Assembly: GCA_003009755.1 (NCBI GenBank) | Contig: PXUB01000001.1 | Coordinates: forward strand, 1 to 64,000 | DNA: 64,000 nucleotides | DNA from: Thermoplasmatales archaeon SW_10_69_26 | Lineage (GTDB): Archaea; Thermoplasmatota; SW-10-69-26 | Reading direction: 5' to 3' | Shown: positions 1 through 64,000 of the stretch, in pieces | Numbering within the stretch: position 1 is the stretch's first letter | Layout: every line of letters begins with the position of its first letter | Notes under the pieces: model-generated | The model's input: the letters and a program-made list of their open reading frames with translations, nothing else | Told to the model about the DNA's origin: nothing | Databases searched by the model: none | Position numbers and translations under genes: made by a program

Positions 1-175
1 GCGGATCCTCGCGAGAGTCCGGATCTTCGATCCGGGCGAACCTTCGTCTCGGCTCCGCGCTTTCACCGCCTGAGGGCGGCGAGAGCTTAACCCAAGCATG
101 GCCGGCTGAACTAGCCCGCCCGGCCCCCGGCCGGGTTGCCAACGCTCTTGACCCGGCAGAGCCCTGCCTGTTGCG

Positions 176-802
176 ATGGTTCGCGCTTGGCTCGGTCCCG
201 TGCTCGTCGTCGCCTTGGTCGCGTCCGTCGGGGCGGCTGCGGCGCTGCCGGCGGACAAGCACCTCGTCGTCGAGGCCGACAACGGCCAAGGCTGCAAGGA
301 CGTCGACAAGAACGACTGCTACCGGGTGACCGAGGGAAGCCTCGAGGGCTTCGTGCCGGGCATGGACGTCCACATCATCTTGGAGAACGTCGGCTCGGCC
401 GACCACAACCTCTTCGTGACCGAGCAGGCCAACGCCGACGAGAACAACGCCGACACGGCCGCCGAGGACGCGATCAACGGCTCCGAGACGATCGCGCAAG
501 GCGAGACGACGAACCTCACCTTCACCGTGCCCGACGACGCCGAGGGCCTGTACTTCTGGTGCGATGTCGACACCCACGAGCCGCTGGGCATGTGGATGGA
601 GGCGCAGGTCGCCACGGAGCAACAGGTCGAGCCCAGCGACCCCGCGGACGAGGGCAACGAGACGGGCAGCGGCAACGTCAGCGACGACGGATCGAGCGCC
701 GAGGGCGACGACGTCGGCCGGTTCCTGCCGGCGCCGGGGGCCCTCGTGGCCCTCTTGGCAAGTGGGCTCGCGACCGTCGTGGCTCTCCGCCGGGAGCCTT
801 AG
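176..802 (+). CDS. Secreted cupredoxin (blue copper) domain protein with C-terminal membrane anchor/sorting signal
   Basis: Signal peptide; HNLFV...WCDVDTHEPLGM fits type 1 Cu ligands (H...C-x4-H-x4-M); ends in PAPG + hydrophobic helix + RR. Confidence 0.75.
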   Translation: MVRAWLGPVLVVALVASVGAAAALPADKHLVVEADNGQGCKDVDKNDCYRVTEGSLEGFVPGMDVHIILENVGSADHNLFVTEQANADENNADTAAEDAINGSETIAQGETTNLTFTVPDDAEGLYFWCDVDTHEPLGMWMEAQVATEQQVEPSDPADEGNETGSGNVSDDGSSAEGDDVGRFLPAPGALVALLASGLATVVALRREP

Positions 803-1230
803 GGCTCCTGTTCGCCCAGCGTGCCGAGCAGCTCGGCGACGCGCTCGCGGCGACGTAGCGCAGGCAGCTGTTCGTCCCAGATCTCGTCGATCTCGGCCTC
901 GCCGACGGGGGCGCCCTGGGCCGCCATCGCCTGCATCGTCGACAGCTCGTCCTCCCGGATCCACAGGCCGTGGCAGACGGTGCAGACGTCGAGCTCGACG
1001 TCCTCGTCGACGAGCTCGATCGACTCCGAGCCCATGATCTCGTTGCAGCTCGGGCACTCCTGGCGGGGGGCCCCGACGTCCTCGGTCAGGTCCTCGAGCA
1101 GCAACGGGTAGAGGTCGAGGCCGAGCGCGAGCTGCTGGGTCTCGCTCTCGTCGACGAACACGCCGTCCCCGACGGGGCAGGCGTCGACGCTGACCGAGCT
1201 CTCTGCGGTTTCGCGCTGCTCGGTCACCAT
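799..1230 (-). CDS. zf-TFIIB-like Zn-ribbon protein
   Basis: CPSC...DVCTVCHGLWIREDEL motif; start set at ATG 1230. Confidence 0.65.
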   Translation of the reverse strand: MVTEQRETAESSVSVDACPVGDGVFVDESETQQLALGLDLYPLLLEDLTEDVGAPRQECPSCNEIMGSESIELVDEDVELDVCTVCHGLWIREDELSTMQAMAAQGAPVGEAEIDEIWDEQLPALRRRERVAELLGTLGEQEP

Positions 1231-1359
1231 GCGGTTCACCACAGAGCGGGCACACGCGCGCGGGCATGGTTGCATGTAGGGGCCCCCGGCCCTTGAGGCA
1301 GTCTCAGCGGGACCTGGCGTCACCAAGCGGGGGTCTGGCGGGGACAGGATCGGCTGGGC

Positions 1360-1581
1360 TCAGGTGCCCTGCAGGCCGGTGACGTCGTAGCCGAGCTGTT
1401 CGACGCTGTCGCGGATCCGGTCGGCGTCGGAGGTGCCGGCCTGGACGTCGACCGCGGCCGTGCCTTCCTCGTGGTCGGCGTCGACGCGTTGGACGCCCTC
1501 GAGCTCGCCGACGTTCTCCTCGACCCGCGAGGCGCACCCGTCGCACATCATCCCGTCGATCGTGAGGCGGACCGTAGGCAT
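1360..1581 (-). CDS. Heavy-metal-associated (CopZ-like) metallochaperone
   Basis: MPTVRLTIDGMMCDGCASRV, GMxCxxC motif, about 73 aa. Confidence 0.85.
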   Translation of the reverse strand: MPTVRLTIDGMMCDGCASRVEENVGELEGVQRVDADHEEGTAAVDVQAGTSDADRIRDSVEQLGYDVTGLQGT

Positions 1582-1629
1582 CGTGCGGCTGATGGGCTCC
1601 CTGGCCAAAGGTGTTGCTCGCTTCTCGTC

Positions 1630-1920
1630 TCCCGTGGCGCTTCGATCGCCGTTGGGCACGTCGACGGCGGAACGCTGGCAGCCCTCGTCGGGCTCCTCGT
1701 GCTCGTCCTCGTCTGGTTCGGCGTCCACCGAGGCCAGCGGCGGGTGCTCACCGCGGTCGTCGGGCCCCGTCGTCGACCTGCTCGTGCTCTCGGTCGTGCA
1801 CGGGACCGCCACGTTCCACGACCACGCCCCCCAGCACCTCGGCGTCGTCGCCGTGGGCCTGCCGCTGTCGGCCATCGGCGCCGTCCTCGGCTGGCTGGGG
1901 ACGACAGCGCGGGCTGATCC
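1630..1920 (+). pseudogene. Frameshifted small membrane protein remnant
   Basis: Hydrophobic segments continue across two + frames (…LVGLLVLVLVWFG…VVGP | VVDLLVLSVVHG…AIGAVLGWLG) with a shift near 1765. Confidence 0.4.
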
Positions 1921-1921
1921 C

Positions 1922-4213
1922 TCAGGCGGGGGGACCGTCGGCTCGGACGCGGGCCAGGCGGGCGGCGTTGCCCGTCACGCCGACCGTCATGCCGGCGTCG
2001 CCGGCCAGGACCGCCAGCCAGATCGGCACGTAGCCGAAGGGCACCGCGAGCGCGAGTAGCGCTTTGACGGCGATGCTGGAGGCGATGTTCTGGCGGATGA
2101 CCCCGTTGGCGTCGCGGGAGAGCTCGGCGAGGTAGGCCAGCTTGCCGAGGTCGTCGCCCAGCAGCGCGATGTCGGCGGTCTCGAGCGCGGTGTCCGTGCC
2201 GGCGGCACCCATCGCGACGCCGACCGTGGCCTGAGCCAGGGCGGGCGCGTCGTTGATGCCGTCGCCGACCATGGCGACGCCGTCGTGGCGGCCCTGCAGG
2301 TCCGCCAGGTGGTCCACCTTGTCCTCGGGCAGCAACCCGGCGTGGACCTCGTCGATGCCCAGCTCGTCGGCGACGGCCTGCGCGGTGCGCTCGTTGTCGC
2401 CGGTGAGCATCGCGACGGTCTCGACGCCGAGCGCGTGCAGGCGCTCCACGGTGGCCTCGGCTTCGCGGCGGGGCTCGTCGGCGAGCGCGATCACCCCCTC
2501 GACCTCCTCCTCGGTGCCGACGAGGACGACGGTCTTGCCCTCGGCCTGCAGCTCGGGGATCACGTCCTCGAGCAGGTCCAGGCAGCCGTGCTGCTCGCAG
2601 AGGTCCAGCGTCTTGGCCGGCACGGCGTCGTGGTCGCTGGTCGCGTGGACGTGGTCGAGGTCGAACCCGAGCTCGTCGAACAGGCCCGGCTTGCCGGCGT
2701 AGTGGAGGGTGCCGTCGAGGGCCGCTTTCACGCCTTTGCCGGCGAGGCTCTCGAACCCGGAGACGTCGACCTCGGGGGCGTGCTCGGCGGGGATCCGGTC
2801 GACGATGGCTTCCCCGATCGGGTGCTCGGAGCGCTGTTCGAGCCCGGCCGCGCAGGCGAGCACCTCCTCGCGAGAGCGGCCGCCCAGCGGGATGACGTCG
2901 GTGACGGTGACCGTGCCCCGGGTCAGGGTGCCGGTCTTGTCGAAGGCGACGGCGTCGGTCTCGCCCATCGCCTCGAGCGAGCGGCCGCCCTTGACGAGCA
3001 CGCCGTTGCGGGCCGCGCTGGTGATCCCGGAGACGACGGAGACGGGCGTCGAGATGACGAGCGCGCACGGGCAGGCGAGGACGAGCAGGGTGAGCCCGTA
3101 CAGGATGAACGTGGGCCAGGAGGCGCCGGCGACGAGCGGCGGGACGAGCGCGAGCAGGATCGCCAGGACGACGACGGTCGGCGTGTAGAGGGCCGCGAAG
3201 CGGTCGACGAACTGCTCGCGCTCGGTGCGGTCGGCGTGGGCTTGCTCGACGAGCGCGATGACGCGGGCCAGCGTGTTGTCCTCGGCGCTAGCGGTGGCCT
3301 CGACCTCGAGGTAGCCCTCCTGGTTGATCGTGCCGGCGTACACCTCGTCGCCGGGGATCTTGTCGACGGGGATGCTCTCGCCGGTGATCGGCGCCTGGTC
3401 GACGGCGCTTTCGCCCTCGCGGACCTCGCCGTCGACGGGGATCTTGTCGCCCGGTTCGACGACGACGATCTCGCCGGGCTCGATCGCCTCGACGGGCACC
3501 CTCACGGTCTCGCCCTCGCGGCGGACGCGGGCCTCGTCGGGGGACAGATCCACGAGCTCGCGCAGGGAGCCGCGGGCGCGCTCGACGGCGTGGCGTTCGA
3601 GCAGCTCGGCGACGCTGAACAGGAACGCCAGCAGGGCCGCCTCGAAGTAGAAGGACTCACCGAAGGCCAGACTGCTGGCCAGCGCGCCGGCGATCGCGAC
3701 CGACATGAGCAGGTCCATGTCGAGGCTGCGGGAGCGCAGCGAGCCCACGCCGGCGGGCAGGATGTCGTAGCCGGCCATCGCCACGGCGGCCAGGAAGGCG
3801 GCCTGGGGCCAACCGATCCCGGGCAGGGTCGAAGACAGCGGGGCCCTGAGACCAGCGAGAATGGCCACGCCGCCGAGGGCGACGAGGACGCCGCTGCTCG
3901 CGGTGCGGACGGCGCGCGGGCTGCGCCAGGTGTCGGTTTCCGCGGCGACGGACGCGCCCGCTGTGGTCTCGTCGTGGACGCCCTCGACCGTGTAGCCGGC
4001 GGCCTCGACGGCGGCGATCGCCGGTTCGCGGGCGTGCTCGCCGCTGAGGTCGATCGCCACCGTGCCGCTGGTGGCGTCGGCGTGCACAGCCTGCACGCCG
4101 GGCTCGCCCGCCAGCGCGCGCTGGACCTTCTCCGTGCACGAGCGGCAGTCCATCGCCGGGACGGACAGCCGCAACGTGGGCCCGTCCGCCTCGGCGGCGG
4201 CGTGGGTCGTCAA
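1922..4213 (-). CDS. zntA: Heavy-metal translocating P1B-type ATPase (Zn/Cd/Pb type)
   Basis: N-terminal MDCRSC HMA domain, TGES, CPC, DKTGTLT, SEHP, GDGINDAP motifs; start uncertain. Confidence 0.9.
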   Translation of the reverse strand: MTTHAAAEADGPTLRLSVPAMDCRSCTEKVQRALAGEPGVQAVHADATSGTVAIDLSGEHAREPAIAAVEAAGYTVEGVHDETTAGASVAAETDTWRSPRAVRTASSGVLVALGGVAILAGLRAPLSSTLPGIGWPQAAFLAAVAMAGYDILPAGVGSLRSRSLDMDLLMSVAIAGALASSLAFGESFYFEAALLAFLFSVAELLERHAVERARGSLRELVDLSPDEARVRREGETVRVPVEAIEPGEIVVVEPGDKIPVDGEVREGESAVDQAPITGESIPVDKIPGDEVYAGTINQEGYLEVEATASAEDNTLARVIALVEQAHADRTEREQFVDRFAALYTPTVVVLAILLALVPPLVAGASWPTFILYGLTLLVLACPCALVISTPVSVVSGITSAARNGVLVKGGRSLEAMGETDAVAFDKTGTLTRGTVTVTDVIPLGGRSREEVLACAAGLEQRSEHPIGEAIVDRIPAEHAPEVDVSGFESLAGKGVKAALDGTLHYAGKPGLFDELGFDLDHVHATSDHDAVPAKTLDLCEQHGCLDLLEDVIPELQAEGKTVVLVGTEEEVEGVIALADEPRREAEATVERLHALGVETVAMLTGDNERTAQAVADELGIDEVHAGLLPEDKVDHLADLQGRHDGVAMVGDGINDAPALAQATVGVAMGAAGTDTALETADIALLGDDLGKLAYLAELSRDANGVIRQNIASSIAVKALLALAVPFGYVPIWLAVLAGDAGMTVGVTGNAARLARVRADGPPA

Positions 4214-4271
4214 CGTGGCTGCCGTTGGCCGGCTGGGACGGGTAAGGCTTCCGGTCGCGTCCCGGCCGGGG

Positions 4272-4565
4272 CTACCCGTCCGCGCCCTCGTGCTCGACGA
4301 CGTAGCTCGCAAACGGCTCAAGCGGGACGGCGAAGCCGGCGGCGACAGGCTCGCCGTCGACGCGGACGGTGATTGTGGCGTTCCCCTCGGCCGCGTGGGT
4401 CTCCCCCTCGTCGGTCGTGATCGCGCCCGAACCGACCTCCCAACCGATCGAGGCGAAGAAGTCCTGCAGCGTGAGCCCCTCCTCGTGGATGTGGATCGTG
4501 GCCCCGGTGGCGTCCTCGGCGCCCTCCTCGAGGTGGACGTGGCGGACCGCCAGCTGGGCGTTCAT
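4272..4565 (-). CDS. Hypothetical His-containing protein, possibly N-terminally truncated
   Basis: Acidic ORF with host-like codon use (HVHLE…IHIHEEGLTLQDFFASIGW) between chaperone and ATPase genes. Confidence 0.5.
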   Translation of the reverse strand: MNAQLAVRHVHLEEGAEDATGATIHIHEEGLTLQDFFASIGWEVGSGAITTDEGETHAAEGNATITVRVDGEPVAAGFAVPLEPFASYVVEHEGADG

Positions 4566-4652
4566 CGCCCGGCCCCTCGCCGTCGATCGACCATCGCCCG
4601 GGACACCCCGGGCAGGGTCAACAGGCTTCCCGTCCCCGGTCCTTCGACGGCC

Positions 4653-4862
4653 TCACCGCCAGCCCAGGAAATCGAACCCCAGCTCGTCGATCGCGGCCTC
4701 CAGGTTGGGATCGGCGCCCTCCGCCAGCGAGACCGTGGCCCTGCCCTCGCCCCGATCGGCTCGGGCCTCGAGCACCCCGTCGACCTCGCCGAGGGCCTCC
4801 TCGACGCGCTTCTCGCATCCACCGCAGTTCATCCCGCCGACGGCGATCGTGCGTTCCGACAT
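4653..4862 (-). CDS. Heavy-metal-associated (CopZ-like) metallochaperone
   Basis: MSERTIAVGGMNCGGCEKRV, GMxCxxC motif. Confidence 0.85.
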   Translation of the reverse strand: MSERTIAVGGMNCGGCEKRVEEALGEVDGVLEARADRGEGRATVSLAEGADPNLEAAIDELGFDFLGWR

Positions 4863-4977
4863 GGACGGAAAATTATGTGGCGGGTCCGGCAAGGACCTGT
4901 CGGTTCCCGCCATCGGATCGCCGCGAGACGGCTCGGCCCCTACCTTCATCACAGGCCGCACCCTTGAGGGGGGCGTC

Positions 4978-6018
4978 GTGGCCCCCGAGGATCCGTCGTT
5001 CGCTCACGTCTGCATGGGCGGGACCTTCTCGCCGCTGCACCGAGGCCATCGAGCGCTGTTGGCGCGGGCCTTGACGATCGGCGAGCAGGTGTTCGTGGGA
5101 GTCACCAGCGGCGATCTGGCGCGGCGGGGCCGGGAGCGCAAGGTGCCCGCCGTCGAGGACCGCATCGCGGGCATCGAGGCCTTCCTAAGCGAGCGGTCCG
5201 CGCTGGATCGCGTCGAGGTCGCCCCGATCGAGGATCCGTTCGGGCGGGCGCTGGAGCCTCGCTTCGAGGCGATCGTCGTCAGCCCGGAGACCAGCGACAC
5301 GGCCGAGGCGATCAACGCCGAACGCCGCAAGCGAGATCTCGATCCCCTGGCCGTCGACGAGGTCCCGTTCGTGCTCGGCCTGGACGGCCAGCCGGTCAAC
5401 GGAACCCGCGTCGCCCGGGGCGAGATCGACCCCGAGGGCCTGCAGCCGCGATCGGTGCAGCTGGCGGTGGGATCGGCGAACCCGGTCAAGGTGGAGGCCA
5501 GCGAGCAGGTGTTCGGTCGCTTCGTCCCGACCGTGGACGCGTGGACCGTGGACGTCGAGACGGGCGTCAGCGAGCAGCCGCGCGACGCCGAGGGACCGAA
5601 GGGGGCAGCCACGCGGGCCCGCAACGCGCTGGCAGCCAGCGACGAGGCCGGCTTGGGCGTGGGCATCGAGGCCGCGCTCGTCGACGACGAGGCCAGCGGC
5701 GAGACGTTCGACGTGCAATACGCGGCGATCGCGGACGCCCAGGGCCGCGTGACGACCGGCGCCGGGCCGGGCTTCAGCTACCCGCCGGGCGTGCTGTCGG
5801 CGGTCGAGGAGGGGCGCACGATCGGCGAGGTGTTCGACGCGCTCGAGGACCGGGCCGGCGTCGGCCAGGCCGAGGGCGCGATCGGCGTCTTGACCGGCGG
5901 GGCGGCCACGCGCACCGAGCTGACCGAGTGGGCCGTGCTGAGCGCGCTGGTGCCGCGCCTGCAGCCGGACTGGTACCGGCCGCTGCCGGGCGAGGAGCTG
6001 GACCTCGACCTCGAGTAG
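4978..6018 (+). CDS. coaD: Fusion of archaeal phosphopantetheine adenylyltransferase and inosine/xanthosine triphosphatase (YjjX-like)
   Basis: N-term GGTFSPLHRGH and IVVSPET; C-term VGSANPVKV, GVSEQP, GVGIEA, GAIGVLTGG. Confidence 0.85.
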   Translation: MAPEDPSFAHVCMGGTFSPLHRGHRALLARALTIGEQVFVGVTSGDLARRGRERKVPAVEDRIAGIEAFLSERSALDRVEVAPIEDPFGRALEPRFEAIVVSPETSDTAEAINAERRKRDLDPLAVDEVPFVLGLDGQPVNGTRVARGEIDPEGLQPRSVQLAVGSANPVKVEASEQVFGRFVPTVDAWTVDVETGVSEQPRDAEGPKGAATRARNALAASDEAGLGVGIEAALVDDEASGETFDVQYAAIADAQGRVTTGAGPGFSYPPGVLSAVEEGRTIGEVFDALEDRAGVGQAEGAIGVLTGGAATRTELTEWAVLSALVPRLQPDWYRPLPGEELDLDLE

Positions 6019-6313
6019 GTGCGGCCACGGTCTCTGTGGGGAGGGAACACGCGGGGGAGCACAGACACAGAGGCCAGCAGAGGAAAGAGGGGCGAACAGA
6101 GCCGAGCGGCAAGGTGGCCGTTGCGGTGGAGTTTCCCCTCACCGGCCCTCCACGATGGTCCCTCCACTTTCACTCCGATCGTCAGCCTCCCCTTCCTCTC
6201 CGGGATCCCCTGCGCCTCCGTGTCCCTGGGGCGGGTTCGTCACCGCTCGCCCGCCTGTCACGACCGGTGACACCCGGGTGTGACAACGAGGGCGTCCGGA
6301 CAGTTGCCACAAG

Positions 6314-6469
6314 CTTTAAGTTCGACCTTGCGACCGTATGGCATGCCTCGGTGACGAGGCGGTGTTGCCGACCGAGCCGGCCGCTAACGCGGTCCGGGTA
6401 GTGCCGAGTACCCCAGCCGCGCGGCTGGCTCGGAGGGCGACACCTGGAGAAGAGGCCAGGTGTTGACCC
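6314..6469 (+). promoter_or_regulatory. TATA-like box and long structured 5' leader
   Basis: CTTTAAG at about 6314, followed by nested stems 6345-6463 ahead of ATG 6470. Confidence 0.5.
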
Positions 6470-7036
6470 ATGCCCGCATATGCCAAGCTCGCCACAGCTC
6501 TCGCCATGTCCCTCGCCCTCGTGGGTGCAGGGACCTCGCTCGCCCAGTCGACGACCGCCCTCGCCAGCCACACGGCCTACGTGTCGATGGTGGACGTCGT
6601 GGAGACCCCCGGCGCCCAGGAGTGGGCCGGGACCGTCTCCTGCGACGTCCCCGAGCACGAGCGCATGATCCGGGAGACGTTGGGTCGGCCGACGTGCCTG
6701 ACCGACAAGTTCGCCTACGTCTACCCGAGCGACGGGCCGGCCCCCTGGACGGCCTCGATCGAGGACGTCGACCAGCAGACCTACGTCGACGAGGCGGGCA
6801 CCGTGCGCCAGGTGGCCGAGGTCAGCTACCAGACGATCAGCCAAAGCCCCGAGGGCGGCCCCGAGCTCGTGAAGGCCATGGCCTCCGAGATCCGACCGGA
6901 GGCCGGCGGGGGCGACGAGGGATCCTACGCGCTGCCGATGAACGAGGAGCTGCTCGAGGAAGGCGACGACGCGTTGACCGTGGACGTCGGGCCCGCGCCG
7001 GGCGAGGCCTCCCAGACCGCGCTGGGCGCCGACTGA
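6470..7036 (+). CDS. Secreted hypothetical protein
   Basis: Signal peptide (KLATALAMSLALVGAGTSLA), acidic mature region with two Cys. Confidence 0.7.
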   Translation: MPAYAKLATALAMSLALVGAGTSLAQSTTALASHTAYVSMVDVVETPGAQEWAGTVSCDVPEHERMIRETLGRPTCLTDKFAYVYPSDGPAPWTASIEDVDQQTYVDEAGTVRQVAEVSYQTISQSPEGGPELVKAMASEIRPEAGGGDEGSYALPMNEELLEEGDDALTVDVGPAPGEASQTALGAD

Positions 7037-7285
7037 GGCGCCCGCCGTCGGCCGCGGGCCCTGGCGTTGTCGGCCCCTTGAGATCTCGCCCGCCCGGGCG
7101 ATCGCAGGCACGCCCGGATCGATGATGCGGGGGTGTCCGTCGACCACCCTTCGAGGGTTGGTTTCCGCGGGCTCGGCGACCTGGCCACGCTCCCTCGCAC
7201 GAGCCCTCCGGGCTCGTAGGCTCGGGAGACCGTGCCCGGTCTGCCGGGACCGGCGCGAGAGCCGAACCCAAGCATCGCCGGCAGT

Positions 7286-8497
7286 CTAGCCCGGGCCGAC
7301 GACGCCCAGGTGCATGTTCTCGCAGGACGAGTACACGACGACGGCACGGCCCCGGGTGGTTCCGTCGGCGTGGGCGAAGTCGGTCGGCGGCGCGCACGCC
7401 CGCCCCTGTGAGGTCTCGACCGGCTCGAAGGCTGGCTCCAGCGTCGAGACCCGAGCGGGCCCCTCGAGAGCCTCCCCGAGCGGCGCGCGGGCGACGTGGA
7501 CGTGCAGGCTGTCCCCGTGGTCGTCGTACCAGGCGATCTTGAGGCTGTCCTCGCGGACCTCCAACGTCGGCGGCGCGGTCGCGTTGGCGTCCTCGGGCGT
7601 CCACGAGGCGGGCTCGGCCCATTGCTGGAGGCCGTCCGTCGATCGCGTGTATCGGACCTCGCCCCCGTCGGTGGTCCACGCGAGGTGGACGTTGCCGTGG
7701 CGCTGCTCGCCGACCATCCACCGGTCGACGTCGGGGCCGGGCACGTCGAGGACCTCCCAGCTCTGGCCGGCGTCGGTGGAGACGTCGACGTGGGTCGTGG
7801 AGCGACCCGGCAGGATCACGGTGTCGCCGTCGACGACGGGCGCGCCCGGGCTACCGGCCGAGGGGCGGGGGTGGGCGTTGGCGAACTGCTGCCAGGACTG
7901 ACCGCCGTCCTCGCTGAGCGCGGCCCACACGCCGGTGCGGGGTGCGTACTGGGAGTAGACAAGGTGCACGCGCTCGCCCGGCCCGAGGCCCAGCCACTGT
8001 CGGTCGACCCCGCTCGTCGGCTCCGTGGGGTAGTTCACGGGGTTGACGGCCGTGTTGATCGTCCAAGTCTGCCCGCCGTCGTCGCTGGCGGCGACCTGGA
8101 TGCCCTCGGACCCGCAGGCGAGGTCGCAGAGGAGGGCGGTGAAGTACAACCGGCCCTCGTCGGTGACGCGGACGGTCTCGTCACCGGTCGTTGCATCCGG
8201 GTTGGCGGTCTCGGGCAGCGGGGGTTCGGGCACGGTGTCGGTCTCGCCGGTAGCCAGGTCGGTGACGAGGATCTCGTCGCGCGAGCCCGAAGCCACGTAG
8301 GCGGTGTCCTCGTGGACGGCGACGGTCGGCTCGAAGCAGGTGCCGCAATCTTCGGCGATCGTGAGCGTCTCCGTCGAGAGGCCCTCGACGGCGCCGGTCT
8401 CGTTCCCGGTTCCCGCCTCAGCCCCCGGGTCCGTGGTTCCCAGGCAACCGGCGAACACGACCAGCGCGGCGACCACCAGCCACCGATGCACGCGCAT
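7286..8497 (-). CDS. Lipoprotein, sialidase-like/BNR (Asp-box) beta-propeller
   Basis: Lipobox FAGC; repeated SxDxGxxW boxes (SDDGGQTW, SEDGGQSW, STDAGQSW); DRQW motif. Confidence 0.8.
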   Translation of the reverse strand: MRVHRWLVVAALVVFAGCLGTTDPGAEAGTGNETGAVEGLSTETLTIAEDCGTCFEPTVAVHEDTAYVASGSRDEILVTDLATGETDTVPEPPLPETANPDATTGDETVRVTDEGRLYFTALLCDLACGSEGIQVAASDDGGQTWTINTAVNPVNYPTEPTSGVDRQWLGLGPGERVHLVYSQYAPRTGVWAALSEDGGQSWQQFANAHPRPSAGSPGAPVVDGDTVILPGRSTTHVDVSTDAGQSWEVLDVPGPDVDRWMVGEQRHGNVHLAWTTDGGEVRYTRSTDGLQQWAEPASWTPEDANATAPPTLEVREDSLKIAWYDDHGDSLHVHVARAPLGEALEGPARVSTLEPAFEPVETSQGRACAPPTDFAHADGTTRGRAVVVYSSCENMHLGVVGPG

Positions 8498-8604
8498 GGA
8501 GATGACGACCCCACGGAACTCAAAAAGATTTCGTCGGCCGCCGGCGAGCGGGCGTTGGAACCCGTCCGAGCCGGTAGCCTTTTAAGTACGAAGACCTCGA
8601 ATGG

Positions 8605-8823
8605 TTGACCATGCTCACGGGGCTCCTGATCGGACGCCCGGGCACGACCGAGATCCTGATCATCGCTGGGATCGTCGTGCTCCTCTTCGGCGCCTCGAAG
8701 ATCCCCAAGCTTGCGCGATCGATGGGGGAGGCCAAGGCCGAGTTCCAGAGAGGCCTCGAGGAGGGCGAGGAGCCTCCCGAGGACGACGAGGACGAGGACA
8801 ACGTCGCTCAGGCGGGCGCCTGA
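8605..8823 (+). CDS. tatA: Twin-arginine translocase TatA/E subunit
   Basis: EILIIAGIVVLLFGASKIPKLARSMGEAKAEFQRG; TTTTAAGTA TATA box at about 8580. Confidence 0.92.
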   Translation: MTMLTGLLIGRPGTTEILIIAGIVVLLFGASKIPKLARSMGEAKAEFQRGLEEGEEPPEDDEDEDNVAQAGA

Positions 8824-9305
8824 TGGACGAGGACGCAAAGACCAGCCTGCTTCGGGCCATCCCCTACGGCCTGTTCGCAGCCTGCACGAACAGCCCCGAG
8901 GGCGACGACCACGTCTTCTTGCTCTCCTGGGTCACGCAGGCCTCCTTCGACCCGCCGCTGCTGGCGTGCGGCGTCCACGAGGAATCCACCGCGCACGACC
9001 ACCTGGCCGAGGAGGGCCGAGAGATCGCGATCAACCTGCTGGCCGACGACCAGGAGGAGTTGGCCCGCACGCTGCTCGAAGGTCCCGAGTTCGGCGAGGA
9101 CGAGGTCGCCGGTACCCCCTACAAGGAGGGCGCCAACGGCTGCGGTCTGCTTCCCGAGACGTTGGGCGCGATCGAGGCTCGCGTCGTCAGCGTGACCGAG
9201 GGCGGCGACCACGACGTCCTGCTCGTCGAGATCGAGGACGTGCACCGCTTCCGCGAGGGCGAGGTGTTGACCCACGAGTCCTCCGGCATGACGTACGCCG
9301 GCTAG
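8823..9305 (+). CDS. Flavin reductase-like protein
   Basis: IPYGLF, SWVTQASFDPPL, GDHDV motifs; TGATG overlap with tatA. Confidence 0.85.
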   Translation: MDEDAKTSLLRAIPYGLFAACTNSPEGDDHVFLLSWVTQASFDPPLLACGVHEESTAHDHLAEEGREIAINLLADDQEELARTLLEGPEFGEDEVAGTPYKEGANGCGLLPETLGAIEARVVSVTEGGDHDVLLVEIEDVHRFREGEVLTHESSGMTYAG

Positions 9306-9408
9306 AGGACCCGAGCCCTGCAGACACGGAGCCGACGAACCCACGGCTCCCCGTTCTCACCGACCGAACACCTGAGCGTTGACCATAGGGGAACAGGAGC
9401 CAGGCTCC

Positions 9409-9670
9409 ATGCTCGGTCGAGCCGGCCGGGTCCATCCGGCGTCGTACGCGCTGTTGGCCGCCGTCGGCGCGGTCGGCGGCCTGATCGCCGTCGGGCTCGT
9501 GGGGTCCTCGGCCCGGTCCTGCTGGCGCTGTTCCTCACCCTGTCGAGCCTCTACGTCGAGGAGCGGGAAGCCGTCGAGGCCGAGGCGGACACGTTCGCGG
9601 AAGTCGTGAGGCAAGCGGTGCACAGCGACGACCCACAGCCGGCCGAGAGCGCGGAGCAAGGCGCTGGGAG
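9409..9670 (+). pseudogene. C-terminal remnant of an AI-2E family transporter
   Basis: VHP…VGGLIAVGLVG | VLGPVLLALFLTL split by a frameshift near 9503; N-terminal part missing. Confidence 0.5.
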
Positions 9671-9672
9671 GC

Positions 9673-10488
9673 TCAGGCGTCGATCGTGCCGCCGACGTCG
9701 ACCGTGGCCACGTCCACGACCGGGATCGGGTCGGCGAGGCGAAAGCTCCAGTCCTCGCCGATCGCCAGCGAGCGGGCGGCCAGCTGGACGCCGGCCTCCC
9801 GAGCCTCGCGCAGGGCGCGGGCGAAGGCGGGATCGGTGACGGCGTTGGGGGCGATGCGGTCGACGTCGGCGCGGTAGGCGGCGAACAAGAGCGTGACGGG
9901 CTCGCCTTGCCGGGCGCGGTCGGTGAGCGCCTTCACGTGGCGGCGGCCGCGCTCGGTCGGGGCGTCGGGGAACAGGCCGGTCGTGCCGTCCTCGCCGACC
10001 AGCGTGACGGACTTGACCTCGATCATGCGTTCGCGGCCGGGGTCGTCCCCGGCGACCGCGAAGTCGAAGCGGCCGTGCTCGACCTGGGGTTCGCGCCGGT
10101 AGGCGGGCTCGCCGTCGGCGATCTCCGGCAGCTGCCCGCGGTCGAGGGCCTCGGCCACCAGGCGGTTGGCCATGCTGGTGTCCAGCAGCACCCACTCGCC
10201 GTCGGCGAAGGTTGGCTCGGGTGGGGCTTCGCCGAGCTCGCGGTCGCTGGCGACGTGGAAGCGGGGGTCCTGGGCGGCGACGACGCTGTGCGTGGTGGCG
10301 GCGTCGGGCTCGGGGTCGGGGCGCTCGCGCACGAGGTAGGGGTTGCCCTCGTGCAGCATCTCGGTCAACCGGCCGGGGTTGGGGCAGTGGGCGCGCACCT
10401 CGTCGCCCCCGGGCGTCTCGACGACCGTGACGAAGCGGTTGGGGCGGTCGACGAAGCGGGCGCGGAACACGTCGCCTTCGGGGATCAC
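9673..10488 (-). CDS. sfsA: SfsA family DNA/RNA nuclease
   Basis: FVDRPNRF, HCPNPGRL, RFDF, IEVKSVTL, FPDAPTERGRRH; GTGA overlap with upstream gene. Confidence 0.9.
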   Translation of the reverse strand: MIPEGDVFRARFVDRPNRFVTVVETPGGDEVRAHCPNPGRLTEMLHEGNPYLVRERPDPEPDAATTHSVVAAQDPRFHVASDRELGEAPPEPTFADGEWVLLDTSMANRLVAEALDRGQLPEIADGEPAYRREPQVEHGRFDFAVAGDDPGRERMIEVKSVTLVGEDGTTGLFPDAPTERGRRHVKALTDRARQGEPVTLLFAAYRADVDRIAPNAVTDPAFARALREAREAGVQLAARSLAIGEDWSFRLADPIPVVDVATVDVGGTIDA

Positions 10489-11537
10489 AGGCACGGGGCG
10501 TCCTCCCACAGCGTCGAGGGGACGGGCGTCCGGTAGAAGGGTTCGCCCTCGGCCGGGTCGTTGCCGGTGACCCAGGCGTCCTCGACCCGCTCCTCGGTCA
10601 GCACGATCTGGACCTGGGGGCCGCCGGTGGCGGTCGCGTTGCGGACGAGGTCCCGGGCTTGGGCGACCCAGGCGTCCTCGGCCCGGCGCAGCGTCCACAC
10701 GGGCTCGTCGACGGGAGCAAAGGGCCCCATGTGGTCGAGCGCGCACTCGGCCCGCGGGACGGTGTCGGCCGGGGCCTGGGTCGCGTTGGCGGCGTAGGGG
10801 ACCCGGCGGGTGTCGCCCTCGTCGGCGGGGACCCAGCGCGTGGTCACGTTCCAGGCCTCCCGCTCGGCGTCGATCGGGGCATCGAGGGTGGCGGTGCGCG
10901 GCGCGTTGGCGGGCAGGGCGGCGCCGTCGGTCGTCGTCGCGGCCCAGCCGACCATCGCGCCGCTGAACACGAGGGCCCCCACGCTGGCGTAGGCCAGCGG
11001 GCGGCTCCATCGGCGCCCCCAGCGGTCGAGGCGGCGGCGCTTGGCCGCGCTTGGCCAGGAGAGCCGATCGGCGAGGACCGGCCCCAGCAGGGCTGCGATC
11101 GTGCCCAGCGAGGCCAGCGTCATCAGCGGATCGAGCCCGGTCACCAGCGGAGCCCTGAAGCTGGCCTCCGAGACCGGCCAGAACGGCATCGTGGACCAGT
11201 CGGTCAAGGTATCGAGGACGACGTGGGTCGACCAGGCGGTCGTGGCGGCCAAGGCGTGCTGGTCGTCCCGGGTGAGGCCCCAGATCGCCAGGCCGGCGAG
11301 CACGGCGGCGAAGACGGTGTGCGAGAAGCCGCGATGGCCCAGCAGGTGGCCGCCGAACCGGAGGGCATCGGCGCCGAGCGAGAGGTGGGGGGCTGACAAC
11401 GTCCAGGCCAGCGCGGGCCCTACATCGAGGTCGGGGGCCACGCCCCACAGGCTGACCAACGCGAGCCGGCGCCGCGGCATCTCGAAGGCGTGGAGGCCGG
11501 CGGCGGCGACCGCGTAGTGGGCCAGCGAACTGGGCAC
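10485..11537 (-). CDS. Membrane-bound metal-dependent hydrolase (YdjM-like)
   Basis: H…PDLD…HRGFSHT…HVVLD motifs with TM helices. Confidence 0.8.
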   Translation of the reverse strand: MPSSLAHYAVAAAGLHAFEMPRRRLALVSLWGVAPDLDVGPALAWTLSAPHLSLGADALRFGGHLLGHRGFSHTVFAAVLAGLAIWGLTRDDQHALAATTAWSTHVVLDTLTDWSTMPFWPVSEASFRAPLVTGLDPLMTLASLGTIAALLGPVLADRLSWPSAAKRRRLDRWGRRWSRPLAYASVGALVFSGAMVGWAATTTDGAALPANAPRTATLDAPIDAEREAWNVTTRWVPADEGDTRRVPYAANATQAPADTVPRAECALDHMGPFAPVDEPVWTLRRAEDAWVAQARDLVRNATATGGPQVQIVLTEERVEDAWVTGNDPAEGEPFYRTPVPSTLWEDAPCL

Positions 11538-11653
11538 GCTTCGACCAGGGAGCCTGTCCGATATAGGGCTTGCCTGGGAGCCTGGCGCGCGGTGGCGGCG
11601 CCGAGGGCTTAAGGGGGGGAGACCCTGGGTCGGCGGTGCGTTCGAGCACGGCG

Positions 11654-12529
11654 ATGCCGTACCTCGGGTTCGCGACCTGCGCCGGCATCTGGGGGTCCAC
11701 GTTCCTGGTGATCCGGCTGGGCAACCAGGTCGTGGACCCGCTGTGGGCAGCCACGTTGCGCCTGGTGCTGGCCGGCGTGGCCCTCGTCGGCCTCACGTCC
11801 CTGCTCGGGCGGGCCTGGCCCACCGGCGAGGCGCTGCAGGCTGCCGTCCTGTACGGGCTGGGCGAGTTCGGCGCCGGTTTCGCCCTGCTGTACTGGGGGG
11901 AGACGGTCGTGCCGAGCGGGATCGCCGCCACGCTGTTCGCCACCATCCCGCTGTGGACGGCCGGCATGGCGGCCGCGCTCGGCGTCGAGCGCTTCGACGG
12001 GCAGCGGCTCGTCGGCGCCCTCGTCGCCGTGACCGGCGTCGCGGTCGTGTTCGGCGGCGAGCTGTCGCGCGCGGTACCCTGGCAGGGCTTGCTGGCGGTG
12101 TTGGGCGCGGCGGCGTTCGCTTCGCTGGGCAGCGTGCTGCTGAAGCGCGGGGGCCGCGTGGACGTGATCCCCGTGAACGCGATCGCCACGCTCGTCGGCG
12201 CCACCGTGACCGCCTCGGCGAGCCTGCTCGCCGGCGAGACCCAGACGCTGCCGTCGACGTTCGCGGGCTGGTGGCCGATCGTCTACCTCACGGTCGGCGG
12301 CTCGCTGGTCGCCTTCCTCGTCTACGCGTGGTTGATCGACATCTGGCCGATCACGAACACGAACATGGTGAGCGTGACCGTGCCCGTGACGGGCCTCGTG
12401 CTCGGGACCGTCTTCGGCGGCGAGAACCCCTCGCCGTTGGCTGTTCTCGGCGCGGGCCTGGTGATGGTGGGCCTGGTCGTCGTGCTCCGCCGGGGTCCGG
12501 GCGAGCGGGAGCCGACCGAGCTGGACTGA
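11654..12529 (+). CDS. EamA/DMT family transporter
   Basis: IWGSTF start motif, about 10 TM helices in two repeats, FGGE motifs. Confidence 0.88.
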   Translation: MPYLGFATCAGIWGSTFLVIRLGNQVVDPLWAATLRLVLAGVALVGLTSLLGRAWPTGEALQAAVLYGLGEFGAGFALLYWGETVVPSGIAATLFATIPLWTAGMAAALGVERFDGQRLVGALVAVTGVAVVFGGELSRAVPWQGLLAVLGAAAFASLGSVLLKRGGRVDVIPVNAIATLVGATVTASASLLAGETQTLPSTFAGWWPIVYLTVGGSLVAFLVYAWLIDIWPITNTNMVSVTVPVTGLVLGTVFGGENPSPLAVLGAGLVMVGLVVVLRRGPGEREPTELD

Positions 12530-12542
12530 TCGGGCCGAAGGC

Positions 12543-13037
12543 CTAGTCCGAGCCCGCCTCGGCCTCGATCTCGACCGGGACGCGGTGCTCCTCCTTGATC
12601 GTGTTGAGCACCAGGTGCGTGGTCGTGTGCTCGACGTCCGGGTGGGCGAGCACGTTCTTCACGAAGTCGTTGAGGGTCATCCGGGACGAGAAGCGGGCGA
12701 GCACGACGCTGTCGAACTCGCCGGTCACGTCGTAGACGCCGAACACGTTGGCGCGCTCGGCGAGGTCGTCTTGGACCTCGATCAGCTTGCCGCGGCTGAT
12801 CTTGACCGAGATGACGGCGGTCATCTCGTACCCGAGCGCCAGCGGGTCCACCAGCGGCATGTAGCCTTGGATGACGCCAGCTTCCTCGAGCTGGTTGACC
12901 CGGGAGCTGACCGTGGAGAGGGCGATGTCGAGCTCGCTGGCGATGTCGCGGTAGGACTTGCGCGCGTCCTCGTTGAGGCTGGCGAGGATCTGGCGGTCCG
13001 TCTCGTCGAGCTCGTGGTCGATCTCCGCCTCGGTCAT
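12543..13037 (-). CDS. Lrp/AsnC family transcriptional regulator
   Basis: LDETDRQILASLNEDARKSYRDIA HTH; YDVTGEFD RAM domain. Confidence 0.92.
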   Translation of the reverse strand: MTEAEIDHELDETDRQILASLNEDARKSYRDIASELDIALSTVSSRVNQLEEAGVIQGYMPLVDPLALGYEMTAVISVKISRGKLIEVQDDLAERANVFGVYDVTGEFDSVVLARFSSRMTLNDFVKNVLAHPDVEHTTTHLVLNTIKEEHRVPVEIEAEAGSD

Positions 13038-13075
13038 CGATGGACCGAAGGTACGTTCGGGGTTGAACGTTTCGG

Positions 13076-13104
13076 GCGAACGTTCGTTCGGTCTCTCGAG
13101 CGGA
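13076..13104. promoter_or_regulatory. Candidate operator, copy 1 (CGAACGTTCG palindrome)
   Basis: GCGAACGTTCGTTCG-N6-CGAGCGGA, repeated at 13402-13430. Confidence 0.6.
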
Positions 13105-13184
13105 GGGAGCAACGGGCGGTGACGCCAGCCTCGCCCATGGCCGTCGTGAACCCTTATGGGAGCAGGCCCGTTCGTCGAGCGTCG

Positions 13185-13382
13185 ATGGAGCTGGGGCTCG
13201 CGGAACGGTGGTGGATGGGCGTGTTGGTGGCGCTCACGGGCGCAGGGTTGCTCACCCTGAACGTGCAGTCGCTGGGATCGGCGGGGGACTGGACCATCTC
13301 GGTCGTCTCGACGGCGTCGGCCGCCTGCTTGGCTGCGCTCGGGCTCGCGCTCGTCTTCGAACGCCAGGAGGAGAACATTTGA
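13185..13382 (+). CDS. Small two-TM membrane protein
   Basis: MELGLAERWW… with two hydrophobic helices, upstream of glnA. Confidence 0.55.
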   Translation: MELGLAERWWMGVLVALTGAGLLTLNVQSLGSAGDWTISVVSTASAACLAALGLALVFERQEENI

Positions 13383-13401
13383 CCCGCGGAAACCTCAAGA
13401 A

Positions 13402-13443
13402 GCGAACGTTCGTTCGACTTCCCGAGCGGAAGTCTTAAACATA
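13402..13443 (+). promoter_or_regulatory. Candidate operator, copy 2, abutting the glnA TATA box
   Basis: GCGAACGTTCGTTCG-N6-CGAGCGGA followed by TTAAACATA. Confidence 0.65.
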
Positions 13444-13495
13444 TGGCGTCCCTCGGGTCGTTGAGGCGGAAGACGTCCGTCTCGGTGACCAGACC

Positions 13496-14857
13496 ATGTC
13501 CCCCATCGAGACCCCCAAACAACCCACGACGGAAGACGAGGTCTTCGAGCTCGTCGACGAGCACGACGTCGAGTACATCCGGATCCAGTTCACGGACATC
13601 CTCGGCCACGTGAAGAACGTCGCCATCCCGGCCCGTCAGCTGGACAAGGCCTTCGACGACGGGATCTGGTTCGACGGATCCAGCATCGAGGGCTTCGTCC
13701 GGATCAACGAGTCCGACATGCGGATCGAGCCCGACCCCTCGACCTTCGCCATCCTTCCCTGGACCGAAGGGGAAGAGGGCGGTCCGGCCGCGCGCCTCAT
13801 CGGTGACGTCTACCACGAACACGGCGAGCCCTTCGCCGGCGACCCGCGATCGATCCTGCGCAGCACGCTCGAGCGCGCCGACGACATGGGCTACAGCGTG
13901 AACGTCGGCCCCGAGCCCGAGTTCTTCCTCTTCGAGACCGACGAGAACGGCAGCCCCACGACCAAGCCCTCCGACGCCGGCGGCTACTTCGACTTCGACC
14001 CCAAGGAGGTCGGCAGCCCCGTCCGCCGCGACATGAACGAGGCCCTCGAGAGGATGGGCTTCGAGATCGAGGCCAGCCACCACGAGGTGGCCGAAGGCCA
14101 GCACGAGATCGACTTCAAGTACGCCGATGCGCTCACGACCGCCGACCGGGTCTCGACCTTCCGCACCGTCGTCAAGGTCATCGCGCAGAACCACGGCTAC
14201 CACGCGACCTTCATGCCGAAGCCGATCTCCGGCATCAACGGCTCCGGCATGCACTGCCACCTCTCCCTGTTCGACAACGACGGTGGCACCGAGATGTACA
14301 ACGAGGACGACGAGTTCGGCCTCTCGAAGACCGCCTACACGTTCATGGGCGGCGTCCTCGACCACGCCGAGGCCTTCACCGCGATCACGAACCCGATCGT
14401 GAACTCCTACAAGCGGCTCGTCCCCGGCTACGAGGCACCCGTCTACGTGGCCTGGAGCACCCGGAACCGCTCCTCGCTGGTCCGCATCCCGCGCGCCGAG
14501 GGCGCCGGCAAGCGCATCGAGCTGCGCAGCCCGGACCCCTCCTGCAACCCCTACCTCGCCTTCGCCGCGATGATCAACGCCGGCCTCGACGGCGTCGAGA
14601 AGGGCACGATGCCCGACGACGCGATCCGCGAGAACATCTACGAGTTCGACGAGGCCAAGCGCCGCGAGCAAGGCATCGAGTCGCTGCCGGGTTCGCTCGG
14701 CGAGGCGCTCGAGGCGCTCGAGCAGGACGAGGTCATGACGGAGACCCTCGGCGAGCACACGCTCGAGAAGTTCGTCGAAGCCAAGAAGGCCGAGTACAAG
14801 GAGTACAGCGCCCAGGTCTCCCCGTGGGAGATCGACCGCTACCTGCAGGAGTTCTGA
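13496..14857 (+). CDS. glnA: Glutamine synthetase type I
   Basis: [52 protein letters not shown]. Confidence 0.98.
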
Positions 14858-14873
14858 GCGCGCGTGCCCTCCA

Positions 14874-14947
14874 CCCGCCGAGAGGGGCCGACCCGTTGGC
14901 CTCTCTTGGCGGGGTCCCCCCTGCCGACCCTTTTCTCCGATCTCTTC
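14874..14947 (+). terminator. Long hairpin plus pyrimidine tract after glnA
   Basis: CCCGCCGAGAGG…CCTCTCTTGGCGGG stem followed by CTTTTCTCC…TCTCTTC. Confidence 0.5.
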
Positions 14948-15332
14948 GCCCTGCCAGCGCAGCTCACAGCCGCCAACAGCAGGGTTGGCGACCGCGGCAC
15001 CGATCCGGTGGCGGCCGCGAGGCGAGCGATGGCGGGGGCTGGCTGTCGGGGTTTGGCGAGAAGATCTACCGCGGGTTGCCCCGCAGCAATCGTCCTTTAC
15101 GAGACAGCGGCCGACATCCCCTACAAATCCGTTGGGGGTGACGGGGGAGCAGCCGGCACCGCAGGCCGTCGCGTCGGCCCGGAGCCCTTCGACCGCATAC
15201 CTTTCATATGCGTTTCGGTTTCGCCGCGGGTGCGGAGGGGCGAGCCGGCCGGACGTGCGAGCTGGACCGGGAGCGGTTTTGGCCCGAGGGTCCGGTTGAT
15301 ACCTTCTCGCATCCGAGCATGGGGCACACGAG

Positions 15333-15563
15333 GTGGATGCCCTGAGCGACGATGGAACCGAGGTCCCGGATCGCAAAGAGATCAAGGTGAAGATCTTCGA
15401 GGAGCAGCACGTGCGACTGCACACCGTGAAGATCCTGCAAGGCCAGACGATCAGCGCGACGATGGAGGAGGCGCTGGGCCGGTACTTCGAGGAGATCGGT
15501 GACGACGTCGGCGTCGACGGCCTCGAAGAGATGTGGGAGCAAGGCCCGGAGTCGCTCACCTGA
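15333..15563 (+). CDS. Small ribbon-helix-helix-like DNA-binding protein
   Basis: KEIKVKI beta strand, then two helices (EEQHVRLHTVKIL; ISATMEEALGRYF). Confidence 0.55.
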   Translation: MDALSDDGTEVPDRKEIKVKIFEEQHVRLHTVKILQGQTISATMEEALGRYFEEIGDDVGVDGLEEMWEQGPESLT

Positions 15564-16719
15564 CCTCGGTCCCATCCCCGTCGGTCCTCCCGGCGGGGAG
15601 CTGTACCCAGAACGTGGCCCCCTGTCCCTCGGTGGACTCGACGCCGATCTCGCCGCCGTGGCGGTCGGCGATCCGTTGGCACACCGCGAGCCCGATGCCG
15701 GTCCCGTCCCCGCTGGCCCTGGATCCGCGGTTGAAGATCCCGAACAGGTCCCCCTGCTCTTCTTCGGGGATGCCAGGCCCGTCGTCGGCGACCCTGAGCC
15801 GGACGGTCCCCTCGACGGGCTCGGCCCCGACCTCGATCGTCGGCGCGGGGCCGCCGTGGTCGAGCGCGTTAGCGATCAGGTTCTGAACGAGGTGGTGAAG
15901 CTGGCTCTCGTCGGCTTCCACGGTCGCTAGATCCCCCGCGTGGACCTCGGCACCGGCCTCCTCGATGCGGACGTGGAGGTTCTCCAGCACGTCGTCGACC
16001 ACCCCCGATAGCGCGACGGGCTCCGGGTCGACGCCCTGGGACTCCACGCGGGAGTAGGCGAGCAGGGCGTCGATCATGTCCCGCATGCGAGCGGCACCGT
16101 CGACGGCGTAGTCGATGTACTCGTGGGCGTCCCCGTCGAGCTCGTCCCCGTAGTCGCTGGCCAGCAGCTGCAGGTAGCTCGTGATCATGCGCAGCGGCTC
16201 CTGGAGGTCGTGGGAGACGACGTAGGCGAACTCCTGGAGCAGCTCGTTCGACCGTTCCAGCGCGGCGGCCTTCTCCTCGATGGCGCGCTCGGCTTGCCTG
16301 CGGGCCTTCAGCTCGCGCCGCATCTCGCGCTGGGCCTCGTTGAGCTCGTCGTTGAGGGACATCACGCGCTCGCGGAGCTTCTCCTCGGCGGCGAGGTCGC
16401 GCTCGGCGAACACGACGACCCGGTCCGCGCGGGCGCGGACTCGACCCTCGAAGGTGACCATCTCGTCGCCGGCGGGGTCGCCGAGGTTGACGAACCCCTC
16501 GTGGACGAGGGTCCACTCCTCTCGATCGGTGGTCAGCTCCTCGAAGGGTGGCTGACGGAACAGCTGGGCCGCGTCCTCGGTCTCGTCCTCGTCGGCGACG
16601 TTGCGGAAGCCGGCGTTGGCGGCGACGACCTCGCCCGTCGGCCGGAGGATGGTCGCTGCGACGGTCTCGAGCCCGGTCAGCGTCGACGGGATCGCATCGG
16701 TGAACGGGGGCTCGGTCAC
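15556..16719 (-). CDS. Sensor histidine kinase (PAS-like + HisKA + HATPase)
   Basis: SHDLQEPLRMI H-box, QNLIANA N-box, DDGPGI, GTGIGLA. Confidence 0.93.
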   Translation of the reverse strand: MTEPPFTDAIPSTLTGLETVAATILRPTGEVVAANAGFRNVADEDETEDAAQLFRQPPFEELTTDREEWTLVHEGFVNLGDPAGDEMVTFEGRVRARADRVVVFAERDLAAEEKLRERVMSLNDELNEAQREMRRELKARRQAERAIEEKAAALERSNELLQEFAYVVSHDLQEPLRMITSYLQLLASDYGDELDGDAHEYIDYAVDGAARMRDMIDALLAYSRVESQGVDPEPVALSGVVDDVLENLHVRIEEAGAEVHAGDLATVEADESQLHHLVQNLIANALDHGGPAPTIEVGAEPVEGTVRLRVADDGPGIPEEEQGDLFGIFNRGSRASGDGTGIGLAVCQRIADRHGGEIGVESTEGQGATFWVQLPAGRTDGDGTEVR

Positions 16720-16886
16720 GCTTCCCCCGCCTCGAGCTCGTGCTGGATGCCGCCGGCCCCGGCGTCGGCGTCGGTCTGCTGGACCACGGTGTCGGGTTCC
16801 CCGTCGAGGAGCGCGTCCACGAGCGCCTGCACTGGAGGGCTTGGACCCTCGCCGGGCTCGAAGGGGTGCGCGTCGTCACCGGGCAT
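16716..16886 (-). CDS. Short ORF coupled to the kinase, possible remnant of a cobalamin-binding sensor
   Basis: 56 aa, LVDALLDGEPD; GTGA overlap with kinase start; TATA-like TTCAAATA upstream. Confidence 0.35.
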   Translation of the reverse strand: MPGDDAHPFEPGEGPSPPVQALVDALLDGEPDTVVQQTDADAGAGGIQHELEAGEA

Positions 16887-17009
16887 GGTATCCCTCGAAA
16901 TGGGCGGCCACGAGTATTTGAACTTGTGCATGCAGGCTCTCGGCCGCTCGGCGGCTCGGCGTCTCGAGGGCCGAAAGACCCACCACGGGCCAGGCCCTGA
17001 GCCGGCGTG

Positions 17010-17819
17010 ATGACGGTCCCGATCGTCCAGGTCGACGCGTTCGCGAACCTTCCGTTCACGGGCAACCCTGCGGCCGTCACGCTCCTCGAGGAGGAGCCCT
17101 CGGCCTCCTGGATGCAGCGGCTGGCCGCCGAGATGAACCTCTCGGAGACGGCCTTCCTGTGGCCGGAGGACGAGGGCTACGGCTTGCGCTGGTTCACGCC
17201 GGAGACCGAGGTCGACCTCTGCGGCCACGCCACGCTGGCGGCCGCCCACGTCCTGTTCGAATCCGGGCGGGTTGACGAGGAGGAGACGATCACGTTCGCC
17301 ACCGACAGCGGCCCGGTCGAGTGCGAGCAGGACGAGCCGTGGATCCGCATGGCCTTCCCCTCGCATCCGCCCTACAGCCGCGAGGAGGACGCCGGCCGGG
17401 TGGCCCAGGCGCTCGACCAGAAGCCGACGTGGGTGGGCGAGAACCGCCTGGATCGGTTCGCGGTGCTGGACGAGGAGACCGCGGTCCGCCAGCTGGAGGT
17501 CGACCTCGACGCCGTCCGCCAGCTCGGCGGGCGGGGGTTGATCGTCACGGCGCCGGCCGACGACGAAAGCGAGGTCGACTTCGTATCCCGGTTCTTCGCG
17601 CCCTCGGCGGGGGTCGACGAGGACCCGGTGACGGGGTCGGCGCACTGCGCGCTGGGCCCCTACTGGGCCAACCGGTTGGACCAGAGCGAGGTCGTCGGCC
17701 GCCAGGTGTCCAAGCGCGGCGGCATGGTCCGCGTCCGCGTCACGGACGAGGGCGTCGATCTCGAGGGGCAGGCCGTCACGGTGTTCGACGCCGAGCTCCG
17801 CGAGATCGCCGAACCCTGA
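17010..17819 (+). CDS. PhzF family isomerase/epimerase
   Basis: QVDAF…GNPAAV, EMNLSETAF, LCGHATLA, EDPVTGSAHC. Confidence 0.93.
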   Translation: MTVPIVQVDAFANLPFTGNPAAVTLLEEEPSASWMQRLAAEMNLSETAFLWPEDEGYGLRWFTPETEVDLCGHATLAAAHVLFESGRVDEEETITFATDSGPVECEQDEPWIRMAFPSHPPYSREEDAGRVAQALDQKPTWVGENRLDRFAVLDEETAVRQLEVDLDAVRQLGGRGLIVTAPADDESEVDFVSRFFAPSAGVDEDPVTGSAHCALGPYWANRLDQSEVVGRQVSKRGGMVRVRVTDEGVDLEGQAVTVFDAELREIAEP

Positions 17820-19070
17820 TCAGCGCCCACCGACGCCGGCGTTGCCGACGATGACCGAGGTGTCCTTGCAGGCCTCGTCGTCGGCTTCCTGGGTCTGCGG
17901 CCGTTCGTAGGCGAGATAGGCGCAGATCTCGTAGTTGCCGACGTTGCCCTCGGGGTTCCACTCGGTGACGACCTCGCGCTCGGCGTCCGTCCCCATCGCC
18001 GAGATGCTCCAGTCACCGAGGTGCGTGCATCTGTCCTCGGCGGGCGTCAGGACCCCGTCCTCGGAGCAGACGCTGGCCTCCATCACGGCCGGCTGGACCG
18101 TGGGACCGGGCCCATCGTTCGCGACGGTCAGGGTGACCTCGCGCTCGGCCCACGGGTTCGGCGGACCTTCTTGGCCCAGGACCGTGACGTGGCTGCGCTC
18201 GACGGTGATGTCCACCACGGCCGGGTTGGCCTTCTCGAGGACGGTGAAGGTCGAGCTCATCTCGTTGTTCGTCTCGTCGAGCTCGGGTTCCTCCTCGTAG
18301 GGATCCGCAGTGATCGTAGCTGTATGCTCGCCGGCCGCGAAGCCGTCGACGGTCTCGCCGAGGCGGATGGCGAACCCCGTCTCGTCGCCGGTGGGATCCA
18401 GGCGGCCGAAGTCCCGTCGGTCGACCTCCTCCCCGTCGGCTTCGAGAAGGCCTAGACTGGTGGCCGGGTAGCCCTCGCCGACGTTGGCCAGCGTCCACGT
18501 GACCCGGACGCGTTCGCCCTCGACGATCTCGCCGGTCCCGGAGGGGCTCGGCGGGTCGCCGGTGTCGGGCGTGACGGACAGCTCGTCGGGCACGAGATCC
18601 GAGCGGTTGCGTTCGGTCACGAGCAGCTCCTCCGTCTCGGACGACCGCGTCGTCGATCCGTTGTCGGCGGGGACCGTGCCTTCCGCCGTCACGGTGATGT
18701 CGTGTTCCCCGCCGGCGAGCGGCGGGTGCTGGACCGATACGTCTGCCTGCGCGAAGGGCTCGACCGTGCCCACGGCGTCCTCCGCCTCGACGGTGCCGTC
18801 GACCGCGATCCGGGCTGTGACGTTCTCGATCGAGGTGGACCGCTGGTTGGTGAGGGTGCCCTGGATCAGGACCTCCTCGTCGACGAACGGCCCCTCGGGG
18901 TTCGTCAGCACGTCGACGCGCAGATCGCTGAACGTCTCATCCTCGTGATCCTCGCTATCCACCGTCTCCGCCGTCGACACGGGCGCGATGCCGGCCGTCG
19001 CGAGCAACGCGACGCCGAGCAACAGCGCGACCGGTACGGGGCCTCCCTCGAACCGATTCGCAGCTCCCAT
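17820..19070 (-). CDS. Secreted CARDB (Ig-like) domain protein
   Basis: Signal peptide; DLVPDEL…TLANVG…ADPYEEEPELDETNNE CARDB signature, about 3 domains. Confidence 0.8.
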   Translation of the reverse strand: MGAANRFEGGPVPVALLLGVALLATAGIAPVSTAETVDSEDHEDETFSDLRVDVLTNPEGPFVDEEVLIQGTLTNQRSTSIENVTARIAVDGTVEAEDAVGTVEPFAQADVSVQHPPLAGGEHDITVTAEGTVPADNGSTTRSSETEELLVTERNRSDLVPDELSVTPDTGDPPSPSGTGEIVEGERVRVTWTLANVGEGYPATSLGLLEADGEEVDRRDFGRLDPTGDETGFAIRLGETVDGFAAGEHTATITADPYEEEPELDETNNEMSSTFTVLEKANPAVVDITVERSHVTVLGQEGPPNPWAEREVTLTVANDGPGPTVQPAVMEASVCSEDGVLTPAEDRCTHLGDWSISAMGTDAEREVVTEWNPEGNVGNYEICAYLAYERPQTQEADDEACKDTSVIVGNAGVGGR

Positions 19071-19198
19071 GATGGACAGAGATGGCCCACCGTGCAAAAG
19101 TATTCCCAACGGTCAGTCGAAACCTTGCCTCGAGCACGCCCGCGGGACCGCGATGGACCGGCCCAACGCTCAAGAGGAGCTGCACCCTACCTTGGGCC

Positions 19199-20392
19199 AT
19201 GGCGGACGAGGTCGTCCTGGCCGGCGCCGTGCGCACCCCCGTGGGCAAACTGTTGGGAGACCTGGCGGGGTACTCGGCCACCGAGCTGGGCGCGCGCGTC
19301 GTGGAGGAGACCGTCGATCGGACCGGCGTGGATCCGGACGCCATCGACGAGGTCGTCGTGGGGAACGCCATCCAGGCCGGCAACGGCCAGAACCCGGCCC
19401 GTCAGGCCGCCCTGAACGGAGGCCTGCCGGCGACCGTGTCGGCGTTCACGGTCAACAAGGTCTGCGGCTCGAGCCTGAAGGCAGCCATGCTGGCCGACCA
19501 ATCGATCCGCCTGGATCAGGCCCAGGCGACCGTGATCGGCGGGATCGAGTCGATGACGAACGCGCCCCACCTCATGCGCGATGCCCGCCGCGGCCAGCGC
19601 ATGGGCTCCGCCAGCCTCGAGGACTCGATGCTGCACGATGGCCTCACCGACCCGTTCAACGAGATCCACATGGGCGAGACGGGCGAGATCGTCGCCGAGG
19701 AGAACGGCATCACGCGCGAGCAGGCCGACGAGTTCGCCGAGCGCAGCCACGAGCGAGCCGCCCGCGCCCACGAGAACGGCTGGTTCAAGGACGAGATCGT
19801 GCCGATCGAGGCTCGCCGCCCCGACGGCAAGCGTGAGGGCGAGCTCGTCACGGTCGACGAGACGATGCGCCCGGACACGACGGCGGACGAGCTGTCGACG
19901 CTGTCGCCGGTGTTCCGCGAGGACGGCGTCGTCACGCCCGGCAACGCCTCCCCGATCAGCGACGGTGCGAGCGCGATGGTCGTCGCCAGCCGCGAGTTCG
20001 CCGAGGAAAGCGGTCTCCCCGTGCAGGCCCGCATCGAGGGCTACGGGATGGCCGGCGTCGAGCCCGAGCGCGTCATGTCGGCGCCGATCCCCGGCACCCG
20101 CCAGCTGCTCGCGGACCTCGATCTGACGATCGACGACATCGACCTGTTCGAGCACAACGAGGCCTTCGCCACGGCGTCCTGCGCGGTCCGGGCCAACCTC
20201 GAGGTCCCCGACGACATGTTCAACGTCTCCGGCGGCGCGATCGCGCTGGGCCACCCGCTGGGCGCCTCCGGGGCCCGCATCCTGACGACGCTGGTCCACA
20301 ACCTCCAACGCACGGGCGAGCACCGCGGCCTGGCCACGCTGTGTCTGGGTGGAGGGAACTCGGTCCAGATGGTCGTGGAACGGACCGAGTAG
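19199..20392 (+). CDS. Acetyl-CoA C-acetyltransferase (thiolase)
   Basis: NKVCGSS, HNEAFA, GHPLGASG, LCLGGG. Confidence 0.96.
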   Translation: MADEVVLAGAVRTPVGKLLGDLAGYSATELGARVVEETVDRTGVDPDAIDEVVVGNAIQAGNGQNPARQAALNGGLPATVSAFTVNKVCGSSLKAAMLADQSIRLDQAQATVIGGIESMTNAPHLMRDARRGQRMGSASLEDSMLHDGLTDPFNEIHMGETGEIVAEENGITREQADEFAERSHERAARAHENGWFKDEIVPIEARRPDGKREGELVTVDETMRPDTTADELSTLSPVFREDGVVTPGNASPISDGASAMVVASREFAEESGLPVQARIEGYGMAGVEPERVMSAPIPGTRQLLADLDLTIDDIDLFEHNEAFATASCAVRANLEVPDDMFNVSGGAIALGHPLGASGARILTTLVHNLQRTGEHRGLATLCLGGGNSVQMVVERTE

Positions 20393-20587
20393 GCCCGAAG
20401 ACCGGGTCAGCCGGCGCAAGTCGACGGGCGAGGAGGCTGCGCCAGCCCAGCGGCTCGTTGAACATCTTCAACCGAGAATCACCGTCCCCAGCCGCTGGGG
20501 CCCGCCATCAGCGGACCTCGCAAGCTCGTCCCTACAGCGTTGAGCCTCGCGGAGGGCTTAGGGCCGAGGACGTGCGAGGGCAAGCCT

Positions 20588-20830
20588 ATGGGCATGACTC
20601 GTTCGTTGACCTGGGCGCTCGGTGCGATCTTGATCGCCATCGGTATCGCCATCATCCTGTTCTGGTCGGGGGTGGCGAACTGGATCCCCGGCGCGGTGCT
20701 GGCGGCAGGCGTCGTCATCGTGCTCGGCATCATCGTCATGGGGATGGCCGACCGCAGCGAGGGCGGCGGAGGCGGGACGACCGTCCACGACGAGGACGAC
20801 GGCTCGCCGGACGTCGTCAAGGTCGACTGA
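20588..20830 (+). CDS. Small two-TM membrane protein
   Basis: Two hydrophobic helices and an acidic tail. Confidence 0.6.
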   Translation: MGMTRSLTWALGAILIAIGIAIILFWSGVANWIPGAVLAAGVVIVLGIIVMGMADRSEGGGGGTTVHDEDDGSPDVVKVD

Positions 20831-20853
20831 CGGCTCCAACCCGGGAGCCGTGG

Positions 20854-22581
20854 TCACCGCGTCCGCTCGTGCACGTACAAGGTCATCTGGTAGCGGGACC
20901 CCAGCTCGGCCCCGCACCACGAGCCGGTCGCGGTCCAGGGCTCCTCGTCGAGGAAGCCGAGATCGACGTCGGGCTTCTCCGTCCGGAGGTGGCGGTCGAC
21001 GAGGAGGTAGGCCGAGCCGTCCTCGGCCTCGAGCTCGAGCGCGATCCCGCGCCGTTCGCTGGCCGAGACGAAGAACGAATCGCTGACCCACACGCGAGGC
21101 CCGGGATCGACGAGGGCGGAGAGCACCGTGTTGGGTCGCCAGTCGCCGGTGACCACGACCGAGCGCGGGTGAGAGCCGACGCGGTCGGCCACCTCCTGCA
21201 GCCCCTCCATCTCGCAGGGTTCGTAGAGGCGGTACCAGCCCTCGTCGTAGGGACCGGGCGTGGTCACGGCGAGGGTTCCCGCCGCGACGCCGGCGACGGC
21301 GACCGTGAGGGCCAGCGTCCCCGCCGACACCCCCGCCCATCGGCGGCTTCGGGCCCCGCGGGCGCCGACGAGGGCTCCGCCACGGGCCAGGCCTTGGACG
21401 AGCCCGCCGGCGAGCAGCGCGGCGGCCAGGCCGAGGTAGGCGACGACGCGGTGGGAGACGAAGCCACTGCCCAACAGCGGGAAGATCGTCAACGGGTACG
21501 TCGCGATGCCGAGGCCGAGGGCCGTGTAGGTCAACGGTCCGGCCAGCAGGGGGGCCCCGACGACCCCGAGGGCCCCGAGGCCGATCAGCGGCCAGCCCAG
21601 CATCCGGGGCAGGTCGACGAACTCGGGGAACCCGCGTTGCAGCGCCAGCCACGTCAAGCCGGCCAACGCGCCCCCGAGCATGGCGGCGACCCCGAGGCGG
21701 ACCACGAGGGATCGGCGGCCCGTCTCGATCGGGGCCGAGGGATCGGCGGCTCGTACCCACAACAGCCCGCCGACGATCGCCGTGGCGGCGAGCACGACCG
21801 GGGCCGCCAGCAGCAGCGAGGCGCCGCCGGGCAGCACCTGCTGGTAGCCGGGACCGCACAGCCCGGCGCAGGTGGACAACACCAGCGCGAGCGCGCCGCC
21901 GACGACGCCGAGGCCAGCCGCGAGCCCGCGGGCCGAGGGCCGGGGGGCCTCCTCGGCCGACCAGGGGACGGCCAACGTGAGCAGCCCGAACACGAGGCCG
22001 GCGGCGGCCAGCATCCCGATCAGCCACGGGTGGGAGAACACGAGGTAGAGGGTGAGCAGGGCCGCCGGCGGCACCCAACCCATGAGGTCTGCGACGACCG
22101 CCAGCAAGGCGTACACGGTGAACCCCAGCAAGGCGACGTCGATGGCGGTCGGGGCCATCATCGTCGTGCGGAACACGAGCTCGGGCGCCAGCGCGACGGC
22201 CAAGCCGCCGACGAAGGCTGCCAGGCGGCCGGCGTGGTGCCAGAGCAAAAGCGCCGTGCCGAGGATGCTGAGGCCGCCGAACACGACGGGCGAGAAGCGG
22301 ACGATCGTGTAGAGGTCCTCGCCCGTGAAGGCCCACACCGCGGCCAACAGCGCGTGCATGCCGGGCGGGTAAAGCTCCTCGCCGAAGGGGTCGGTCGGCT
22401 CGAGGGACCCGGCGGCGAGGTGGGCCTTGAGCCGCGCCATGTGCGTGAACGGGTCCTCGGCCGGGATCACCGGCGAGGACAGCGGCTCCTGGAGCCGGAG
22501 GACGAGCCCTGCGGCGAGGGTTGCGGCGACCGCAACCAGCCCGACAGCATCCGCGAGCTGGCTGCCCCGCGAGCGTTCCAT
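20854..22581 (-). CDS. Polytopic membrane protein, GT-C-like glycosyltransferase
   Basis: EDPFTH…YPPGMH first-loop motif, more than 10 TM helices, soluble C-terminal domain. Confidence 0.65.
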   Translation of the reverse strand: MERSRGSQLADAVGLVAVAATLAAGLVLRLQEPLSSPVIPAEDPFTHMARLKAHLAAGSLEPTDPFGEELYPPGMHALLAAVWAFTGEDLYTIVRFSPVVFGGLSILGTALLLWHHAGRLAAFVGGLAVALAPELVFRTTMMAPTAIDVALLGFTVYALLAVVADLMGWVPPAALLTLYLVFSHPWLIGMLAAAGLVFGLLTLAVPWSAEEAPRPSARGLAAGLGVVGGALALVLSTCAGLCGPGYQQVLPGGASLLLAAPVVLAATAIVGGLLWVRAADPSAPIETGRRSLVVRLGVAAMLGGALAGLTWLALQRGFPEFVDLPRMLGWPLIGLGALGVVGAPLLAGPLTYTALGLGIATYPLTIFPLLGSGFVSHRVVAYLGLAAALLAGGLVQGLARGGALVGARGARSRRWAGVSAGTLALTVAVAGVAAGTLAVTTPGPYDEGWYRLYEPCEMEGLQEVADRVGSHPRSVVVTGDWRPNTVLSALVDPGPRVWVSDSFFVSASERRGIALELEAEDGSAYLLVDRHLRTEKPDVDLGFLDEEPWTATGSWCGAELGSRYQMTLYVHERTR

Positions 22582-22688
22582 GCGGGGACAAGTTCGGTCG
22601 CGACGGCTTACCGGTGTTGGGACATCCCTCGGCCAGGCTCGGCGCCCCACCCCGGAAGTTTAGACGGTCGAGCACGTGGGGGCGTGCG

Positions 22689-23105
22689 ATGACGCGGGCG
22701 GCGACCGTCCTGCACGTGGACGACGACGAAGCGCTTCGGCGTCTCGTGGAGGAGATGTTCAAGCAGGAGGCCCCGGACCTCGACTACGTGTCGGCGGGCT
22801 CCACCGAGGCGGCGCTGGAGGCCTTGTCGGACATCGAGCCGCCGATCGTGCTGTTGCTGGATCGCCGGTTGCCCGCAACCGACATCTGGGGCTTCCGGGA
22901 CGAGGTCGCAGGCACGCTGGACCGCGTGTCTGTGCCGACGTTCGTCCTCTCGGGGAGCGAGCACCCCGACGACGTGGCCGAGGCCTACGCCAAGGGTGCC
23001 GTCGCCTACCTCGAGAAGCCGGTCGACGCGGACGGCTTCGGCCGCATCGCGAGCCTGATCGACCGCTACACCGAGGTCGCCACGATGCCGGGCCCCGAGG
23101 CCTGA
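22689..23105 (+). CDS. Single-domain response regulator
   Basis: VDDD, LLLD phosphoacceptor, LSGS, YLEKP. Confidence 0.9.
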   Translation: MTRAATVLHVDDDEALRRLVEEMFKQEAPDLDYVSAGSTEAALEALSDIEPPIVLLLDRRLPATDIWGFRDEVAGTLDRVSVPTFVLSGSEHPDDVAEAYAKGAVAYLEKPVDADGFGRIASLIDRYTEVATMPGPEA

Positions 23106-23263
23106 GGACGCCGGCGGCCGCCGGCAGCCGGCCGGGTACTTGATTGTTGCTTTCGTTCACTTCCGGAGGAGGACCGGATGGCGCGCTGGGGCGCCGGGCC
23201 GGTTGAACGAAAGCCGCCTGTCGAGGGGGGGTATGTAGGAGCCAGCTCGATGGTAGGCTTGCG

Positions 23264-23542
23264 ATGATGGAGCTTGCCTACGCCCCTTCGCTCCCGGATG
23301 GGTTGATCGCTCGCCTGGAGGAAGCCGCCCGTGGCGTCGGCCTCCCGCTGCGCGAGATCGAGCTGCTCGGTCAGGACCGCTACCTAGCGCGCGCGTTCGT
23401 CGAGGCCGTGCGTGGAGGCGACCACGACGTGTTCCTCTCCGGGGTCGACTGGGACGCGCTCTACGAGCGGTTGGAGGGCCGCGGGCTCGAGCCGCCCGAG
23501 GGTCCCTTCGCCGGCCCCAGCCCGGATATGGCGCAGGCCTGA
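23264..23542 (+). CDS. Hypothetical protein
   Basis: 92 aa ORF with host-like codon use. Confidence 0.5.
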   Translation: MMELAYAPSLPDGLIARLEEAARGVGLPLREIELLGQDRYLARAFVEAVRGGDHDVFLSGVDWDALYERLEGRGLEPPEGPFAGPSPDMAQA

Positions 23543-23546
23543 GGCC

Positions 23547-24944
23547 TCAGCCGTAGAGACCCCAGCGGGGCTCGAGCACGTAGAAGCCGGTGTACATGTC
23601 GGCGGTGACGAGGTAGCCGTGGTGGTCGAACATGCCACCCCAGACGCGCGGGATCGACGGATCGCCGGTCGCCTTGAACGTCGGCACTTGGGTGACGGGC
23701 TGCTCGTGGGGTTGGTAGAAGCCCAGCGTGACGGGATCTTCTTGACGCTCCTGCGTGGATACGTCGAACACCCAGATGCCGGCGTGGTTCCACGCGATGG
23801 CGACCTGCCCGTGCGGGGTGACGTCGATGTTGTGCGGGCTCCAGCGGTAGTTCGTCCAGCCGGGCAGATCCTCGACGGGTAGCGTCCACTGCGAGAGCAC
23901 CTCGGGCTCGGTCGGGTCGGTCACGTTGAGGACGGTGATCATCGGCGGGTCGGAGCCGTCCATCGTGCCGGCGGGATCCGCGAACACCTCGCCGCCGACG
24001 ACGAGCAGCGCGCGTCCGTCGACGAGCTGGGAGCTGGCCGTTTGCTCGTGCCAGCCGGTGATCTCGGGACCCTTCTCGGTCAGGACCTCGGGCTGCTCGG
24101 GATCGGAGACGTCGAAGATCGCGAACGTGTTCCCGCTCGTCGTGTACAGGGTGGGCTCGCCGGTGATCGGGTGCTCGTCGACGAAGGCGTCGTGGCCGCC
24201 GGGCACCTCGGCGACCTGCTCGAAGGCCTCGCCCTCGCCGGCCGAGGCGTCGAAGCGCAGGATCTCGACCCCGTTCGTGAACACGTAGAGCTCGCCGTCG
24301 ATCGTGTGCGTCCAGATGTTGTGGGTGTTGACGCCCGAGACGAAGTCGACGAACTCGGGGTTCTCGGGATCGGAGACGTCGTAGGCCACGATCCCGTCCG
24401 ACCGGTCGGAGCCGGGGTTGGGCTCGTCGGTGGTGCAGTCGCCGGCGGCGCCCATCGCGTCGTTGCGCTCGCTGGGTTGGCAGGACACGAACAGGATCCC
24501 GGCGTCCTCGCTGAGGCGGGCGTCCTGGTCGACGCCGGTGGAGGGCACGAGGCTCAGCGGATCGGGGTTGCGCGGGTCCGAGATGTCGACGAGCGCGGCG
24601 CCGACGTCGTCCTTGTAGGAGGCGACGGCGGCGAGGTGGCCCTGGATGTCGACCTCGGTCCAGCCGGCCTGGTCGTCGGTCCCGTACAGATCGCTGAAGT
24701 CGGTGTGCCCGGCCACCGACAGGCCGACGCCTTGCGTGTGGGCGTCGGGGTTCTGGTGGTCGGGGTGGTCGACCGGCAACATGCCGGTGAGGTTCTCTTC
24801 GGGTTCGGGCGGCACGAACGCGGTCTCGTTGGCCTCCTCGGCGTCGGGGGTCTGGCTGGCGGGGGTCTCGTCGGTCCCGATGCACCCGGCCAGGCCACCG
24901 GTCAGGAGGACGAGCGCCAGCGCGACGGTCCAACCTCGGCTCAT
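23547..24944 (-). CDS. LVIVD-repeat lipoprotein (beta-propeller)
   Basis: Lipobox LAGC; repeats LVDISDPRNP, YDVSDPENP, FDVSDPEQP, LNVTDPTEP. Confidence 0.85.
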   Translation of the reverse strand: MSRGWTVALALVLLTGGLAGCIGTDETPASQTPDAEEANETAFVPPEPEENLTGMLPVDHPDHQNPDAHTQGVGLSVAGHTDFSDLYGTDDQAGWTEVDIQGHLAAVASYKDDVGAALVDISDPRNPDPLSLVPSTGVDQDARLSEDAGILFVSCQPSERNDAMGAAGDCTTDEPNPGSDRSDGIVAYDVSDPENPEFVDFVSGVNTHNIWTHTIDGELYVFTNGVEILRFDASAGEGEAFEQVAEVPGGHDAFVDEHPITGEPTLYTTSGNTFAIFDVSDPEQPEVLTEKGPEITGWHEQTASSQLVDGRALLVVGGEVFADPAGTMDGSDPPMITVLNVTDPTEPEVLSQWTLPVEDLPGWTNYRWSPHNIDVTPHGQVAIAWNHAGIWVFDVSTQERQEDPVTLGFYQPHEQPVTQVPTFKATGDPSIPRVWGGMFDHHGYLVTADMYTGFYVLEPRWGLYG

Positions 24945-25054
24945 CGATCCCAAGGACGGGGCCTGGGCGTGTAACCGTTTCGGGGCACCGGTCCCTCGGT
25001 TCCCGGTCCACGGCCGGGCGTGAGCGTTTTGACTGGGGCTAGCCTAGGGCCTGC

Positions 25055-25546
25055 GTGGACGTGGAGCTGGCCGACCCCGAGCCCGCGAGCGTGGACAACG
25101 CCATCGCTCTGCTGGCCCTGGGTCTGGCCGGGTTCGGGGCCTACCGCGTGTTCACGGAGATCGGCCAGGAGGGCGGCCTCGTCGGGTGGGCGTTCCTGTT
25201 GGCCGGGTTCCTCGGCATCGTACCGCGCGTGTTCCTGCAGATGCGGTTGCAGGACGACGAGCTCGTGGTCGAGGTCGTGTCGGGCACCCGGACCGTCGAT
25301 CTCGCCGAGGTGACCGGGGCCCGCGTCATCGACCGCTGGCTGTTGATCCGCCTGGGCGGGGTCGGGGCCGCCCGCTACCACACCGGCAACTTCTTCGTGT
25401 TCGGCGAAGGGCACGTGAAGGCCTACGCCTCCCGCATCCACGGGCCCTTCGTCCTGCTCGAACGCCGCGAGGACCGGCCCGTCATCTTGTCCCCGGCCGA
25501 TCCCCAGCGCTTGCGCGAGACCGTCGGCTCCCGCCTGGGCCGGTGA
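25055..25546 (+). CDS. Membrane protein with bacterial PH-like domain
   Basis: Two TM helices then RLGGVG…YHTGNF…VILSPADP. Confidence 0.7.
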   Translation: MDVELADPEPASVDNAIALLALGLAGFGAYRVFTEIGQEGGLVGWAFLLAGFLGIVPRVFLQMRLQDDELVVEVVSGTRTVDLAEVTGARVIDRWLLIRLGGVGAARYHTGNFFVFGEGHVKAYASRIHGPFVLLERREDRPVILSPADPQRLRETVGSRLGR

Positions 25547-25599
25547 ACCGGCGGCTCCGGTGCACCAAGCGTTAACTCGTGCCTTGGGTATCCGACCCT

Positions 25600-26796
25600 A
25601 TGGTGGAGAGGACGGATCCGGCCTTCCCCGAGCCCGACGCCGAGATGCAGCGTCTGGCCGACCTCCACGCCTACGACATCCTGGACACGGCGCCGGAGGA
25701 GACCTACGAGGATCTCACCGCGCTGGCGGCCAAGCTGTGCGGGCGCCCGATGGCGGCGATCACGTTCATCGACGAGCACCGGCAGTGGGTGAAAGCCGAG
25801 GTCGGCGGCGGCGCTGAGGACACCGCTCGCAGCGAGTCGTTCTGCGCGCACGCCATCGCGGACCCGCAGGACGTTTACGTCGTCGAGGACGCCAGCAAGC
25901 ATCCGGCCTTCGAGGAGAACCCCTACGTCGTCGGCGACCCCGGGATCCGGTTCTACGCCGGGGCCCCGATCACCAGCTTCCGGGGCAACGGTCTGGGCAC
26001 GATCTGCGTGCTGGACTCGGAGCCCGGCGATCTCAGCGAGGACGAGAGCGCGGCCCTCGAGGCGTTGAGCCGGACCCTCACCATGCAGTTGGAGCTGCGT
26101 CGGCGCGGTCGGGAGCTGCGCCGGGCCGTCGAGGACATGGAGCTGGTCGCCTCGGCGGTCGGCGGCGACGTCCAGGAGGACCTCTCCACCGTCCACACGG
26201 CGTTGGGGACGCTGGCCGAACACGTCGACGAGGACGAGACCGAGGCTCGCGAGGAGCTGGCGGCCGGGCGGGAGGCCGCGCGCAGCCTGGCCCGATCGAT
26301 CGGCAGCCTCGAGGAGTACGTCGATCTGGCGCGCCGACGGGATCCGCGCGATCCGACACCCTTGGCCGACGCGCTCGAGCAGGCCAAGGCGGAGGCCGAG
26401 CTGCCCGACGACGTGCGGATCGAGGCTCACGGGCTCCCGGTCGCCTGGGCCGACCGCCGCCAGCTGGTGACCCTGCTGGGCAACCTGGTCGGCCTGCTCG
26501 TCGACCTCACCGACGCCCGATCGCCGATCCACGCGACCGCGCATCGCGGCGAGCAGCGCTGGCGGATCGAGCTCTCCTCGGAGACCGACGACGTCTCCCA
26601 GGCCCGACGGAAAGCCACCCAGGCCGGGCTGGCCTCCCAGACGCCCCCCGGTCCCGAGGAAGGGGAGCTGTGGGGCGTGGCCCTGTGCCGGCGGATCGTC
26701 GACCGTCACGGCGGGCAGATCGGGCTCTCGCCCGGCGAGGACCGGCTGGGCGTGTGGTTCACGTTGCCCGGCCCCGAGGCCAGCCCGCAGCCCTAA
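25600..26796 (+). CDS. GAF domain protein with degenerate histidine-kinase module
   Basis: Intact GAF (YDILDT, SFCAHAI, IRFYAGAP, LGTICVLD); H-box lacks His; RRIVDRHGGQI retained. Confidence 0.8.
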   Translation: MVERTDPAFPEPDAEMQRLADLHAYDILDTAPEETYEDLTALAAKLCGRPMAAITFIDEHRQWVKAEVGGGAEDTARSESFCAHAIADPQDVYVVEDASKHPAFEENPYVVGDPGIRFYAGAPITSFRGNGLGTICVLDSEPGDLSEDESAALEALSRTLTMQLELRRRGRELRRAVEDMELVASAVGGDVQEDLSTVHTALGTLAEHVDEDETEAREELAAGREAARSLARSIGSLEEYVDLARRRDPRDPTPLADALEQAKAEAELPDDVRIEAHGLPVAWADRRQLVTLLGNLVGLLVDLTDARSPIHATAHRGEQRWRIELSSETDDVSQARRKATQAGLASQTPPGPEEGELWGVALCRRIVDRHGGQIGLSPGEDRLGVWFTLPGPEASPQP

Positions 26797-26956
26797 CCGG
26801 CAGCTGGCGGCCGACGATCCGAGCGAGACTGCTCGCATGGCCCCCAGTGCTCGGTCGGGTGCCTGGCAGCCAACCGGACGGGAGACGCCGCCAACGATGC
26901 AGGGGCCCGCCCCCGCCGCCCAACGGTTTTGAACGAGCTGGCCCCTGCCGGGGGCG

Positions 26957-27844
26957 ATGAGCCTCGACGACATCGACACGATCGGCGTGGTGGGCGCCGG
27001 CCAGATGGGTTCCGGCATCGCGCAGATCGCCGCCTCGACCGGGTACGACGTGGTGATGCGGGACATCAAGCAGGCGTTCCTCGACGAGGGGCTGTCGACG
27101 ATCGAGGGCTCGCTGGCCCGCTTCGTCGAGAGGGACGCGATCGACGAGCGGGAGAGGGACGAGATCCTGGCCCGCATCGAGACGACGACGGCGATCGAGG
27201 AGATGCGGGAGATCGACGTCGCGATCGAGGCCGTCGTCGAGGACGAGGACGTCAAGACGAGCGTGTTCGCCGACCTCGACCAGGTCACCGACGAGCACGC
27301 GATCTTGACGACGAACACCTCCTCGATCCCGATCACGACGCTGGCCTCGGCCACCGACCGCCCCAACCAGGTCGCCGGGATGCACTTCTTCAACCCGGTC
27401 CCGGTCATGGACCTCGTCGAGGTCATCCGCGGTCACGACACCTCGAACGCGACGGCCGAGACCGTGATCGCGCTCGCCCGGGACATGGGCAAGGACCCGG
27501 TCGAGGTCGAGGACCTCCCCGGCTTCGTCAGCAACCGCGTGCTCATGCCGATGCTGAACGAGGCGATGTTCGCCCTGCACGAGGGCGTGGCCGACGCCGA
27601 GGCGATCGACCAGGTCATGCGCATGGGCATGAACCACCCGATGGGGCCGCTCGAGTTGGCCGACTTCGTCGGGCTCGACACCTGCCTGCACATCCTGGAC
27701 GTGCTTCGGGACGGCTACGGTGACCCTAAGTACCGCCCGGCTCCGATCCTCAAGCAGAAGGTCGAGGCCGGCCACCTCGGCAAGAAGACCGGCCGCGGGT
27801 TCTACGTCTGGGACGAGGGCGACAAGGTCGCGCCGGCGGATTAA
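26957..27844 (+). CDS. hbd: 3-hydroxybutyryl/3-hydroxyacyl-CoA dehydrogenase
   Basis: GAGQMGSGIA, NTSS, GMHFFNP, HPMGP, GKKTGRGFY. Confidence 0.95.
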   Translation: MSLDDIDTIGVVGAGQMGSGIAQIAASTGYDVVMRDIKQAFLDEGLSTIEGSLARFVERDAIDERERDEILARIETTTAIEEMREIDVAIEAVVEDEDVKTSVFADLDQVTDEHAILTTNTSSIPITTLASATDRPNQVAGMHFFNPVPVMDLVEVIRGHDTSNATAETVIALARDMGKDPVEVEDLPGFVSNRVLMPMLNEAMFALHEGVADAEAIDQVMRMGMNHPMGPLELADFVGLDTCLHILDVLRDGYGDPKYRPAPILKQKVEAGHLGKKTGRGFYVWDEGDKVAPAD

Positions 27845-27943
27845 CGTCGAGGAAGCTGGCCTCGGCCAGCGAACGCGGCGGGCTGCCAGAGGTAGGGCGG
27901 GAGCCGTCGCAAGTTCCTTATCCCCGAGGCATCTCGGCCCGCC

Positions 27944-28456
27944 GTGCTCGGCTGGATCATCCTGGCCTTCGTCGTGATGCCGTTCGTCGAGCTGTGGCTG
28001 CTGATCCAGATCGGCGAACGGATCGGGTTCTGGCCGACCCTCTGGATCGTGCTCGGCACCGGCGTGCTCGGCGGCGTGCTCGCCCGCTACCAGGGCAGCC
28101 GGGCCTGGCGGGAGATCTTCGAGGCGATGCGCGAAGGCCGGGCACCCAAGCGCGAGCTGGTGGCCGGCGCCTTGTTCCTGTTCGGGGCGGCGCTTTTGTT
28201 GACGCCGGGCGTGATCACGGACGCGTTCGGGTTCGCGATGATGGTCCCGCCGTTGCGCCGCGGCTTGGCCGGCTACCTGATCTCGCGCGTGAGGGACAGC
28301 GACCGCATCCAGACGTACACGAACACCGGCGAGCGCTTCGGCGGGTTCGCCGGGTCGGGTGGCGGCCGGGCCGAGCAGGGCTACGACGTCGACGTCGAGG
28401 GGTACGCCAAGGACGAGGACCGCGACGACGACGAGGGCCCGCCTCGGATCCCGTGA
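27944..28456 (+). CDS. fxsA: FxsA family membrane protein
   Basis: PFVELWLLIQIG…LLLTPGVITDAFG. Confidence 0.9.
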   Translation: MLGWIILAFVVMPFVELWLLIQIGERIGFWPTLWIVLGTGVLGGVLARYQGSRAWREIFEAMREGRAPKRELVAGALFLFGAALLLTPGVITDAFGFAMMVPPLRRGLAGYLISRVRDSDRIQTYTNTGERFGGFAGSGGGRAEQGYDVDVEGYAKDEDRDDDEGPPRIP

Positions 28457-28686
28457 GAGCGATGCCGCTGGACCGGGACCGAGCAAGCCGTCGGTTGCCC
28501 GACCGAAACCTCCCCCGACAAGAGGTGGACAGGTCCGATGGGGCTCGAAGGGAGAGGGTGCCGGCCCGGCGACGTAGAAGTTGATGCGGCGGGCGAGGCC
28601 GCCGGGCCGACGGTAGTCGCCACAATCGAACGGTCTGAAAAGCTTTTCTCGGTTCCCCGTCACACGTCCGCAACCACGTTAAGGGT

Positions 28687-30303
28687 TCACCTTGGACCAC
28701 CGGTTGCGGCCACGTCAGCCACCGTCGCGGCTCCCCGGACCGGCTTGTCGTCCCGGATGGCGGTGATGCGAGCGAACCGCAAGGCGTGACCACTGCGGTA
28801 CTTGGAGCTGTCCTGCACGGCCTCGAAGGTGACCTCGACGACGAGGCTCGGCGCGACCTCCACGCCCCACCCGTGCTCGGTCTCGGCGAGCTCCTGGAGG
28901 CGGTCGGTCATCCAGCCGAACTGCTCGTCGGTGAGCCCCTTGAACGTCTTGCCGACCATCGCGTGGCCCTCACGCCGGGTCACCGGATCCTGCCCGGGTT
29001 GGCTCGGCTCTTGCAGGAGGTCTCGTTGGTCGTCGGGGACGCGCACGCCGAGGTGGTAGTTGGACAGCCACTCCGAGCGGCGGCCGTGGCCCCACTCGGC
29101 ACCGAGCACGATCAGATCCAGCGTCTCGGCGGGCTTGACCTTCAGCCAGCTTCGCCCGCGACGGCCGGGCTCGTAGGTGCTCTCCGCCGCCTTCACCATG
29201 ACGCCCTCGTGGCCCTCGCCCTGCGCTTGGTCGTAGACGGTCTCGGCTTCGGCCAACCGGCTGGTCTGCACGGCGGGCGTGAGGAGGTCCTCGGGCGCGA
29301 GCTCCTCCAGACGAGCGCGGCGCTCGGTGAGCGCGTCGTCGATCAGGGTGGTGCCGTCGACGTGCAGCAGGTCGAACAGACGGATCGCGACCGGCACCTC
29401 GGCGCGGCTGGCGCGGCGCTCGTGCTCGCGACGGAACCGGCGCATCAGATCCGGGAAGGGCCGGGGTCGCCCGTCTTCGTCGACGGCGTAGACCTCCCCG
29501 ACCGCCAGGGCCTGCTCGGCGTCCAGCTGGTCGCCGACCTCGCGAGCCTCGGGCAGGCTGTCGGTGACCTCGGTGAGCCGGCGGGAGAACACGCGCACGT
29601 CCTCGCCTCGCCGGTGGATCTGGATGCGGGCGCCGTCGAGCTTGGGCTCGACGAAGGCTCGCGGTCCGGCCTCGGCGAGGGCCGTCTCGAGGTCCTCGGC
29701 CTTCTCGGCCAGCATCGGGCCAAGCGGTCGGCCGAGCTCGAGGTCGACGTCCGCCAGCGGAGGCTCGTCGTCGGCGAGCGCCCGCGCGGCCACCTCGCCC
29801 ACGTCGCCGCGCAGCTGGTGGGCCCGGCGGACGATCTCGGCGTCCTCGTCGGCGGCTTCGGCGATCGCGTCGAGCACGAGGCCCTCCTGAACGCCGGTGC
29901 GCAGCTCGCCGAGGAACAGCGCCCGCAGCCAGGCCTGCTCGTCCTCGTCCAGCCGCCCGAGCAGGCCGCCGAGCAGGGCCGATCGTCGCTGGCCGCTGCC
30001 GGTGCCGGAGACGTCGGCCAGCCCGTCCACGACCCGGGCGACGTCGGCGATCGTGGCCTCGCCGCCGAACAGGGGCGTTTGCCCTTCGCCGGCGGCGTCG
30101 GCCAGCACCGAGGACCCGACGTTGAGATCGCGCTCGTCCAGCGGGGAGAGCGTCTGCCCGGCGAGGAAGCGGGCCGTCGGAGCCCGCTCGTCCCGATCGA
30201 CGGCGGCTAACAGCTCGGCGGCGCCCTCGCGCTTGGCGTTGCGACCGTCGAGCTGGCGCAGGGCATCGCATGTCGCCGCGAACCGGGCGAAGGGCGTGGG
30301 CAC
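28687..30303 (-). CDS. lig: ATP-dependent DNA ligase
   Basis: PMLA, EPKLDGARIQIH (motif I), FDLL, EGVMVK, WLKVK, LRFAR. Confidence 0.95.
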   Translation of the reverse strand: MPTPFARFAATCDALRQLDGRNAKREGAAELLAAVDRDERAPTARFLAGQTLSPLDERDLNVGSSVLADAAGEGQTPLFGGEATIADVARVVDGLADVSGTGSGQRRSALLGGLLGRLDEDEQAWLRALFLGELRTGVQEGLVLDAIAEAADEDAEIVRRAHQLRGDVGEVAARALADDEPPLADVDLELGRPLGPMLAEKAEDLETALAEAGPRAFVEPKLDGARIQIHRRGEDVRVFSRRLTEVTDSLPEAREVGDQLDAEQALAVGEVYAVDEDGRPRPFPDLMRRFRREHERRASRAEVPVAIRLFDLLHVDGTTLIDDALTERRARLEELAPEDLLTPAVQTSRLAEAETVYDQAQGEGHEGVMVKAAESTYEPGRRGRSWLKVKPAETLDLIVLGAEWGHGRRSEWLSNYHLGVRVPDDQRDLLQEPSQPGQDPVTRREGHAMVGKTFKGLTDEQFGWMTDRLQELAETEHGWGVEVAPSLVVEVTFEAVQDSSKYRSGHALRFARITAIRDDKPVRGAATVADVAATGGPR

Positions 30304-30459
30304 GAGCAGAGGGGAAGCCGGGTGGCGGCCCAAGAGCGTGCCGGCCAACGCCGTTGGTCTCGGTGGGTTGATGCGTGGGGTTCGTGCCCGTTGTCGCTGG
30401 GGCCATCCCATCTCCGCCCGATGGGCGCTCGAGCGGGCTTCCCATGGTGCCCCGCTTGG

Positions 30460-31400
30460 TCAACGGCAGTGGATCGTATCCCGTGAGCGGGGCTCGTCGA
30501 TCACTTCGTGCAAGCCCCCTGGTTCAGTCAGTGACCGTGATCTCCGTATCATACGGTGCCGCGCCACGAGCAATGCCGTGTACGAACCTTCCGATAAGCC
30601 TCCTTCCGAGAATCCTATATTGCCTGCGTCCTTTCTAATATCAGAGTCAACGATGTCGCCGTTGCTGTCGTACAGGTACATATCCAAATCGGAAGAGTAT
30701 ACGAGGCCGTTCTGCCCCAAGTTAGGAATTAACTCGTCGTCAGGAACGACATCTCGGCTTTCGTAGTTCACGTCTGCGTTGATGCGGCTGGCGTTCTGTC
30801 CGTCATCGTTCATTCCATCGAGGTGGATGCTGTATGTGACTGCGTTCCCGACGTGTTGGTGCTCGCCGTTCGGACCTGTATCCACTTCCATCCCAGCACC
30901 CGGTACAGACACGTTCTCACCCGTTGCCGGATTCTCAACGTGACCGCCAAGTGGACTAATAACCGGGCCGCCATACCCGGTTAACACACCCTAATCCGTG
31001 ACCTGGTACAGTCGATCACTGTTTTGATCCGCTGTATGCGCCGCGGCGTCTTGGACGGGTGCGAGGTCGGCGATGAGCGCTGTGATGTCATCTTCGGAGA
31101 CGCTTTCCAAGACCTGCGCAGCATATGCAGCGGCATGATCCCCGGTTACGTCATCATCCAGGAACACGGCATCAGCCGCAGCAGCTGCGCCGAACGCCAT
31201 CACACCGGCAAGGCGCAGGCCACGGCCCTGGACCGAGCGGCTTGCTGCGTGGCATCGTTCACCACTGCCCGGGCGTCGCGCATGACGCGGGGGAACGGGT
31301 CGGCGCTCGGGCTGCCCGCTCGCCGGGTGCGGATGCGGTGAAGCGTCCAGGCGATCAGGCCCACGAGCGTCGCGATCAGCCAGGCCAGGGTCCTCGCCTC
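30460..31400 (-). pseudogene. Disrupted low-GC secreted protein gene with PPC-like C-terminal domain
   Basis: ORFs 30991-31203 and 30460-30987 are in one frame separated by a single TAG; apparent frameshift in the signal peptide near 31212; DLDMYLYDSNG motif. Confidence 0.55.
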
Positions 31401-31531
31401 CGCCACATCGATCGGTTCGCGGTCGCGTAAACGTTTCGTCGTCAAGCGCGTGAACGACCAGCGTTTGCCGCCTCCAACGCGCCGGCGCGCTCGACGAACG
31501 CCTCGCGGTCCTCGGCCGTGCCCATCACTCG

Positions 31532-32053
31532 TCAATGGCTCGTTTTCGGGTTTGAACGTGTCGTTCGGGAGCCTACAGGCTCCGACGAAGCAGGGTCGGC
31601 CAGCTTGGCGACCGTGGATTCAGGCGCACGACTATCGATCCCGCTGGATCCACTCGACAACGCGCTTGGTCGACCAGACTCGATTCCACCATTCTCGAAG
31701 TCCTGCGCGTTCTGGGTCCAGATCCCCTCGCACGGCTGGGCTATAGCCAACGCCAGGAACGGAACGTCACCGGGATCCTGGTCCCCGATGCGGCGCTTAG
31801 CCTCGGGGAGTTGTTCCTCGAACGTCTCTCGCGGCACAACCTCGATATCCTCCGTGAGCAAGGCGAGCAGGAGCTCGACCCCGTCGATCGAGAGGCCGGA
31901 TCGCTCGGCGATCGCGTCAGCGTTGCGGCGGATCTCGGCAAGCATCCGCTCTGGTGCCAACAAGCCGAGCGGTGAATCGATCAAAAGCCCCCGCGTCGTG
32001 CCGTCGCGCAGGATTCCGGCGAAGAGGATGTTCGTGTCGACCACGAGTCTCAT
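31532..32053 (-). CDS. PIN domain toxin (VapC-like)
   Basis: MRLVVDTNIL…E…DPGDVPFLALA…IWTQN. Confidence 0.88.
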   Translation of the reverse strand: MRLVVDTNILFAGILRDGTTRGLLIDSPLGLLAPERMLAEIRRNADAIAERSGLSIDGVELLLALLTEDIEVVPRETFEEQLPEAKRRIGDQDPGDVPFLALAIAQPCEGIWTQNAQDFENGGIESGRPSALSSGSSGIDSRAPESTVAKLADPASSEPVGSRTTRSNPKTSH

Positions 32054-32274
32054 GCAAGCTCGTACTCCTCGCCCATCCCCTGTTTGACGAGCGCGTCGAG
32101 TTCCTCGATGTCCTCGTCGGTGAGTTCGCTCTTCTCGGCGACCGCGTCCGCGATCGCGAGCTTCCGCAGGTGCTCCTGGACGGCTTTCCGCATCACCGCG
32201 CTCCAGTTCACCTCGTCGCGGCTGCGCATCTCCTCGCGCAAGTCCTCCGGGACGGAGACCGTCACGTTCGGCAT
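32050..32274 (-). CDS. Ribbon-helix-helix antitoxin
   Basis: MPNVTVSVPEDLREEM…VNWSAVMRKAV; ATGA overlap with PIN gene; TTATTTA box upstream. Confidence 0.85.
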   Translation of the reverse strand: MPNVTVSVPEDLREEMRSRDEVNWSAVMRKAVQEHLRKLAIADAVAEKSELTDEDIEELDALVKQGMGEEYELA

Positions 32275-32859
32275 GTGTTCACCTGTGTAAGCAATATTTC
32301 TACTCCTTTGTAAATAAGCCTTCCTGTTGCCGAGAGTGCCCCGAAACCGCTCGGCCACAGCGCTTGAACAACTGGCAGCCGAGAACAAACACGAGCCTCG
32401 CGGAGGACCCGCGTCGCTCGCCACCGTCCCGCGACCACGGAGCCGCTGGGAACGACGAGATCGGTCTAAGACCCCCAAGCGCAAGATCACCGAGCTCGAG
32501 GACTCATCAAACGGATGATGACACACCCTAACACCTTGCCGCCGCGAGCGCGCCGGCGGGCGAGCGGAGACCCCGTCACCGGTCCGACAACCCGGCGCTG
32601 TCGAGGTGGCGATCGGCGCTGGCGAGCAGCGGGCCGACCACCGTGCGCCCTGGACCAAGCCCCCGAGCACGACCGATCCCTGCCGTGCCCGCTGGGGGCG
32701 TTCTCCCCACCTTGCATGGCGCCGTGACGCCAGCCCGCCGCTCGCCACGGGTTCCACCCGGACCGGCTCCGGTCGATTGAATCACCATCGAGCGCTTGCT
32801 CCTGAGATTCCCGGGCGAGGCCTAGAACATTTTTCTCCGTGCTTCTTTGTGTAAATACA

Positions 32860-33354
32860 ATGTCTGCCTTACGAGTTCTTCTGGTTGCTGCCTGTCTTCT
32901 CTTCCCTCTGGGTTCGGGCTGCCTGTCGGACAGCCCCTCTTCGCCCTCCGAGCCTCGACCTCAGGCCACCCAGCCATCGCTCGACTTCACGTGGCACAAC
33001 CGAACCTGGAACGGTACCTTGGGGCAAGCGAACGTGTCCGGGAACCACGTAACCGAGCCATTGCTGACGGAGAATCGGTCGATCTCGTTCGAGGTTACGC
33101 CTGCGGTGGAGCGGATGGAACTCGAGATATCGGGGGGAGTGAGCGAGTTGAACCTTCGCATCGCGCCTCCCGACTGCACCGTCGAGCGCGCCGACGAGTG
33201 CGGGTGGGTCGTGCCGACGGAGAACATCGAGGCTCGCTGGCAGCAAGCCAACGTCTCAGCGGGGGTCTGGAACGCTCAGGTGAACATCCAGTCCACGGAG
33301 TCCACGACCCAGTACGAGATCGTGAAGCGCGTGAGGGTTCCGGTCGCTCCCTGA
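32860..33354 (+). CDS. Hypothetical lipoprotein
   Basis: Lipobox GSGC; beta-rich mature domain with several N-x-S/T sequons; lower GC. Confidence 0.7.
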   Translation: MSALRVLLVAACLLFPLGSGCLSDSPSSPSEPRPQATQPSLDFTWHNRTWNGTLGQANVSGNHVTEPLLTENRSISFEVTPAVERMELEISGGVSELNLRIAPPDCTVERADECGWVVPTENIEARWQQANVSAGVWNAQVNIQSTESTTQYEIVKRVRVPVAP

Positions 33355-33383
33355 CGTGCTTCCGTGACGGGGGTGCGCGGGTG

Positions 33384-34751
33384 TCAGGGTCCCAGCTCGT
33401 CGGGCAGATCGCCCATGTCGAGCTGCTGCATCAACCGTTTCTGCATGCCGCGGTCGCCCGACAAGCCTTCGATCGCGCGCTGGCTCATCTCGTAGTACTT
33501 GAGCAGCTCTTTGACGTCCTCGGGCTCGCAGCCGCTGCCCGTCGCGATGCGGCGCAGGCGTGAGCCTTTGATCTCGTCGGGGTTGGACATCTCCCAGTCC
33601 GTCATGGAGTCCATGATGATCTGGAACTGCTCCATCTGCTCCTCGGATTGAGCCATCTGGTCCTTGGGGAGGTTCTGCTTCATGCCGCCGATGCCGGGGA
33701 TCATGTCCACGATCTTGTTCATCGGCCCCATGTTGGAGAGCATCTCCATCTGGTCCTTCAGCTCGTGGAGCGTGAAGTCGCCCTCGAGGATCTTCTCGGC
33801 CGTCTCCTCGGCCTTGTCCTCGTCCTCGACGGCGTGCTGGGCCTTCTCGAGCAGGGTCTGGATGTCCCCCATGCCCAGCAGGCGGGAGATGAAGCGCTCG
33901 GCGTCGAAGGTCTCGATGTCGGCCAAGTCCTCGCCGGTCCCGACGAACACGATCGGGGCGCCGGTCTCGGAGACGGCGGACAGCGCGCCGCCCCCCTTGG
34001 CCGACCCGTCGATCTTGGTGAGGATGACGCCGGAGACGTCGACGGCGTCGTTGAACGCCTCGGCCTGGGGACCGGCTTGTTGACCGACGGTCGCGTCGAT
34101 GACGAGGATCTTCTCGTCGGGGTCGGCGACCTCGAAGACATCCTCCATCTCCTGGATGAGGTCGTCCTCGAGGCTGTGGCGACCGCTGGTGTCGACGATC
34201 TGGATGTCGGTGCGGTCCCGGAGCTCGGCGAGGCCCTCGTCGACGATCTTGGCGGCGTCGTCGTCACCGGCTTCCTTGTCCCCGTAGAAGGGGGCGTCGA
34301 CCTGGTCGCTGATCTGCTGCAGCTGGTCGTAGGCCGCCGGTCGGTGCACGTCGGCGGCGACGAGGCCGACCTGGAGGCCGCGCTGCTGGAAGTACTGGGC
34401 CAGCTTGCCGGCCGTGGTGGTCTTCCCTTGCCCGTAGAGACCGACGAGCATGATCGTCTGCGGCTTGAGCTCGATCTCTCGGCTCTCGCCGAGCACCTGG
34501 ACGAGCTCGTCGTGGACGATGCGGATGACGTGTTCGCGGGGGCTGGCGCCGGCGGCCGGCTCCTCCTCGAGGGCGCGCTCCTTGATCGAGCGCGTCATCT
34601 GGAGCGCCAGCTTGACGTTGACGTCGGCCTGGAGGAGCGCCCGCTGGATCTCGCGGACGATCTCCTCGATCAGGTCCTCGTCGACGCGGTTGGCGTTGGC
34701 CACCTTGGCGAGGGTGTCCCGCAAGTTCTCGCTGAGCGAGTCGAGGACCAC
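33384..34751 (-). CDS. srp54: Signal recognition particle protein SRP54
   Basis: LLQADVNV, GLYGQGKTT, DTSGRH, TKIDGSAKGGGA, Met-rich M domain. Confidence 0.97.
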   Translation of the reverse strand: MVLDSLSENLRDTLAKVANANRVDEDLIEEIVREIQRALLQADVNVKLALQMTRSIKERALEEEPAAGASPREHVIRIVHDELVQVLGESREIELKPQTIMLVGLYGQGKTTTAGKLAQYFQQRGLQVGLVAADVHRPAAYDQLQQISDQVDAPFYGDKEAGDDDAAKIVDEGLAELRDRTDIQIVDTSGRHSLEDDLIQEMEDVFEVADPDEKILVIDATVGQQAGPQAEAFNDAVDVSGVILTKIDGSAKGGGALSAVSETGAPIVFVGTGEDLADIETFDAERFISRLLGMGDIQTLLEKAQHAVEDEDKAEETAEKILEGDFTLHELKDQMEMLSNMGPMNKIVDMIPGIGGMKQNLPKDQMAQSEEQMEQFQIIMDSMTDWEMSNPDEIKGSRLRRIATGSGCEPEDVKELLKYYEMSQRAIEGLSGDRGMQKRLMQQLDMGDLPDELGP

Positions 34752-34824
34752 GCTTGGAACGAGCTGGCGGCTCGTCATAAAGCTTCGGTGGACGGCCGGC
34801 GGTGACAGCCCGCTGGGCGGGCGT

Positions 34825-36060
34825 TCACCCGCTCGTGGCCCGCGGTCGGGGCCGGTCGGCCGCCAGACAGGCGCGCTCGGCGGCCTGCAGGCGGGGGGCG
34901 AGCCCGAGCGCGAGCGGGCGGGCGAGGTGGCGGCGGGCGCTGGGGTCGGCCTCGTGCCAGCGTGGGGGGCGCTTGCTGGTCTCGCCGGGCTGGCGCGTCC
35001 CGCAGCGGGGGCACCGGTAGCCGGCCTCGTGCCCGATCGAGCGCATGTGGCCCCCGCAGCCGGGACAGGCGGGCGCCTGGGTGCCCTCGGCGGGCACGTG
35101 GAACAGCTTCTCCAGGTTGACCTGGCGGCCGGCGTCCTTGAGCGATCCCAGCGCGAGCAGGCGGTCGCCGGGTTCCACGGCTCGCAAACCGGTCCGCAGG
35201 TCGCCGGTGGGCTCGAAGGCGAGCACGGTGCGCTCGGCCTCGCGGGGCGTGCGCGTGGCCAGGCGGACGTGGCCGCCCTCGAGCCGCTGGGGCTCGTCAG
35301 CGGCAACGAGCGGTTGCAGGCTGGCCGCCGCGAGGTGGTCGTCGCTGGCTTGGTTGGTGACGAAGGTATAGGCTTGCTCGATCGGTTCCTCGGCCAGGCG
35401 GGCCGCGCGGTCGGCGAGGTCGTCGGGCTCGCTGGCCCGCAGGCCGAGGAGGAGGGGGCCTGGGGTGCGGGGGGCGACGAGGGCATGGTCCTCGCGGGCG
35501 TCGTAGGCGTCGAAGACGGCCTCGTGGTGGGTGTCGAGTTCGCGGGCGTGGCGAGCGTTGATCGCTCGCGGCGTGCCCCGTGCCTTGGGGTGGCGGTAGG
35601 CGATCCGTGTGTAGGTGGCCGAGGGGCCGGGCCGCCAGGCGGCGGCGCACAGGCACCCGACCAGGCCGCGACCGGTGCCGGCGGTCCAGGTGGGCACGTC
35701 GGCGAGGGCCGAGCGGGCCTCGTCGAGGCCGACGCGTTCGCGTACGCCGCGCTCGTACCAGGCCGGGGCCGGCGGCTCGGAGAGGACGGCCAGGCCGGCG
35801 CCTTTGCCCTCGGCGATGCGGGCGTGGTCGTCGACGACGGCGGCCGCGGTCTCGAGCACCGTCTCGGGGTGGAGGTCCCTCGAGAGAGGGATCGCGACGG
35901 CGGCGTTGCCGCGCGTCTTCCAGGGGTTGTCGGGATCGAGGCGGACCAGACGCGGCCGGCCATCCAACGCGTCGGGGCCGAGCCGATCGGCGATGCAGGC
36001 GGCGGCGTAGGTGGTGCATCCCCCCTGGGGGCCGTCGGTGTCGTCCAGCGTCAACAGCAC
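34825..36060 (-). CDS. tiaS: tRNA(Ile2) agmatinylcytidine synthase
   Basis: DDTDGPQGGCTT, RLVRLDPDNPWKTRGNAA, TNQASDDH, AFEPTG, CPGC/CPRC ribbon, RRHLARP. Confidence 0.9.
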   Translation of the reverse strand: MLLTLDDTDGPQGGCTTYAAACIADRLGPDALDGRPRLVRLDPDNPWKTRGNAAVAIPLSRDLHPETVLETAAAVVDDHARIAEGKGAGLAVLSEPPAPAWYERGVRERVGLDEARSALADVPTWTAGTGRGLVGCLCAAAWRPGPSATYTRIAYRHPKARGTPRAINARHARELDTHHEAVFDAYDAREDHALVAPRTPGPLLLGLRASEPDDLADRAARLAEEPIEQAYTFVTNQASDDHLAAASLQPLVAADEPQRLEGGHVRLATRTPREAERTVLAFEPTGDLRTGLRAVEPGDRLLALGSLKDAGRQVNLEKLFHVPAEGTQAPACPGCGGHMRSIGHEAGYRCPRCGTRQPGETSKRPPRWHEADPSARRHLARPLALGLAPRLQAAERACLAADRPRPRATSG

Positions 36061-36064
36061 CGGA

Positions 36065-39000
36065 TCAGCCTCCGGCCACGCGGTCGACGGTGCGGGAGCC
36101 GCCGGGGTCCAGCTGGTCGAGGGCGTCGGCGAAGGCGCTTGCGTCGGGGTAGCGGTCCTCGGGGTCGCGGGCCAGGGCCTTGGCGAGGACCTCGTTGACG
36201 GCGGCGGGGACGCCGTCGATCGGGAGCCGGACGTCGCGTTCGATCAGCTCCTCGGGGGGAGGCGTGGTGTCGGTCTGCAGGCCGAGGTGGTGCTCGCCGG
36301 TGAGGAGGTTGTAGACGAGGGCGCCGGCGGCGTAGACGTCGGCTTGGGGACCGGGCGGGTCGCCGAGGAGTTGTTCGGGCGCCATGTAGCGCGGCGTGCC
36401 GACGAAGGCGTCCTCCTGTCCGGGCGGTTCGTCGCGGCGGACGGCGACGCCGAAGTCGGTGATCTTGGCGGTCCCGTCGGGGGTGAGCAGGATGTTGGAG
36501 GGCTTGAGGTCGCGGTGCACGATGCCGGCCTCGTGGAGGGCAGCCAAGCCGTCGAGCACCTCGGCGGCCATCGGCAGGGCCTGTTTGGTCTCCATCGCCT
36601 GGTCGGTGCGGTCGGCGAGCGTGCCGCCCTCGATGTACTCCATGACGAGCAGCAGCCGGCCTTCCTCCTCGATGACGTCGTGCACGACGACGACGTTGCG
36701 GTGCTGGAGGTTGGCGGCGGTCTTGGCCTCGTGCAACAGGAGCTCGCGGGCGTCGGCGCCGACGTTCTCGAGGTCCTTGAGGACGACGTCGCGCTCGAGC
36801 ACGCTGTCCTCGGCGAGGTAGGTCGTGCCGAACCCGCCCTCGCCGAGGACGCGTTCGACGCGGAAACGGTCCACCTTGCGTGGCATGAAGCCGTGGGCAA
36901 CGGTGGCGCTGCCGTCGTCGGCGGCGACCGGCGAGGCGCTGGCGGGGCTCGTGGAGAACTCGGTGGGTCCGGTCCCGGTCCCCGTCTCCTCGCGGCGGCG
37001 GTGGTACCAGATGCCACCGGCGGCGGCGAGCCCGAGCAGTACGGCCAAGCCGAGGCCGCCGGCGAGGTAGGGGTTGTCGCTGGCGGCGCGTGTGGCGAGC
37101 GTCAGGGGGCTGGGCTCGGAGATGTCGAAGGTGCGCTGGACCTCTTCGCCGCTGGCGGGCGAGACGAGCGCGCGGTCGGGGTCGGCGGTCTCGGCGACGA
37201 TGGTGCCCGTGAACGAGCGGGGGGCCTCCGGCACGAACGAGAGCATCACGGTCCGGTTGGCGGGTTCGCCGGCGCGGAGGTTGACGTCCTGGACAGCCAA
37301 GGCCTGCGAGCCCGAGCGCAACGAGAACCGCAGGGAGACGTCGCCGGGCGGGTCGTCGCCGGTGAGGGCCAACTCGATCGTGCTCGTCGTGCCGGCCTCG
37401 AGGTCGGTGTCGGTGACGGTCCACGTGACGTGGGCCGGGGCTGGTCGGACGTCCAAGGCGAGGGGGGTCGGGTCGGAGCCGACCGGCGCCATCAGGATAG
37501 CATCCGAGCGGTCCTGGTCGGCTTCGACGAACAGCTGGCCCTGTTCGCGCGGTTGGAGCACGATCTCCTCGGGGCCGCCCGGCACGACGGGGGCGTTGGG
37601 TTCGACCGTCATCGTGCGGCCGATGCCGTTGGCGACGGTGATCTCGGCCAGCGAGCCGCGCGTGAAGGACAGCTGGGCGGGCACGGTGCAGACGTCGGCG
37701 GGGCAGTCGCCGCTGAACGTGGCCACGGTCTCGTTCCGCCAGGCCTGCTCGCTGGGGGAGAGCACGGTGCGTTGGCGGGTGGCGTTCAGGTCGCCGTCGG
37801 AGACGTGCAGCGTGACGTTGTAGACGCGGGGGGCCTGGCCGGGCAGCGTAAGCCACGCGCCGGTCTGGCCGCTGTCGTCGTCGACGGACCACCAGTAGGT
37901 CAGGTCCTCGTCGTCGGGATCGCTGGTCTCGTTGGCGGTCAGGGCCAAGCGACCGTCCTCGGTGGCCCGTTGCGTGATGCTGGGTTGAGGGGGGAGGTTG
38001 ATCTCCATCGTCCGCGAGGCGGTGACCTGGGAGGAGCCGTCGTCGACGGTGAGGTGGATGGTGTGGTTGCCGGAGGTGGTGAAGCGGTGGGTGACGGTGG
38101 AGCCTCGCTTGACCGGGCCCTCGTCGAAGCGCCAGGTGTAGGTGAGCGGGGAGCGGTCCGGGTCCTGGGACCCGCGGGCGTCGAAGACGTGGCCTTCGCC
38201 CTGCTGCCACGCGACGGTGAACTGGGCTTCGGGGGGTCGGTCCTTGCCCAGCATGCGGAGCTCGCCGTCGGGGCCGGCCCAGAGGACGCCGCCACCGTCG
38301 GCGATCGCGATGCCGGTCGGGATCTGCGAGCAGCCGGAGGGGGTCAGCGTCTTCGTCCACCGGGAGTCCAGCAACCGACGGTCCTGGTGGGGGTGGCCGA
38401 CGAGGGAGCGGATGACGGCCACGCCGCGCTCGGCCGAGCAGACGTCGGCGAGGTAGATGTCGCCGTTGGCGTCGACGGCGGGTTGGCCGAGGAGGGGGCC
38501 GAACACGTTGCCCAGTGACTTGATGTGGGCGCCGCCGAGCGTGACGATGTGGATGGACCCGCCGGCGTCGACGATGAACACGGGCTGGCTGCCGTCGGCG
38601 CCCCATCCGACGGTCGGGGCCGCGTAGATCTGGCCGTCGAGCTCGGAGCCGGGCCGTTCGGCGTCGCCGGTGCGCCAGGCGACGTCCCCGCTGGCTCGGT
38701 CCACGGCGACGACCTCTTCGTCCCCCATGACGAGGGCGATCGACGAACCGGGAGCCAGGGAGACGCCGCGCGGCGTGCAGTTGCAGTCGATGCGATCCTC
38801 GACGCTGAGCGAGCCGGCGGAGAGCTCGACGATGCCGCCCTCCTGGATGGCGACGATCGTGTCGTCGTTGTCGACGGCGACCGGGGGGCCCGGCGTGGGG
38901 CCCGGCGTCGAGGAGAGGGGCGGATCGTAGTTCGTCGGCTCCTGGAGGCTGCGCTCGTCGACGATGTCCCCCTGGGTGGTGACGGCCAGCACCGTCCAGG

Positions 39001-39856
39001 GCTCCCGGACGGTGTAGATCCGGCCGTCGGGGTCGACGACGGGGCCGGAGAGCAGCTCGCGGTCGCCGTCGATCTCGGTCTGCCAGGCCTCGGCGCGTTC
39101 CGGGTTGACGCCGCGGAGCTCGCCGTCGCCGGTGGCGGCGATGACCAAGCCCTCGGGCGTCGAGGCGGGCGGGAACGGGACCGAGGATCCCAGACGCAGT
39201 GGGGGGTCCCACAGCGGGTCACCGTCGGAGGTGAACCGGTAGGCGAGCCCGCTCCAAGTGATGGCGGTCACGTTGCCGTCCTCGTCGACGATCGGGTCGT
39301 GGAACGGCTGGTCGTCGGAGGAGCGGGCCGACCATCGCACGAGGTCGACCTGCTGGGGGCCGATGTTGAGCGATCGGCCGGAGTGCTGGGCGTCGGCGCC
39401 GTGCTGGGGCCAGGCGGGGCCGAGGCCGCCGGCGACGGGCTCGTCGGCGTGGACGAAGAAGATCGTGGAGCTGGAGCCGGTGATCTCGAGCTCGGTCGCG
39501 TTGTTGCCGGTGTCGTTGCGCGCGCTGTCGACGCTCACCGAGTGCAGCCCGGGTTGGGTCTGGGAGGGCAACGGGACGTCGATCGTGCCGGTCACGAGCG
39601 AGGAGCGGTCGGAGACGAGCGTGCGCGAGATCGAGGAGGCTTGCCGGCGGTCGTCGGGGTTCTCGACGCCGACGGTCACGTTGAGCCGGTCGACCGTCGT
39701 GTTGATCGTGAGCTGGACCTCGATCGTGGCGTCGGAGGGCCCGACGACGAGGGGCGTGGCCTGCATCTCGACGACCGCGACCTCGTCGGAGGACTGGGCC
39801 GCGGCCGGAGCGGAGAACAGCGTTCCTGCGGCCAAGAGGGCGAGGACCAACGTCAA
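36065..39856 (-). CDS. Receptor-like Ser/Thr protein kinase (PQQ-type propeller + PKD ectodomain, TM, Hanks kinase)
   Basis: Signal peptide; WPQHGADAQHSG and Trp-containing repeats; FDARGSQDPD…YTWRF PKD; TM then RRR; LGEGGFG, HRDLKPSN, DFG, GTPRYMAPE. Confidence 0.92.
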   Translation of the reverse strand: MTLVLALLAAGTLFSAPAAAQSSDEVAVVEMQATPLVVGPSDATIEVQLTINTTVDRLNVTVGVENPDDRRQASSISRTLVSDRSSLVTGTIDVPLPSQTQPGLHSVSVDSARNDTGNNATELEITGSSSTIFFVHADEPVAGGLGPAWPQHGADAQHSGRSLNIGPQQVDLVRWSARSSDDQPFHDPIVDEDGNVTAITWSGLAYRFTSDGDPLWDPPLRLGSSVPFPPASTPEGLVIAATGDGELRGVNPERAEAWQTEIDGDRELLSGPVVDPDGRIYTVREPWTVLAVTTQGDIVDERSLQEPTNYDPPLSSTPGPTPGPPVAVDNDDTIVAIQEGGIVELSAGSLSVEDRIDCNCTPRGVSLAPGSSIALVMGDEEVVAVDRASGDVAWRTGDAERPGSELDGQIYAAPTVGWGADGSQPVFIVDAGGSIHIVTLGGAHIKSLGNVFGPLLGQPAVDANGDIYLADVCSAERGVAVIRSLVGHPHQDRRLLDSRWTKTLTPSGCSQIPTGIAIADGGGVLWAGPDGELRMLGKDRPPEAQFTVAWQQGEGHVFDARGSQDPDRSPLTYTWRFDEGPVKRGSTVTHRFTTSGNHTIHLTVDDGSSQVTASRTMEINLPPQPSITQRATEDGRLALTANETSDPDDEDLTYWWSVDDDSGQTGAWLTLPGQAPRVYNVTLHVSDGDLNATRQRTVLSPSEQAWRNETVATFSGDCPADVCTVPAQLSFTRGSLAEITVANGIGRTMTVEPNAPVVPGGPEEIVLQPREQGQLFVEADQDRSDAILMAPVGSDPTPLALDVRPAPAHVTWTVTDTDLEAGTTSTIELALTGDDPPGDVSLRFSLRSGSQALAVQDVNLRAGEPANRTVMLSFVPEAPRSFTGTIVAETADPDRALVSPASGEEVQRTFDISEPSPLTLATRAASDNPYLAGGLGLAVLLGLAAAGGIWYHRRREETGTGTGPTEFSTSPASASPVAADDGSATVAHGFMPRKVDRFRVERVLGEGGFGTTYLAEDSVLERDVVLKDLENVGADARELLLHEAKTAANLQHRNVVVVHDVIEEEGRLLLVMEYIEGGTLADRTDQAMETKQALPMAAEVLDGLAALHEAGIVHRDLKPSNILLTPDGTAKITDFGVAVRRDEPPGQEDAFVGTPRYMAPEQLLGDPPGPQADVYAAGALVYNLLTGEHHLGLQTDTTPPPEELIERDVRLPIDGVPAAVNEVLAKALARDPEDRYPDASAFADALDQLDPGGSRTVDRVAGG

Positions 39857-39995
39857 GGTCGCCGCGCCGTGGCGAGCTCGTGCGCGCGGGTGCAGGATGG
39901 CTGTGCCCCTCCCAAGCCCATTCCGACGGGGAGGACGTAACGTTTGCGGTCCCGGCCTCCGGCTCTCGGGGCCTCAGGGGGCCCGCAGGGGCTCA

Positions 39996-40312
39996 GCCGT
40001 GGGAGAGGGAAGGGATGACCCGGCCCCACGACGGGACCCGCTGCCGGCACCCAGGCGAGCGCGAGCTCCCCAGGCCCCGGCAGCGGGGGGATGCACACTG
40101 TGCGTATCGTCGATGGGATGTGGGATGGGACGGGTCGGGAGCCGGGTGGGCTTGGTGCCCACCGCCGCGATGGGCGTGTTGTATTTCAAAGCCGTGAAAG
40201 CTGACGAGAGGGAACGCCAACAGCCGGTTGCACGGTCTTCGGACGTTCAGATCGGACGTTTCCGTCGACACGGGAACCCCGTTCCAAGCGACGTCCTTCA
40301 CGACGTAGCCCC
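39996..40312 (-). repeat. Tandem repeat unit A (upstream element + TATA + structured RNA)
   Basis: Aligns with 40417-40678 apart from a hairpin insertion at 40037-40087. Confidence 0.9.
40000..40165 (-). ncRNA. Candidate structured ncRNA, copy A
   Basis: Downstream of TTTGAAATA; 5' hairpin, closing stem with covarying pair, CU-rich 3' tail. Confidence 0.55.
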
Positions 40313-40416
40313 CGACGACCGCGGGTCGATCGAGGGACGAGCTGCGACGCTGACGCCGGCGAGGAGCGGGAGCAAGCGCCTCCAGCTCCCCGACGAGAGG
40401 GGAACCTGCAAGCGTG

Positions 40417-40678
40417 GCCGTGAGAGGAGAAGGATGGCCCGGCCCCACGACGCGGAGGGATGCACTGTGCGTACCGTCGATGGGATGTGGGATGGGACGG
40501 GCCGGGAGCCGGGTGGGCTTGGTGCCCACCCCCGCGATGAGGGTGTTGTATTTCAAAGCCGTGAAAGCTGACAGCAGGATACGCCAACCGCCGGTTGCAA
40601 GGCTTGTCGACGTTCAGACGCGGCGTTTCCGCTGACAAGCGAACCCCGTTCCAGGCGGCCTCCTTGACGATGTAACCC
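40417..40678 (-). repeat. Tandem repeat unit B
   Basis: Second copy; near-identical core 40459-40572, more diverged upstream part. Confidence 0.9.
40420..40532 (-). ncRNA. Candidate structured ncRNA, copy B
   Basis: Same fold as copy A without the inserted hairpin. Confidence 0.55.
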
Positions 40679-40874
40679 GGCTCAGCGGTGGGCCCATCTT
40701 CCACTCCGAGCGGTGGATCGCAGCCCGGGCACCGCCGATGCAAGGCGAGGTGGTTGGGGTCGCAGCGGGCCACGAAGCGGGCGAGCCACGCCCGTGGTTG
40801 CCCGATGCAGCTGCTCGTGAGGCTAGGCTATCGTCCATCGCTTCCGGGGCCTCTCCCCAGCCGACGAGGGGCCC

Positions 40875-41639
40875 TCAGGGGTTCCGGAAGAGGAGCAACG
40901 AGCGCCCGACGCCGATCACGTCGCCGTGGGTGAGCTCGACCTCGTCGCCGCCGCGCAGCTCCTGGTCCCAGTTGACGATGGTGCCGTTGAGGCTCTCGGC
41001 GTCGCGCAGGCGGAACGTGCCGCCTTCGTGGGTGAGGACGGCGTGCTTGCGCGAGATGAACAGGTCGTACTCGAGGGGGACGTCGACCTCCTCGCCGCCC
41101 ACCTGGCGTTCGCGGCCGACCAGCCACTCCATCGGTTCGGCCTTGCTCCGCAACGGGAACACGCGGCCCTCGCGGATCCCGCGGATGAGGATGAGCTGGG
41201 CGAGCGCGTCCTCGGTCTCGGGGGTCTCGGGCTCGGATTGCTGGACGCGCGTGCGGTCGGGCACGCCGCCGGCGGCGGACTCCATGGCGAGGTTGCCCAG
41301 CGTGCGGACCTCCTCGAGCACCATGAACAGGTGGTCCTCGCGGGCGTAGTACTCCTTCGTGTGGCTGCCTTCGCCCTGGGCGACGCGGGTCTCGACGAGG
41401 TCGACCTCCTCGAGCTTGTCGATGTGGCTGAGGATCGCTTGACGGGTGAGGGGGATCTCGCGGGTGTCGCTCTCGGCGTCCTTGGACGTCTCCTCGCGGT
41501 AGGCCTCGATCTCGCCCACGTTCTTCGGTGTGGTGAGCTGGCGGAGGATGTCGAGGCGTTGGCGGTTGCCGAGCGCGGAGAGGACCAGGGACAGGCGCTC
41601 GGTGTCCACCTTGCCACCGGGGGATTGGGGATCCGGCAT
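40875..41639 (-). CDS. ArsR-like HTH + FHA domain transcriptional regulator
   Basis: LSALGNRQRLDILRQL…LTRQAILSHIDKLEEVDLV winged HTH; FHA motifs VGR, ISRKH, SLNGT, LTHGDVIGVG. Confidence 0.88.
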   Translation of the reverse strand: MPDPQSPGGKVDTERLSLVLSALGNRQRLDILRQLTTPKNVGEIEAYREETSKDAESDTREIPLTRQAILSHIDKLEEVDLVETRVAQGEGSHTKEYYAREDHLFMVLEEVRTLGNLAMESAAGGVPDRTRVQQSEPETPETEDALAQLILIRGIREGRVFPLRSKAEPMEWLVGRERQVGGEEVDVPLEYDLFISRKHAVLTHEGGTFRLRDAESLNGTIVNWDQELRGGDEVELTHGDVIGVGRSLLLFRNP

Positions 41640-41788
41640 CGCGCTGGCAAGGGGACAGGGAGGGTTTCGGTGTTTCGGGTGGGTACGGGGTGGACCGAAC
41701 AGATGGCGGACCGCTCTCGGACCTGGGAACCGCCGGTCCCCGTGATGGTCTCTCCCGACGCAAGGGGGAGACTGACCGCGAGGGAGAC

Positions 41789-42090
41789 ATGCTAGATCTG
41801 CGGTGGGACCGACGAACGGCGAACGATGGAGACCGCCCGCGGGACCGCAACCGTCGGACGTTGACCGTGTGCGAGGCCTGCCTGGGCCAGCGCACCGCCA
41901 AGCGCTGGCACGCCGACGGCAGCAAGAGCTATCGGTGGGCCGAAGCTTCGACCGAGACACCGCACGCGCATCCGCAGGATCGCTACGCCTACCTGGCGGA
42001 CGCCGATGAAGTGAGCCTGGTCCGTCTCCAGCAGGCCTGGATCGACACGCACGCCGCCACGGCCTCGCGCCGGAACGAACGAGTTAACCG
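41789..42090 (+). CDS. Small hypothetical protein with CxxC, divergent from the FHA regulator (3' end uncertain)
   Basis: GAGGGAG SD-like site before ATG; VCEACL; frame stays open to 42280, overlapping the next gene. Confidence 0.35.
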
Positions 42091-42111
42091 ACCCCTTCCG
42101 TCTGGGCCGGC

Positions 42112-43155
42112 GTGGACGGCTCTCGCCGCTGGTGGTGGCCGGCCATGGCCCTGCTGGCGCTCGGGCTCGTGGCTGGGACCGTCACCGCTCACGTCGAGTA
42201 CGTGGCCTCCGAGGGCGACCCCGTCGGCCCCCTGGACCTGTGGGGAGCCGTGGCCTCGGACCCGCTGGGCCTCACCCTGATCGCCACCACGGTCGTCGCC
42301 GCCGCGGCGGCCGGGTTCGCGTGGCGCCGGTGGGGCGAGCGGATCCCCGACGTGGACGTGCTGCGCGAGGTGCTCGACGGCTACGAGGACCTCGTCCCCT
42401 GGATGATCCGCCTCAGCGTCGGCGTTCCCCTCGTCGGTGCGGGCTTCTCCGGGTACCTGTTGACGCCGGCGTTGCCCGTCGAGCTGCGCCTGCTGCAGGT
42501 CCTCGTCGGGTTCCTGCTGCTCCTGGGCCTGACCACGCGAGGCGCCGCCCTGCTGGGCCTGGTGGGCTGGTTGTCGGTCTTCGGCGTTTACGGTCCCACG
42601 CTGTTCTTGGCCGGCGAGTACACCGGCGCGTTCATCGCGTTGATCCTCGTCGGGCCCGGCCGGCCGAGCCTCGACCACATGCTCGAGCAGGTGGCCGAGG
42701 ACGAGGGCACCTGGTACCATCGGGTCGATCCCATCCACGAGGCCGGCGAGCGGTTCCGGGCCTTCGTCGCGCCGGCACGCCCGTGGGCGCCGGTGGCGGT
42801 CCGCTTGACGTTGGGTGCCACGCTGGCTTACCTCGGCATCTGGGAGAAGATCCTCGACCCGGGGCCCGCGATCGCGTTGGCCCGCGATCTGGGCCTGCCC
42901 GGCTCGATCTCGGCCGAGGCCTGGGTCGTGGGCGCCGGGCTCGTCGAGCTCGGCGTCGGCCTGCTGCTCGTGGCGGGGCTGTTCACGCGCGCCGCGAGCG
43001 CGGCCGCCTTCCTCGTGCTGACGGTCACCTTGTTCGCGTTGCCCAACGACCCCGTGCTGGCGCACGTTTCCCTGTTCGGGCTCGCCAGCGTCGTCTTCAC
43101 GTGGGGCGTCGGTCCCCTCAGCCTCGACCGGTCCATGCAGACGGGTGATGGCTGA
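42112..43155 (+). CDS. DoxX family membrane protein
   Basis: AHVEYV N-terminus; two DoxX-like repeats (GLTTRGAA/GLFTRAAS, GRPSLD/GPLSLD). Confidence 0.8.
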   Translation: MDGSRRWWWPAMALLALGLVAGTVTAHVEYVASEGDPVGPLDLWGAVASDPLGLTLIATTVVAAAAAGFAWRRWGERIPDVDVLREVLDGYEDLVPWMIRLSVGVPLVGAGFSGYLLTPALPVELRLLQVLVGFLLLLGLTTRGAALLGLVGWLSVFGVYGPTLFLAGEYTGAFIALILVGPGRPSLDHMLEQVAEDEGTWYHRVDPIHEAGERFRAFVAPARPWAPVAVRLTLGATLAYLGIWEKILDPGPAIALARDLGLPGSISAEAWVVGAGLVELGVGLLLVAGLFTRAASAAAFLVLTVTLFALPNDPVLAHVSLFGLASVVFTWGVGPLSLDRSMQTGDG

Positions 43156-44296
43156 CATGGGGCGAGAGCTCGGCGAGACCCGCATCGCTGGCCTCCATCT
43201 GCCGGTGGCGTTGAGCCTGATCGCCGTCGGCGTGGGCCACCTCGTCGTGGACGGCCTGCAGCCCTTCACGGTGCTGCGGGCGGCCTTCCCGTTGGCGCTG
43301 GGCGGTTTCGTCGTGCTCGTGATCGGCACCAGCCGGATGCTTCTGTCGGGTCGAGCCAACGTGGCCGTCGCCGGTCGCTGGGCGTGGTGGGTGCCGGGTC
43401 TGGCGGCGACGTCGGGGAGCCTGGGCCTGTACGCAGCCTTCGGCGGTCGTGCGTGGCTGTTGTCGCCCGCGGCGCTCCTGTGGGGTGCGGGCCTGGGTCT
43501 GCACGTGGGCCTGCTCGGGTTCAGCCTCGCTCGGGCCCGCCAGGGTGCCTCCGTCGTGGATGGCTGGCCGGCGCTTTCGGCGACCGTGGCCGGGCTCGGC
43601 TACGGGTTGGCCGCGGCCGTGGCCATCCCGTCGGTCCCGTTGCTGGGCTTCGGGCTGCTGGCGGCCCTGCATCTGGTCCTCACGGGCTTCGTCGTCCTCG
43701 CGATCGCGGCCGTCGTGCTCGGGGTCCTGCCGGGCATCACCGGCCGAGCGATCGCGACCCCGGTCGCCGGGGTCCTGGCGGTCGGGTTGAGCCTGGGTCC
43801 GATGCTGCTGGCGGAGGGGTTGAACGGCTCGGCCCTCCAGCTGCGGCTCGGCGCGATCGTCGAAGGGATCGGCCTCGTCGGGCTGGGTGGCGTGCTCGTG
43901 TGGTCGACGATCACCAGCGAGCGCGAACGGGCCTCGTTCTGGCTGTACGGGGCAGCCGGCATCTCGGTCCTGCTGGGCGCGATGCTGGGCGCCGCCATCG
44001 TGATGGGCTGGACGACGCGGGGGCAAGCGCCCTGGCACGGAGCCGTGACCCTGCTCGGGTTCGTCGGGCTCGTCGTCCTTGGCGCGGTCATGGACCTGTT
44101 CGCGCCGGCGCTGGAACCCCGTGCCGACCCGCTCGAGCGGCACAATATCACGGTGGTGGGGTTGGCGCTCACCGGGATGGCGGGCCTGGTGGCGGTGCCC
44201 CTCGTGCCCGGCTGGACCCTGCGGGTGGCCTTGGTCGCCTACCTGGCCGCGGTCGGGCTGCACCTCGTCGGGTCGATCGCTCGGTTGGAGCGGTGA
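43145..44296 (+). CDS. Polytopic membrane protein with intramembrane His residues
   Basis: About 12 TM helices; HLVLTGFV and HGAVTLLGFVG repeats; next to nirK remnant. Confidence 0.6.
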   Translation: MMADMGRELGETRIAGLHLPVALSLIAVGVGHLVVDGLQPFTVLRAAFPLALGGFVVLVIGTSRMLLSGRANVAVAGRWAWWVPGLAATSGSLGLYAAFGGRAWLLSPAALLWGAGLGLHVGLLGFSLARARQGASVVDGWPALSATVAGLGYGLAAAVAIPSVPLLGFGLLAALHLVLTGFVVLAIAAVVLGVLPGITGRAIATPVAGVLAVGLSLGPMLLAEGLNGSALQLRLGAIVEGIGLVGLGGVLVWSTITSERERASFWLYGAAGISVLLGAMLGAAIVMGWTTRGQAPWHGAVTLLGFVGLVVLGAVMDLFAPALEPRADPLERHNITVVGLALTGMAGLVAVPLVPGWTLRVALVAYLAAVGLHLVGSIARLER

Positions 44297-44344
44297 GAGG
44301 AGAAGAGGAAAGGCCCCCTCCCAGACAGGGGCTAGGCCGGAAGG

Positions 44345-44900
44345 TCAGCTCTCGTCGACGGGGTGGCAGACGTCGTGGTTGGCCTCACCGTCGACGGCGA
44401 TGTGGCCGACCAGGCCCTTGTTCATCCGGAAGGTCGAGTGGTCGACCGGGATGTAGGTGCCCGACACCTCGAACGTCATCTCCACGCCGACGGCACCGCC
44501 GGCGGGCACCAGCGTGCTTTGCACGTTCTCGTTGACGAGGGCGAAGCTGCCCTCGACGTACACGCGGTCGGAGATCTCGCCGATCATGTGGAAGCTGGAC
44601 ACCAGGTGGGCCCGTGTTGCCCATGTACAGGCGCGCGGTGTCGTTCACCGTCAGGTTCGTGTCGTAGGCCCCAGCGCGCGGTTGCCGGTGATGCTGTCGG
44701 GGCGGCCGTTCCAGTTTACGAACGTCGGCTCCTCGAGGTTGCCCTGGGCGGCATCGAAGTCGAGGTGGCCGCTGCCTTCGAGCGCGGCGAGGCTCTCGTC
44801 GCCCTTGGCTTCGGAGTAGTATGCGCTTTACATCTTGTATTACTCCTCGTCGACCGCGGGCAGGCCCTCGGTGGTTCTGGGTAGGTTGGAGTGGGCGGCG
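44345..44900 (-). pseudogene. nirK: Copper nitrite reductase, C-terminal remnant
   Basis: SSFHMIGEISDRVYVEG…NVQSTLVPAGG…YIPVDHS; frameshifts near 44608 and 44665; TAA at 44828-44830. Confidence 0.8.
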
Positions 44901-45096
44901 GGCTTGTCAGTCGGCTGTGAGATTCGGGCCGCGGACCCGATGCGGAGAACGCTTGATGGATTGGCCAAGGATCTCTGTGCTCGTGGGTTCGAAGTGCCGG
45001 GAGATCCTGAGTTCCAATCGAAACGAACAGCGCGGGCCTGGTGCAGATGGATCGCGTCCGATAAGCCTAATTGGTGTCACACGGTCGAGCACGTGC

Positions 45097-45786
45097 GTGC
45101 CAAACTCGGACGAGTGGATCCGTAAGGACGAGCCGCCAGAGGAGGTGTACCTCTGCCTCCTCGATGTTCTCGGATTCCGGAGCTTCGTACACGGGAAGCA
45201 TCTCAGGACCGTAGCCAAGGCGCTTGGTGATGCTAAGGCCAAAAGCTCGCAGGAGATCCCCGACGATGTGGACGACGAGCATGCGCCAGAATCGCTGATG
45301 TTCAGTGACTCGGTGCTATTTTGGGCTGACGGGGAGGACGCGTCCCACTTGGACGGACTGGCGCGAACGGCACAGTCCTTCTACGCGGCGCTGTTCCAGG
45401 ACGGTCTCTTGCTCCGCGGAGCGATCGTGAGAGGAGAGCTTTCGATCGCCAGTGAGGGCGAGGTAATCGTCGGGGAGGGATTGATTCGAGCCTACGAGCT
45501 CGAGCAGGGCCAGAAGTGGGGCGGGATCGTTCTTGACCCCCGTCTCAGCCGGGACGGGGTCGACGGACTCGACGATCTCCACGACCAGGGTGTCCTCGTT
45601 GAGCACGACGTGCCCTGGGCGTCGAACCCGAGCCCTCGGCCTCATACGGTGGTCTGCTGGCCCGAGAACTGCCAAGTCACTCGTGCGGAGCTTCGGGAGG
45701 CCTTTTACGACTCCTTCCCCAAGATGGCAGAGGACGGGCGGGCGAAGCTCGCCGCTACGCTCCAATTCTTCGATGAGTACGCCTAG
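45097..45786 (+). CDS. Class III nucleotidyl cyclase-like fold protein
   Basis: LLDVLGF, MFSDSV, LLRGAIVRGE, GEGLIRAYELE; lower GC than flanks. Confidence 0.65.
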   Translation: MPNSDEWIRKDEPPEEVYLCLLDVLGFRSFVHGKHLRTVAKALGDAKAKSSQEIPDDVDDEHAPESLMFSDSVLFWADGEDASHLDGLARTAQSFYAALFQDGLLLRGAIVRGELSIASEGEVIVGEGLIRAYELEQGQKWGGIVLDPRLSRDGVDGLDDLHDQGVLVEHDVPWASNPSPRPHTVVCWPENCQVTRAELREAFYDSFPKMAEDGRAKLAATLQFFDEYA

Positions 45787-46133
45787 CTCCCTGACTCCGA
45801 GGGAAGAGGGAAACGATCCACAACAGACCCTGTAGGCGTCAGAAGCACGAGTTCAAGACGGTCTTCCTTCTGGACGGCTGCATGGACAACTCGGGGAATA
45901 TCCATCGAGATCTGTACTGGAGAGGGGTCCTGGTGCTCATCCGACCAGCGGAACTTCATCGTGTGCTGGGATTTGGACGCGGTGAGCACGATCTCCCCGC
46001 CTTCCCGCTGAACAGCTAGGTTGAAGCCCTTCTCTCCGGTAGCTTCATACTCTTTGGCGCCCTCTAGCCAGGAGTCAAGGCGCTCGAAGGCACGCCGTAG
46101 CGGGACATGCCCGAAGGTTGCAGAGGAGGGCAC
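45783..46133 (-). CDS. Hypothetical protein in low-GC insert
   Basis: 116 aa ORF convergent with the cyclase-like gene, stop codons overlapping. Confidence 0.45.
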   Translation of the reverse strand: MPSSATFGHVPLRRAFERLDSWLEGAKEYEATGEKGFNLAVQREGGEIVLTASKSQHTMKFRWSDEHQDPSPVQISMDIPRVVHAAVQKEDRLELVLLTPTGSVVDRFPLPSESGS

Positions 46134-46189
46134 GATACGATAGTGTGTGCCAACCTATGTTAGGCTTTTGTGGTACGTCCGCAAGGAGG

Positions 46190-46500
46190 CAGCCTCCGGC
46201 GCGGTCGACACTGCCGGCGTCGTTCCCGTCCTCTCAACGGGCCCACTCGGTGTCGGCCGGCATGTCGGAGGGATGGCGGCTGATCTCGTCGATCGTGACC
46301 TCCTCGGGCTCGCCGAACGCGTGCTCGGAGCCGGCCTCGCCTTCGGCGTCGGCCGCCTGTCCCTCCTCGTGCACGATCACGGTGCCGACCATGCCCTGCA
46401 TCTGGCCCTCGTCGCCCTCGGTGGCGTGCGGGATGCAGTGGTAGCTGTACGTGCCGGTGGCCTGGAAGGCGTGCTCTCAGGACGTCTCGGCTGCCAGCCA
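46190..46500 (-). pseudogene. Halocyanin/plastocyanin-like fragment, probable N-terminal part of the nirK gene
   Basis: GTYSYHCIPH…QGMVGTVIV then EVTIDEISRHPSDMP; TGA at 46234-46236. Confidence 0.6.
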
Positions 46501-46566
46501 GTCGTCGGGGTCCTCGCCGCTGCCTTCGACGCCCCACCGCACTTGGCGTCCGAGGGAGAGCGGTGT

Positions 46567-47445
46567 TCAGCCCTCGTCGGACCCCGCGGGAGCCAGCGTC
46601 TGCTCACGCGCGGACCGATCGAGGGCGGCCTCGGCGATCGATCGGGCGTACAACCCGACGCGTTCGGTGTCCTCCAGCAGCGAGAAGTAGCCGCGGTACA
46701 GCCGGTCGTCGGGCAGTTGGTCGGGTCGGCGGGGGCCGCCGGCGAGCGAGATCGCGTCGCCTTCGACGTCCTGGGTCCAGTCCTCGATGTCGTCGATGAC
46801 GCCGTGGGCGAGCGTGGCGTCCGGTTCGGCGAGAGCGCGGTGGGCTCGGTCGACCAGGTCCATGGCTTCGCCGATCGCCGTCTCGATCCGGTCGGCGATG
46901 GCGCCGATGCGCTCTTGGGGCGTGAGCTCGGCCGCTCGGAGCGTGATCTCCTCGGCGTAGTCGGCGATGCGTTCCAGGCGGTCGGCGCCGCGCAGCAGGG
47001 CGTCGCCGGGACGTAGGCGGGCGTCGTCCTGGTTGGCGGTGCGCTGCAGCGCGAACAGCTGGCGGTCGCAGCGGCGCTCCTCCTCGGAGAGGCGGTCCAC
47101 GATCTCGGTGTCGGGGCGCTCCTCGATGCCGGTCTTGGCGATGGCGAGGGTGCGACGGGTCGCTTTGTGCAGCCGGCGCAGCCGCTCGTCCGGGTCCGGG
47201 CCCTGCGAGCGGGGGAACCCGACCCGGACCTCGTCGTCCGCGTCGAGGACGCGGGCGCCGGGCAGGCGGCTGAGTATCGCTTGCAGGTGCTCGCCGCCCT
47301 CGGACGGCCGGGGGAAGCGGACCCCGCGGGCGCCGGCGATGTAGTAGGCGATCAGGATGCGTTGCAGACGCGCGGGGTTGCGCGCCTCCTCGCCGAGGTC
47401 GGGAAGCTCGTCCTCTCGGGTCTCCGCGGGACCGGCATCGGTCAT
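46567..47445 (-). CDS. PhoU-like phosphate uptake regulator (archaeal type)
   Basis: RILIAYYIAG, ADRLERIADYAEEI, EDTERVGLYARSIAEAALD. Confidence 0.7.
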   Translation of the reverse strand: MTDAGPAETREDELPDLGEEARNPARLQRILIAYYIAGARGVRFPRPSEGGEHLQAILSRLPGARVLDADDEVRVGFPRSQGPDPDERLRRLHKATRRTLAIAKTGIEERPDTEIVDRLSEEERRCDRQLFALQRTANQDDARLRPGDALLRGADRLERIADYAEEITLRAAELTPQERIGAIADRIETAIGEAMDLVDRAHRALAEPDATLAHGVIDDIEDWTQDVEGDAISLAGGPRRPDQLPDDRLYRGYFSLLEDTERVGLYARSIAEAALDRSAREQTLAPAGSDEG

Positions 47446-47680
47446 CGCAGACAAGGAGACCTCGAGGGGCATGAACGCTGCGGACCGCGAGGGCGGATCG
47501 GTGCGGTGAACCGAAAGCCCCTCGCCGATGGGCTCCGCCGAGGTTCGCACCAGCGCCGCTACGGGCGAGACCGAGGTAGGCCGAGCCGCCGTGGCGGGAG
47601 GCCCGCGCCTGCGGCAAGCACCGCCGCGCCGGCCCGCAGGCACCTCAGCCCCCGCCTTCCTCGACGGTCACGGTCGGCTC

Positions 47681-48910
47681 TCACCCCGTCAGGCCGCGGA
47701 CGAGGGCAGGCCCCAGCAGGGTGGCCATCAACAGCGAGCGGCGGGCGCCAGCGGCGTGCGCGGCGCGGGCGAGGGTCCACCCGGCCAGGCACACGAGGCC
47801 GCCGGCCCACCCGGTGAACAGGCCGATGCCGACGAGCCAGGGCACGACGAGGCCGCGAGCCAGGCCCGGCACGTGCGCGGCCAGCGCCTCGGCGTGGCGG
47901 CAGGCGAGCCCCAGCCCGGCGAGACCGACGAGGCCGCCGGTGGCCATCGCGGCGAGGTCGCCCACGAGGGCGTCCCACCCGGGGATCGGCCACGCCAGGG
48001 CCAGGCGGGCGGCGTGGACGCCCGTCCGGGTGCGCTGGAGGGCGTGGAGGACGCCGGTGGCGACGCAGACGCTGGCGGTGTTGACGGCGCCGACGGTCGC
48101 CATGAGCGAGGTCTCGCGCTGGTGGCCGATCTGGGCGGCGACGGCGGTGGCGGGGCCGGCGGTGAACCCGGAGAACACGCCGGAGACGAGACCCAGCAGC
48201 GAGCCCACGATCGGCCCGCGGCGGGCGGGGGTGGGCACGTGGCCGTCCTCGCCGGGCAACGGCTCGTGATCCGGCGGCGGGCTGCGGGCCGCGTGCACCA
48301 GCGCTGGCAGGCCGAAGAGCCCGATGAACAAGGGCAAAAGCGGGGTCGCGGGCCAGCCCAGCGGCGAGGTGACCGGGACCGCGAGGCCGACGTGGCCGAG
48401 CAGGCCGGCGGCGAGCGCGACGAGGGCGGCCGTCGGCGGGCCGGCGGGGTCGCTTGCGACGAGGACGAGCAACGCGATGCCGGCCACCCAGGGCGTCGCG
48501 GCTTGGACCGCCGAGCGGGCGCCGGGCGTGGTGAGGAGGTGGGCGATCGCGAGGGCGGCCGGCACGCCGAGCGCGAGCCCGGCGAGGCTGCCGGTGGCGC
48601 TGGCGGTGAGGGCCTCCTCGGCGTGGCCGCCGCGAGCCAGCCGCTGGCCGGGATGCAGGGCCGGGGCGAGCTCGCCCTCGGGGACTCCGAGCACGACGAG
48701 CGGGAGCGCGCTGGTGAACGTCCAGGCGCCCAGCGCGGCCATGAGGAACGCGATCGTGGGCAGCGCGGGCAGGCCCCAGCGGGCCTCGACGGCGAGGGCG
48801 CCGGCGGCCAGCGTGTTCGGGTGCAGCCCGGGCACGAGCCCGGCCAGGCCGCCGGTGAGGCCGCCGACGGTCGCGAGGGTCACGGCGAGGGGGGTGTCCA
48901 GCCTCGCCAC
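47681..48910 (-). CDS. TctA/DUF112 family permease (archaeal type)
   Basis: GLVPGLHPNT, LGVP…LHPGQRL…G, LLPLFIGLFGLP. Confidence 0.8.
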   Translation of the reverse strand: MARLDTPLAVTLATVGGLTGGLAGLVPGLHPNTLAAGALAVEARWGLPALPTIAFLMAALGAWTFTSALPLVVLGVPEGELAPALHPGQRLARGGHAEEALTASATGSLAGLALGVPAALAIAHLLTTPGARSAVQAATPWVAGIALLVLVASDPAGPPTAALVALAAGLLGHVGLAVPVTSPLGWPATPLLPLFIGLFGLPALVHAARSPPPDHEPLPGEDGHVPTPARRGPIVGSLLGLVSGVFSGFTAGPATAVAAQIGHQRETSLMATVGAVNTASVCVATGVLHALQRTRTGVHAARLALAWPIPGWDALVGDLAAMATGGLVGLAGLGLACRHAEALAAHVPGLARGLVVPWLVGIGLFTGWAGGLVCLAGWTLARAAHAAGARRSLLMATLLGPALVRGLTG

Positions 48911-49461
48911 CCCTGAGCCTCGAGCTCGTACCCGGCCCGGTCGGGCTCGTACACCAGCCGCCCCCAGACGACGACGGGCTCGGGCGGGGGCGCGATCCCG
49001 CTGGCGTCGACGGGGAGCCGGCCCTCCTCGTCCAGCAGCGCGGCACCGTCGTCGGCCCAGGTGCCGGTGACGGCGATCGGTTGCCCCCGCAGGCGGGGCG
49101 CGTTCTCGAGGACCTGGCCCAGCGGCCGGTGCTCGGGAGAGGCCTCGGTCTCGATGGCGCCCTCGGCCCACACGATGGGTCCGTGCTCGCCGGGGCTGGG
49201 TTGCCCGCGGACCGTGACCTGCTCGCCGAGGCTGGGGGCCGAGCCGCGGGTGAGCACGGTGGCCTGCCGGTTGCCCTCGGTCAGCTCGAACCGGAGGACG
49301 TCGCCGTGGGCGTCGATCGCCGTGACGCGGCCGTCGAGCTGCACGGTCTCGCCGTAGTGCTGGCTGAGCTCGTCGAGGGTGATGCTGGTCGGATCGACGA
49401 GCGGCGTGAGGGCGTGCAGCAGGGCGACGATCGCGAAGGCTTGCACGATGCGGGCCCGCAC
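48880..49461 (-). CDS. Membrane-anchored tandem OB-fold protein
   Basis: N-terminal hydrophobic helix; GETVQLDGRV…FELTEG…GEQVTVRG and GQPIAVTG…VVVWGRLVY. Confidence 0.6.
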   Translation of the reverse strand: MRARIVQAFAIVALLHALTPLVDPTSITLDELSQHYGETVQLDGRVTAIDAHGDVLRFELTEGNRQATVLTRGSAPSLGEQVTVRGQPSPGEHGPIVWAEGAIETEASPEHRPLGQVLENAPRLRGQPIAVTGTWADDGAALLDEEGRLPVDASGIAPPPEPVVVWGRLVYEPDRAGYELEAQGWRGWTPPSP

Positions 49462-49699
49462 AGGCAGGGACGCGAGCCGCGAGAGGGTGAACGTTGTCCT
49501 GGGGCAGTGTGGAGGTGGAGGGCGCGGAGGGGATGAAGGCGCCGACAACGACCAACCACCTCGCGAACGCGGGGGCCGGTTTGGGAGGCCTTCGCCACCA
49601 CCGTCCAAAGGGGAGGGCCGCGGGGACGCGGATCCCCCTGCTACAGCGGCTAGCGGCCGTCGTGGCAAGGGTTTTCCATGTTCAGATAACTCGAACCGC

Positions 49700-50200
49700 A
49701 TGGCCGGTCGGAGCGTCCTGGTGGTGTTCCTGACGACCCTCGTCCTCGGGTCGGCCGCGCCGGCGATTCAATCCTCCGGCGCCCCCGATCAGTACACCGT
49801 GGACCTGGAGCCCGCGGAAGCCCAAGCGGAACCCGGGGAGGAGGTCGCGTTCCGTACGGAGGTCGGGGGCCGCGATCCCGATCACTACCCCGGGGACGGG
49901 CACCTCAAGGTCTGGGTGGAGGCCCCGGACAACGTGACCGTGTCGAACGTCACGCCGAAGCGGATCTTCCTCGAGGAGAACGAGACCGAGGTGTGGACGT
50001 TCTCCGCCAACGCGGAGAGCCCGGGGACGTACGTCATCGAGGCTTGGATCGAGGACGACGGGGACAACTACCGGTTCCGTGAGGCAGACGACGCCGTCCT
50101 CCAGGCGGGAGGCTCCCGGACGATCCCAGTTCCGGGGTTGGTGCCGGTCGTGGCGGGGTCTCTGGCCGCGGCCGCCTGGCTCCAGAGGAAGCCACAGTGA
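49700..50200 (+). CDS. Secreted Ig-like protein with C-terminal sorting signal
   Basis: Signal peptide; beta-rich; ends IPVPG + hydrophobic helix + RK. Confidence 0.7.
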   Translation: MAGRSVLVVFLTTLVLGSAAPAIQSSGAPDQYTVDLEPAEAQAEPGEEVAFRTEVGGRDPDHYPGDGHLKVWVEAPDNVTVSNVTPKRIFLEENETEVWTFSANAESPGTYVIEAWIEDDGDNYRFREADDAVLQAGGSRTIPVPGLVPVVAGSLAAAAWLQRKPQ

Positions 50201-50408
50201 AGCTCTCGCTCGTCACGACCATGGGGGGATCGGCGTCAGGGTTCGCTTGGAGGGCACTGGCGAGTCCGTGTTCGCCCGGCGGCCTCGTCGAGCCTCCCTT
50301 GGACGAGGATGGCGAGACCGAGACGATGGCGGAGGCCCCGAGGGGGATGCCGCCGGAGCTTCCCACGTGGAACGCGGGCGGACGCTCGGAGGTGGATTCC
50401 AGGGTCCT

Positions 50409-51494
50409 TTACAACGACAACGTCCGCAGCCCGCGATCCGCGTGCGTCAACCGCCGACACCCGTTGCTGGTGACGACGACGTCCTCCTCGATGCGGACGC
50501 CGGCCTCTCCGGGCACGTAGACGCCGGGTTCGACGGTGAACACCATGCCCTCCTCGATCGTGACCTCGCTGGAGGGCGACAGGCCGGGCCCGTCGTGGAC
50601 CTCGACGCCGAGCGCGTGGCCCAGCGAGTGGATGAACCGGCCCTCGAAGCGGGTGTCGTCGATGACCTGGCGGGCGACGTCGTGCACGTCGGCGGCCTCC
50701 ATGCCGGGCTGGATGGCGTCGAGCGCGGCTCGCTGGGCCTCGAGCACGACCTCGTGCATGCGGCGCAGCTGCTTGGAGGGCTCGCTGATCGCGTACGTGC
50801 GCGTGATGTCCGAGCAGTACCCGGCCAGCTGGGCGCCCATGTCGATCAACAGGGGCCCGTCGGTCAGCTCGGCGCGGCCGGGCGCGTAGTGGGGTTCGGC
50901 CGAGCCGGCGCCGTTGGCGACGATCGGGTCGAAGGAGAGCTTGGCGCCCTCGGTGAGGATCTCGTGCACGATGCCGGCCGCCAGCTCGGCCTCCTCGTCG
51001 GCCCGGTCGACGTAGGTCTGCATCTCCTCGGCGATGCGGTCGGTGATGCGGGCGGCCTCCTCGATGCGGTCGACCTCGGCGGGGTCCTTGACGAGGCGGG
51101 CCCGTTGGATCGCCTCGTCGGCGGGCTCGAGGTCGACGGGCAGCTCGTCGTCGAGCTTGCGGTGGCGGTCGACGCTGACCTGGGTGGCGTCGAAGCCGAC
51201 CCTCTCGCCGTCGGTGAACCGGTCGGCGAGCTCGTCCCAGAAGTCTTCGCGGTCGTCGTAGATGACGACGCGGTTGTCGGATCTGCGGGCGGTCGTCTCC
51301 TCGAGCGGCGAGGTGACGACGGTCACGGGCTCGTCGGGCCGCAGGATGGCGGCCGAGCCCTCGAACGTGCCGCCGTCGTGGAGGCCGGTGGCCCAGAAGA
51401 ACGTCGCGTCGGGCGGACCGTTGACGGTGACGACGGCGTCGAGGTCCTCGGCGTGCTCGAAGAGGCGGCGGACGCGGGCGGGCGGCTGGGTCAC
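50409..51494 (-). CDS. pepQ: Xaa-Pro peptidase (M24B)
   Basis: IDMGA…YCSDITRT, HSLGHALGVEVHD, TVEPGVY, GVRIEED. Confidence 0.93.
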   Translation of the reverse strand: MTQPPARVRRLFEHAEDLDAVVTVNGPPDATFFWATGLHDGGTFEGSAAILRPDEPVTVVTSPLEETTARRSDNRVVIYDDREDFWDELADRFTDGERVGFDATQVSVDRHRKLDDELPVDLEPADEAIQRARLVKDPAEVDRIEEAARITDRIAEEMQTYVDRADEEAELAAGIVHEILTEGAKLSFDPIVANGAGSAEPHYAPGRAELTDGPLLIDMGAQLAGYCSDITRTYAISEPSKQLRRMHEVVLEAQRAALDAIQPGMEAADVHDVARQVIDDTRFEGRFIHSLGHALGVEVHDGPGLSPSSEVTIEEGMVFTVEPGVYVPGEAGVRIEEDVVVTSNGCRRLTHADRGLRTLSL

Positions 51495-51520
51495 ACCGGC
51501 TGAAGGGCGGGCCTGGTTCT

Positions 51521-51661
51521 TCAACGGCGCGGTCGGCCGGCCCTCGCCAGCGCGGCGATCGCTGCCGCGAGGAGCGCGAACGCGGCGGCCGGCGCCGGTC
51601 CCGCCGGCGACCGACTCGATGCCAGGCCGACCAGCAGCGCTCGTCGCTTGCCGGCGACCAT
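51521..51661 (-). pseudogene. 46-aa ORF: signal-peptide start joined directly to a sorting signal
   Basis: MVAGKRRALLVGLA…GPAPAAAFALLAAAIAALARAGRPRR. Confidence 0.4.
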
Positions 51662-51715
51662 GCTCGACCCATCGCCGTCCCGTTTGCAGGGGGTGGGGGC
51701 CGTGGCGTTGACGGC

Positions 51716-53143
51716 CTAGGGTCGTCGGCGGGTTCGAGCCGGGGCGAGGGCGGCGAACACGGCGACGAGCAGCGCGAGCCCCGGGCCAGGCACGGACAGG
51801 AAGCCCCCGTCGTCGGTCTGGGTCTCGGTGGACGCGTTCAGGGGGGCGGGGAACGAGAGCGTCTTGACCTTCTGCTCGGGGTCGTCGCCGTCGATCGTGA
51901 CGCGCTCGTAGCCCAGCTCTTCGGTGCCCTCGGGCAGGTCGAGCGTGACCTCCTCGCCGGGGGCGATTTGGCGGTCGGGGGCGGGAACCGAGGTCTTGGC
52001 GGTCGCGTTGTCGCCCGTGCCGTTGTCGCTGGCGCCGGTGTCGGCGGTCCCCTCGTCGACGTTGGAGGCGGGCGTGGGGAGGGGCGTCAGGTTGTAGGCG
52101 GGGCCCCAGCCGTCGTTGAGCACGGTGACGCTGGTGCCGTTCACGTCCTCGAGGTGCAGGGCGCCGCCGAGGTGGTGGAGGTTGTCCCAGGTGAGCTCGT
52201 AGACGCCGAGCACCTCGTTGAGGCGGGCTTCGACCTCCTCGGTCGACGCGGGGGCGCTTTGCTCCTCGTCGACCTCGGGGAGCAGCGCCATCGCGGAGCG
52301 GTTGCCGTAGGCCCAGGCGTGGGCCTCGCCGGCGCCGCTGGGGTCGCGGTACTCGAGCCCGGTCTCGTTCTCGATGTTCGTGAGCCAGGTCTCGTAGGTG
52401 GGCCAGTCGGGGATCTCGCCGTCCTGGTCCTCGCTCCAGGGGAGCACGAGGTCGTAGGTGCCGGTGTGGCCGGTGAGGTAGGCGTAGAGGTTGAGGTCCC
52501 TCATCAGCTCCATGTTCGTCTGCGTCTCGGTCTCGCTGGCCGGCTCCTCGCCGCGGTAGTTGCCGGTGAACGGCTGGTCGCTGGTGCCGTACAGGCCCCA
52601 GTGGAAGGGGTAGTTGCGGTTGAGGTCGACGCCGTTCGTGTTCTCCCGCTGGTCGCGGGTGTACCCGTCCGGGTTCACGATCGGGTTGACGACCAGCCGC
52701 TTGTCCTCGAGGTACGAGGCGCCCTCCTCGGTGGCGTTCTCGAGGACGCGCGTGAGGAAGTAGTAGGCGGCCTCGGCGGAGAGGATCTCGTTGCCGTGGT
52801 GGGCGCCGTCGACGTACAGCGTCGGCAGCTGAGCCAGCTCCTCCTCGGAGCGGTCGGAGATGTTCGCGGCGACGTCGACGACGAAGATCTCCTGGTCGAG
52901 GGTGCTGGTGCCGACGCCGCGGAACTCGGCCGCGTCGTACTCCTCGGCCAGCGCCTGCATGTCCTGCTTCATCTCGTCGTAGGTGTGGTAGGCCTCGGGC
53001 TGGCCTTCGGTCACCTGAGCTTGGGCGCTGGGAGCCATCGCCATGCCGATCATGGCGAACTCGACCGTGAGCGCGAGAGCGAGCGCGACGCTGAGCGTAC
53101 GGCCTCCCCTGGTCATCGACGGTGCAGACGACGGGTCCGTCAT
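51716..53143 (-). CDS. Secreted M14 zinc carboxypeptidase with C-terminal sorting signal
   Basis: HGNE, NPDG, DLNRNY, EPASETET; ends VPGPG + TM + RTRRR. Confidence 0.9.
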   Translation of the reverse strand: MTDPSSAPSMTRGGRTLSVALALALTVEFAMIGMAMAPSAQAQVTEGQPEAYHTYDEMKQDMQALAEEYDAAEFRGVGTSTLDQEIFVVDVAANISDRSEEELAQLPTLYVDGAHHGNEILSAEAAYYFLTRVLENATEEGASYLEDKRLVVNPIVNPDGYTRDQRENTNGVDLNRNYPFHWGLYGTSDQPFTGNYRGEEPASETETQTNMELMRDLNLYAYLTGHTGTYDLVLPWSEDQDGEIPDWPTYETWLTNIENETGLEYRDPSGAGEAHAWAYGNRSAMALLPEVDEEQSAPASTEEVEARLNEVLGVYELTWDNLHHLGGALHLEDVNGTSVTVLNDGWGPAYNLTPLPTPASNVDEGTADTGASDNGTGDNATAKTSVPAPDRQIAPGEEVTLDLPEGTEELGYERVTIDGDDPEQKVKTLSFPAPLNASTETQTDDGGFLSVPGPGLALLVAVFAALAPARTRRRP

Positions 53144-53165
53144 GAACCCTTGGGGGGCGCCCTCG

Positions 53166-53789
53166 TCAATCGGGGCGGGCCAAGGGGACGAAGGCGTCGT
53201 CGGCGAGGATCGCGTCGACGTTGTCCTCGGGGGATCGTGTCCCGTCGAGAACGAGGTGGGGACGGGTGCGGTCGCTGGGACGGGCCTGGCGGTCGCCCAG
53301 CGCCTCGAGGGCCTGCCGGGCGTCGGGGCCCATCCGGTCGGCGCGGTCGCCGAGCACGGTGTCGGGCGCGTGGACGAACGCGACGCGACCGGGAGCCTCG
53401 AACGCGTCGGCGATCGCGTAGGTGGCTTGCCGGTCGGATTTGCGGAGGTTCGTGGCGTCGTGGACGACGTGGAGGCCTCGCTCGAGGGCTTGCTCGACGA
53501 CGTGGCGGGCGGCCTCGTAGGTGGCGTGGTTCTCCTCGCCGTCGAAGGTCGACTGTTGGCGGCCCATCGCGTCGACGACGAGTCGGCGCAGCCGGTCGTT
53601 CTCGGCGTGGACGGCCTCGGTGGGGACGGCCCTCACGAGGTGCCGGGCCAGCGTGGTCTTGCCGACGAGCGGGACGCCGGCCATGAGCACGAGCGTGGGT
53701 TGGCTGGGACGGGGGCGAGGGTCGATCCCTGGGCGGACCTGGTCCCAGTAGCGTTCGGCGGCGACGCGGCTCGGTGTGGTCGTCCTCAG
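53166..53789 (-). CDS. AAA_33-like P-loop kinase
   Basis: MAGVPLVGKTT, NDRLRR, VVHDATN; start codon unclear. Confidence 0.75.
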   Translation of the reverse strand: MRTTTPSRVAAERYWDQVRPGIDPRPRPSQPTLVLMAGVPLVGKTTLARHLVRAVPTEAVHAENDRLRRLVVDAMGRQQSTFDGEENHATYEAARHVVEQALERGLHVVHDATNLRKSDRQATYAIADAFEAPGRVAFVHAPDTVLGDRADRMGPDARQALEALGDRQARPSDRTRPHLVLDGTRSPEDNVDAILADDAFVPLARPD

Positions 53790-54541
53790 ATCGATTCCCC
53801 ACCGTCGGCGACGAAGACGGCGCCGGTCGTGTACGAGGTCTCCGGCGAGGCGAGGAACCGGACGAGCGGCGCGATCTCGTCGGGTTCGCCGAAGCGCCCC
53901 ATCGGGACCGTGGCCTCGAGCTGCGAGCGGATCTGCTCGTTGCCGCGGACGCCCTCGGTCATGTCGGTCTTCGTCCAGCCGGGCGCGACGGCGTTGACCC
54001 GGATCCCGTCGTCGGCCCACGCGGTCGCCAGATCGCGGGTGAGTTGGACGAGGCCGGCCTTGCTGACGGAGTAGGGCAGCATCCGCGCGGCGGCCTCCAT
54101 GCCGGCGATCGAGGCGACGTTCACGATCGCGCCGCCGTCGGCCAGCTCCTCGCGGGCAGCCTGCGCCAGGAAGAAGGGGGCCTCGAGGTTGACGTCGAGC
54201 AGCTGGTCCCACTCCGATCGGTCCAGATCCTCGGCGTCCTTCCACGGGGCCGGGAGGCCGGCGTTGTTGACGAGGACGTCGAGGCCGCCCAGCTCTTGGC
54301 AGGCCTCGTCGACGATGCGTTGGGGGGCCTCGGGCTCGGCGAGGTCGGCGGGGATGACGGTGGTCGAGCGGCCGCGCTCGGTGACCTGGGCGGCGGTCTC
54401 GCGCAGGTCCTTCTCGCTGCGCGCGGTCAAGGCCACGTCGGCACCGGCCTCGGCCAGCTCGTCGGCGATGGCTCGCCCGATGCCGCGTGAGGCGCCGGTG
54501 ACGAGCGCGCGCCGGTCGCGAAGGGGCGTGGCGTCGACCAT
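53786..54541 (-). CDS. Short-chain dehydrogenase/reductase
   Basis: TGASRGIG, NNAG, YSVSK, NAVAPG. Confidence 0.95.
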   Translation of the reverse strand: MVDATPLRDRRALVTGASRGIGRAIADELAEAGADVALTARSEKDLRETAAQVTERGRSTTVIPADLAEPEAPQRIVDEACQELGGLDVLVNNAGLPAPWKDAEDLDRSEWDQLLDVNLEAPFFLAQAAREELADGGAIVNVASIAGMEAAARMLPYSVSKAGLVQLTRDLATAWADDGIRVNAVAPGWTKTDMTEGVRGNEQIRSQLEATVPMGRFGEPDEIAPLVRFLASPETSYTTGAVFVADGGESI

Positions 54542-54729
54542 CACCCCCGAATCGGCTCCCGGGTATAGAGGCCTTGGCGTCGGGTCGCCGAACGGTGACG
54601 CCGACGGCGGCGATCGGGGACCGAGACGGTCCCTCGCGCGCCGTCGCCCTCGGGTGTCTCCGGAGACGTGGGGAGTGATCCAGCGTCTCCCCGCAGCAAA
54701 CCTAACACTGGGCCCTCGGCTGGGTAACC

Positions 54730-55986
54730 ATGGACGTAGGACGCCTGGTTGGGATCGCCGTCGTCGGGATCGTGATCTTCTCCGCGGGGGCTCCCGGCAT
54801 CACGGCCGACCGGAACGTGGATCCCTCGGCCTTCGTCGGGCCGGAGGGCGAGCACCTGGCGGGAACGGAGCGCCTCGAGCCCTACCGAGGCGATATGCAC
54901 GCTCACACGGCCTTCTCGGACGGGGAGAGCCACCCGCGCGAGGCGTTCAACGACGCCAAGCAGGTCGAGTGGCTGGACTTCTGGACGCTCACCGACCACG
55001 CGAACCTGCTCACCAACCCGATCCCCGTCAACGACACCTGCCCGTCGACCAACCCCGACCAGGCCTCGGACGTCTGCTACATGTCCCCGGCGCCGGGTCG
55101 GACGGAATTCGCGGAGATGAAGCACCAGGCCCAGCGCTTCCAGGGCGAGGCCTTCGTCTCGCACGCCGGTTTCGAGTGGTCCAGCTTCATCGAGGGCCAC
55201 GTCAACGTCTACAACACGCAGGCGTGGACGGATGCCTTCCAGACCGGCCAGGCGCCGATGGATGGCCTGTACACGTGGCTGGAGGGCGAGAAGCTCGACG
55301 ACGACCGGTACGCGACCTTCAACCACCCCGGTCGCGAGCCCCTGACGTTCGACAACTTCAGCTACGAGCCGCGGATGGACGAGTTCTTCGTCAGCCTCGA
55401 GGCCTTCAACAAGGACGACGACTACACGGACACGTACCTCAAGGCGCTGGACAAGGGCTGGCACGTCGGCGCCCACGGTGTCTCCGACGGCCACGAGGAC
55501 GACGAGCGCGTGGACCCCGACCGGGGGCATAGCGTGTCCTTGATGACCGAGCTCAGCGAGCCCGCGCTGGATCGGTCTTTCCAGCAGCACCACACGGTGG
55601 GGATCCGCGGGATGGACCAGGATGCTCGCCTGTACGTCGACGACACCCTGATGGGCGAGGTCGTCCCGAACCCCGGCAGCACCGTCGAGGTCGAGGCCAC
55701 CGTGTACGATGCGGGGACCAACGGCCCGACGACGTTCGAGAAGCTCGAGCTGTTGGGCCCCCGAGGCTGGCACAAGACCCTCGACCTCGACGAGCACGAC
55801 CGCGGGTTCGAGCACGAGACCGTCGAGATCGACGTCGACGAGCTGGGGACGACCGATCTCGACGAGCGCTACATCACCCTGCGCGCCTACCAGGATTACG
55901 AGCAGGACGGCGACAGCGATCCGACCGTCATGACGAGCGCGGTCTGGCTGGGCAACCAGGGCGACAGCGGCCTTCCCGAACCCTGA
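54730..55986 (+). CDS. Secreted PHP-like (CehA/McbA-type) metallohydrolase
   Basis: GDMHAHTAFSDG, LTDH, GFEW, GHVN, FNHP, SDGH. Confidence 0.8.
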   Translation: MDVGRLVGIAVVGIVIFSAGAPGITADRNVDPSAFVGPEGEHLAGTERLEPYRGDMHAHTAFSDGESHPREAFNDAKQVEWLDFWTLTDHANLLTNPIPVNDTCPSTNPDQASDVCYMSPAPGRTEFAEMKHQAQRFQGEAFVSHAGFEWSSFIEGHVNVYNTQAWTDAFQTGQAPMDGLYTWLEGEKLDDDRYATFNHPGREPLTFDNFSYEPRMDEFFVSLEAFNKDDDYTDTYLKALDKGWHVGAHGVSDGHEDDERVDPDRGHSVSLMTELSEPALDRSFQQHHTVGIRGMDQDARLYVDDTLMGEVVPNPGSTVEVEATVYDAGTNGPTTFEKLELLGPRGWHKTLDLDEHDRGFEHETVEIDVDELGTTDLDERYITLRAYQDYEQDGDSDPTVMTSAVWLGNQGDSGLPEP

Positions 55987-56012
55987 ACAGATCCGAGCGG
56001 CGTGGACGGCCG

Positions 56013-56579
56013 ATGACCGGCCCCCTGGCTCGCGACCTGGCCGACCACGTACCGGCCGACGAGGTCGAGGCCGCCTCGCTCAAGCGCGTCCGCAACTACG
56101 TCGAGGACGCCGAAGCGCCGATGGACCGCGAGGACGCCTTCGGCCACGTCGTCGCCAGCGGGCTGGTCGCCTCGCCCGACCGCGAGCGGATCGTGTTGTT
56201 GCACCACCGCCAGTTGGGCATGTGGTTGCAGCCCGGCGGCCACGCCGAGCCCGGCGAGAGCCGGCCGCGGGCGGTCGCCGAGCGCGAGGCCCGCGAGGAG
56301 ACCGGGCTGGACCTCGAACCGCATCCCGATCGGCCGGGCCTGGTCGACGTGGACGCCCACCGCATCCCGGCCTCGGAGGCGATGCCCGAGCACTGGCACT
56401 TCGACCTGCGCTACGTGTTCCAGGCCGATCCCGGCGAGGAGCCGGTCGTGCCGGATGCGGAGGGCCACGAGGTGCGCTGGTTCACCGTGGACGAGGCGAT
56501 GGCCGAGCTGGAGCTGGACGAGGGGTTGCAGCGGTTGATCGGGAAGGTCGCTGAAGGCAGCCGATCGTCGCGGTCCTGA
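56013..56579 (+). CDS. NUDIX hydrolase
   Basis: WLQPGGHAEPGE…AEREAREETG; HWHFDLRY. Confidence 0.92.
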   Translation: MTGPLARDLADHVPADEVEAASLKRVRNYVEDAEAPMDREDAFGHVVASGLVASPDRERIVLLHHRQLGMWLQPGGHAEPGESRPRAVAEREAREETGLDLEPHPDRPGLVDVDAHRIPASEAMPEHWHFDLRYVFQADPGEEPVVPDAEGHEVRWFTVDEAMAELELDEGLQRLIGKVAEGSRSSRS

Positions 56580-56691
56580 GGCTCGGCCGACCAGGAAGCC
56601 TGAGGCGGGACGTTCGGTTGGGCAGGACAACGTCGCGTTCCCCGGCAATCTTTATGCATGCGCGGAGCGGTCCGGCCGCCGACACCGCCCG

Positions 56692-57699
56692 ATGCGCTGG
56701 ACCGCACCCCTCATCGCCTTGTTGCTGCTGACCACCACGTTCCCTGGCTTCACTCAGGCTGCCGGGGCCTCCGACGACTGCGGTCGCGTCGACGCGAGCG
56801 TCGAGGACGATACCTGCGGCAGCCTACTCAGCGCCAGCGTCGATGGAGACGCCGACGGTCGAGATTGCAACGGGGCGGCCGCCTGCATCACCGTCAGTGG
56901 CACGGGGAACGCCTCCAGCGAGGCAGGTGACGAAGCTTGCGAATCCGGCGACGTCGGGGAGGTATCGGCTGGCTGCATCACCGTGAGCGGAACCGGCGAT
57001 GCGAGCAACACCGGTCAGGACCGTTCCTGCGGTGCGGGGTTCCTCACCGTGGCAGCGGGCTGCATCGCGATCAGCGGCACTGGGAACGCGAGCAACGAGG
57101 CCGGCGACCGGTCCTGCGGCTCGGGAGTAGGCGTCCACGCGGGGTGCATCGCGGTCAGCGGTGCCGGGAACGCCTCCAACGGAGGCGATGATAGGTCCTG
57201 CGGGATCGGGGTCGTCGTGCCGAGCATCGGCTGCGTCGCCATCAGCGGCACCGGCGACGCAAGCAACGAAGCGGAGCGGGGTGCCTGCGGTCTCGGAGGC
57301 CAAGGAGCAGGGATCGGCTGCATCGCGATCAGCGGCACCGGCGACGCCGAGAACCGCGGCGACCGCGACTCCTGCGGCGTCGCCGTTGTGGTCGGGGCCG
57401 GGGTCGGATGCGTCGCGATCAGCGCAACCGGCAACGCATCGAACGAAGCGGGGGACTACGCGTGCGGCTACAGCCGGGGCGCCGTGGCGGCCGGATGCGT
57501 CGCGATCAGCGCAACCGGTAATGCATCGAACGCGGCAGGCCACACGTCGTGCGGGCACGCGGATCCGTACTACTCCGTTCCGTTCCGCATCGCTGCGGTC
57601 GGCTGCTCGGCGGCACCGGGCCCGGACCCGACCCCAGAAGCGATGGGCCCGCTCGGGGTCACCCTCGACGATCTTCTCTCGACGTCTCTCGAGGGCTGA
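56692..57699 (+). CDS. Secreted Cys-rich tandem-repeat protein
   Basis: Signal peptide; 8 full and 1 partial repeats of about 29 aa, C-x(5-11)-C[IV][AT][IV]S[GA]TG[ND]ASN. Confidence 0.8.
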   Translation: MRWTAPLIALLLLTTTFPGFTQAAGASDDCGRVDASVEDDTCGSLLSASVDGDADGRDCNGAAACITVSGTGNASSEAGDEACESGDVGEVSAGCITVSGTGDASNTGQDRSCGAGFLTVAAGCIAISGTGNASNEAGDRSCGSGVGVHAGCIAVSGAGNASNGGDDRSCGIGVVVPSIGCVAISGTGDASNEAERGACGLGGQGAGIGCIAISGTGDAENRGDRDSCGVAVVVGAGVGCVAISATGNASNEAGDYACGYSRGAVAAGCVAISATGNASNAAGHTSCGHADPYYSVPFRIAAVGCSAAPGPDPTPEAMGPLGVTLDDLLSTSLEG

Positions 57700-57728
57700 C
57701 AAAGGGATCCGCCGGCTGCTTCGACGCC

Positions 57729-58703
57729 TCACACCCGCGCCAGCAGCACGCGGATCGCCTCGTCGACGTCCTCGTCCTCCTCGGTGACCTGGTAGACGGC
57801 CTGCGTGAGCGCCAGGTCCAGGCCCTCGTCCTCGGCGGCACGGTGGAAGGCCTGGGCCGCGGGCACGCCCTCGACGACCTTGCCGCCCAGGGATTCGATC
57901 GCCTCGTCGACGGTCGTGCCCTCGCCGACGCGGCGGCCGAAGGTGCGGTTGCGGGAGTGGTCGCTGCCGGCGGTCGCGATCAGGTCGCCGACGCCGGCGA
58001 GCCCGTAGGCGGTGCGGCGTTCGCCGCCGAGCTCGGGCAACAGGCGGGCCATCTCGTTGAGGCCGAGCGTGATGAGGGCCGAGGTGGTGTTGTCGCCGTA
58101 GCCGAGCCCCTTGCTCATGCCGGTCCCGATCGCGATGACGTTCTTGTAGGCGCCGCACAGCTCGACGCCGGTGCGGTCGGTGTGGGCGTAGGCCTTGAAC
58201 GTGGGCGTCGAGATCGCGGTGACGACCTTGCGGGCCAGCGCCTCGTCGGGATGGGCCACGATCGTGCCGGTCGGCTGGTCGCGGGAGACCTCCTCGGCGT
58301 GGTTGGGGCCGGAGAGCGCGACGGTGTCGTGGCCGGTCTCCTCCTCGATGACCGCGGCCATCGTCTGGTGGGTCTCGTAGGCCAGGCCCTTGGTGGCGGA
58401 GACGATCGTGGCGTCGTCGGCGAGCAGGTCGGCGTAGCGGGCCGCCAGCTCGCGCGTGGCGTGCGAGGGGACGGCGTGGATGACGATCTCGGCGTCCTCA
58501 AGGCACGTGGCGAGGTCGTTGGTGACCTCGAGCGCTCGGGGTAGCACGACGCCGGGCAGGTACTTCTCGTTCTCGCGGTCGGTCTGGATGCGCTGGGCGC
58601 GCTCCTTGCCGCGAACCCACAGGTGGGTGTCGACGCCGCGCAGCGAGGTGACGCGGGCCAGCGTGGTGCCCCAGGCACCGGCGCCGACGACGCCGACCTT
58701 CAT
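57729..58703 (-). CDS. gpsA: NAD(P)H-dependent glycerol-3-phosphate dehydrogenase
   Basis: GAGAWGT, ATKG, LSGPNHA, GVELCGAYKN, GVGDL, SRN, VEG. Confidence 0.95.
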   Translation of the reverse strand: MKVGVVGAGAWGTTLARVTSLRGVDTHLWVRGKERAQRIQTDRENEKYLPGVVLPRALEVTNDLATCLEDAEIVIHAVPSHATRELAARYADLLADDATIVSATKGLAYETHQTMAAVIEEETGHDTVALSGPNHAEEVSRDQPTGTIVAHPDEALARKVVTAISTPTFKAYAHTDRTGVELCGAYKNVIAIGTGMSKGLGYGDNTTSALITLGLNEMARLLPELGGERRTAYGLAGVGDLIATAGSDHSRNRTFGRRVGEGTTVDEAIESLGGKVVEGVPAAQAFHRAAEDEGLDLALTQAVYQVTEEDEDVDEAIRVLLARV

Positions 58704-59392
58704 GCGGTCGCCTCCTCGTCGTCGCGGTGCTCGGCGGGCACGTAGTCGGGGTTGCGCTGGTACTCGTGGACGTACTCCTGCCCGCTGAGGGCCTGGATGG
58801 CCTCCATGATCTCGTCGGTGACCTCGCGGCAGGTGTCGTAGTCGTCCTGTTGGCCGTGGCGGTCCTCGAAGGTGAGCGGCTCGCCGAAGGCCACCTCCAC
58901 GTCGGGGAAGCGGGGCAGCTTTTGGCCTTTCGGCATGGCCTCGTAGGTGCCCTCGACGCCGACCGGGACGACGGGCACGCCGACACCGAGCGCGAGCCGT
59001 GCGACGCCCGTGTGGCCTTTGTGCAGGCGGCCGTCGAGCGAGCGGGTGCCCTCGGGGTAGATGCAGAACAGCTTGCCGTCCTCGAGGACTTGGACGGCGC
59101 GGTCGAGGGCCTCGTCGTCGCCCTTGCCGCGTTCGATCGGGATCACGCCCCACTGCTCGAACAGCCACGCCTTCAGGGGAGCCTCGAAGTGCTCGACCTT
59201 CGAGATGAAGGACACCGGTCGGTCGATGACCGCCGGCTTGACGAAGTGATCCAGGAACGAGAGGTGGTTGCTCGCGAGGATCGCGGCGCCCTCGCCGGGG
59301 ATGTGCTCGCGCCCGGAGGCCTCGATGCTCCAGGCGCCGCGGATGAGGGGGCCGAGGGTGGCGTGGCTGAGCTTGTAGAAGCGCTCGCCCAT
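58700..59392 (-). CDS. plsC: 1-acyl-sn-glycerol-3-phosphate acyltransferase
   Basis: SNHLSFLD (HxxxxD), YPEGTRS, GHTGVARLA; ATGA overlap with gpsA. Confidence 0.92.
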   Translation of the reverse strand: MGERFYKLSHATLGPLIRGAWSIEASGREHIPGEGAAILASNHLSFLDHFVKPAVIDRPVSFISKVEHFEAPLKAWLFEQWGVIPIERGKGDDEALDRAVQVLEDGKLFCIYPEGTRSLDGRLHKGHTGVARLALGVGVPVVPVGVEGTYEAMPKGQKLPRFPDVEVAFGEPLTFEDRHGQQDDYDTCREVTDEIMEAIQALSGQEYVHEYQRNPDYVPAEHRDDEEATA

Positions 59393-59540
59393 GCGTGGCC
59401 CAAGCAAGCACCGAGGGAGCTTAAAACCCGCTGGCGGGAACCGCCTTTTCGGCCGCCGCGAGGGGTCGGCTCGGGCCGCGGGCGGCCTTTCGAAGGCGAA
59501 AAGGCTTTCGTGGCCAGGAACGTCGTTGGTTCCGGTACCC

Positions 59541-59774
59541 ATGGCCATCGGCTTCGTCCTCATCAGCACCGAGCCCGGGCACGAGAAGGAGGTCTACAAC
59601 GCGCTCCTCCGACTCAACCAGGTTCAGGAGCTGCACCCCCTGTTCGGCGAGTACGATCTCATCGTCAAGCTGGAAGCCCAGGACTTCGACTCCCTGGGCC
59701 ACCTCGTCGTCGAGAAGGTCCGTTCGATCGACGGCGTCAAGGAGACCAAGACCCTGACGGGGACGAAGTTCTAG
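59541..59774 (+). CDS. Stand-alone Lrp/AsnC ligand-binding (RAM) domain protein
   Basis: GFVLIS…LFGEYDLIVK…IDGVKETKT, no HTH. Confidence 0.9.
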   Translation: MAIGFVLISTEPGHEKEVYNALLRLNQVQELHPLFGEYDLIVKLEAQDFDSLGHLVVEKVRSIDGVKETKTLTGTKF

Positions 59775-59822
59775 CCCGGCGAGGTCGTCGACCCCCGAGG
59801 GGCCTGCTCCAGGGGCTGTCGC

Positions 59823-59975
59823 GAGCACAGCTGGGTCGTGGACGATCACCTCGTCCACGCCGGGCTCCCGTTCGGAGTGGGCGCCTTCGGCCTGGGCCGC
59901 ATCCTCGGCCTCGACCGCCGCCGGAAGGAGAGAGCTCGTCGACAGCAACCCTGGCGTCGCTACCTGCGCGGGTGA
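59823..59975 (+). pseudogene. C-terminal remnant of a DoxX/TQO-subunit-like gene
   Basis: HSWVVDDHLVHAGLPFGVGAFGLGRILGLD…PWRRYLRG*, no start. Confidence 0.5.
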
Positions 59976-60121
59976 CCGCCCGGGCGACCGCGACAGCGAC
60001 CTCGGTCTCGGCCCGAAGGTCGAGGGACGCGGGTCTGCCCGGCAACCTTCGCTGGTCCCGTCACGTGCTCGGTGAGCAGCCAGCCCTGGCTGCGTACCTG
60101 TTGGGGTGAGCCAAGCGAGCC

Positions 60122-60454
60122 TCAGCGGGCCTCGGTGTCGCCGTCGCGGGTGCCGTCCCCACCGGGGATCTCGTCGTCCTCGACGAGGTCGATCTCCTCG
60201 AGGTCGACGACCTGGAACAGGTCGCAGATCAGGCAACCGGACGTGACGAGGGCGACCGGGACGTCGGCGTCGCCGCGCTCGATCACGTCGATCGTCGGAT
60301 GCCCGCACGTCGAGCAGGATCCAGCAGCCTCCACCTCGAACTCGTCCCCGATCTGGGGCCACTCGGCCGTGGACAGCAGCGCCCGGGCCCGGTCGGGGTT
60401 GCGGTTCATTCGGTCGATCGTGGCCCGGGCCCAACCCGGGATCTCGTCAGCCAT
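60122..60454 (-). CDS. Small Zn-finger protein
   Basis: CSTC…CLIC pairs, acidic. Confidence 0.55.
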   Translation of the reverse strand: MADEIPGWARATIDRMNRNPDRARALLSTAEWPQIGDEFEVEAAGSCSTCGHPTIDVIERGDADVPVALVTSGCLICDLFQVVDLEEIDLVEDDEIPGGDGTRDGDTEAR

Positions 60455-60482
60455 CGCAACCCGGCCATGGCGAGGGGTGTAC

Positions 60483-61511
60483 CTAACTCTGGGGGGTCGC
60501 CGGATCGAACGCTTCGGCCAGCCGGGCCTTGAGCGCGTCGATCACGGAGACCGGTTCGGGATCGGTGCCCTCGCGGCGCGCCAGGTGCAGACTGACGAGG
60601 TCACCGAGGAGGATCGCCTCGAGCGCGGCCCCGATGTCCGACCCCTCGACGCGGGCCTCGACGACGGGGGCGCCGGCGTCGCTGGCGCGTTCGGCGAAGA
60701 AGCGGGTGCGGGCGCGCTCGAGCGGCTCCTCGTCCTCGCGGCCGACGACGACGAGCGTCGCGTCGCCGGGGTCGCCGTCCCAGCCGACGATCTGGTTGTG
60801 GGCGGCCTCGGGCAGGGTGGCGTGGAAGCCCAGGCGTTTGCCGTTCTCGGCGACCTCGCCGGCCCAGCGGCGGGCGACGACGCCGAACACGTCGTGGCCG
60901 ACGACGCCGACGGGGCCGTCGCCGAGCTGGCCGGCGATCTCGTCGGCGCGGCCGCCCTCGCGCGCAAGCTCGTCGACCTTGTCGCTCAGGCGCTGGGCGG
61001 TCGAGCGCACCCGATCGAGGTCGTCGACGCCCAGGATGCGCGACAGCGCGGCGTGGTTGGCGCCCCACAGCCAGCCGACGGCGGCGCGGGGCTGGTAGCC
61101 GGCGGGCACAGAGACCGTGGCCGCGCCCACCTCGTCGGCGACGTCGCCGAGCTCGCCGCCGGTCGTGATCGCGACGAGGTCGGCACCGCGGTCGGCGCAG
61201 GCGCGGGCGGCGTCGACGGTCTCGGCGGTGTCGCCGGAGTAGGAGGTGGCGACGACGAGCGTGTCCTCGTCGACGAAGCCCGGCGGCTCGTGGTCGCGGA
61301 GGACGTGGATCGGGACGTCCACGCGGTCCTCCAGGAGGGCGGCGGCCAGGGCCCCGCCGAACGACGATCCACCCATCCCGCAGACGACGACCGACGTGTG
61401 GGGACCGGTGGGCAGATCGGCCGCTTCGGCGGCCGAAACGGCCGCCTCCACGTGGTCGGGCATCTCGCGGGTGGCCGTCATCATCGCATCCAGCGCCATG
61501 AGCGCGCCCAT
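60483..61511 (-). CDS. Bifunctional phosphoglucose/phosphomannose isomerase (SIS domains)
   Basis: CGMGGS, SYSGDTAET, ITTGG, QPRAA, ENGK, PEAAHN. Confidence 0.92.
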   Translation of the reverse strand: MGALMALDAMMTATREMPDHVEAAVSAAEAADLPTGPHTSVVVCGMGGSSFGGALAAALLEDRVDVPIHVLRDHEPPGFVDEDTLVVATSYSGDTAETVDAARACADRGADLVAITTGGELGDVADEVGAATVSVPAGYQPRAAVGWLWGANHAALSRILGVDDLDRVRSTAQRLSDKVDELAREGGRADEIAGQLGDGPVGVVGHDVFGVVARRWAGEVAENGKRLGFHATLPEAAHNQIVGWDGDPGDATLVVVGREDEEPLERARTRFFAERASDAGAPVVEARVEGSDIGAALEAILLGDLVSLHLARREGTDPEPVSVIDALKARLAEAFDPATPQS

Positions 61512-61546
61512 GGAGCCCCCCGCCCTTAGGATGCTCGGCCAACATG

Positions 61547-62743
61547 CTAGCTGTGCGAGGGGCCCCGGGTCCGGCCGGCGAGGACGAGGGCGAGGGCGCC
61601 GAGCACGACGGCCAAGCCTCCAGAGATCCACAGCAGGATCCGGCGGCCGAGGACGGGGGTCAGGCCGGCGTAGAGCGGTGGCCCGATCGTCTGGCCCAGG
61701 CGGACCATGCTCGTGCGGAGGCTCATCGCGCCGCCGCGGAAGCGGTCGGGGACGAGCTGGCTGACCTCGGTATCCAGGGAGGGCATCGAGAGGCCCATGC
61801 CGGCGCCGAAAGGTAGGATGCCGATCGCGGCGAGCGTGGGCGTGGGCGCCCAGGCGACGCCGGCGAGGCCGAGGCCGAGCGCGAGGACGCCGGCGGCGAT
61901 GATCGGCGGGTTCGAGAACCGGCGAGCCAGGCGGCCGTTGAGGCTGGAGGAGACGGCGGTGGCGGCCGAGGAGGCGGTCAAGACCACGCCGATGGCGACG
62001 GCCGACAACCCCAGGTCCTGGTCGAGCAGGAACGGCATCGTGGTGAGGACGCCGCCGTAGAGGAGGACGAAGATCCCGAGCGCGGTCGCGTACAGGAGGG
62101 CGGATTCGATGCCGCGCAGCGCTCGCAGGGCGCCGGTGATGTAGGACAGCCCGCCGACGGGGTCCTCGATCACCGGCTCCTCGAGGATCTCGAGGGCGAG
62201 CAGGCCGACGGGCACGCCGACGAGGTACAGGGCGAAGGGCGCCCGCCAGTCGATCTCGGACAGCAGGCCGCCGACGAGCGGGTAGATGCCGGTCCCGATG
62301 GAGAGCACGGCGCCGTTGAGGCCCATGATCGCGTTGCGTTGGCTGCCCTCGAAGGTGTCGCCGATGAGCGTGATCGCGAGCGTGATCAGCCCGGCAGCGG
62401 CCGCCCCCTGCACGACGCGCAGCGCGACGACCGTCCACAGGCCCGGGGCCAGCAGGACCGCACCGCCGGCGACCCCGTAGACGACGAGGGACGGGATCAG
62501 GACCGGGCGGCGGCCGTAGCGGTCGGCCAGGATGCCCACGACCGGCCCCATGAGGATGCCGGGCAGCGTGAACGCGGACAGGATCAGGCTGGCTTCGGCT
62601 TCCGTGATGCCCAGGCTGTTGCGGATGGCCGGCAGAGCCGGGCTGATGAGCGAGACCCCCATGACGCCCATCAGCGTGCTGGCCAGGATGACCTGGACGG
62701 TGGGCATGCGGACGGAGCCGAGCGTGCCCTCGTCGTTGGCCAC
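61547..62743 (-). CDS. MFS transporter
   Basis: GILADRYGRRPV motif A, 12 TM helices. Confidence 0.93.
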   Translation of the reverse strand: MANDEGTLGSVRMPTVQVILASTLMGVMGVSLISPALPAIRNSLGITEAEASLILSAFTLPGILMGPVVGILADRYGRRPVLIPSLVVYGVAGGAVLLAPGLWTVVALRVVQGAAAAGLITLAITLIGDTFEGSQRNAIMGLNGAVLSIGTGIYPLVGGLLSEIDWRAPFALYLVGVPVGLLALEILEEPVIEDPVGGLSYITGALRALRGIESALLYATALGIFVLLYGGVLTTMPFLLDQDLGLSAVAIGVVLTASSAATAVSSSLNGRLARRFSNPPIIAAGVLALGLGLAGVAWAPTPTLAAIGILPFGAGMGLSMPSLDTEVSQLVPDRFRGGAMSLRTSMVRLGQTIGPPLYAGLTPVLGRRILLWISGGLAVVLGALALVLAGRTRGPSHS

Positions 62744-62852
62744 GGCGCGGGGACAGCGGAGGTCCGGGAAAGGGGTTGTGCCCGGCCTCGGCAGGCGCGA
62801 GCGTCAGCTGCTCTGTCCCACGTTCGCCTATCGTCCCGGCAGACGCGACGAC

Positions 62853-63294
62853 GCGAGGGAGGTCGGCGACCGAAGGGTCAGCCGAGCTTCGGAGACCGCC
62901 CATGTCCACCCGTCTCCGGATCTGCACGCCCTCGGCTATGCCCGCGGTCGGGCGTGCGCTCGGCAGAGCCCCCTCACTCCTCACCGCGAGCCCCATGACG
63001 GCCTGCCTCTGCCAATCGAACCGAGGTAGGATGGCCGCCTCACTGTGAAGACAGGACTGTCACTGCCATCGTGCCCCCAGGAAGCCCGGTCCTATCCGCG
63101 GAGAAGCGAGGGAGGTCGGCGACCGAAGGGTCGGACCGAGGCAGGACGCCCGCGTCCACCATGGAACCTGAGCTGCCGCTGACAAGGAGCTCGAAGCAGG
63201 CATCCCGGCGGGATGCCGATGCAGAGCGACGCCGTCAGCGTGGCCTGCTCAGGGCAGCCTGCCGACGGGAGACCCTGAGGGAGCCGACCTTCCC
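62853..63294. repeat. Two structured elements each starting with an identical 27-bp sequence
   Basis: GCGAGGGAGGTCGGCGACCGAAGGGTC at 62853-62879 and 63106-63132; nested stems. Confidence 0.75.
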
Positions 63295-63298
63295 CGAG

Positions 63299-63595
63299 CT
63301 AGTACTGCCGCCACTTGTTCCCGCATTCGGCGCAGGTGAGGATGATGGTGGTGGGCTCGTCGGCTGCCCGCGTCTGTTCGGTCCGGTAGTAGGCGTCGCG
63401 CTCGCCGCACTCCTCGCATTCGTACTCGTCGGTCTTGGGGAGGGCGTGCGCGTGCTCGTCCTCGTCGACCATCGTGATCTCCTCGCCTTCCGAGGACTGG
63501 GAGACCTTCTGGCCCTCACCCTCGGTGCCGCAGTCGTCGCAGATGGGGCCCTCGGGTGACGGCTGCATCATGCTCCCGCATTCCGGACAAAGCAT
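63299..63595 (-). CDS. tfs: Transcription factor S / RNA polymerase subunit M family
   Basis: CPEC…CDDC and CEEC…QTRAADEP…CAEC ribbons with the DE pair intact. Confidence 0.93.
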   Translation of the reverse strand: MLCPECGSMMQPSPEGPICDDCGTEGEGQKVSQSSEGEEITMVDEDEHAHALPKTDEYECEECGERDAYYRTEQTRAADEPTTIILTCAECGNKWRQY

Positions 63596-63659
63596 CGGCC
63601 CCGCGGTAGCAGCCGGTGCGATGTAAGCCTTTTGCCGGGAGAGCTCGTCCGCGAGCCCG

Positions 63660-64000
63660 GTGCTCGTCGAGGCGTTGCGAGGCTCGATCCGCGTCCTCTA
63701 CCACGTGCTCGATGGCCGACCCTTCGAGCACGCGAGGGACACGGCCACGGTGCGCGGGTTCGTCTTCGAGCCGGACGCCGAGGCCGAGCGGACGGTCGCG
63801 TTCGTGCACGGGCTCGGGGACGCCTCGACGACGTGGCTGCGTCAGGTGCGAGGCCTGCGCCAGGATGCGCGGTTGGTGCTGGTGGACCTGCCGCCGTTCG
63901 GGCGCTCCAAGCTGGCGGACGGTTACGCGCTGGGCCCCGACGAGCACGCCCGGCTGTTGGCGCCGATCGTCGCCGAGCACGCCGTGGGTCCGACGACCGT
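63660..64000 (+). CDS. Alpha/beta hydrolase (truncated by window end)
   Basis: FVHGLGDASTTW…LVDLPPFGRS read directly from the sequence. Confidence 0.8.
   Translation, partial: MLVEALRGSIRVLYHVLDGRPFEHARDTATVRGFVFEPDAEAERTVAFVHGLGDASTTWLRQVRGLRQDARLVLVDLPPFGRSKLADGYALGPDEHARLLAPIVAEHAVGPTT

Follow-up and report, generated by a model that had tools for sequence, protein, structure and literature searches.

The genes for a receptor-type Ser/Thr kinase and for an HTH-FHA protein, which lies upstream of it on the same minus strand, are probably a cognate pair within a Ser/Thr signalling cassette that is specific to this lineage of uncultured Thermoplasmata-type archaea. Every such cassette would comprise a membrane sensor with a cytoplasmic, C-terminal Hanks kinase domain and a dedicated transcription factor, built from an ArsR-type winged helix-turn-helix (wHTH) and an FHA domain. 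More tentatively, the private, matched pairs with their linker-Thr/FHA switch could be regarded as a Ser/Thr equivalent of two-component systems, with an undescribed gene for a C-rich small RNA as an additional part of the circuit in one family. All coordinates refer to the window, i.e. the whole stretch of 64,000 nt that was analyzed. The features of the locus are listed in Table 1.

Table 1. Features of the kinase/HTH-FHA locus and the evidence for them.
Feature	Position	Strand	Evidence and details
Receptor-type Hanks Ser/Thr kinase gene	36065..39856	-	1263 aa; TTG start as listed ORF
Protein kinase domain, aa 999-1235, RD type (HRD)	36152..36862	-	Pfam Pkinase, E 5.3e-48; StkP alignment
Juxtamembrane Thr985 in ATVAxGFMPRKVxRF, candidate phospho-site	36902..36904	-	Invariant in 12/12 aligned orthologs
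Single TM helix of the kinase, aa 931-949, followed by WYHRRREE	37010..37066	-	Hydropathy 2.01
PKD domain, aa 543-619	38000..38230	-	Pfam PF18911 (PKD_4) 2.5e-20, PF00801 (PKD) 2.4e-13
PQQ_2 beta-propeller region, aa 175-396	38669..39334	-	Pfam PF13360, E 3.2e-8, 34 bits vs cut-off 27.6
Hydrophobic N-terminus of the kinase MTLVLALLAAGTLFSAPAAAQ, putative signal peptide	39797..39856	-	Kyte-Doolittle aa 1-19, score 1.92
Promoter-like box CCGCAAACGTTA ahead of the kinase gene	39938..39949	-	ACCGCAA(A)GGTTA-like motif, same place in G001-G005
Copy A, C-rich structured non-coding element with extra internal hairpin	40000..40169	-	Covariance models R1/R2 56.9/68.4 bits; fold
TATA-like box GGCTTTGAAATAC of copy A	40181..40193	-	Conserved in 7/7 copies
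Conserved upstream region of copy A (40190-40312 in the initial annotation)	40194..40311	-	Repeat D1; blocks across 7 copies
Copy B, C-rich structured non-coding element	40419..40536	-	Covariance models R1/R2 95.6/98.7 bits
TATA-like box of copy B	40548..40560	-	Sequence; alignments
Conserved upstream region of copy B (40557-40678 in the initial annotation)	40561..40678	-	Repeat D1; alignment
HTH-FHA regulator gene	40875..41639	-	254 aa; ATG start common to orthologs
FHA domain, aa 145-252	40884..41207	-	Pfam; Foldseek to OdhI/GarA, TM 0.82-0.89
Thr130 in the disordered wHTH-FHA linker, candidate phospho-acceptor	41250..41252	-	Thr in 139/147; pLDDT <50
ArsR-like wHTH, aa 13-99	41343..41603	-	AF2 model; HTH_20 in 14/26 members; Csa3 wHTH model 4.5e-8

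The kinase has the layout of a type I membrane protein. A hydrophobic N-terminus is followed by a PQQ propeller, PKD domains, one TM helix and a C-terminal RD kinase domain with all motifs, as the initial annotation had described it; Pfam profiles, hydropathy and the alignment with StkP bear this out. Hydropathy analysis yielded only two hydrophobic segments (aa 1-19 and 931-949), and a second PKD_4 stretch follows the PKD domain at aa 543-619 (Pfam). The 11 aligned orthologs of the 1263-aa protein are 1230-1269 aa long. The TTG start gives an N-terminus without a charged n-region. An ATG matching the kinase start of an ortholog is located at 39919-39921, but in a different reading frame.

On the kinase domain the Pkinase profile reached 164 bits versus a curated Pfam threshold of 31.7, and the domain aligned with StkP, PknA and PknB at E-values from 1e-39 to 1e-36. 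A residue-by-residue comparison with StkP located all catalytic motifs (the GxGxxG loop, the β3 Lys, the αC Glu, HRDLKPSN, DFG and APE), which are invariant across 12 orthologs. By profile and motifs the protein is a Hanks-type (eukaryote-like) Ser/Thr kinase with predicted activity. Its activation loop DFGVAVRRDEPPGQEDAFVGTPRYMAPE contains no Ser or Thr besides the GT of the P+1 loop. The linker around the Thr985 motif is otherwise variable among the orthologs. A classification as PknB/Stk1 PASTA kinase was rejected: model NF033483 scored 201 bits versus a cut-off of 450 and covered the kinase domain only, there was no PASTA match, and the TM helix precedes the kinase domain in the chain. A search for PP2C and SpoIIE phosphatases found none in the 95%-complete assembly. 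The type I topology had been presented as a eukaryote-like peculiarity, which overstates the case. A C-terminal kinase domain is common to all five kinases of this genome, the other four likewise carrying it after N-terminal membrane segments (8-11 by hydropathy), and Sso-PK1 and Sso-PK4 of Sulfolobus are tabulated with N-terminal TMDs (Table 3 of PMC5007285).

The regulator is co-oriented with the kinase, and both domains ascribed to it before, a wHTH and an FHA domain with GR, SxxH and NG residues, were recovered in the AF2 model, the FHA domain also by Pfam. The Pfam FHA profile matched aa 172-245 (E = 3.6e-13; 50.2 bits versus a threshold of 20.7), and in Foldseek the FHA domain was structurally most similar to OdhI/GarA (E 4e-8 to 2e-7). 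The motifs are present as G175 and R176 (GR), S196 and H199 (SxxH), and N218 and G219 (NG), with R176, S196 and N218 as the residues for pThr binding. Among 81 kinase partners, G175 is kept in 81, R176 in 80, S196 in 81 and N218 in 80; the corresponding counts for 147 diverse family members, clustered at 50% identity, are 147, 145, 138 and 141. In neither set does the His of SxxH reach a column conservation of 85%, and in a 26-sequence alignment many paralogues have SxEN at this position. Profile, 11-strand sandwich fold and pocket residues identify an FHA domain for which pThr binding is predicted.

The N-terminal part of the AF2 model (mean pLDDT of 81.5 for the regulator) has a winged-helix topology composed of helices 13-23, 26-34 and 66-78 and wing strands 82-88 and 93-99, with an extra β-hairpin at 47-63. 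HTH_20 matched aa 23-85 of the window regulator with 19.4 bits, which is under the Pfam threshold of 27. Among 26 family members, 14 matched HTH_20 (best E 4.7e-10) and four matched HTH_5. NCBIfam HTH_metalloreg reached 23 bits versus a cut-off of 55, and the metal-sensing Cys/His sites of ArsR/SmtB type were not found in the regulator, which contains no Cys at all. The family is small, with 328 clusters at E ≤ 1e-30 out of 1.84 billion representatives. A contig search with an alignment of regulator orthologs retrieved five Thermoplasmata-type loci and 14 bacterial FHA-only matches; a search of genome contigs with the single regulator protein retrieved no related loci.

The initial annotation suggested that both proteins act as one circuit, and a survey of gene neighbourhoods upheld this view. 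All five Pkinase matches over the Pfam cut-off in this genome adjoin an HTH-FHA paralogue on the same contig, at distances of 21 to 4016 nt. Both families are present in all 21 genomes of the class, with 1-16 HTH-FHA matches per genome. Class-wide, an HTH-FHA gene lies within 5 kb of 97 of the 150 kinase matches listed, and a Pkinase gene within 5 kb of 96 of the 139 HTH-FHA matches; chance adjacency was estimated at about 2-3% per gene from approximately seven of each per 2.8 Mb. The matches with no partner within 5 kb (53 of 150 and 43 of 139, respectively) may include losses at contig ends. The pairs of the class are arranged convergently (45), co-directionally (22 and 21) or divergently (9). 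For five further genomes of the phylum, compared by eye, 22 of 26 Pkinase matches over the cut-off have an HTH-FHA gene within 5 kb. No Hanks kinase is encoded close to two of the seven HTH-FHA genes of this genome: one adjoins a GAF-PAS-PAS histidine kinase gene, the other hemerythrin and HTH_10 genes.

Kinases and partners also co-diverge. Over 81 pairs the Mantel correlation was r = 0.564, a value reached by 0 of 2000 permutations. For paralogues within a genome it rose to r = 0.747 (188 comparisons), again reached by 0 of 2000 within-genome permutations, which gave a mean r of 0.154 and a maximum of 0.511. These counts are not probabilities, because related sequences inflate Mantel statistics. 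The same nearest neighbour was obtained for kinase and partner in 34 of 81 pairs. Adjacency and co-divergence, both read from the sequences, thus strongly support a functional unit of kinase and HTH-FHA protein.

The spacer between the two genes contains a direct repeat of 216 nt (40096-40311 and 40463-40678, 86% identical). A MITE or other mobile repeat was rejected because these are the only two copies in the whole 2.8-Mb assembly. A coding function was also considered, as the copies share a reading frame with several conservative changes between them, but a 10-nt indel relative to G001-G005 breaks this frame, which also holds stops in the relatives. The duplicated DNA holds a promoter-like box and, after it, a C-rich structured element of 120-170 nt. 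In six out of six genomes of the family a copy is located ahead of the orthologous kinase and on its strand; only in this genome is it tandemly duplicated. The hexamer GGCTTT is enriched at positions -40 to -18 of the genes of this genome (26 against 2).

Two RNA promoters had been placed in this spacer as likely targets of the regulator. A promoter-like box and a conserved non-coding element are indeed present and are syntenic across genera, with the order FHA gene, element and kinase gene on a single strand in G001, G003, G004 and G005. In G002, however, the element and the orthologous kinase share contig C11, whereas the best regulator ortholog (77% identical) has an unrelated gene as its neighbour on contig C42. 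No motif common to the upstream regions of the regulator gene and of the element was seen by eye. Control of the element by the regulator is possible.

The element is probably a separate, conserved unit in which a promoter-like box precedes a structured RNA without a known family. Covariance models of Rfam 15 gave no match at E up to 1, neither in window positions 39000-42500 nor in the five orthologous loci, and the core pattern of the element had no match in a metagenome scan. Outside the family, model R2 gave only weak matches across the class (E 0.005-0.9), none of them near a kinase. Two of these (in G008 and G014) contain CAUCCCAUCCC between differing helix arms, from which we draw no conclusion since by our estimate chance alone would give this 11-mer a few times in each genome. 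A search with the C-rich loop for complementary targets yielded no exact match and 13 matches with one mismatch, two of which are the element itself; these are plain counts.

We consider it rather unlikely that the element is not an RNA gene of its own and acts in cis, as a leader of the kinase mRNA, as an alternative upstream promoter or as a purely DNA-level regulatory region. Its constant position ahead of the kinase, with which it stays in G002, would agree with such a role, as would the conservation of about 110 nt upstream of the box and the thin base-pair covariation, in which two-sided changes come mostly from one weak match in G008. However, the kinase has a conserved promoter-like box of its own about 16-25 nt before the start codon in six genomes, and a genome-wide maximum of AT content 27 nt ahead of start codons suggests that most mRNAs are leaderless. 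In addition, every copy has a pyrimidine-rich tract behind the 3' arm.

Based on the domain architecture and the conserved residues we propose the following mechanism for the pair. A signal at the PQQ/PKD ectodomain would activate the kinase, which would in turn phosphorylate Thr130 of its partner regulator. Recruitment may proceed via docking of the FHA domain on a phospho-site of the kinase such as the juxtamembrane Thr985. In the next step the FHA domain of the regulator would bind the phospho-Thr, either in the same chain or across a dimer. This binding would alter oligomerisation or DNA binding and, as a consequence, transcription.

Thr130 is part of a stretch (aa 118-141) with pLDDT values below 50 in the AF2 model. 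It is the likely phospho-acceptor, because the linker has a Thr there in 139 of 147 diverse family members; three more have a Ser. It lies 20-37 residues ahead of G154. In the 81 partners it falls into a single column in 72 cases and is two columns off in four orthologs. Its surroundings are variable, with a mostly hydrophobic residue at +1 and A, L or V at +3 in 73 of 139. The conserved Thr points to a switch of the GarA/OdhI or Chk2 kind, docking of the FHA domain on the kinase being just one possibility beside it.

A role of the HTH-FHA protein as adaptor or regulator of the kinase, which would make it neither a transcription factor nor a substrate, seems improbable; it would involve docking of the FhaA/FipA type on the autophosphorylated kinase and a wHTH used for protein contacts. 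The FHA pocket conserved among the 81 partners and 147 members, the invariant Thr985 of the kinase orthologs and the sub-threshold wHTH match of the window protein would all be in line with an adaptor. On the other hand, the ArsR-type signature residues R28, L29, P38, H72 and L76 are conserved as much as the FHA pocket in both sets, HTH_20 is recognized in 14 of the 26 members with E-values down to that given above, and an adaptor function gives no explanation for the conserved linker Thr.

Two further explanations carry very little weight. It is highly improbable that the kinase is not an environmental sensor but acts in defence against viruses, like the kinases of the PD-T4-6, MADS or BREX PglW type: the PADLOC models PD-T4-6 and mad6 match it with E-values of 7e-69 to 1e-60, but only across the generic kinase domain (aa 993-1251), all NCBIfam models stay far under their cut-offs (e.g. 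MADS6 with 176 vs 460 bits and PglW with 81 vs 990), the neighbours are the housekeeping genes TiaS, SRP54 and DoxX, and both the large secreted ectodomain and the dedicated DNA-binding partner of the kinase speak against such a role. Hardly more credible is inherited synteny with no functional coupling; the locus is vertically inherited within the family, so that the orthologous loci are not independent, but adjacency recurs among paralogues in four gene arrangements and in other families of the phylum, and the distances of paralogues co-vary within a genome.

What is known of signal transduction in archaea comes mostly from the archaellum network of Sulfolobus and from two-component systems that were borrowed from bacteria. 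Here, most Hanks kinases of a whole archaeal class each appear to be connected to a dedicated DNA-binding reader of pThr, with up to 10 or more co-diverging pairs per genome. In the literature searched we found no published description of an archaeal HTH-FHA family, and the available excerpts of two reviews mention archaeal FHA proteins of the ArnA type only (PMC5007285, PMC10470591). Such pairs would be a clean system for how Ser/Thr kinases reach one-to-one specificity, because the kinase, the substrate, the reader domain and the candidate phospho-site are all defined in sequence. They would also be a prokaryotic example of a design in which a receptor kinase acts on a phospho-switchable transcription factor.

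The kinase/HTH-FHA system is of the PknH-EmbR and ArnC-ArnA kind. As in PknH-EmbR, the gene for a transmembrane Hanks kinase directly follows, in the same orientation, that for a regulator with an N-terminal winged helix and a C-terminal FHA domain. The kinase domain of PknH is N-terminal, whereas that of the window kinase is C-terminal. EmbR carries a DNA-binding domain of the OmpR/PhoB type and a BTAD of the SARP family; in contrast, the winged helix of the window regulator is ArsR-like and there is no BTAD. Accordingly, the Pfam profiles Trans_reg_C and BTAD matched neither the window regulator nor 26 relatives. Foldseek with the regulator model placed EmbR chains at ranks 17 and 29. EmbR-PknH is a single pair, whereas 1-16 HTH-FHA matches per genome were counted here. 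According to the available text of PMC9239209, embR is located upstream of pknH in one operon, EmbR is composed of a wHTH, a BTAD and a C-terminal FHA domain, and the FHA domain is required for the interaction with PknH and for phosphorylation by it.

In Sulfolobus the kinase ST1565 phosphorylates the FHA protein ST0829, whose binding to the flaX promoter is reported to depend on phosphorylation (PMC5007285). The ArnA (ST0829)-ArnC/ArnD (ST1565) system of Sulfolobales also pairs an archaeal Hanks kinase with an FHA protein implicated in promoter binding and repression (PMC5007285, PMC10470591). ST1565 and ArnC are listed as not membrane-bound (Table 3 of PMC5007285), unlike the window kinase, and the parts of these reviews at hand describe no paralogous one-to-one expansion for the ArnA system, unlike the one seen here. 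ArnA resembles the window regulator in the long flexible linker between its N-terminal DNA/partner module and its C-terminal FHA domain. It differs in its N-terminal Zn-ribbon with four Cys, in place of which the window regulator has a wHTH and no Cys, and it works with the vWA protein ArnB.

GarA and OdhI are phosphorylated on a Thr that lies in a disordered segment preceding the FHA domain, which then binds this residue within its own protein; the Foldseek entry titles agree with this mechanism. The window regulator shares the FHA fold and the Thr in a disordered segment ahead of it with these actinobacterial substrates of PknB/PknG. GarA and OdhI, however, regulate enzymes and have no DNA-binding domain.

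The system looks lineage-specific and, in its logic, comparable to bacterial two-component systems, where sensor and DNA-binding output are likewise encoded side by side as paralogous cognate pairs with co-diverging partners. The comparison is one of analogy with no homology: two-component systems use His-Asp phosphotransfer to a receiver, whereas here Ser/Thr phosphorylation would be read by an FHA domain. A second analogy is the TGF-β receptor/SMAD pathway, in which a single-pass type I Ser/Thr kinase acts on a factor composed of a DNA-binding domain, a linker and a phospho-binding β-sandwich, the MH2 domain, whose fold resembles that of FHA domains. We claim no homology in this case either; the kinase domain of the window protein is closest to those of the bacterial kinases StkP, PknA and PknB.

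The kinase and the HTH-FHA regulator are encoded in a window with a G+C content of 70%, and the features of the locus are listed below. The assembly (G000), 95% complete, consists of 49 contigs with a total length of 2.82 Mb. The sole tRNA gene of the window, tRNA-Gly(GCC) at 11807-11886, is rather long (80 nt).

Features of the kinase/regulator locus and anatomy of the non-coding element in its spacer
Feature	Position	Strand	Remark
SRP54	about 33387-34790	-	archaeal housekeeping neighbour
TiaS	34828-36060	-	archaeal housekeeping neighbour
Kinase ORF	36065-39856	-	1263 aa
Regulator ORF	40875-41639	-	254 aa
DoxX-type membrane protein	42112-43152	+	archaeal housekeeping neighbour
Element, part 1		-	conserved blocks, about 110 nt
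Element, part 2		-	box GG(C)CTT(C/G/T)A(A/T)ATAC
Element, part 3		-	short hairpin, about 25 nt beyond the box
Element, part 4		-	9-14-bp helix (CACCCGGCuCCCGAC ... GUCGyGGGGyCGGG) around an unpaired CAUCCCAUCCCA stretch and a variable hairpin
Element, part 5		-	pyrimidine-rich tract after the helix

The kinase comprises a Pkinase domain (Pfam, residues 999-1235, 5.3e-48), a PKD_4/PKD domain (residues 543-619, 2.5e-20, with a second stretch besides) and a PQQ_2 match above its cut-off (residues 175-396, 3.2e-8). The kinase domain is closest to the bacterial kinases StkP, PknA and PknB (1e-39 to 1e-36), and an alignment located the Gly-rich loop, the β3 lysine, the αC glutamate and the HRDLKPSN, DFG and APE motifs. 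Hydropathy analysis yielded exactly two hydrophobic segments, residues 1-19 and residues 931-949, the latter followed by WYHRRREE, so the large N-terminal part should be located outside the cell and the kinase domain inside. This architecture is kept across 11 aligned orthologs (1230-1269 aa), picked out of roughly 15 ortholog-like matches. In these orthologs and the window kinase, Thr985 is invariant within the motif ATVAxGFMPRKVxRF of a juxtamembrane linker that is otherwise variable. The activation loop DFGVAVRRDEPPGQEDAFVGTPRYMAPE (36400-36480) is acidic and, despite the RD type of the kinase, lacks both Ser and Thr ahead of the P+1 GT; the paralogous kinases on contigs C13, C12 and C43 carry Thr or Ser in this loop.

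The first start codon of the kinase ORF is a TTG at 39856, and the N-terminus read from it has no charged n-region. An ATG at 39919-39921, the counterpart of the start of the ortholog in G001 (a genome of the same family), is in another frame. The 22-codon frame that it opens (MGLGGAQ...) ends at 39853, and the encoded peptide is similar to the first residues of the G001 ortholog (MGPGGAT...). Either a 1-nt assembly indel in a G-run or a genuine TTG start could account for this arrangement.

The ATG and the first residues of the regulator (MPDP...) are common to its orthologs. Pfam assigned an FHA domain to residues 172-245 (3.6e-13); HTH_20 on residues 23-85 stayed under threshold. The family alignment was built from 26 of 30 proteins cut from HTH-FHA loci, four being left out because the chosen start gave long N-terminal extensions. 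Among these 26 relatives FHA matched in all, HTH_20 in 14 (best 4.7e-10) and HTH_5 in four. The AlphaFold model calculated from this alignment (mean pLDDT 81.5) consists of a winged helix (residues 13-99) with an extra hairpin at residues 47-63, a long helix (residues 101-120), a segment with pLDDT below 50 (residues 118-141) and an FHA sandwich (residues 145-252). A Foldseek search with this model ranked the FHA domains of OdhI/GarA first (TM 0.82-0.89), with EmbR at ranks 17 and 29. ORFs, Pfam, hydropathy, motif alignment and AlphaFold/Foldseek confirm the kinase and HTH-FHA architecture seen in the initial annotation. We found no prior description in the open-access literature of an HTH-FHA family, or of FHA, ArsR and threonine kinase together in archaea.

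G000 contains seven HTH-FHA and seven Pkinase matches, five of the latter exceeding the Pfam cut-off. All five share a contig with an HTH-FHA match, and the gaps separating the matched regions measure 21, 115, 128, 1398 and 4016 nt. The four kinases other than that of the window (626-966 aa) carry 8-11 N-terminal hydrophobic segments ahead of the kinase domain. Both families are present in all 21 class genomes, which represent six families and are all that the genome collection has. An HTH-FHA match was observed within 5 kb on the same contig for 97 of the 150 Pkinase matches listed for these genomes (21 more are outside the count) and, in the other direction, a Pkinase within 5 kb of 96 of the 139 HTH-FHA matches; the unpaired fraction is an upper bound, because many assemblies have hundreds of contigs. 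The pairs are arranged convergently (45), divergently (9) or on the same strand with the regulator downstream (22) or upstream (21), and their gap sizes are as expected if the kinase domain is encoded close to the 3' end of the kinase gene. Over a sample of 301 genomes of the phylum, the HTH-FHA profile matched in 21/21 class genomes and 10/280 others, at full length in six of those ten. In five phylum genomes from outside the class, compared by eye, 22 of 26 Pkinase matches that exceed the cut-off have an HTH-FHA match no more than 5 kb away.

One HTH-FHA paralogue of G000 (contig C8, locus L049 263-6789; gene at 3892-4608, plus strand) has no Hanks kinase nearby. Its 3' neighbour is a GAF-PAS-PAS-HisKA-HATPase histidine kinase (4654-6786), and its 5' neighbours encode an HTH_10 protein and a CheB-CheR-PAS fusion. 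Another paralogue (contig C25, locus L050 3184-5523; gene at 3737-4666, minus strand) is located, without a kinase, between hemerythrin and HTH_10 genes. On contig C19 (locus L046 3489-6389) no stop codon interrupts the kinase ORF for ~270 codons beyond the kinase domain, and the ORF traverses the entire convergent HTH-FHA gene (5694-6392) in antisense. Possible explanations are a frameshift, a missed stop or a frame that is open by chance in G+C-rich DNA.

For an analysis of co-divergence we assigned to each regulator (match length 600 nt or more) the nearest kinase (match length 540 nt or more) within 5 kb. Two of the resulting 83 pairs were removed because the matched region was interrupted by an in-frame stop. 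For the remaining 81 pairs, the pairwise distances of kinase domains and neighbouring regulators correlated with r = 0.564, reached by 0 of 2000 label permutations, and for paralogues within one genome with r = 0.747 (188 comparisons), reached by 0 of 2000 within-genome permutations (mean r 0.154, maximum 0.511), all these statistics being inflated by the relatedness of the sequences. Kinase and regulator have the same nearest neighbour in 34 of the 81 pairs. The within-genome correlation nevertheless indicates that both genes were duplicated and diverged together. Recurrent adjacency and co-divergence are strong comparative evidence for a functional unit, as initially proposed, and the reading of kinase and regulator as a signalling pair is well supported by the sequence comparisons.

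The disordered linker of the regulator contains a conserved threonine, Thr130. This column is Thr in 72 of the 81 partners, and four more orthologs have one two columns away. An independent set of 147 sequences was assembled from the window regulator and 146 full-length representatives of 50% identity clusters, drawn from the best 150 relatives (two were removed for length, and two that carried earlier ids were omitted). Here 139 of the 147 sequences have Thr and three have Ser at this position, which matches the conservation of the FHA pocket (Arg176 in 145, Ser196 in 138, Asn218 in 141). The flanks are variable: V, A, M, L and I predominate at position +1, and 73 of 139 sequences carry A, L or V at +3. 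The conserved Gly154 follows at a distance of 20-37 residues from this Thr. FHA domains are known to bind a phospho-site of their own protein, in cis in GarA/OdhI and in trans in Chk2. Thr130 is probably a phospho-acceptor read by the FHA domain, which would bind it after phosphorylation in either of these two ways. The initial annotation had proposed kinase-dependent phosphorylation followed by FHA docking and a transcriptional output; the mechanism is refined here to a probable phospho-switch at Thr130 of the regulator linker. As for phosphatases that might reset the pairs, a search of the 95%-complete G000 assembly found none of PP2C_2 or SpoIIE type.

The spacer between both genes (1018 nt) contains a 216-nt repeat (86% identity, spacing 367 nt) with two copies only in the whole G000 genome. 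Four genomes of the family (G001, G003, G004 and G005) have a single copy on the same strand between the orthologous genes. A covariance model trained on five copies detected one copy in each of the five other family genomes and two in G000; the copy in G002 (E 1e-10) was outside the training set. Beyond the family there was one weak match under E 0.01, in one of 15 other class genomes. In G002, contig C11 carries the orthologous kinase with the element upstream of it, and the best regulator ortholog, followed by an unrelated gene, is on C42. Upstream of this element (locus L042, about 2040-2140) there is a run of N (X in translations), so an assembly gap could contribute to the apparent separation.

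The G-U pairs of the long helix agree with the minus strand. In the alignment, which was itself fitted to the model, 90% of cells pair, compared to 30-51% with partners slid. Since it is mainly the weak match in G008, a class genome of another family, that contributes pairs with changes in both partners, the predicted structure is plausible but not proven. Rfam gave no match at E up to 1, neither in the window (39000-42500) nor in five orthologous loci. Upstream of 1232 confident ORFs of G000 the AT content peaks at -27 (0.47 vs about 0.30), and GGCTTT (26 vs 2) and GCCTTT (22 vs 3) are among the hexamers most enriched at -40 to -18. The element box fits promoters of this genome.

We take the element, which is duplicated in G000 only, to be a putative small-RNA gene whose upstream region is conserved. 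A leader or alternative promoter of the kinase is a live alternative. The kinase gene has a conserved box of its own, ACCGCAA(A)GGTTA. In the window, 16 nt separate the end of this box from the out-of-frame ATG downstream of it (39921), and the orthologs show a similar spacing between box and start codon. A coding function of the repeats is ruled out by a 10-nt indel. The putative small-RNA gene is tied to the regulator by position only, and the spacer RNA promoters, initially regarded as likely targets of the regulator, are hypothetical targets.

On the plus strand opposite the C-rich loop (40113-40140 and 40480-40507), GGGATGTGGGATGGGACGGG contains four G3 runs with short loops, a canonical G-quadruplex motif; relatives retain four C3 runs on the gene strand. 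Weak covariance-model matches in G008 (C15:13632-13736, L043) and G014, also a class genome of another family (C152:4014-4159, L150), contain the same CAUCCCAUCCC stretch between helix arms that differ in sequence. Neither is close to a kinase, and both may represent either chance matches or remote members of a wider C-rich sRNA family.

The type I topology had been considered a special feature of the kinase. Table 3 of PMC5007285 lists Sulfolobus Sso-PK1 and Sso-PK4 as kinases with N-terminal membrane segments; therefore a C-terminal kinase position is not peculiar in archaea. The multi-pass paralogues of G000 weaken the claim likewise, and the single-pass kinase with its 900-aa ectodomain is one variant among them. 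The archaeal case described in PMC5007285 and PMC10470591 is ArnA/ST0829, a Zn-ribbon-FHA protein of Sulfolobus, together with its kinases; in contrast to this Zn-ribbon protein, the regulator contains no Cys. The nearest described system is PknH-EmbR. According to PMC9239209, embR is located upstream of pknH in one operon, and EmbR consists of an N-terminal winged helix and a C-terminal FHA domain that is required for interaction and phosphorylation. The regulator differs from EmbR in that the OmpR-type domain and the BTAD of EmbR are absent from it.

What the first reader, a model, noticed from the sequence alone, without database searches (positions are those of the whole stretch)
39996..40678. 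Tandem pair of candidate structured ncRNA genes, each with its own promoter, inside a kinase-FHA locus
Seen: the roughly 1-kb gap between the HTH-FHA gene and the kinase holds two diverged copies (39996-40312, 40417-40678). On the minus strand each reads: about 120 bp of partly conserved upstream DNA, TTTGAAATA (40182-40190; 40549-40557), a perfect hairpin GGUGGGC-ACCAA-GCCCACC, a closing stem G(A/G)CCCG-UCCCAU / GUGGGG-C-CGGG(U/C)C, an inner CGACG/CGUCG stem, and a CU-rich tail. The closing stem has a compensatory double change (A-U at 40135/40018 in copy A, G-C at 40502/40437 in copy B). Copy A carries an extra self-contained hairpin (11-bp perfect stem, 40037-40047/40077-40087) inserted at a junction. 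The imperfect pairs are G-U on the minus strand but A-C on the plus strand. Single-stranded parts repeat AUCCC 4-5 times. Inference: two paralogous small RNAs (about 165 and 112 nt), perhaps protein sponges or antisense regulators. I recognise no known RNA family. Only one covarying pair from two copies supports this.
Basis: partly seen in the sequence, partly recalled or inferred. Interest (0 to 1): 0.9.

Follow-up and report, generated by a model that had tools for sequence, protein, structure and literature searches.

The report
Tandem candidate small RNA genes, Thermoplasmata
Between a signalling-regulator gene and a receptor kinase gene of an uncultured archaeon lie two copies of what looks like a new, C-rich small regulatory RNA gene with its own promoter, kept at the same place in all related genomes, but no expression data could be obtained.

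Summary
Two diverged copies (85% identical) lie on the minus strand between the HTH-FHA gene (41960-40875) and a receptor-like Ser/Thr kinase gene (39856-36065), and nowhere else in the 2.8-Mb genome.

Each copy has a rare archaeal TATA-like box resembling those before this genome's tRNA genes. An invariant pyrimidine-GGGC follows 21-22 nt later, which I infer to be the start site (about 40160 and 40527).

Single copies occur at the same place in all 5 other genomes of the family. None was found in 145 other genomes of the phylum, apart from one weak hit to a differently placed RNA-like element. No Rfam family matches.

The closing helix found in 7 of 7 copies is (A)CCCGGC(U)CC with GGGGYCGGG(U). 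Its "compensatory pair" fails in 3 of 7 copies, and covariation is not significant.

Support for an RNA comes from:
- sense-strand-only folding stability;
- G-U pairs on this strand;
- unrelated hairpins inserted at two fixed sites;
- an invariant unpaired UCCCAUCCCA;
- a CU-rich tail like the tracts after tRNA genes.

Most likely these are two paralogous trans-acting sRNA genes of about 165 and 110 nt. Their function and any link to the kinase are inferred.

The parts
40875..41960 (-). HTH-FHA gene (upstream neighbour)
   Evidence: Pfam FHA E 5.7e-13; weak HTH_20 hit, E 0.0023, below the cutoff. Orthologues of 63-78% identity lie directly upstream of the element in 4 of 5 family genomes. In G002 the best orthologue is on another contig, and a run of N lies upstream of the element.
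40558..40700 (-). Copy B: partly conserved upstream DNA (TGGAAC / GGAAAC / TGCAAC-like motifs)
   Evidence: Alignments. Inferred to be regulator-binding DNA; not tested.
40549..40557 (-). Copy B: TATA-like box TTTGAAATA
40417..40527 (-). Copy B: predicted RNA of about 110 nt. Inferred start G40527 (+/-3). 5' hairpin 40527-40524 with 40518-40515. Closing helix 40514-40501 with 40451-40437. Invariant UCCCAUCCCA 40497-40488. CU-rich tail 40436-40417.
   Evidence: Folds (z = -2.27); CM R2 scores 122.9 bits. Both ends are inferred.
40191..40312 (-). Copy A: partly conserved upstream DNA
40182..40190 (-). Copy A: TATA-like box TTTGAAATA
39996..40160 (-). Copy A: predicted RNA of about 165 nt. Inferred start G40160 (+/-3). 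5' hairpin 40160-40157 with 40151-40148. Closing helix 40147-40134 with 40032-40018 (U40028 bulged). Invariant UCCCAUCCCA 40130-40121. GUGCAUCCC 40096-40088. Inserted hairpin 40087-40037. CU-rich tail 40017-39996.
   Evidence: Folds (z = -5.15; antisense -1.15); CM R2 scores 96.2 bits.
39933..39950 (-). Separate promoter-like box of the kinase gene (ACCGCAAACGTTACGTCC)
   Evidence: Conserved in all 6 genomes. It resembles the GCAAA/CGAAA + ..TTA.. boxes before this genome's tRNA genes.
36065..39856 (-). Receptor-like Ser/Thr kinase gene (downstream neighbour): signal peptide, PQQ and PKD ectodomain, C-terminal Pkinase
   Evidence: Pfam. Orthologues lie directly downstream of the element in 5 of 5 family genomes; the G004 and G005 genes are cut by contig ends. 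The ectodomain was found only in this family: 6 of 6 genomes against 0 of 15 others in the class.

Best explanation
Each copy is a free-standing gene for a C-rich structured small RNA, on the minus strand. Copy A is about 165 nt and copy B about 110 nt. The pair arose by tandem duplication in this genus.

Proposed transcription. It starts about 22 nt after an archaeal TATA-like box, at the first G of an invariant Y-GGGC. It ends in a CU-rich tract just after the closing helix.

Proposed fold:
- a short 5' hairpin;
- a 10-14 bp long-range helix, (A)CCCGGC(U)CC-CGAC paired with GUCG-GGGGYCGGG(U);
- inside that helix, an unpaired conserved C-rich stretch (invariant UCCCAUCCCA, with 3-4 AUCCC/UCCC units);
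- lineage-specific hairpins inserted at two fixed sites.

Proposed mechanism (inferred). The unpaired UCCC-type motifs and the CU-rich tail pair with G-rich ribosome-binding or start regions of target mRNAs and block initiation. This is how UCCC-motif sRNAs of staphylococci work.

Proposed control (also inferred). The conserved DNA upstream of the TATA box may be bound by the adjacent HTH-FHA protein, which would put the RNA under control of the neighbouring kinase.

Status of each step:
- Shown: conservation, promoter-like box, strand-specific fold, non-coding nature.
- Inferred: transcription, both RNA ends, the targets, and the link to the kinase.
For: 1. Conservation. CM searches find the element in 6 of 6 family genomes. 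It is single-copy in the other 5. It always lies upstream of the orthologous kinase.
2. Promoter. YTTSAWATAS occurs 5 times in 2.8 Mb, and 2 of these are here. Real tRNA genes of this genome carry similar boxes 24-30 nt upstream. Y-GGGC lies 21-22 nt after the box in 7 of 7 copies.
3. Separate kinase promoter. The kinase gene has its own conserved BRE/TATA-like box.
4. Fold. The same closing-helix register is the minimum-energy one in 7 of 7 copies, with 97% of cells paired. Sliding the partner by 1-3 columns gives 33-46%. Sense z-scores are -5.15, -2.27, -3.43, -3.38, -3.16, -0.67 and -0.65. Antisense z-scores are -1.15 to +0.77.
5. Strand. The changes in the helix are G-C to G-U and U-G to C-G, which are legal only on this strand.
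6. Inserted hairpins. Unrelated stable hairpins sit at two fixed sites in different genomes.
7. Non-coding. Indels of 2, 7 and more nt lie in the most conserved part. The two copies are 367 nt apart, which is not a multiple of 3. No Pfam hit on any overlapping ORF.
8. Tail. The CU-rich tail (UUCUCC-like) resembles the TTCT tracts that begin immediately after 8 of 27 tRNA genes read.
9. Ribosome binding. The 16S 3' end carries CCUCC, so Shine-Dalgarno-led initiation is available.
10. Precedent. Unpaired UCCC motifs that bind Shine-Dalgarno sequences, together with a 5' hairpin and a 3' terminator, are described for Rsa RNAs (PMC2790875; passages read).
Against: - No expression evidence of any kind.
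- Covariation is not significant. Only 1 of 18 pairs changes on both sides, and 22-27 of 500 shuffles reach the observed score.
- Two of 7 copies (genus g4) fold no better than shuffles, and they lack the 5' hairpin.
- The C-tract repeats allow several alternative registers, so the helix is partly a by-product of composition.
- No oligo-U terminator is present.
- Duplex energies with the 5' regions of the kinase and FHA genes are ordinary: 7 of 8 tests lie at 17-89% of the background and 1 lies at 4.3%.
- Complements of the invariant motif in the genome are few and unremarkable.
- The fixed position before the kinase gene also fits a cis-acting role.
Confidence: 0.55

Rival explanations
1. Cis-acting leader. 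The element is the promoter plus a long structured 5' leader or attenuator of the kinase gene. The closing helix and CU tract would act as a conditional terminator that sets read-through into the kinase ORF.
For: Same strand and always directly upstream of the orthologous kinase in 5 of 5 other genomes. The element and the kinase ectodomain have the same distribution: 6 of 6 in the family, 0 of 15 elsewhere in the class. A helix followed by a pyrimidine tract looks like a terminator.
Against: A separate, conserved BRE/TATA-like box lies between the element and the kinase start in all 6 genomes. The spacing from the element to that box varies, from about 50 nt in copy A to about 160 nt in the other genomes (read by eye). 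Copy B is followed by another promoter and copy A, not by a gene. The look-alike element in sister families has changing neighbours.
Confidence: 0.15
2. DNA-level element only. This would be a conserved regulatory region: binding sites, a promoter for something else, or a run of 7 G3-tracts on the plus strand able to form a G-quadruplex (or an i-motif on the minus strand). There would be no functional RNA product.
For: The closing-helix strands and the C-rich core are almost invariant rather than covarying. The two copies are 2 of only 8 places in the genome with 7 or more consecutive C3-tracts with loops of 7 nt or less, among 370 runs listed. About 130 bp upstream of the TATA box is also conserved between genera.
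Against: The strand asymmetry in folding z-scores, the G-U-only changes, and the inserted hairpins that keep their stems at fixed sites all point to an RNA. The TATA-like box and the fixed Y-GGGC spacing imply transcription through the element.
Confidence: 0.12
3. Protein-titrating RNA. The RNA is made as described, but it acts by sequestering a protein that binds single-stranded C-rich motifs (for example a KH-domain protein; this is recalled, not tested) through its 3-4 AUCCC repeats. It would not act by pairing with mRNAs.
For: There are 3-4 AUCCC units per copy in 7 of 7 copies, and 0 on the opposite strand. No convincing antisense target was found. The gene is duplicated in this genome.
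Against: No candidate binding protein was identified or tested. Only one repeat block (UCCCAUCCCA) is invariant, and the number of other units varies. Known sponges present their motifs in hairpin loops, whereas here they lie in one long unpaired stretch.
Confidence: 0.12
4. Neutral leftover. A recent tandem duplication of intergenic DNA with no function of its own.
For: Only 2 copies exist, side by side.
Against: The element is conserved across 4 genera whose kinase orthologues are only 42-48% identical. Blocks stay invariant inside otherwise unalignable intergenic DNA.
Confidence: 0.03

Closest known systems
UCCC-motif sRNAs of staphylococci and bacilli (RsaE/RoxS and other Rsa RNAs; PMC2790875, passages read)
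   Same: Size of about 100-165 nt. A 5' hairpin. Several unpaired UCCC-type motifs in the most conserved part. A 3' helix followed by a pyrimidine tract. The proposed action is pairing with G-rich ribosome-binding sites.
   Different: The host is an archaeon with a TATA-box promoter. There is no sequence or structure match to any Rfam family, RsaE included. The motifs lie in one long loop clamped by a long-range helix, not in hairpin loops. No target, expression or probing data exist.
C-rich-loop RNA-like element found here in sister families f2 and f6 of the same class (loci L068, L069, L070, L072, L073, L080)
   Same: A TATA-like box, a long closing helix, an unpaired C-rich core (CCCAUCG units; 41-48% C), a CU/U-rich tail, and a length of about 100 nt. 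The two types do not co-occur in any genome searched. The f1 model hits the G019 copy (30.6 bits), with a 29-nt stretch of the core that I counted by eye as about 24 of 29 identical in that alignment.
   Different: The reciprocal model does not find the window's element (0 matches at that place at E <= 1). The f2 type has an extra hairpin P2 and real covariation. Its neighbours change, and it reaches 5 copies in one genome. Homology is unproven.
Bacterial signalling systems that drive an adjacent or dedicated sRNA (GacS/GacA-RsmY/Z, LuxO-Qrr; recalled, not looked up here)
   Same: A sensor kinase, a DNA-binding regulator and a small RNA gene with conserved upstream DNA are clustered. The RNA gene can be duplicated.
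   Different: Here the sensor is a Hanks-type Ser/Thr kinase and the regulator an FHA-HTH protein, in an archaeon. No step of such a pathway was tested.

Membership tests
Any Rfam 15 family | Covariance-model score at or above the family's gathering score | tested here: not met
   0 matches at gathering score in the whole window. Only 2 noise hits at E 6-10 in 39800-40900. 0 matches at E <= 1 in 10 homologous or look-alike loci.
Free-standing archaeal sRNA gene (generic) | Own promoter (BRE/TATA) at the right distance from a start site | tested here: met
   The TATA-like box is rare in the genome (5 sites) and similar to the tRNA promoters. Y-GGGC follows 21-22 nt later in 7 of 7 copies. This is sequence evidence only. 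The expected spacing is recalled knowledge.
Free-standing archaeal sRNA gene (generic) | A discrete transcript is detected | not testable with these tools
Free-standing archaeal sRNA gene (generic) | Non-coding | tested here: met
   Frame-breaking indels lie in the conserved blocks. The copy offset is 367 nt. Overlapping ORFs have no Pfam hit.
Free-standing archaeal sRNA gene (generic) | Secondary structure supported by covariation | tested here: not met
   1 of 18 pairs changes on both sides, and 22-27 of 500 shuffles do as well. Support is thermodynamic and strand-specific only.
UCCC-motif (Rsa-type) antisense sRNAs | Unpaired conserved UCCC motifs | tested here: met
   The invariant UCCCAUCCCA is unpaired in the minimum-energy fold of 7 of 7 copies. 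There are 3-4 AUCCC units per copy.
UCCC-motif (Rsa-type) antisense sRNAs | Pairing with ribosome-binding sites of targets | tested here: inconclusive
   The neighbouring genes' 5' regions pair no better than background, except one of 8 tests at 4.3%. Genome-wide complements were not interpretable.
f2/f6 C-rich-loop element of the same class | Reciprocal covariance-model match | tested here: not met
   R2 finds the G019 copy at 30.6 bits (E 0.002 for that genome). R3 finds nothing at the window's element.
Cis-regulatory leader or riboswitch of the kinase gene | Continuous with the regulated ORF, with no promoter in between | tested here: inconclusive
   A conserved promoter-like box lies in between in 6 of 6 genomes. 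Transcript ends are unknown.
Dispersed or mobile repeat | Many copies scattered in the genome, or presence on phages or plasmids | tested here: not met
   Only the 2 adjacent copies exist. No match in 50,697 phage records or 72,556 plasmid records.
G-quadruplex-forming tract (plus strand) | 4 or more G3 tracts with short loops | tested here: met
   7 tracts within 36 nt in both copies, which puts them among the 8 richest places in the genome. Actual formation is not testable here.

The most novel reading that the evidence does not exclude
An archaeal Hanks-type signalling module drives its own small RNA. The extracellular-sensing Ser/Thr kinase would act through the phosphothreonine-reading FHA-HTH protein. 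That protein would bind the conserved TGGAAC-containing DNA upstream of the TATA box and switch the sRNA gene(s) on or off. The RNA's clamped UCCC-rich loop would then silence a regulon at its ribosome-binding sites. It would also be the diverged local form of a class-wide family of C-rich-loop RNAs. This would be the archaeal counterpart of two-component-system-to-sRNA circuits such as GacA-RsmZ.
Probability: 0.1. Interest if true: 0.8.

Novelty: new member of a known kind. Interest (0 to 1): 0.5.

Why it matters
Very few regulatory RNAs are known from Thermoplasmatota, and none from this uncultured high-GC lineage. Four searches of the held paper library found none, and Rfam has no match.

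This candidate has a clear promoter, a definable fold and an invariant unpaired motif. It sits in a fixed position between a phospho-signalling regulator and a receptor-type kinase. That gives a concrete, testable entry point into two questions:
- how archaeal Ser/Thr-kinase/FHA signalling reaches gene expression;
- whether the C-rich "anti-ribosome-binding-site" strategy of Gram-positive sRNAs also exists in archaea.

The look-alike element found in sister families shows real covariation and deserves its own follow-up.

Tried and rejected
**Known RNA family.** Rejected. Rfam gives nothing at gathering score or at permissive E-values.

**Mobile or dispersed repeat.** Rejected.

**Coding region.** Rejected. 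Pfam finds nothing on the overlapping ORFs, and indels break the frame.

**More homologues.**
- The genome contigs pattern scan gave 21 hits. Only 2 are archaeal records holding the element. The other 19 are high-GC bacteria and I take them as chance matches.
- The gapped metagenome pattern matched 6 of the 7 known copies in a local test. In the metagenome collection it gave only 2 hits, both unrelated by eye.

Tested and found inferior.

**Homology with the f2/f6 element.** The match goes one way only, so this is left open.

**Pairing with the neighbouring genes' 5' regions.** No signal above a background of 400 random windows. An earlier run with 3000 windows timed out.

**Complements of the invariant motif.**
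- Exact 10-mer: 4 hits, of which 2 are the element itself.
- 9-mers: 20-22 hits.
- 8-mers next to an ATG: many hits, mostly internal Met codons. Nothing interpretable.

**Structured RNA in the conserved upstream block.** No stem conserved between genomes was seen by eye.

**Literature.** Four searches found nothing on such an RNA. Of PMC7565180 I saw only the search listing and the start of the abstract. Of PMC2790875 I read passages. Supplements were not consulted.

Full report
**Setting**

Three features lie on the minus strand:
- an FHA-domain gene at 41960-40875 (Pfam FHA E 5.7e-13; a weak HTH_20 hit below the cutoff);
- a 1018-bp gap;
- a 1263-codon gene at 39856-36065.

The large gene has a signal-peptide-like N-terminus, PQQ and PKD domains, and a C-terminal Pkinase domain (E 5.3e-48). 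That makes it a receptor-type Ser/Thr kinase.

**The observation**

The gap holds two copies of one unit.
- 40452-40678 matches copy A at 85% over 229 nt, and 40417-40452 matches at 87%.
- Nothing else in the 2.82-Mb genome resembles the unit.
- It has no match in the phage or plasmid collections.

**Relatives**

BLAST found the unit in 2 of 60 relatives. A covariance model of its 5' half found it in all 5 other genomes of the family and in 0 of 15 other genomes of the class. A full-length model found it in 6 of 6 family genomes, counting the window's own. Among 145 other genomes of the phylum it gave only weak hits, the best at E 0.002.

Each relative has a single copy. It always lies just upstream of the orthologous kinase, which is 42-48% identical. 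The kinase genes of G004 and G005 are cut by contig ends. In 4 of 5 relatives the element also lies just downstream of the orthologous FHA gene. In G002 a run of N lies upstream and the best FHA orthologue is on another contig.

The kinase ectodomain has the same distribution as the element: 6 of 6 in the family and 0 of 15 elsewhere in the class at E <= 1e-30. These genomes are kin, so this is not independent evidence.

Wider scans added nothing. A genome-contig scan gave 21 hits, of which only 2 are archaeal. A gapped metagenome scan gave 2 hits, both unrelated by eye.

**Promoter**

The box reads YTTSAWATA(C) in 7 of 7 copies. The motif YTTSAWATAS occurs 5 times in the whole genome, and 2 of these are here. 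Bona fide tRNA genes of this genome carry similar boxes (CTAAATAC, CTCAAATAGG) 24-30 nt upstream.

A pyrimidine followed by GGGC lies 21-22 nt after the box in all 7 copies. From recalled knowledge of archaeal promoter spacing and the pyrimidine-purine initiator, I place the starts at about 40160 and 40527, give or take 3 nt.

The kinase gene has its own conserved box, (A)CCGCAAAGGTTAGGAC-like, in all 6 genomes. It is of the GCAAA/CGAAA + TTA type seen before tRNA genes. The element therefore looks like a separate transcription unit.

**Structure**

Three findings come from adding the relatives.

Only GGGC/GCCC is kept in three genera, and genus g4 lacks the hairpin altogether.

- *A different closing helix fits all copies.* The helix shared by all copies pairs (A)CCCGGC(U)CC with GGGGYCGGG(U). 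Most copies extend it with CGAC/GUCG.
  - It is the minimum-energy register in 7 of 7 copies.
  - On a model-fitted alignment 97% of its cells pair. Sliding the partner by 1-3 columns gives 33-46% for the whole structure.
  - Its few changes are G-C to G-U and U-G to C-G.
  - In G002 an extra 5'-strand base pairs with the U that is bulged in the other copies.

The structure therefore rests on other evidence:
  - Sense-strand z-scores are -5.15, -2.27, -3.43, -3.38, -3.16, -0.67 and -0.65. Antisense z-scores run from -1.15 to +0.77.
  - G-U pairs are legal only on this strand.
  - Unrelated, stable hairpins are inserted at two fixed sites, before and after a conserved GUGCAUCCC, in different genomes.

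Inside the closing helix lies an unpaired C-rich stretch with the invariant 10-mer UCCCAUCCCA. After the helix comes a CU-rich tail.

TTCT tracts begin directly after 8 of the 27 tRNA genes I read. On that basis I infer that the tail is this lineage's termination signal.

**Non-coding**

Indels of 2 and 7 nt lie in the best-conserved blocks. The two copies are 367 nt apart, which is not a multiple of 3. The overlapping ORFs have no Pfam hits.

**A look-alike in sister families**

The full-length model's best outside hit (G019, 30.6 bits) fell on a different conserved intergenic element. That element is present in 5 of 5 genomes of genus g5, with 5 copies in G013, and in one genome of family f6.

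Its architecture:
- a TATA-like box;
- a 12-19 bp closing helix whose sequence differs between genomes with compensatory changes (6 of 24 pairs change on both sides; 8 of 500 shuffles do as well);
- an extra hairpin;
- an unpaired CCCAUCG-rich core;
- a U/CU-rich tail.

Its neighbours change from genome to genome: 3-hydroxyacyl-CoA dehydrogenase, an ACT-HAD protein, thiolase, flagellin.

The architecture and composition are alike (41-48% C), and the two types never co-occur in the genomes searched. But the reciprocal model does not find the window's element. Homology is possible and unproven.

**Function**

No target could be shown.
- Duplex energies of the loops and tails with the 5' regions of the kinase and FHA genes are ordinary. 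One of 8 tests lies at 4.3% of the background and the others at 17-89%.
- Genome-wide complements of the invariant motif are few and uninformative.

The 16S 3' end carries CCUCC, so G-rich ribosome-binding sites are available as targets.

The nearest working analogue is the class of UCCC-motif sRNAs of staphylococci. Their unpaired UCCC motifs bind Shine-Dalgarno sequences and block initiation, and they have a 5' hairpin and a 3' terminator (PMC2790875, passages read). I commit to that mechanism as the most likely one. A protein-titrating role, a cis-acting leader and a DNA-only element (7 G3-tracts on the plus strand) are the rivals.

Control by the adjacent HTH-FHA protein through the conserved upstream DNA is an attractive inference without direct support.

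**What could not be done**

**Verdict**

This is a real, conserved, lineage-specific element. Most likely it is a tandem pair of genes for a new C-rich small RNA. Its fold and its covariation claim are not.

Noticed in passing
L068:1553-1653 (+), L073:1551-1650 (+), L070:1488-1591 (+), L072:1462-1567 (-), L069:1460-1570 (-), L080 about 1495-1600 (+): A separate structured RNA-like family in sister families f2 and f6. It has a long closing helix with compensatory changes, a hairpin, an unpaired CCCAUCG-rich core and a U/CU-rich tail. There are up to 5 copies per genome and the neighbours vary. No Rfam match.
   Followed up: partly
window 36065-39856 (-): The kinase has a eukaryote-like receptor topology: N-terminal signal peptide, PQQ and PKD ectodomain, C-terminal kinase domain. 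Its ectodomain was found only in this family (6 of 6 genomes against 0 of 15 others in the class).
   Followed up: partly
window 39919-39921 and 39854-39856 (-): An ATG about 17 nt after the kinase promoter-like box is out of frame with the kinase ORF, whose first listed start is TTG at 39856. In G001 the equivalent ATG is in frame. This could be an assembly frameshift, a short upstream ORF, or a different real start.
   Followed up: no
G001-G005, many contigs: The family's genomes carry 6-12 matches to the HTH-FHA protein, and many of them lie next to Pkinase genes. Only the orthologous pair studied here has the RNA-like element beside it.
   Followed up: no
window 40191-40330 and 40558-40700; L034:1620-1747; L049:1380-1511: About 130 bp upstream of the TATA-like box is conserved between genera (TGGAAC, GCAGGC, TTGCGGATGG-like blocks). 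Copy A has GGAAC-GGG-GTTCC as a 5-bp inverted repeat. These may be regulator-binding sites.
   Followed up: partly
own genome, downstream of tRNA genes, e.g. C27:6231, C38:41575, C29:7056, C9:19072: Several tRNA genes are followed directly by TTCTC... and a long inverted repeat ending ...GAGAA. This recurring trailer hairpin has no known meaning to me.
   Followed up: no
window 40115-40150 and 40482-40517: Seven consecutive C3-tracts lie within 36 nt (G3-tracts on the plus strand). These two places are among only 8 in the genome with 7 or more tracts, so a G-quadruplex or i-motif is possible.
   Followed up: partly
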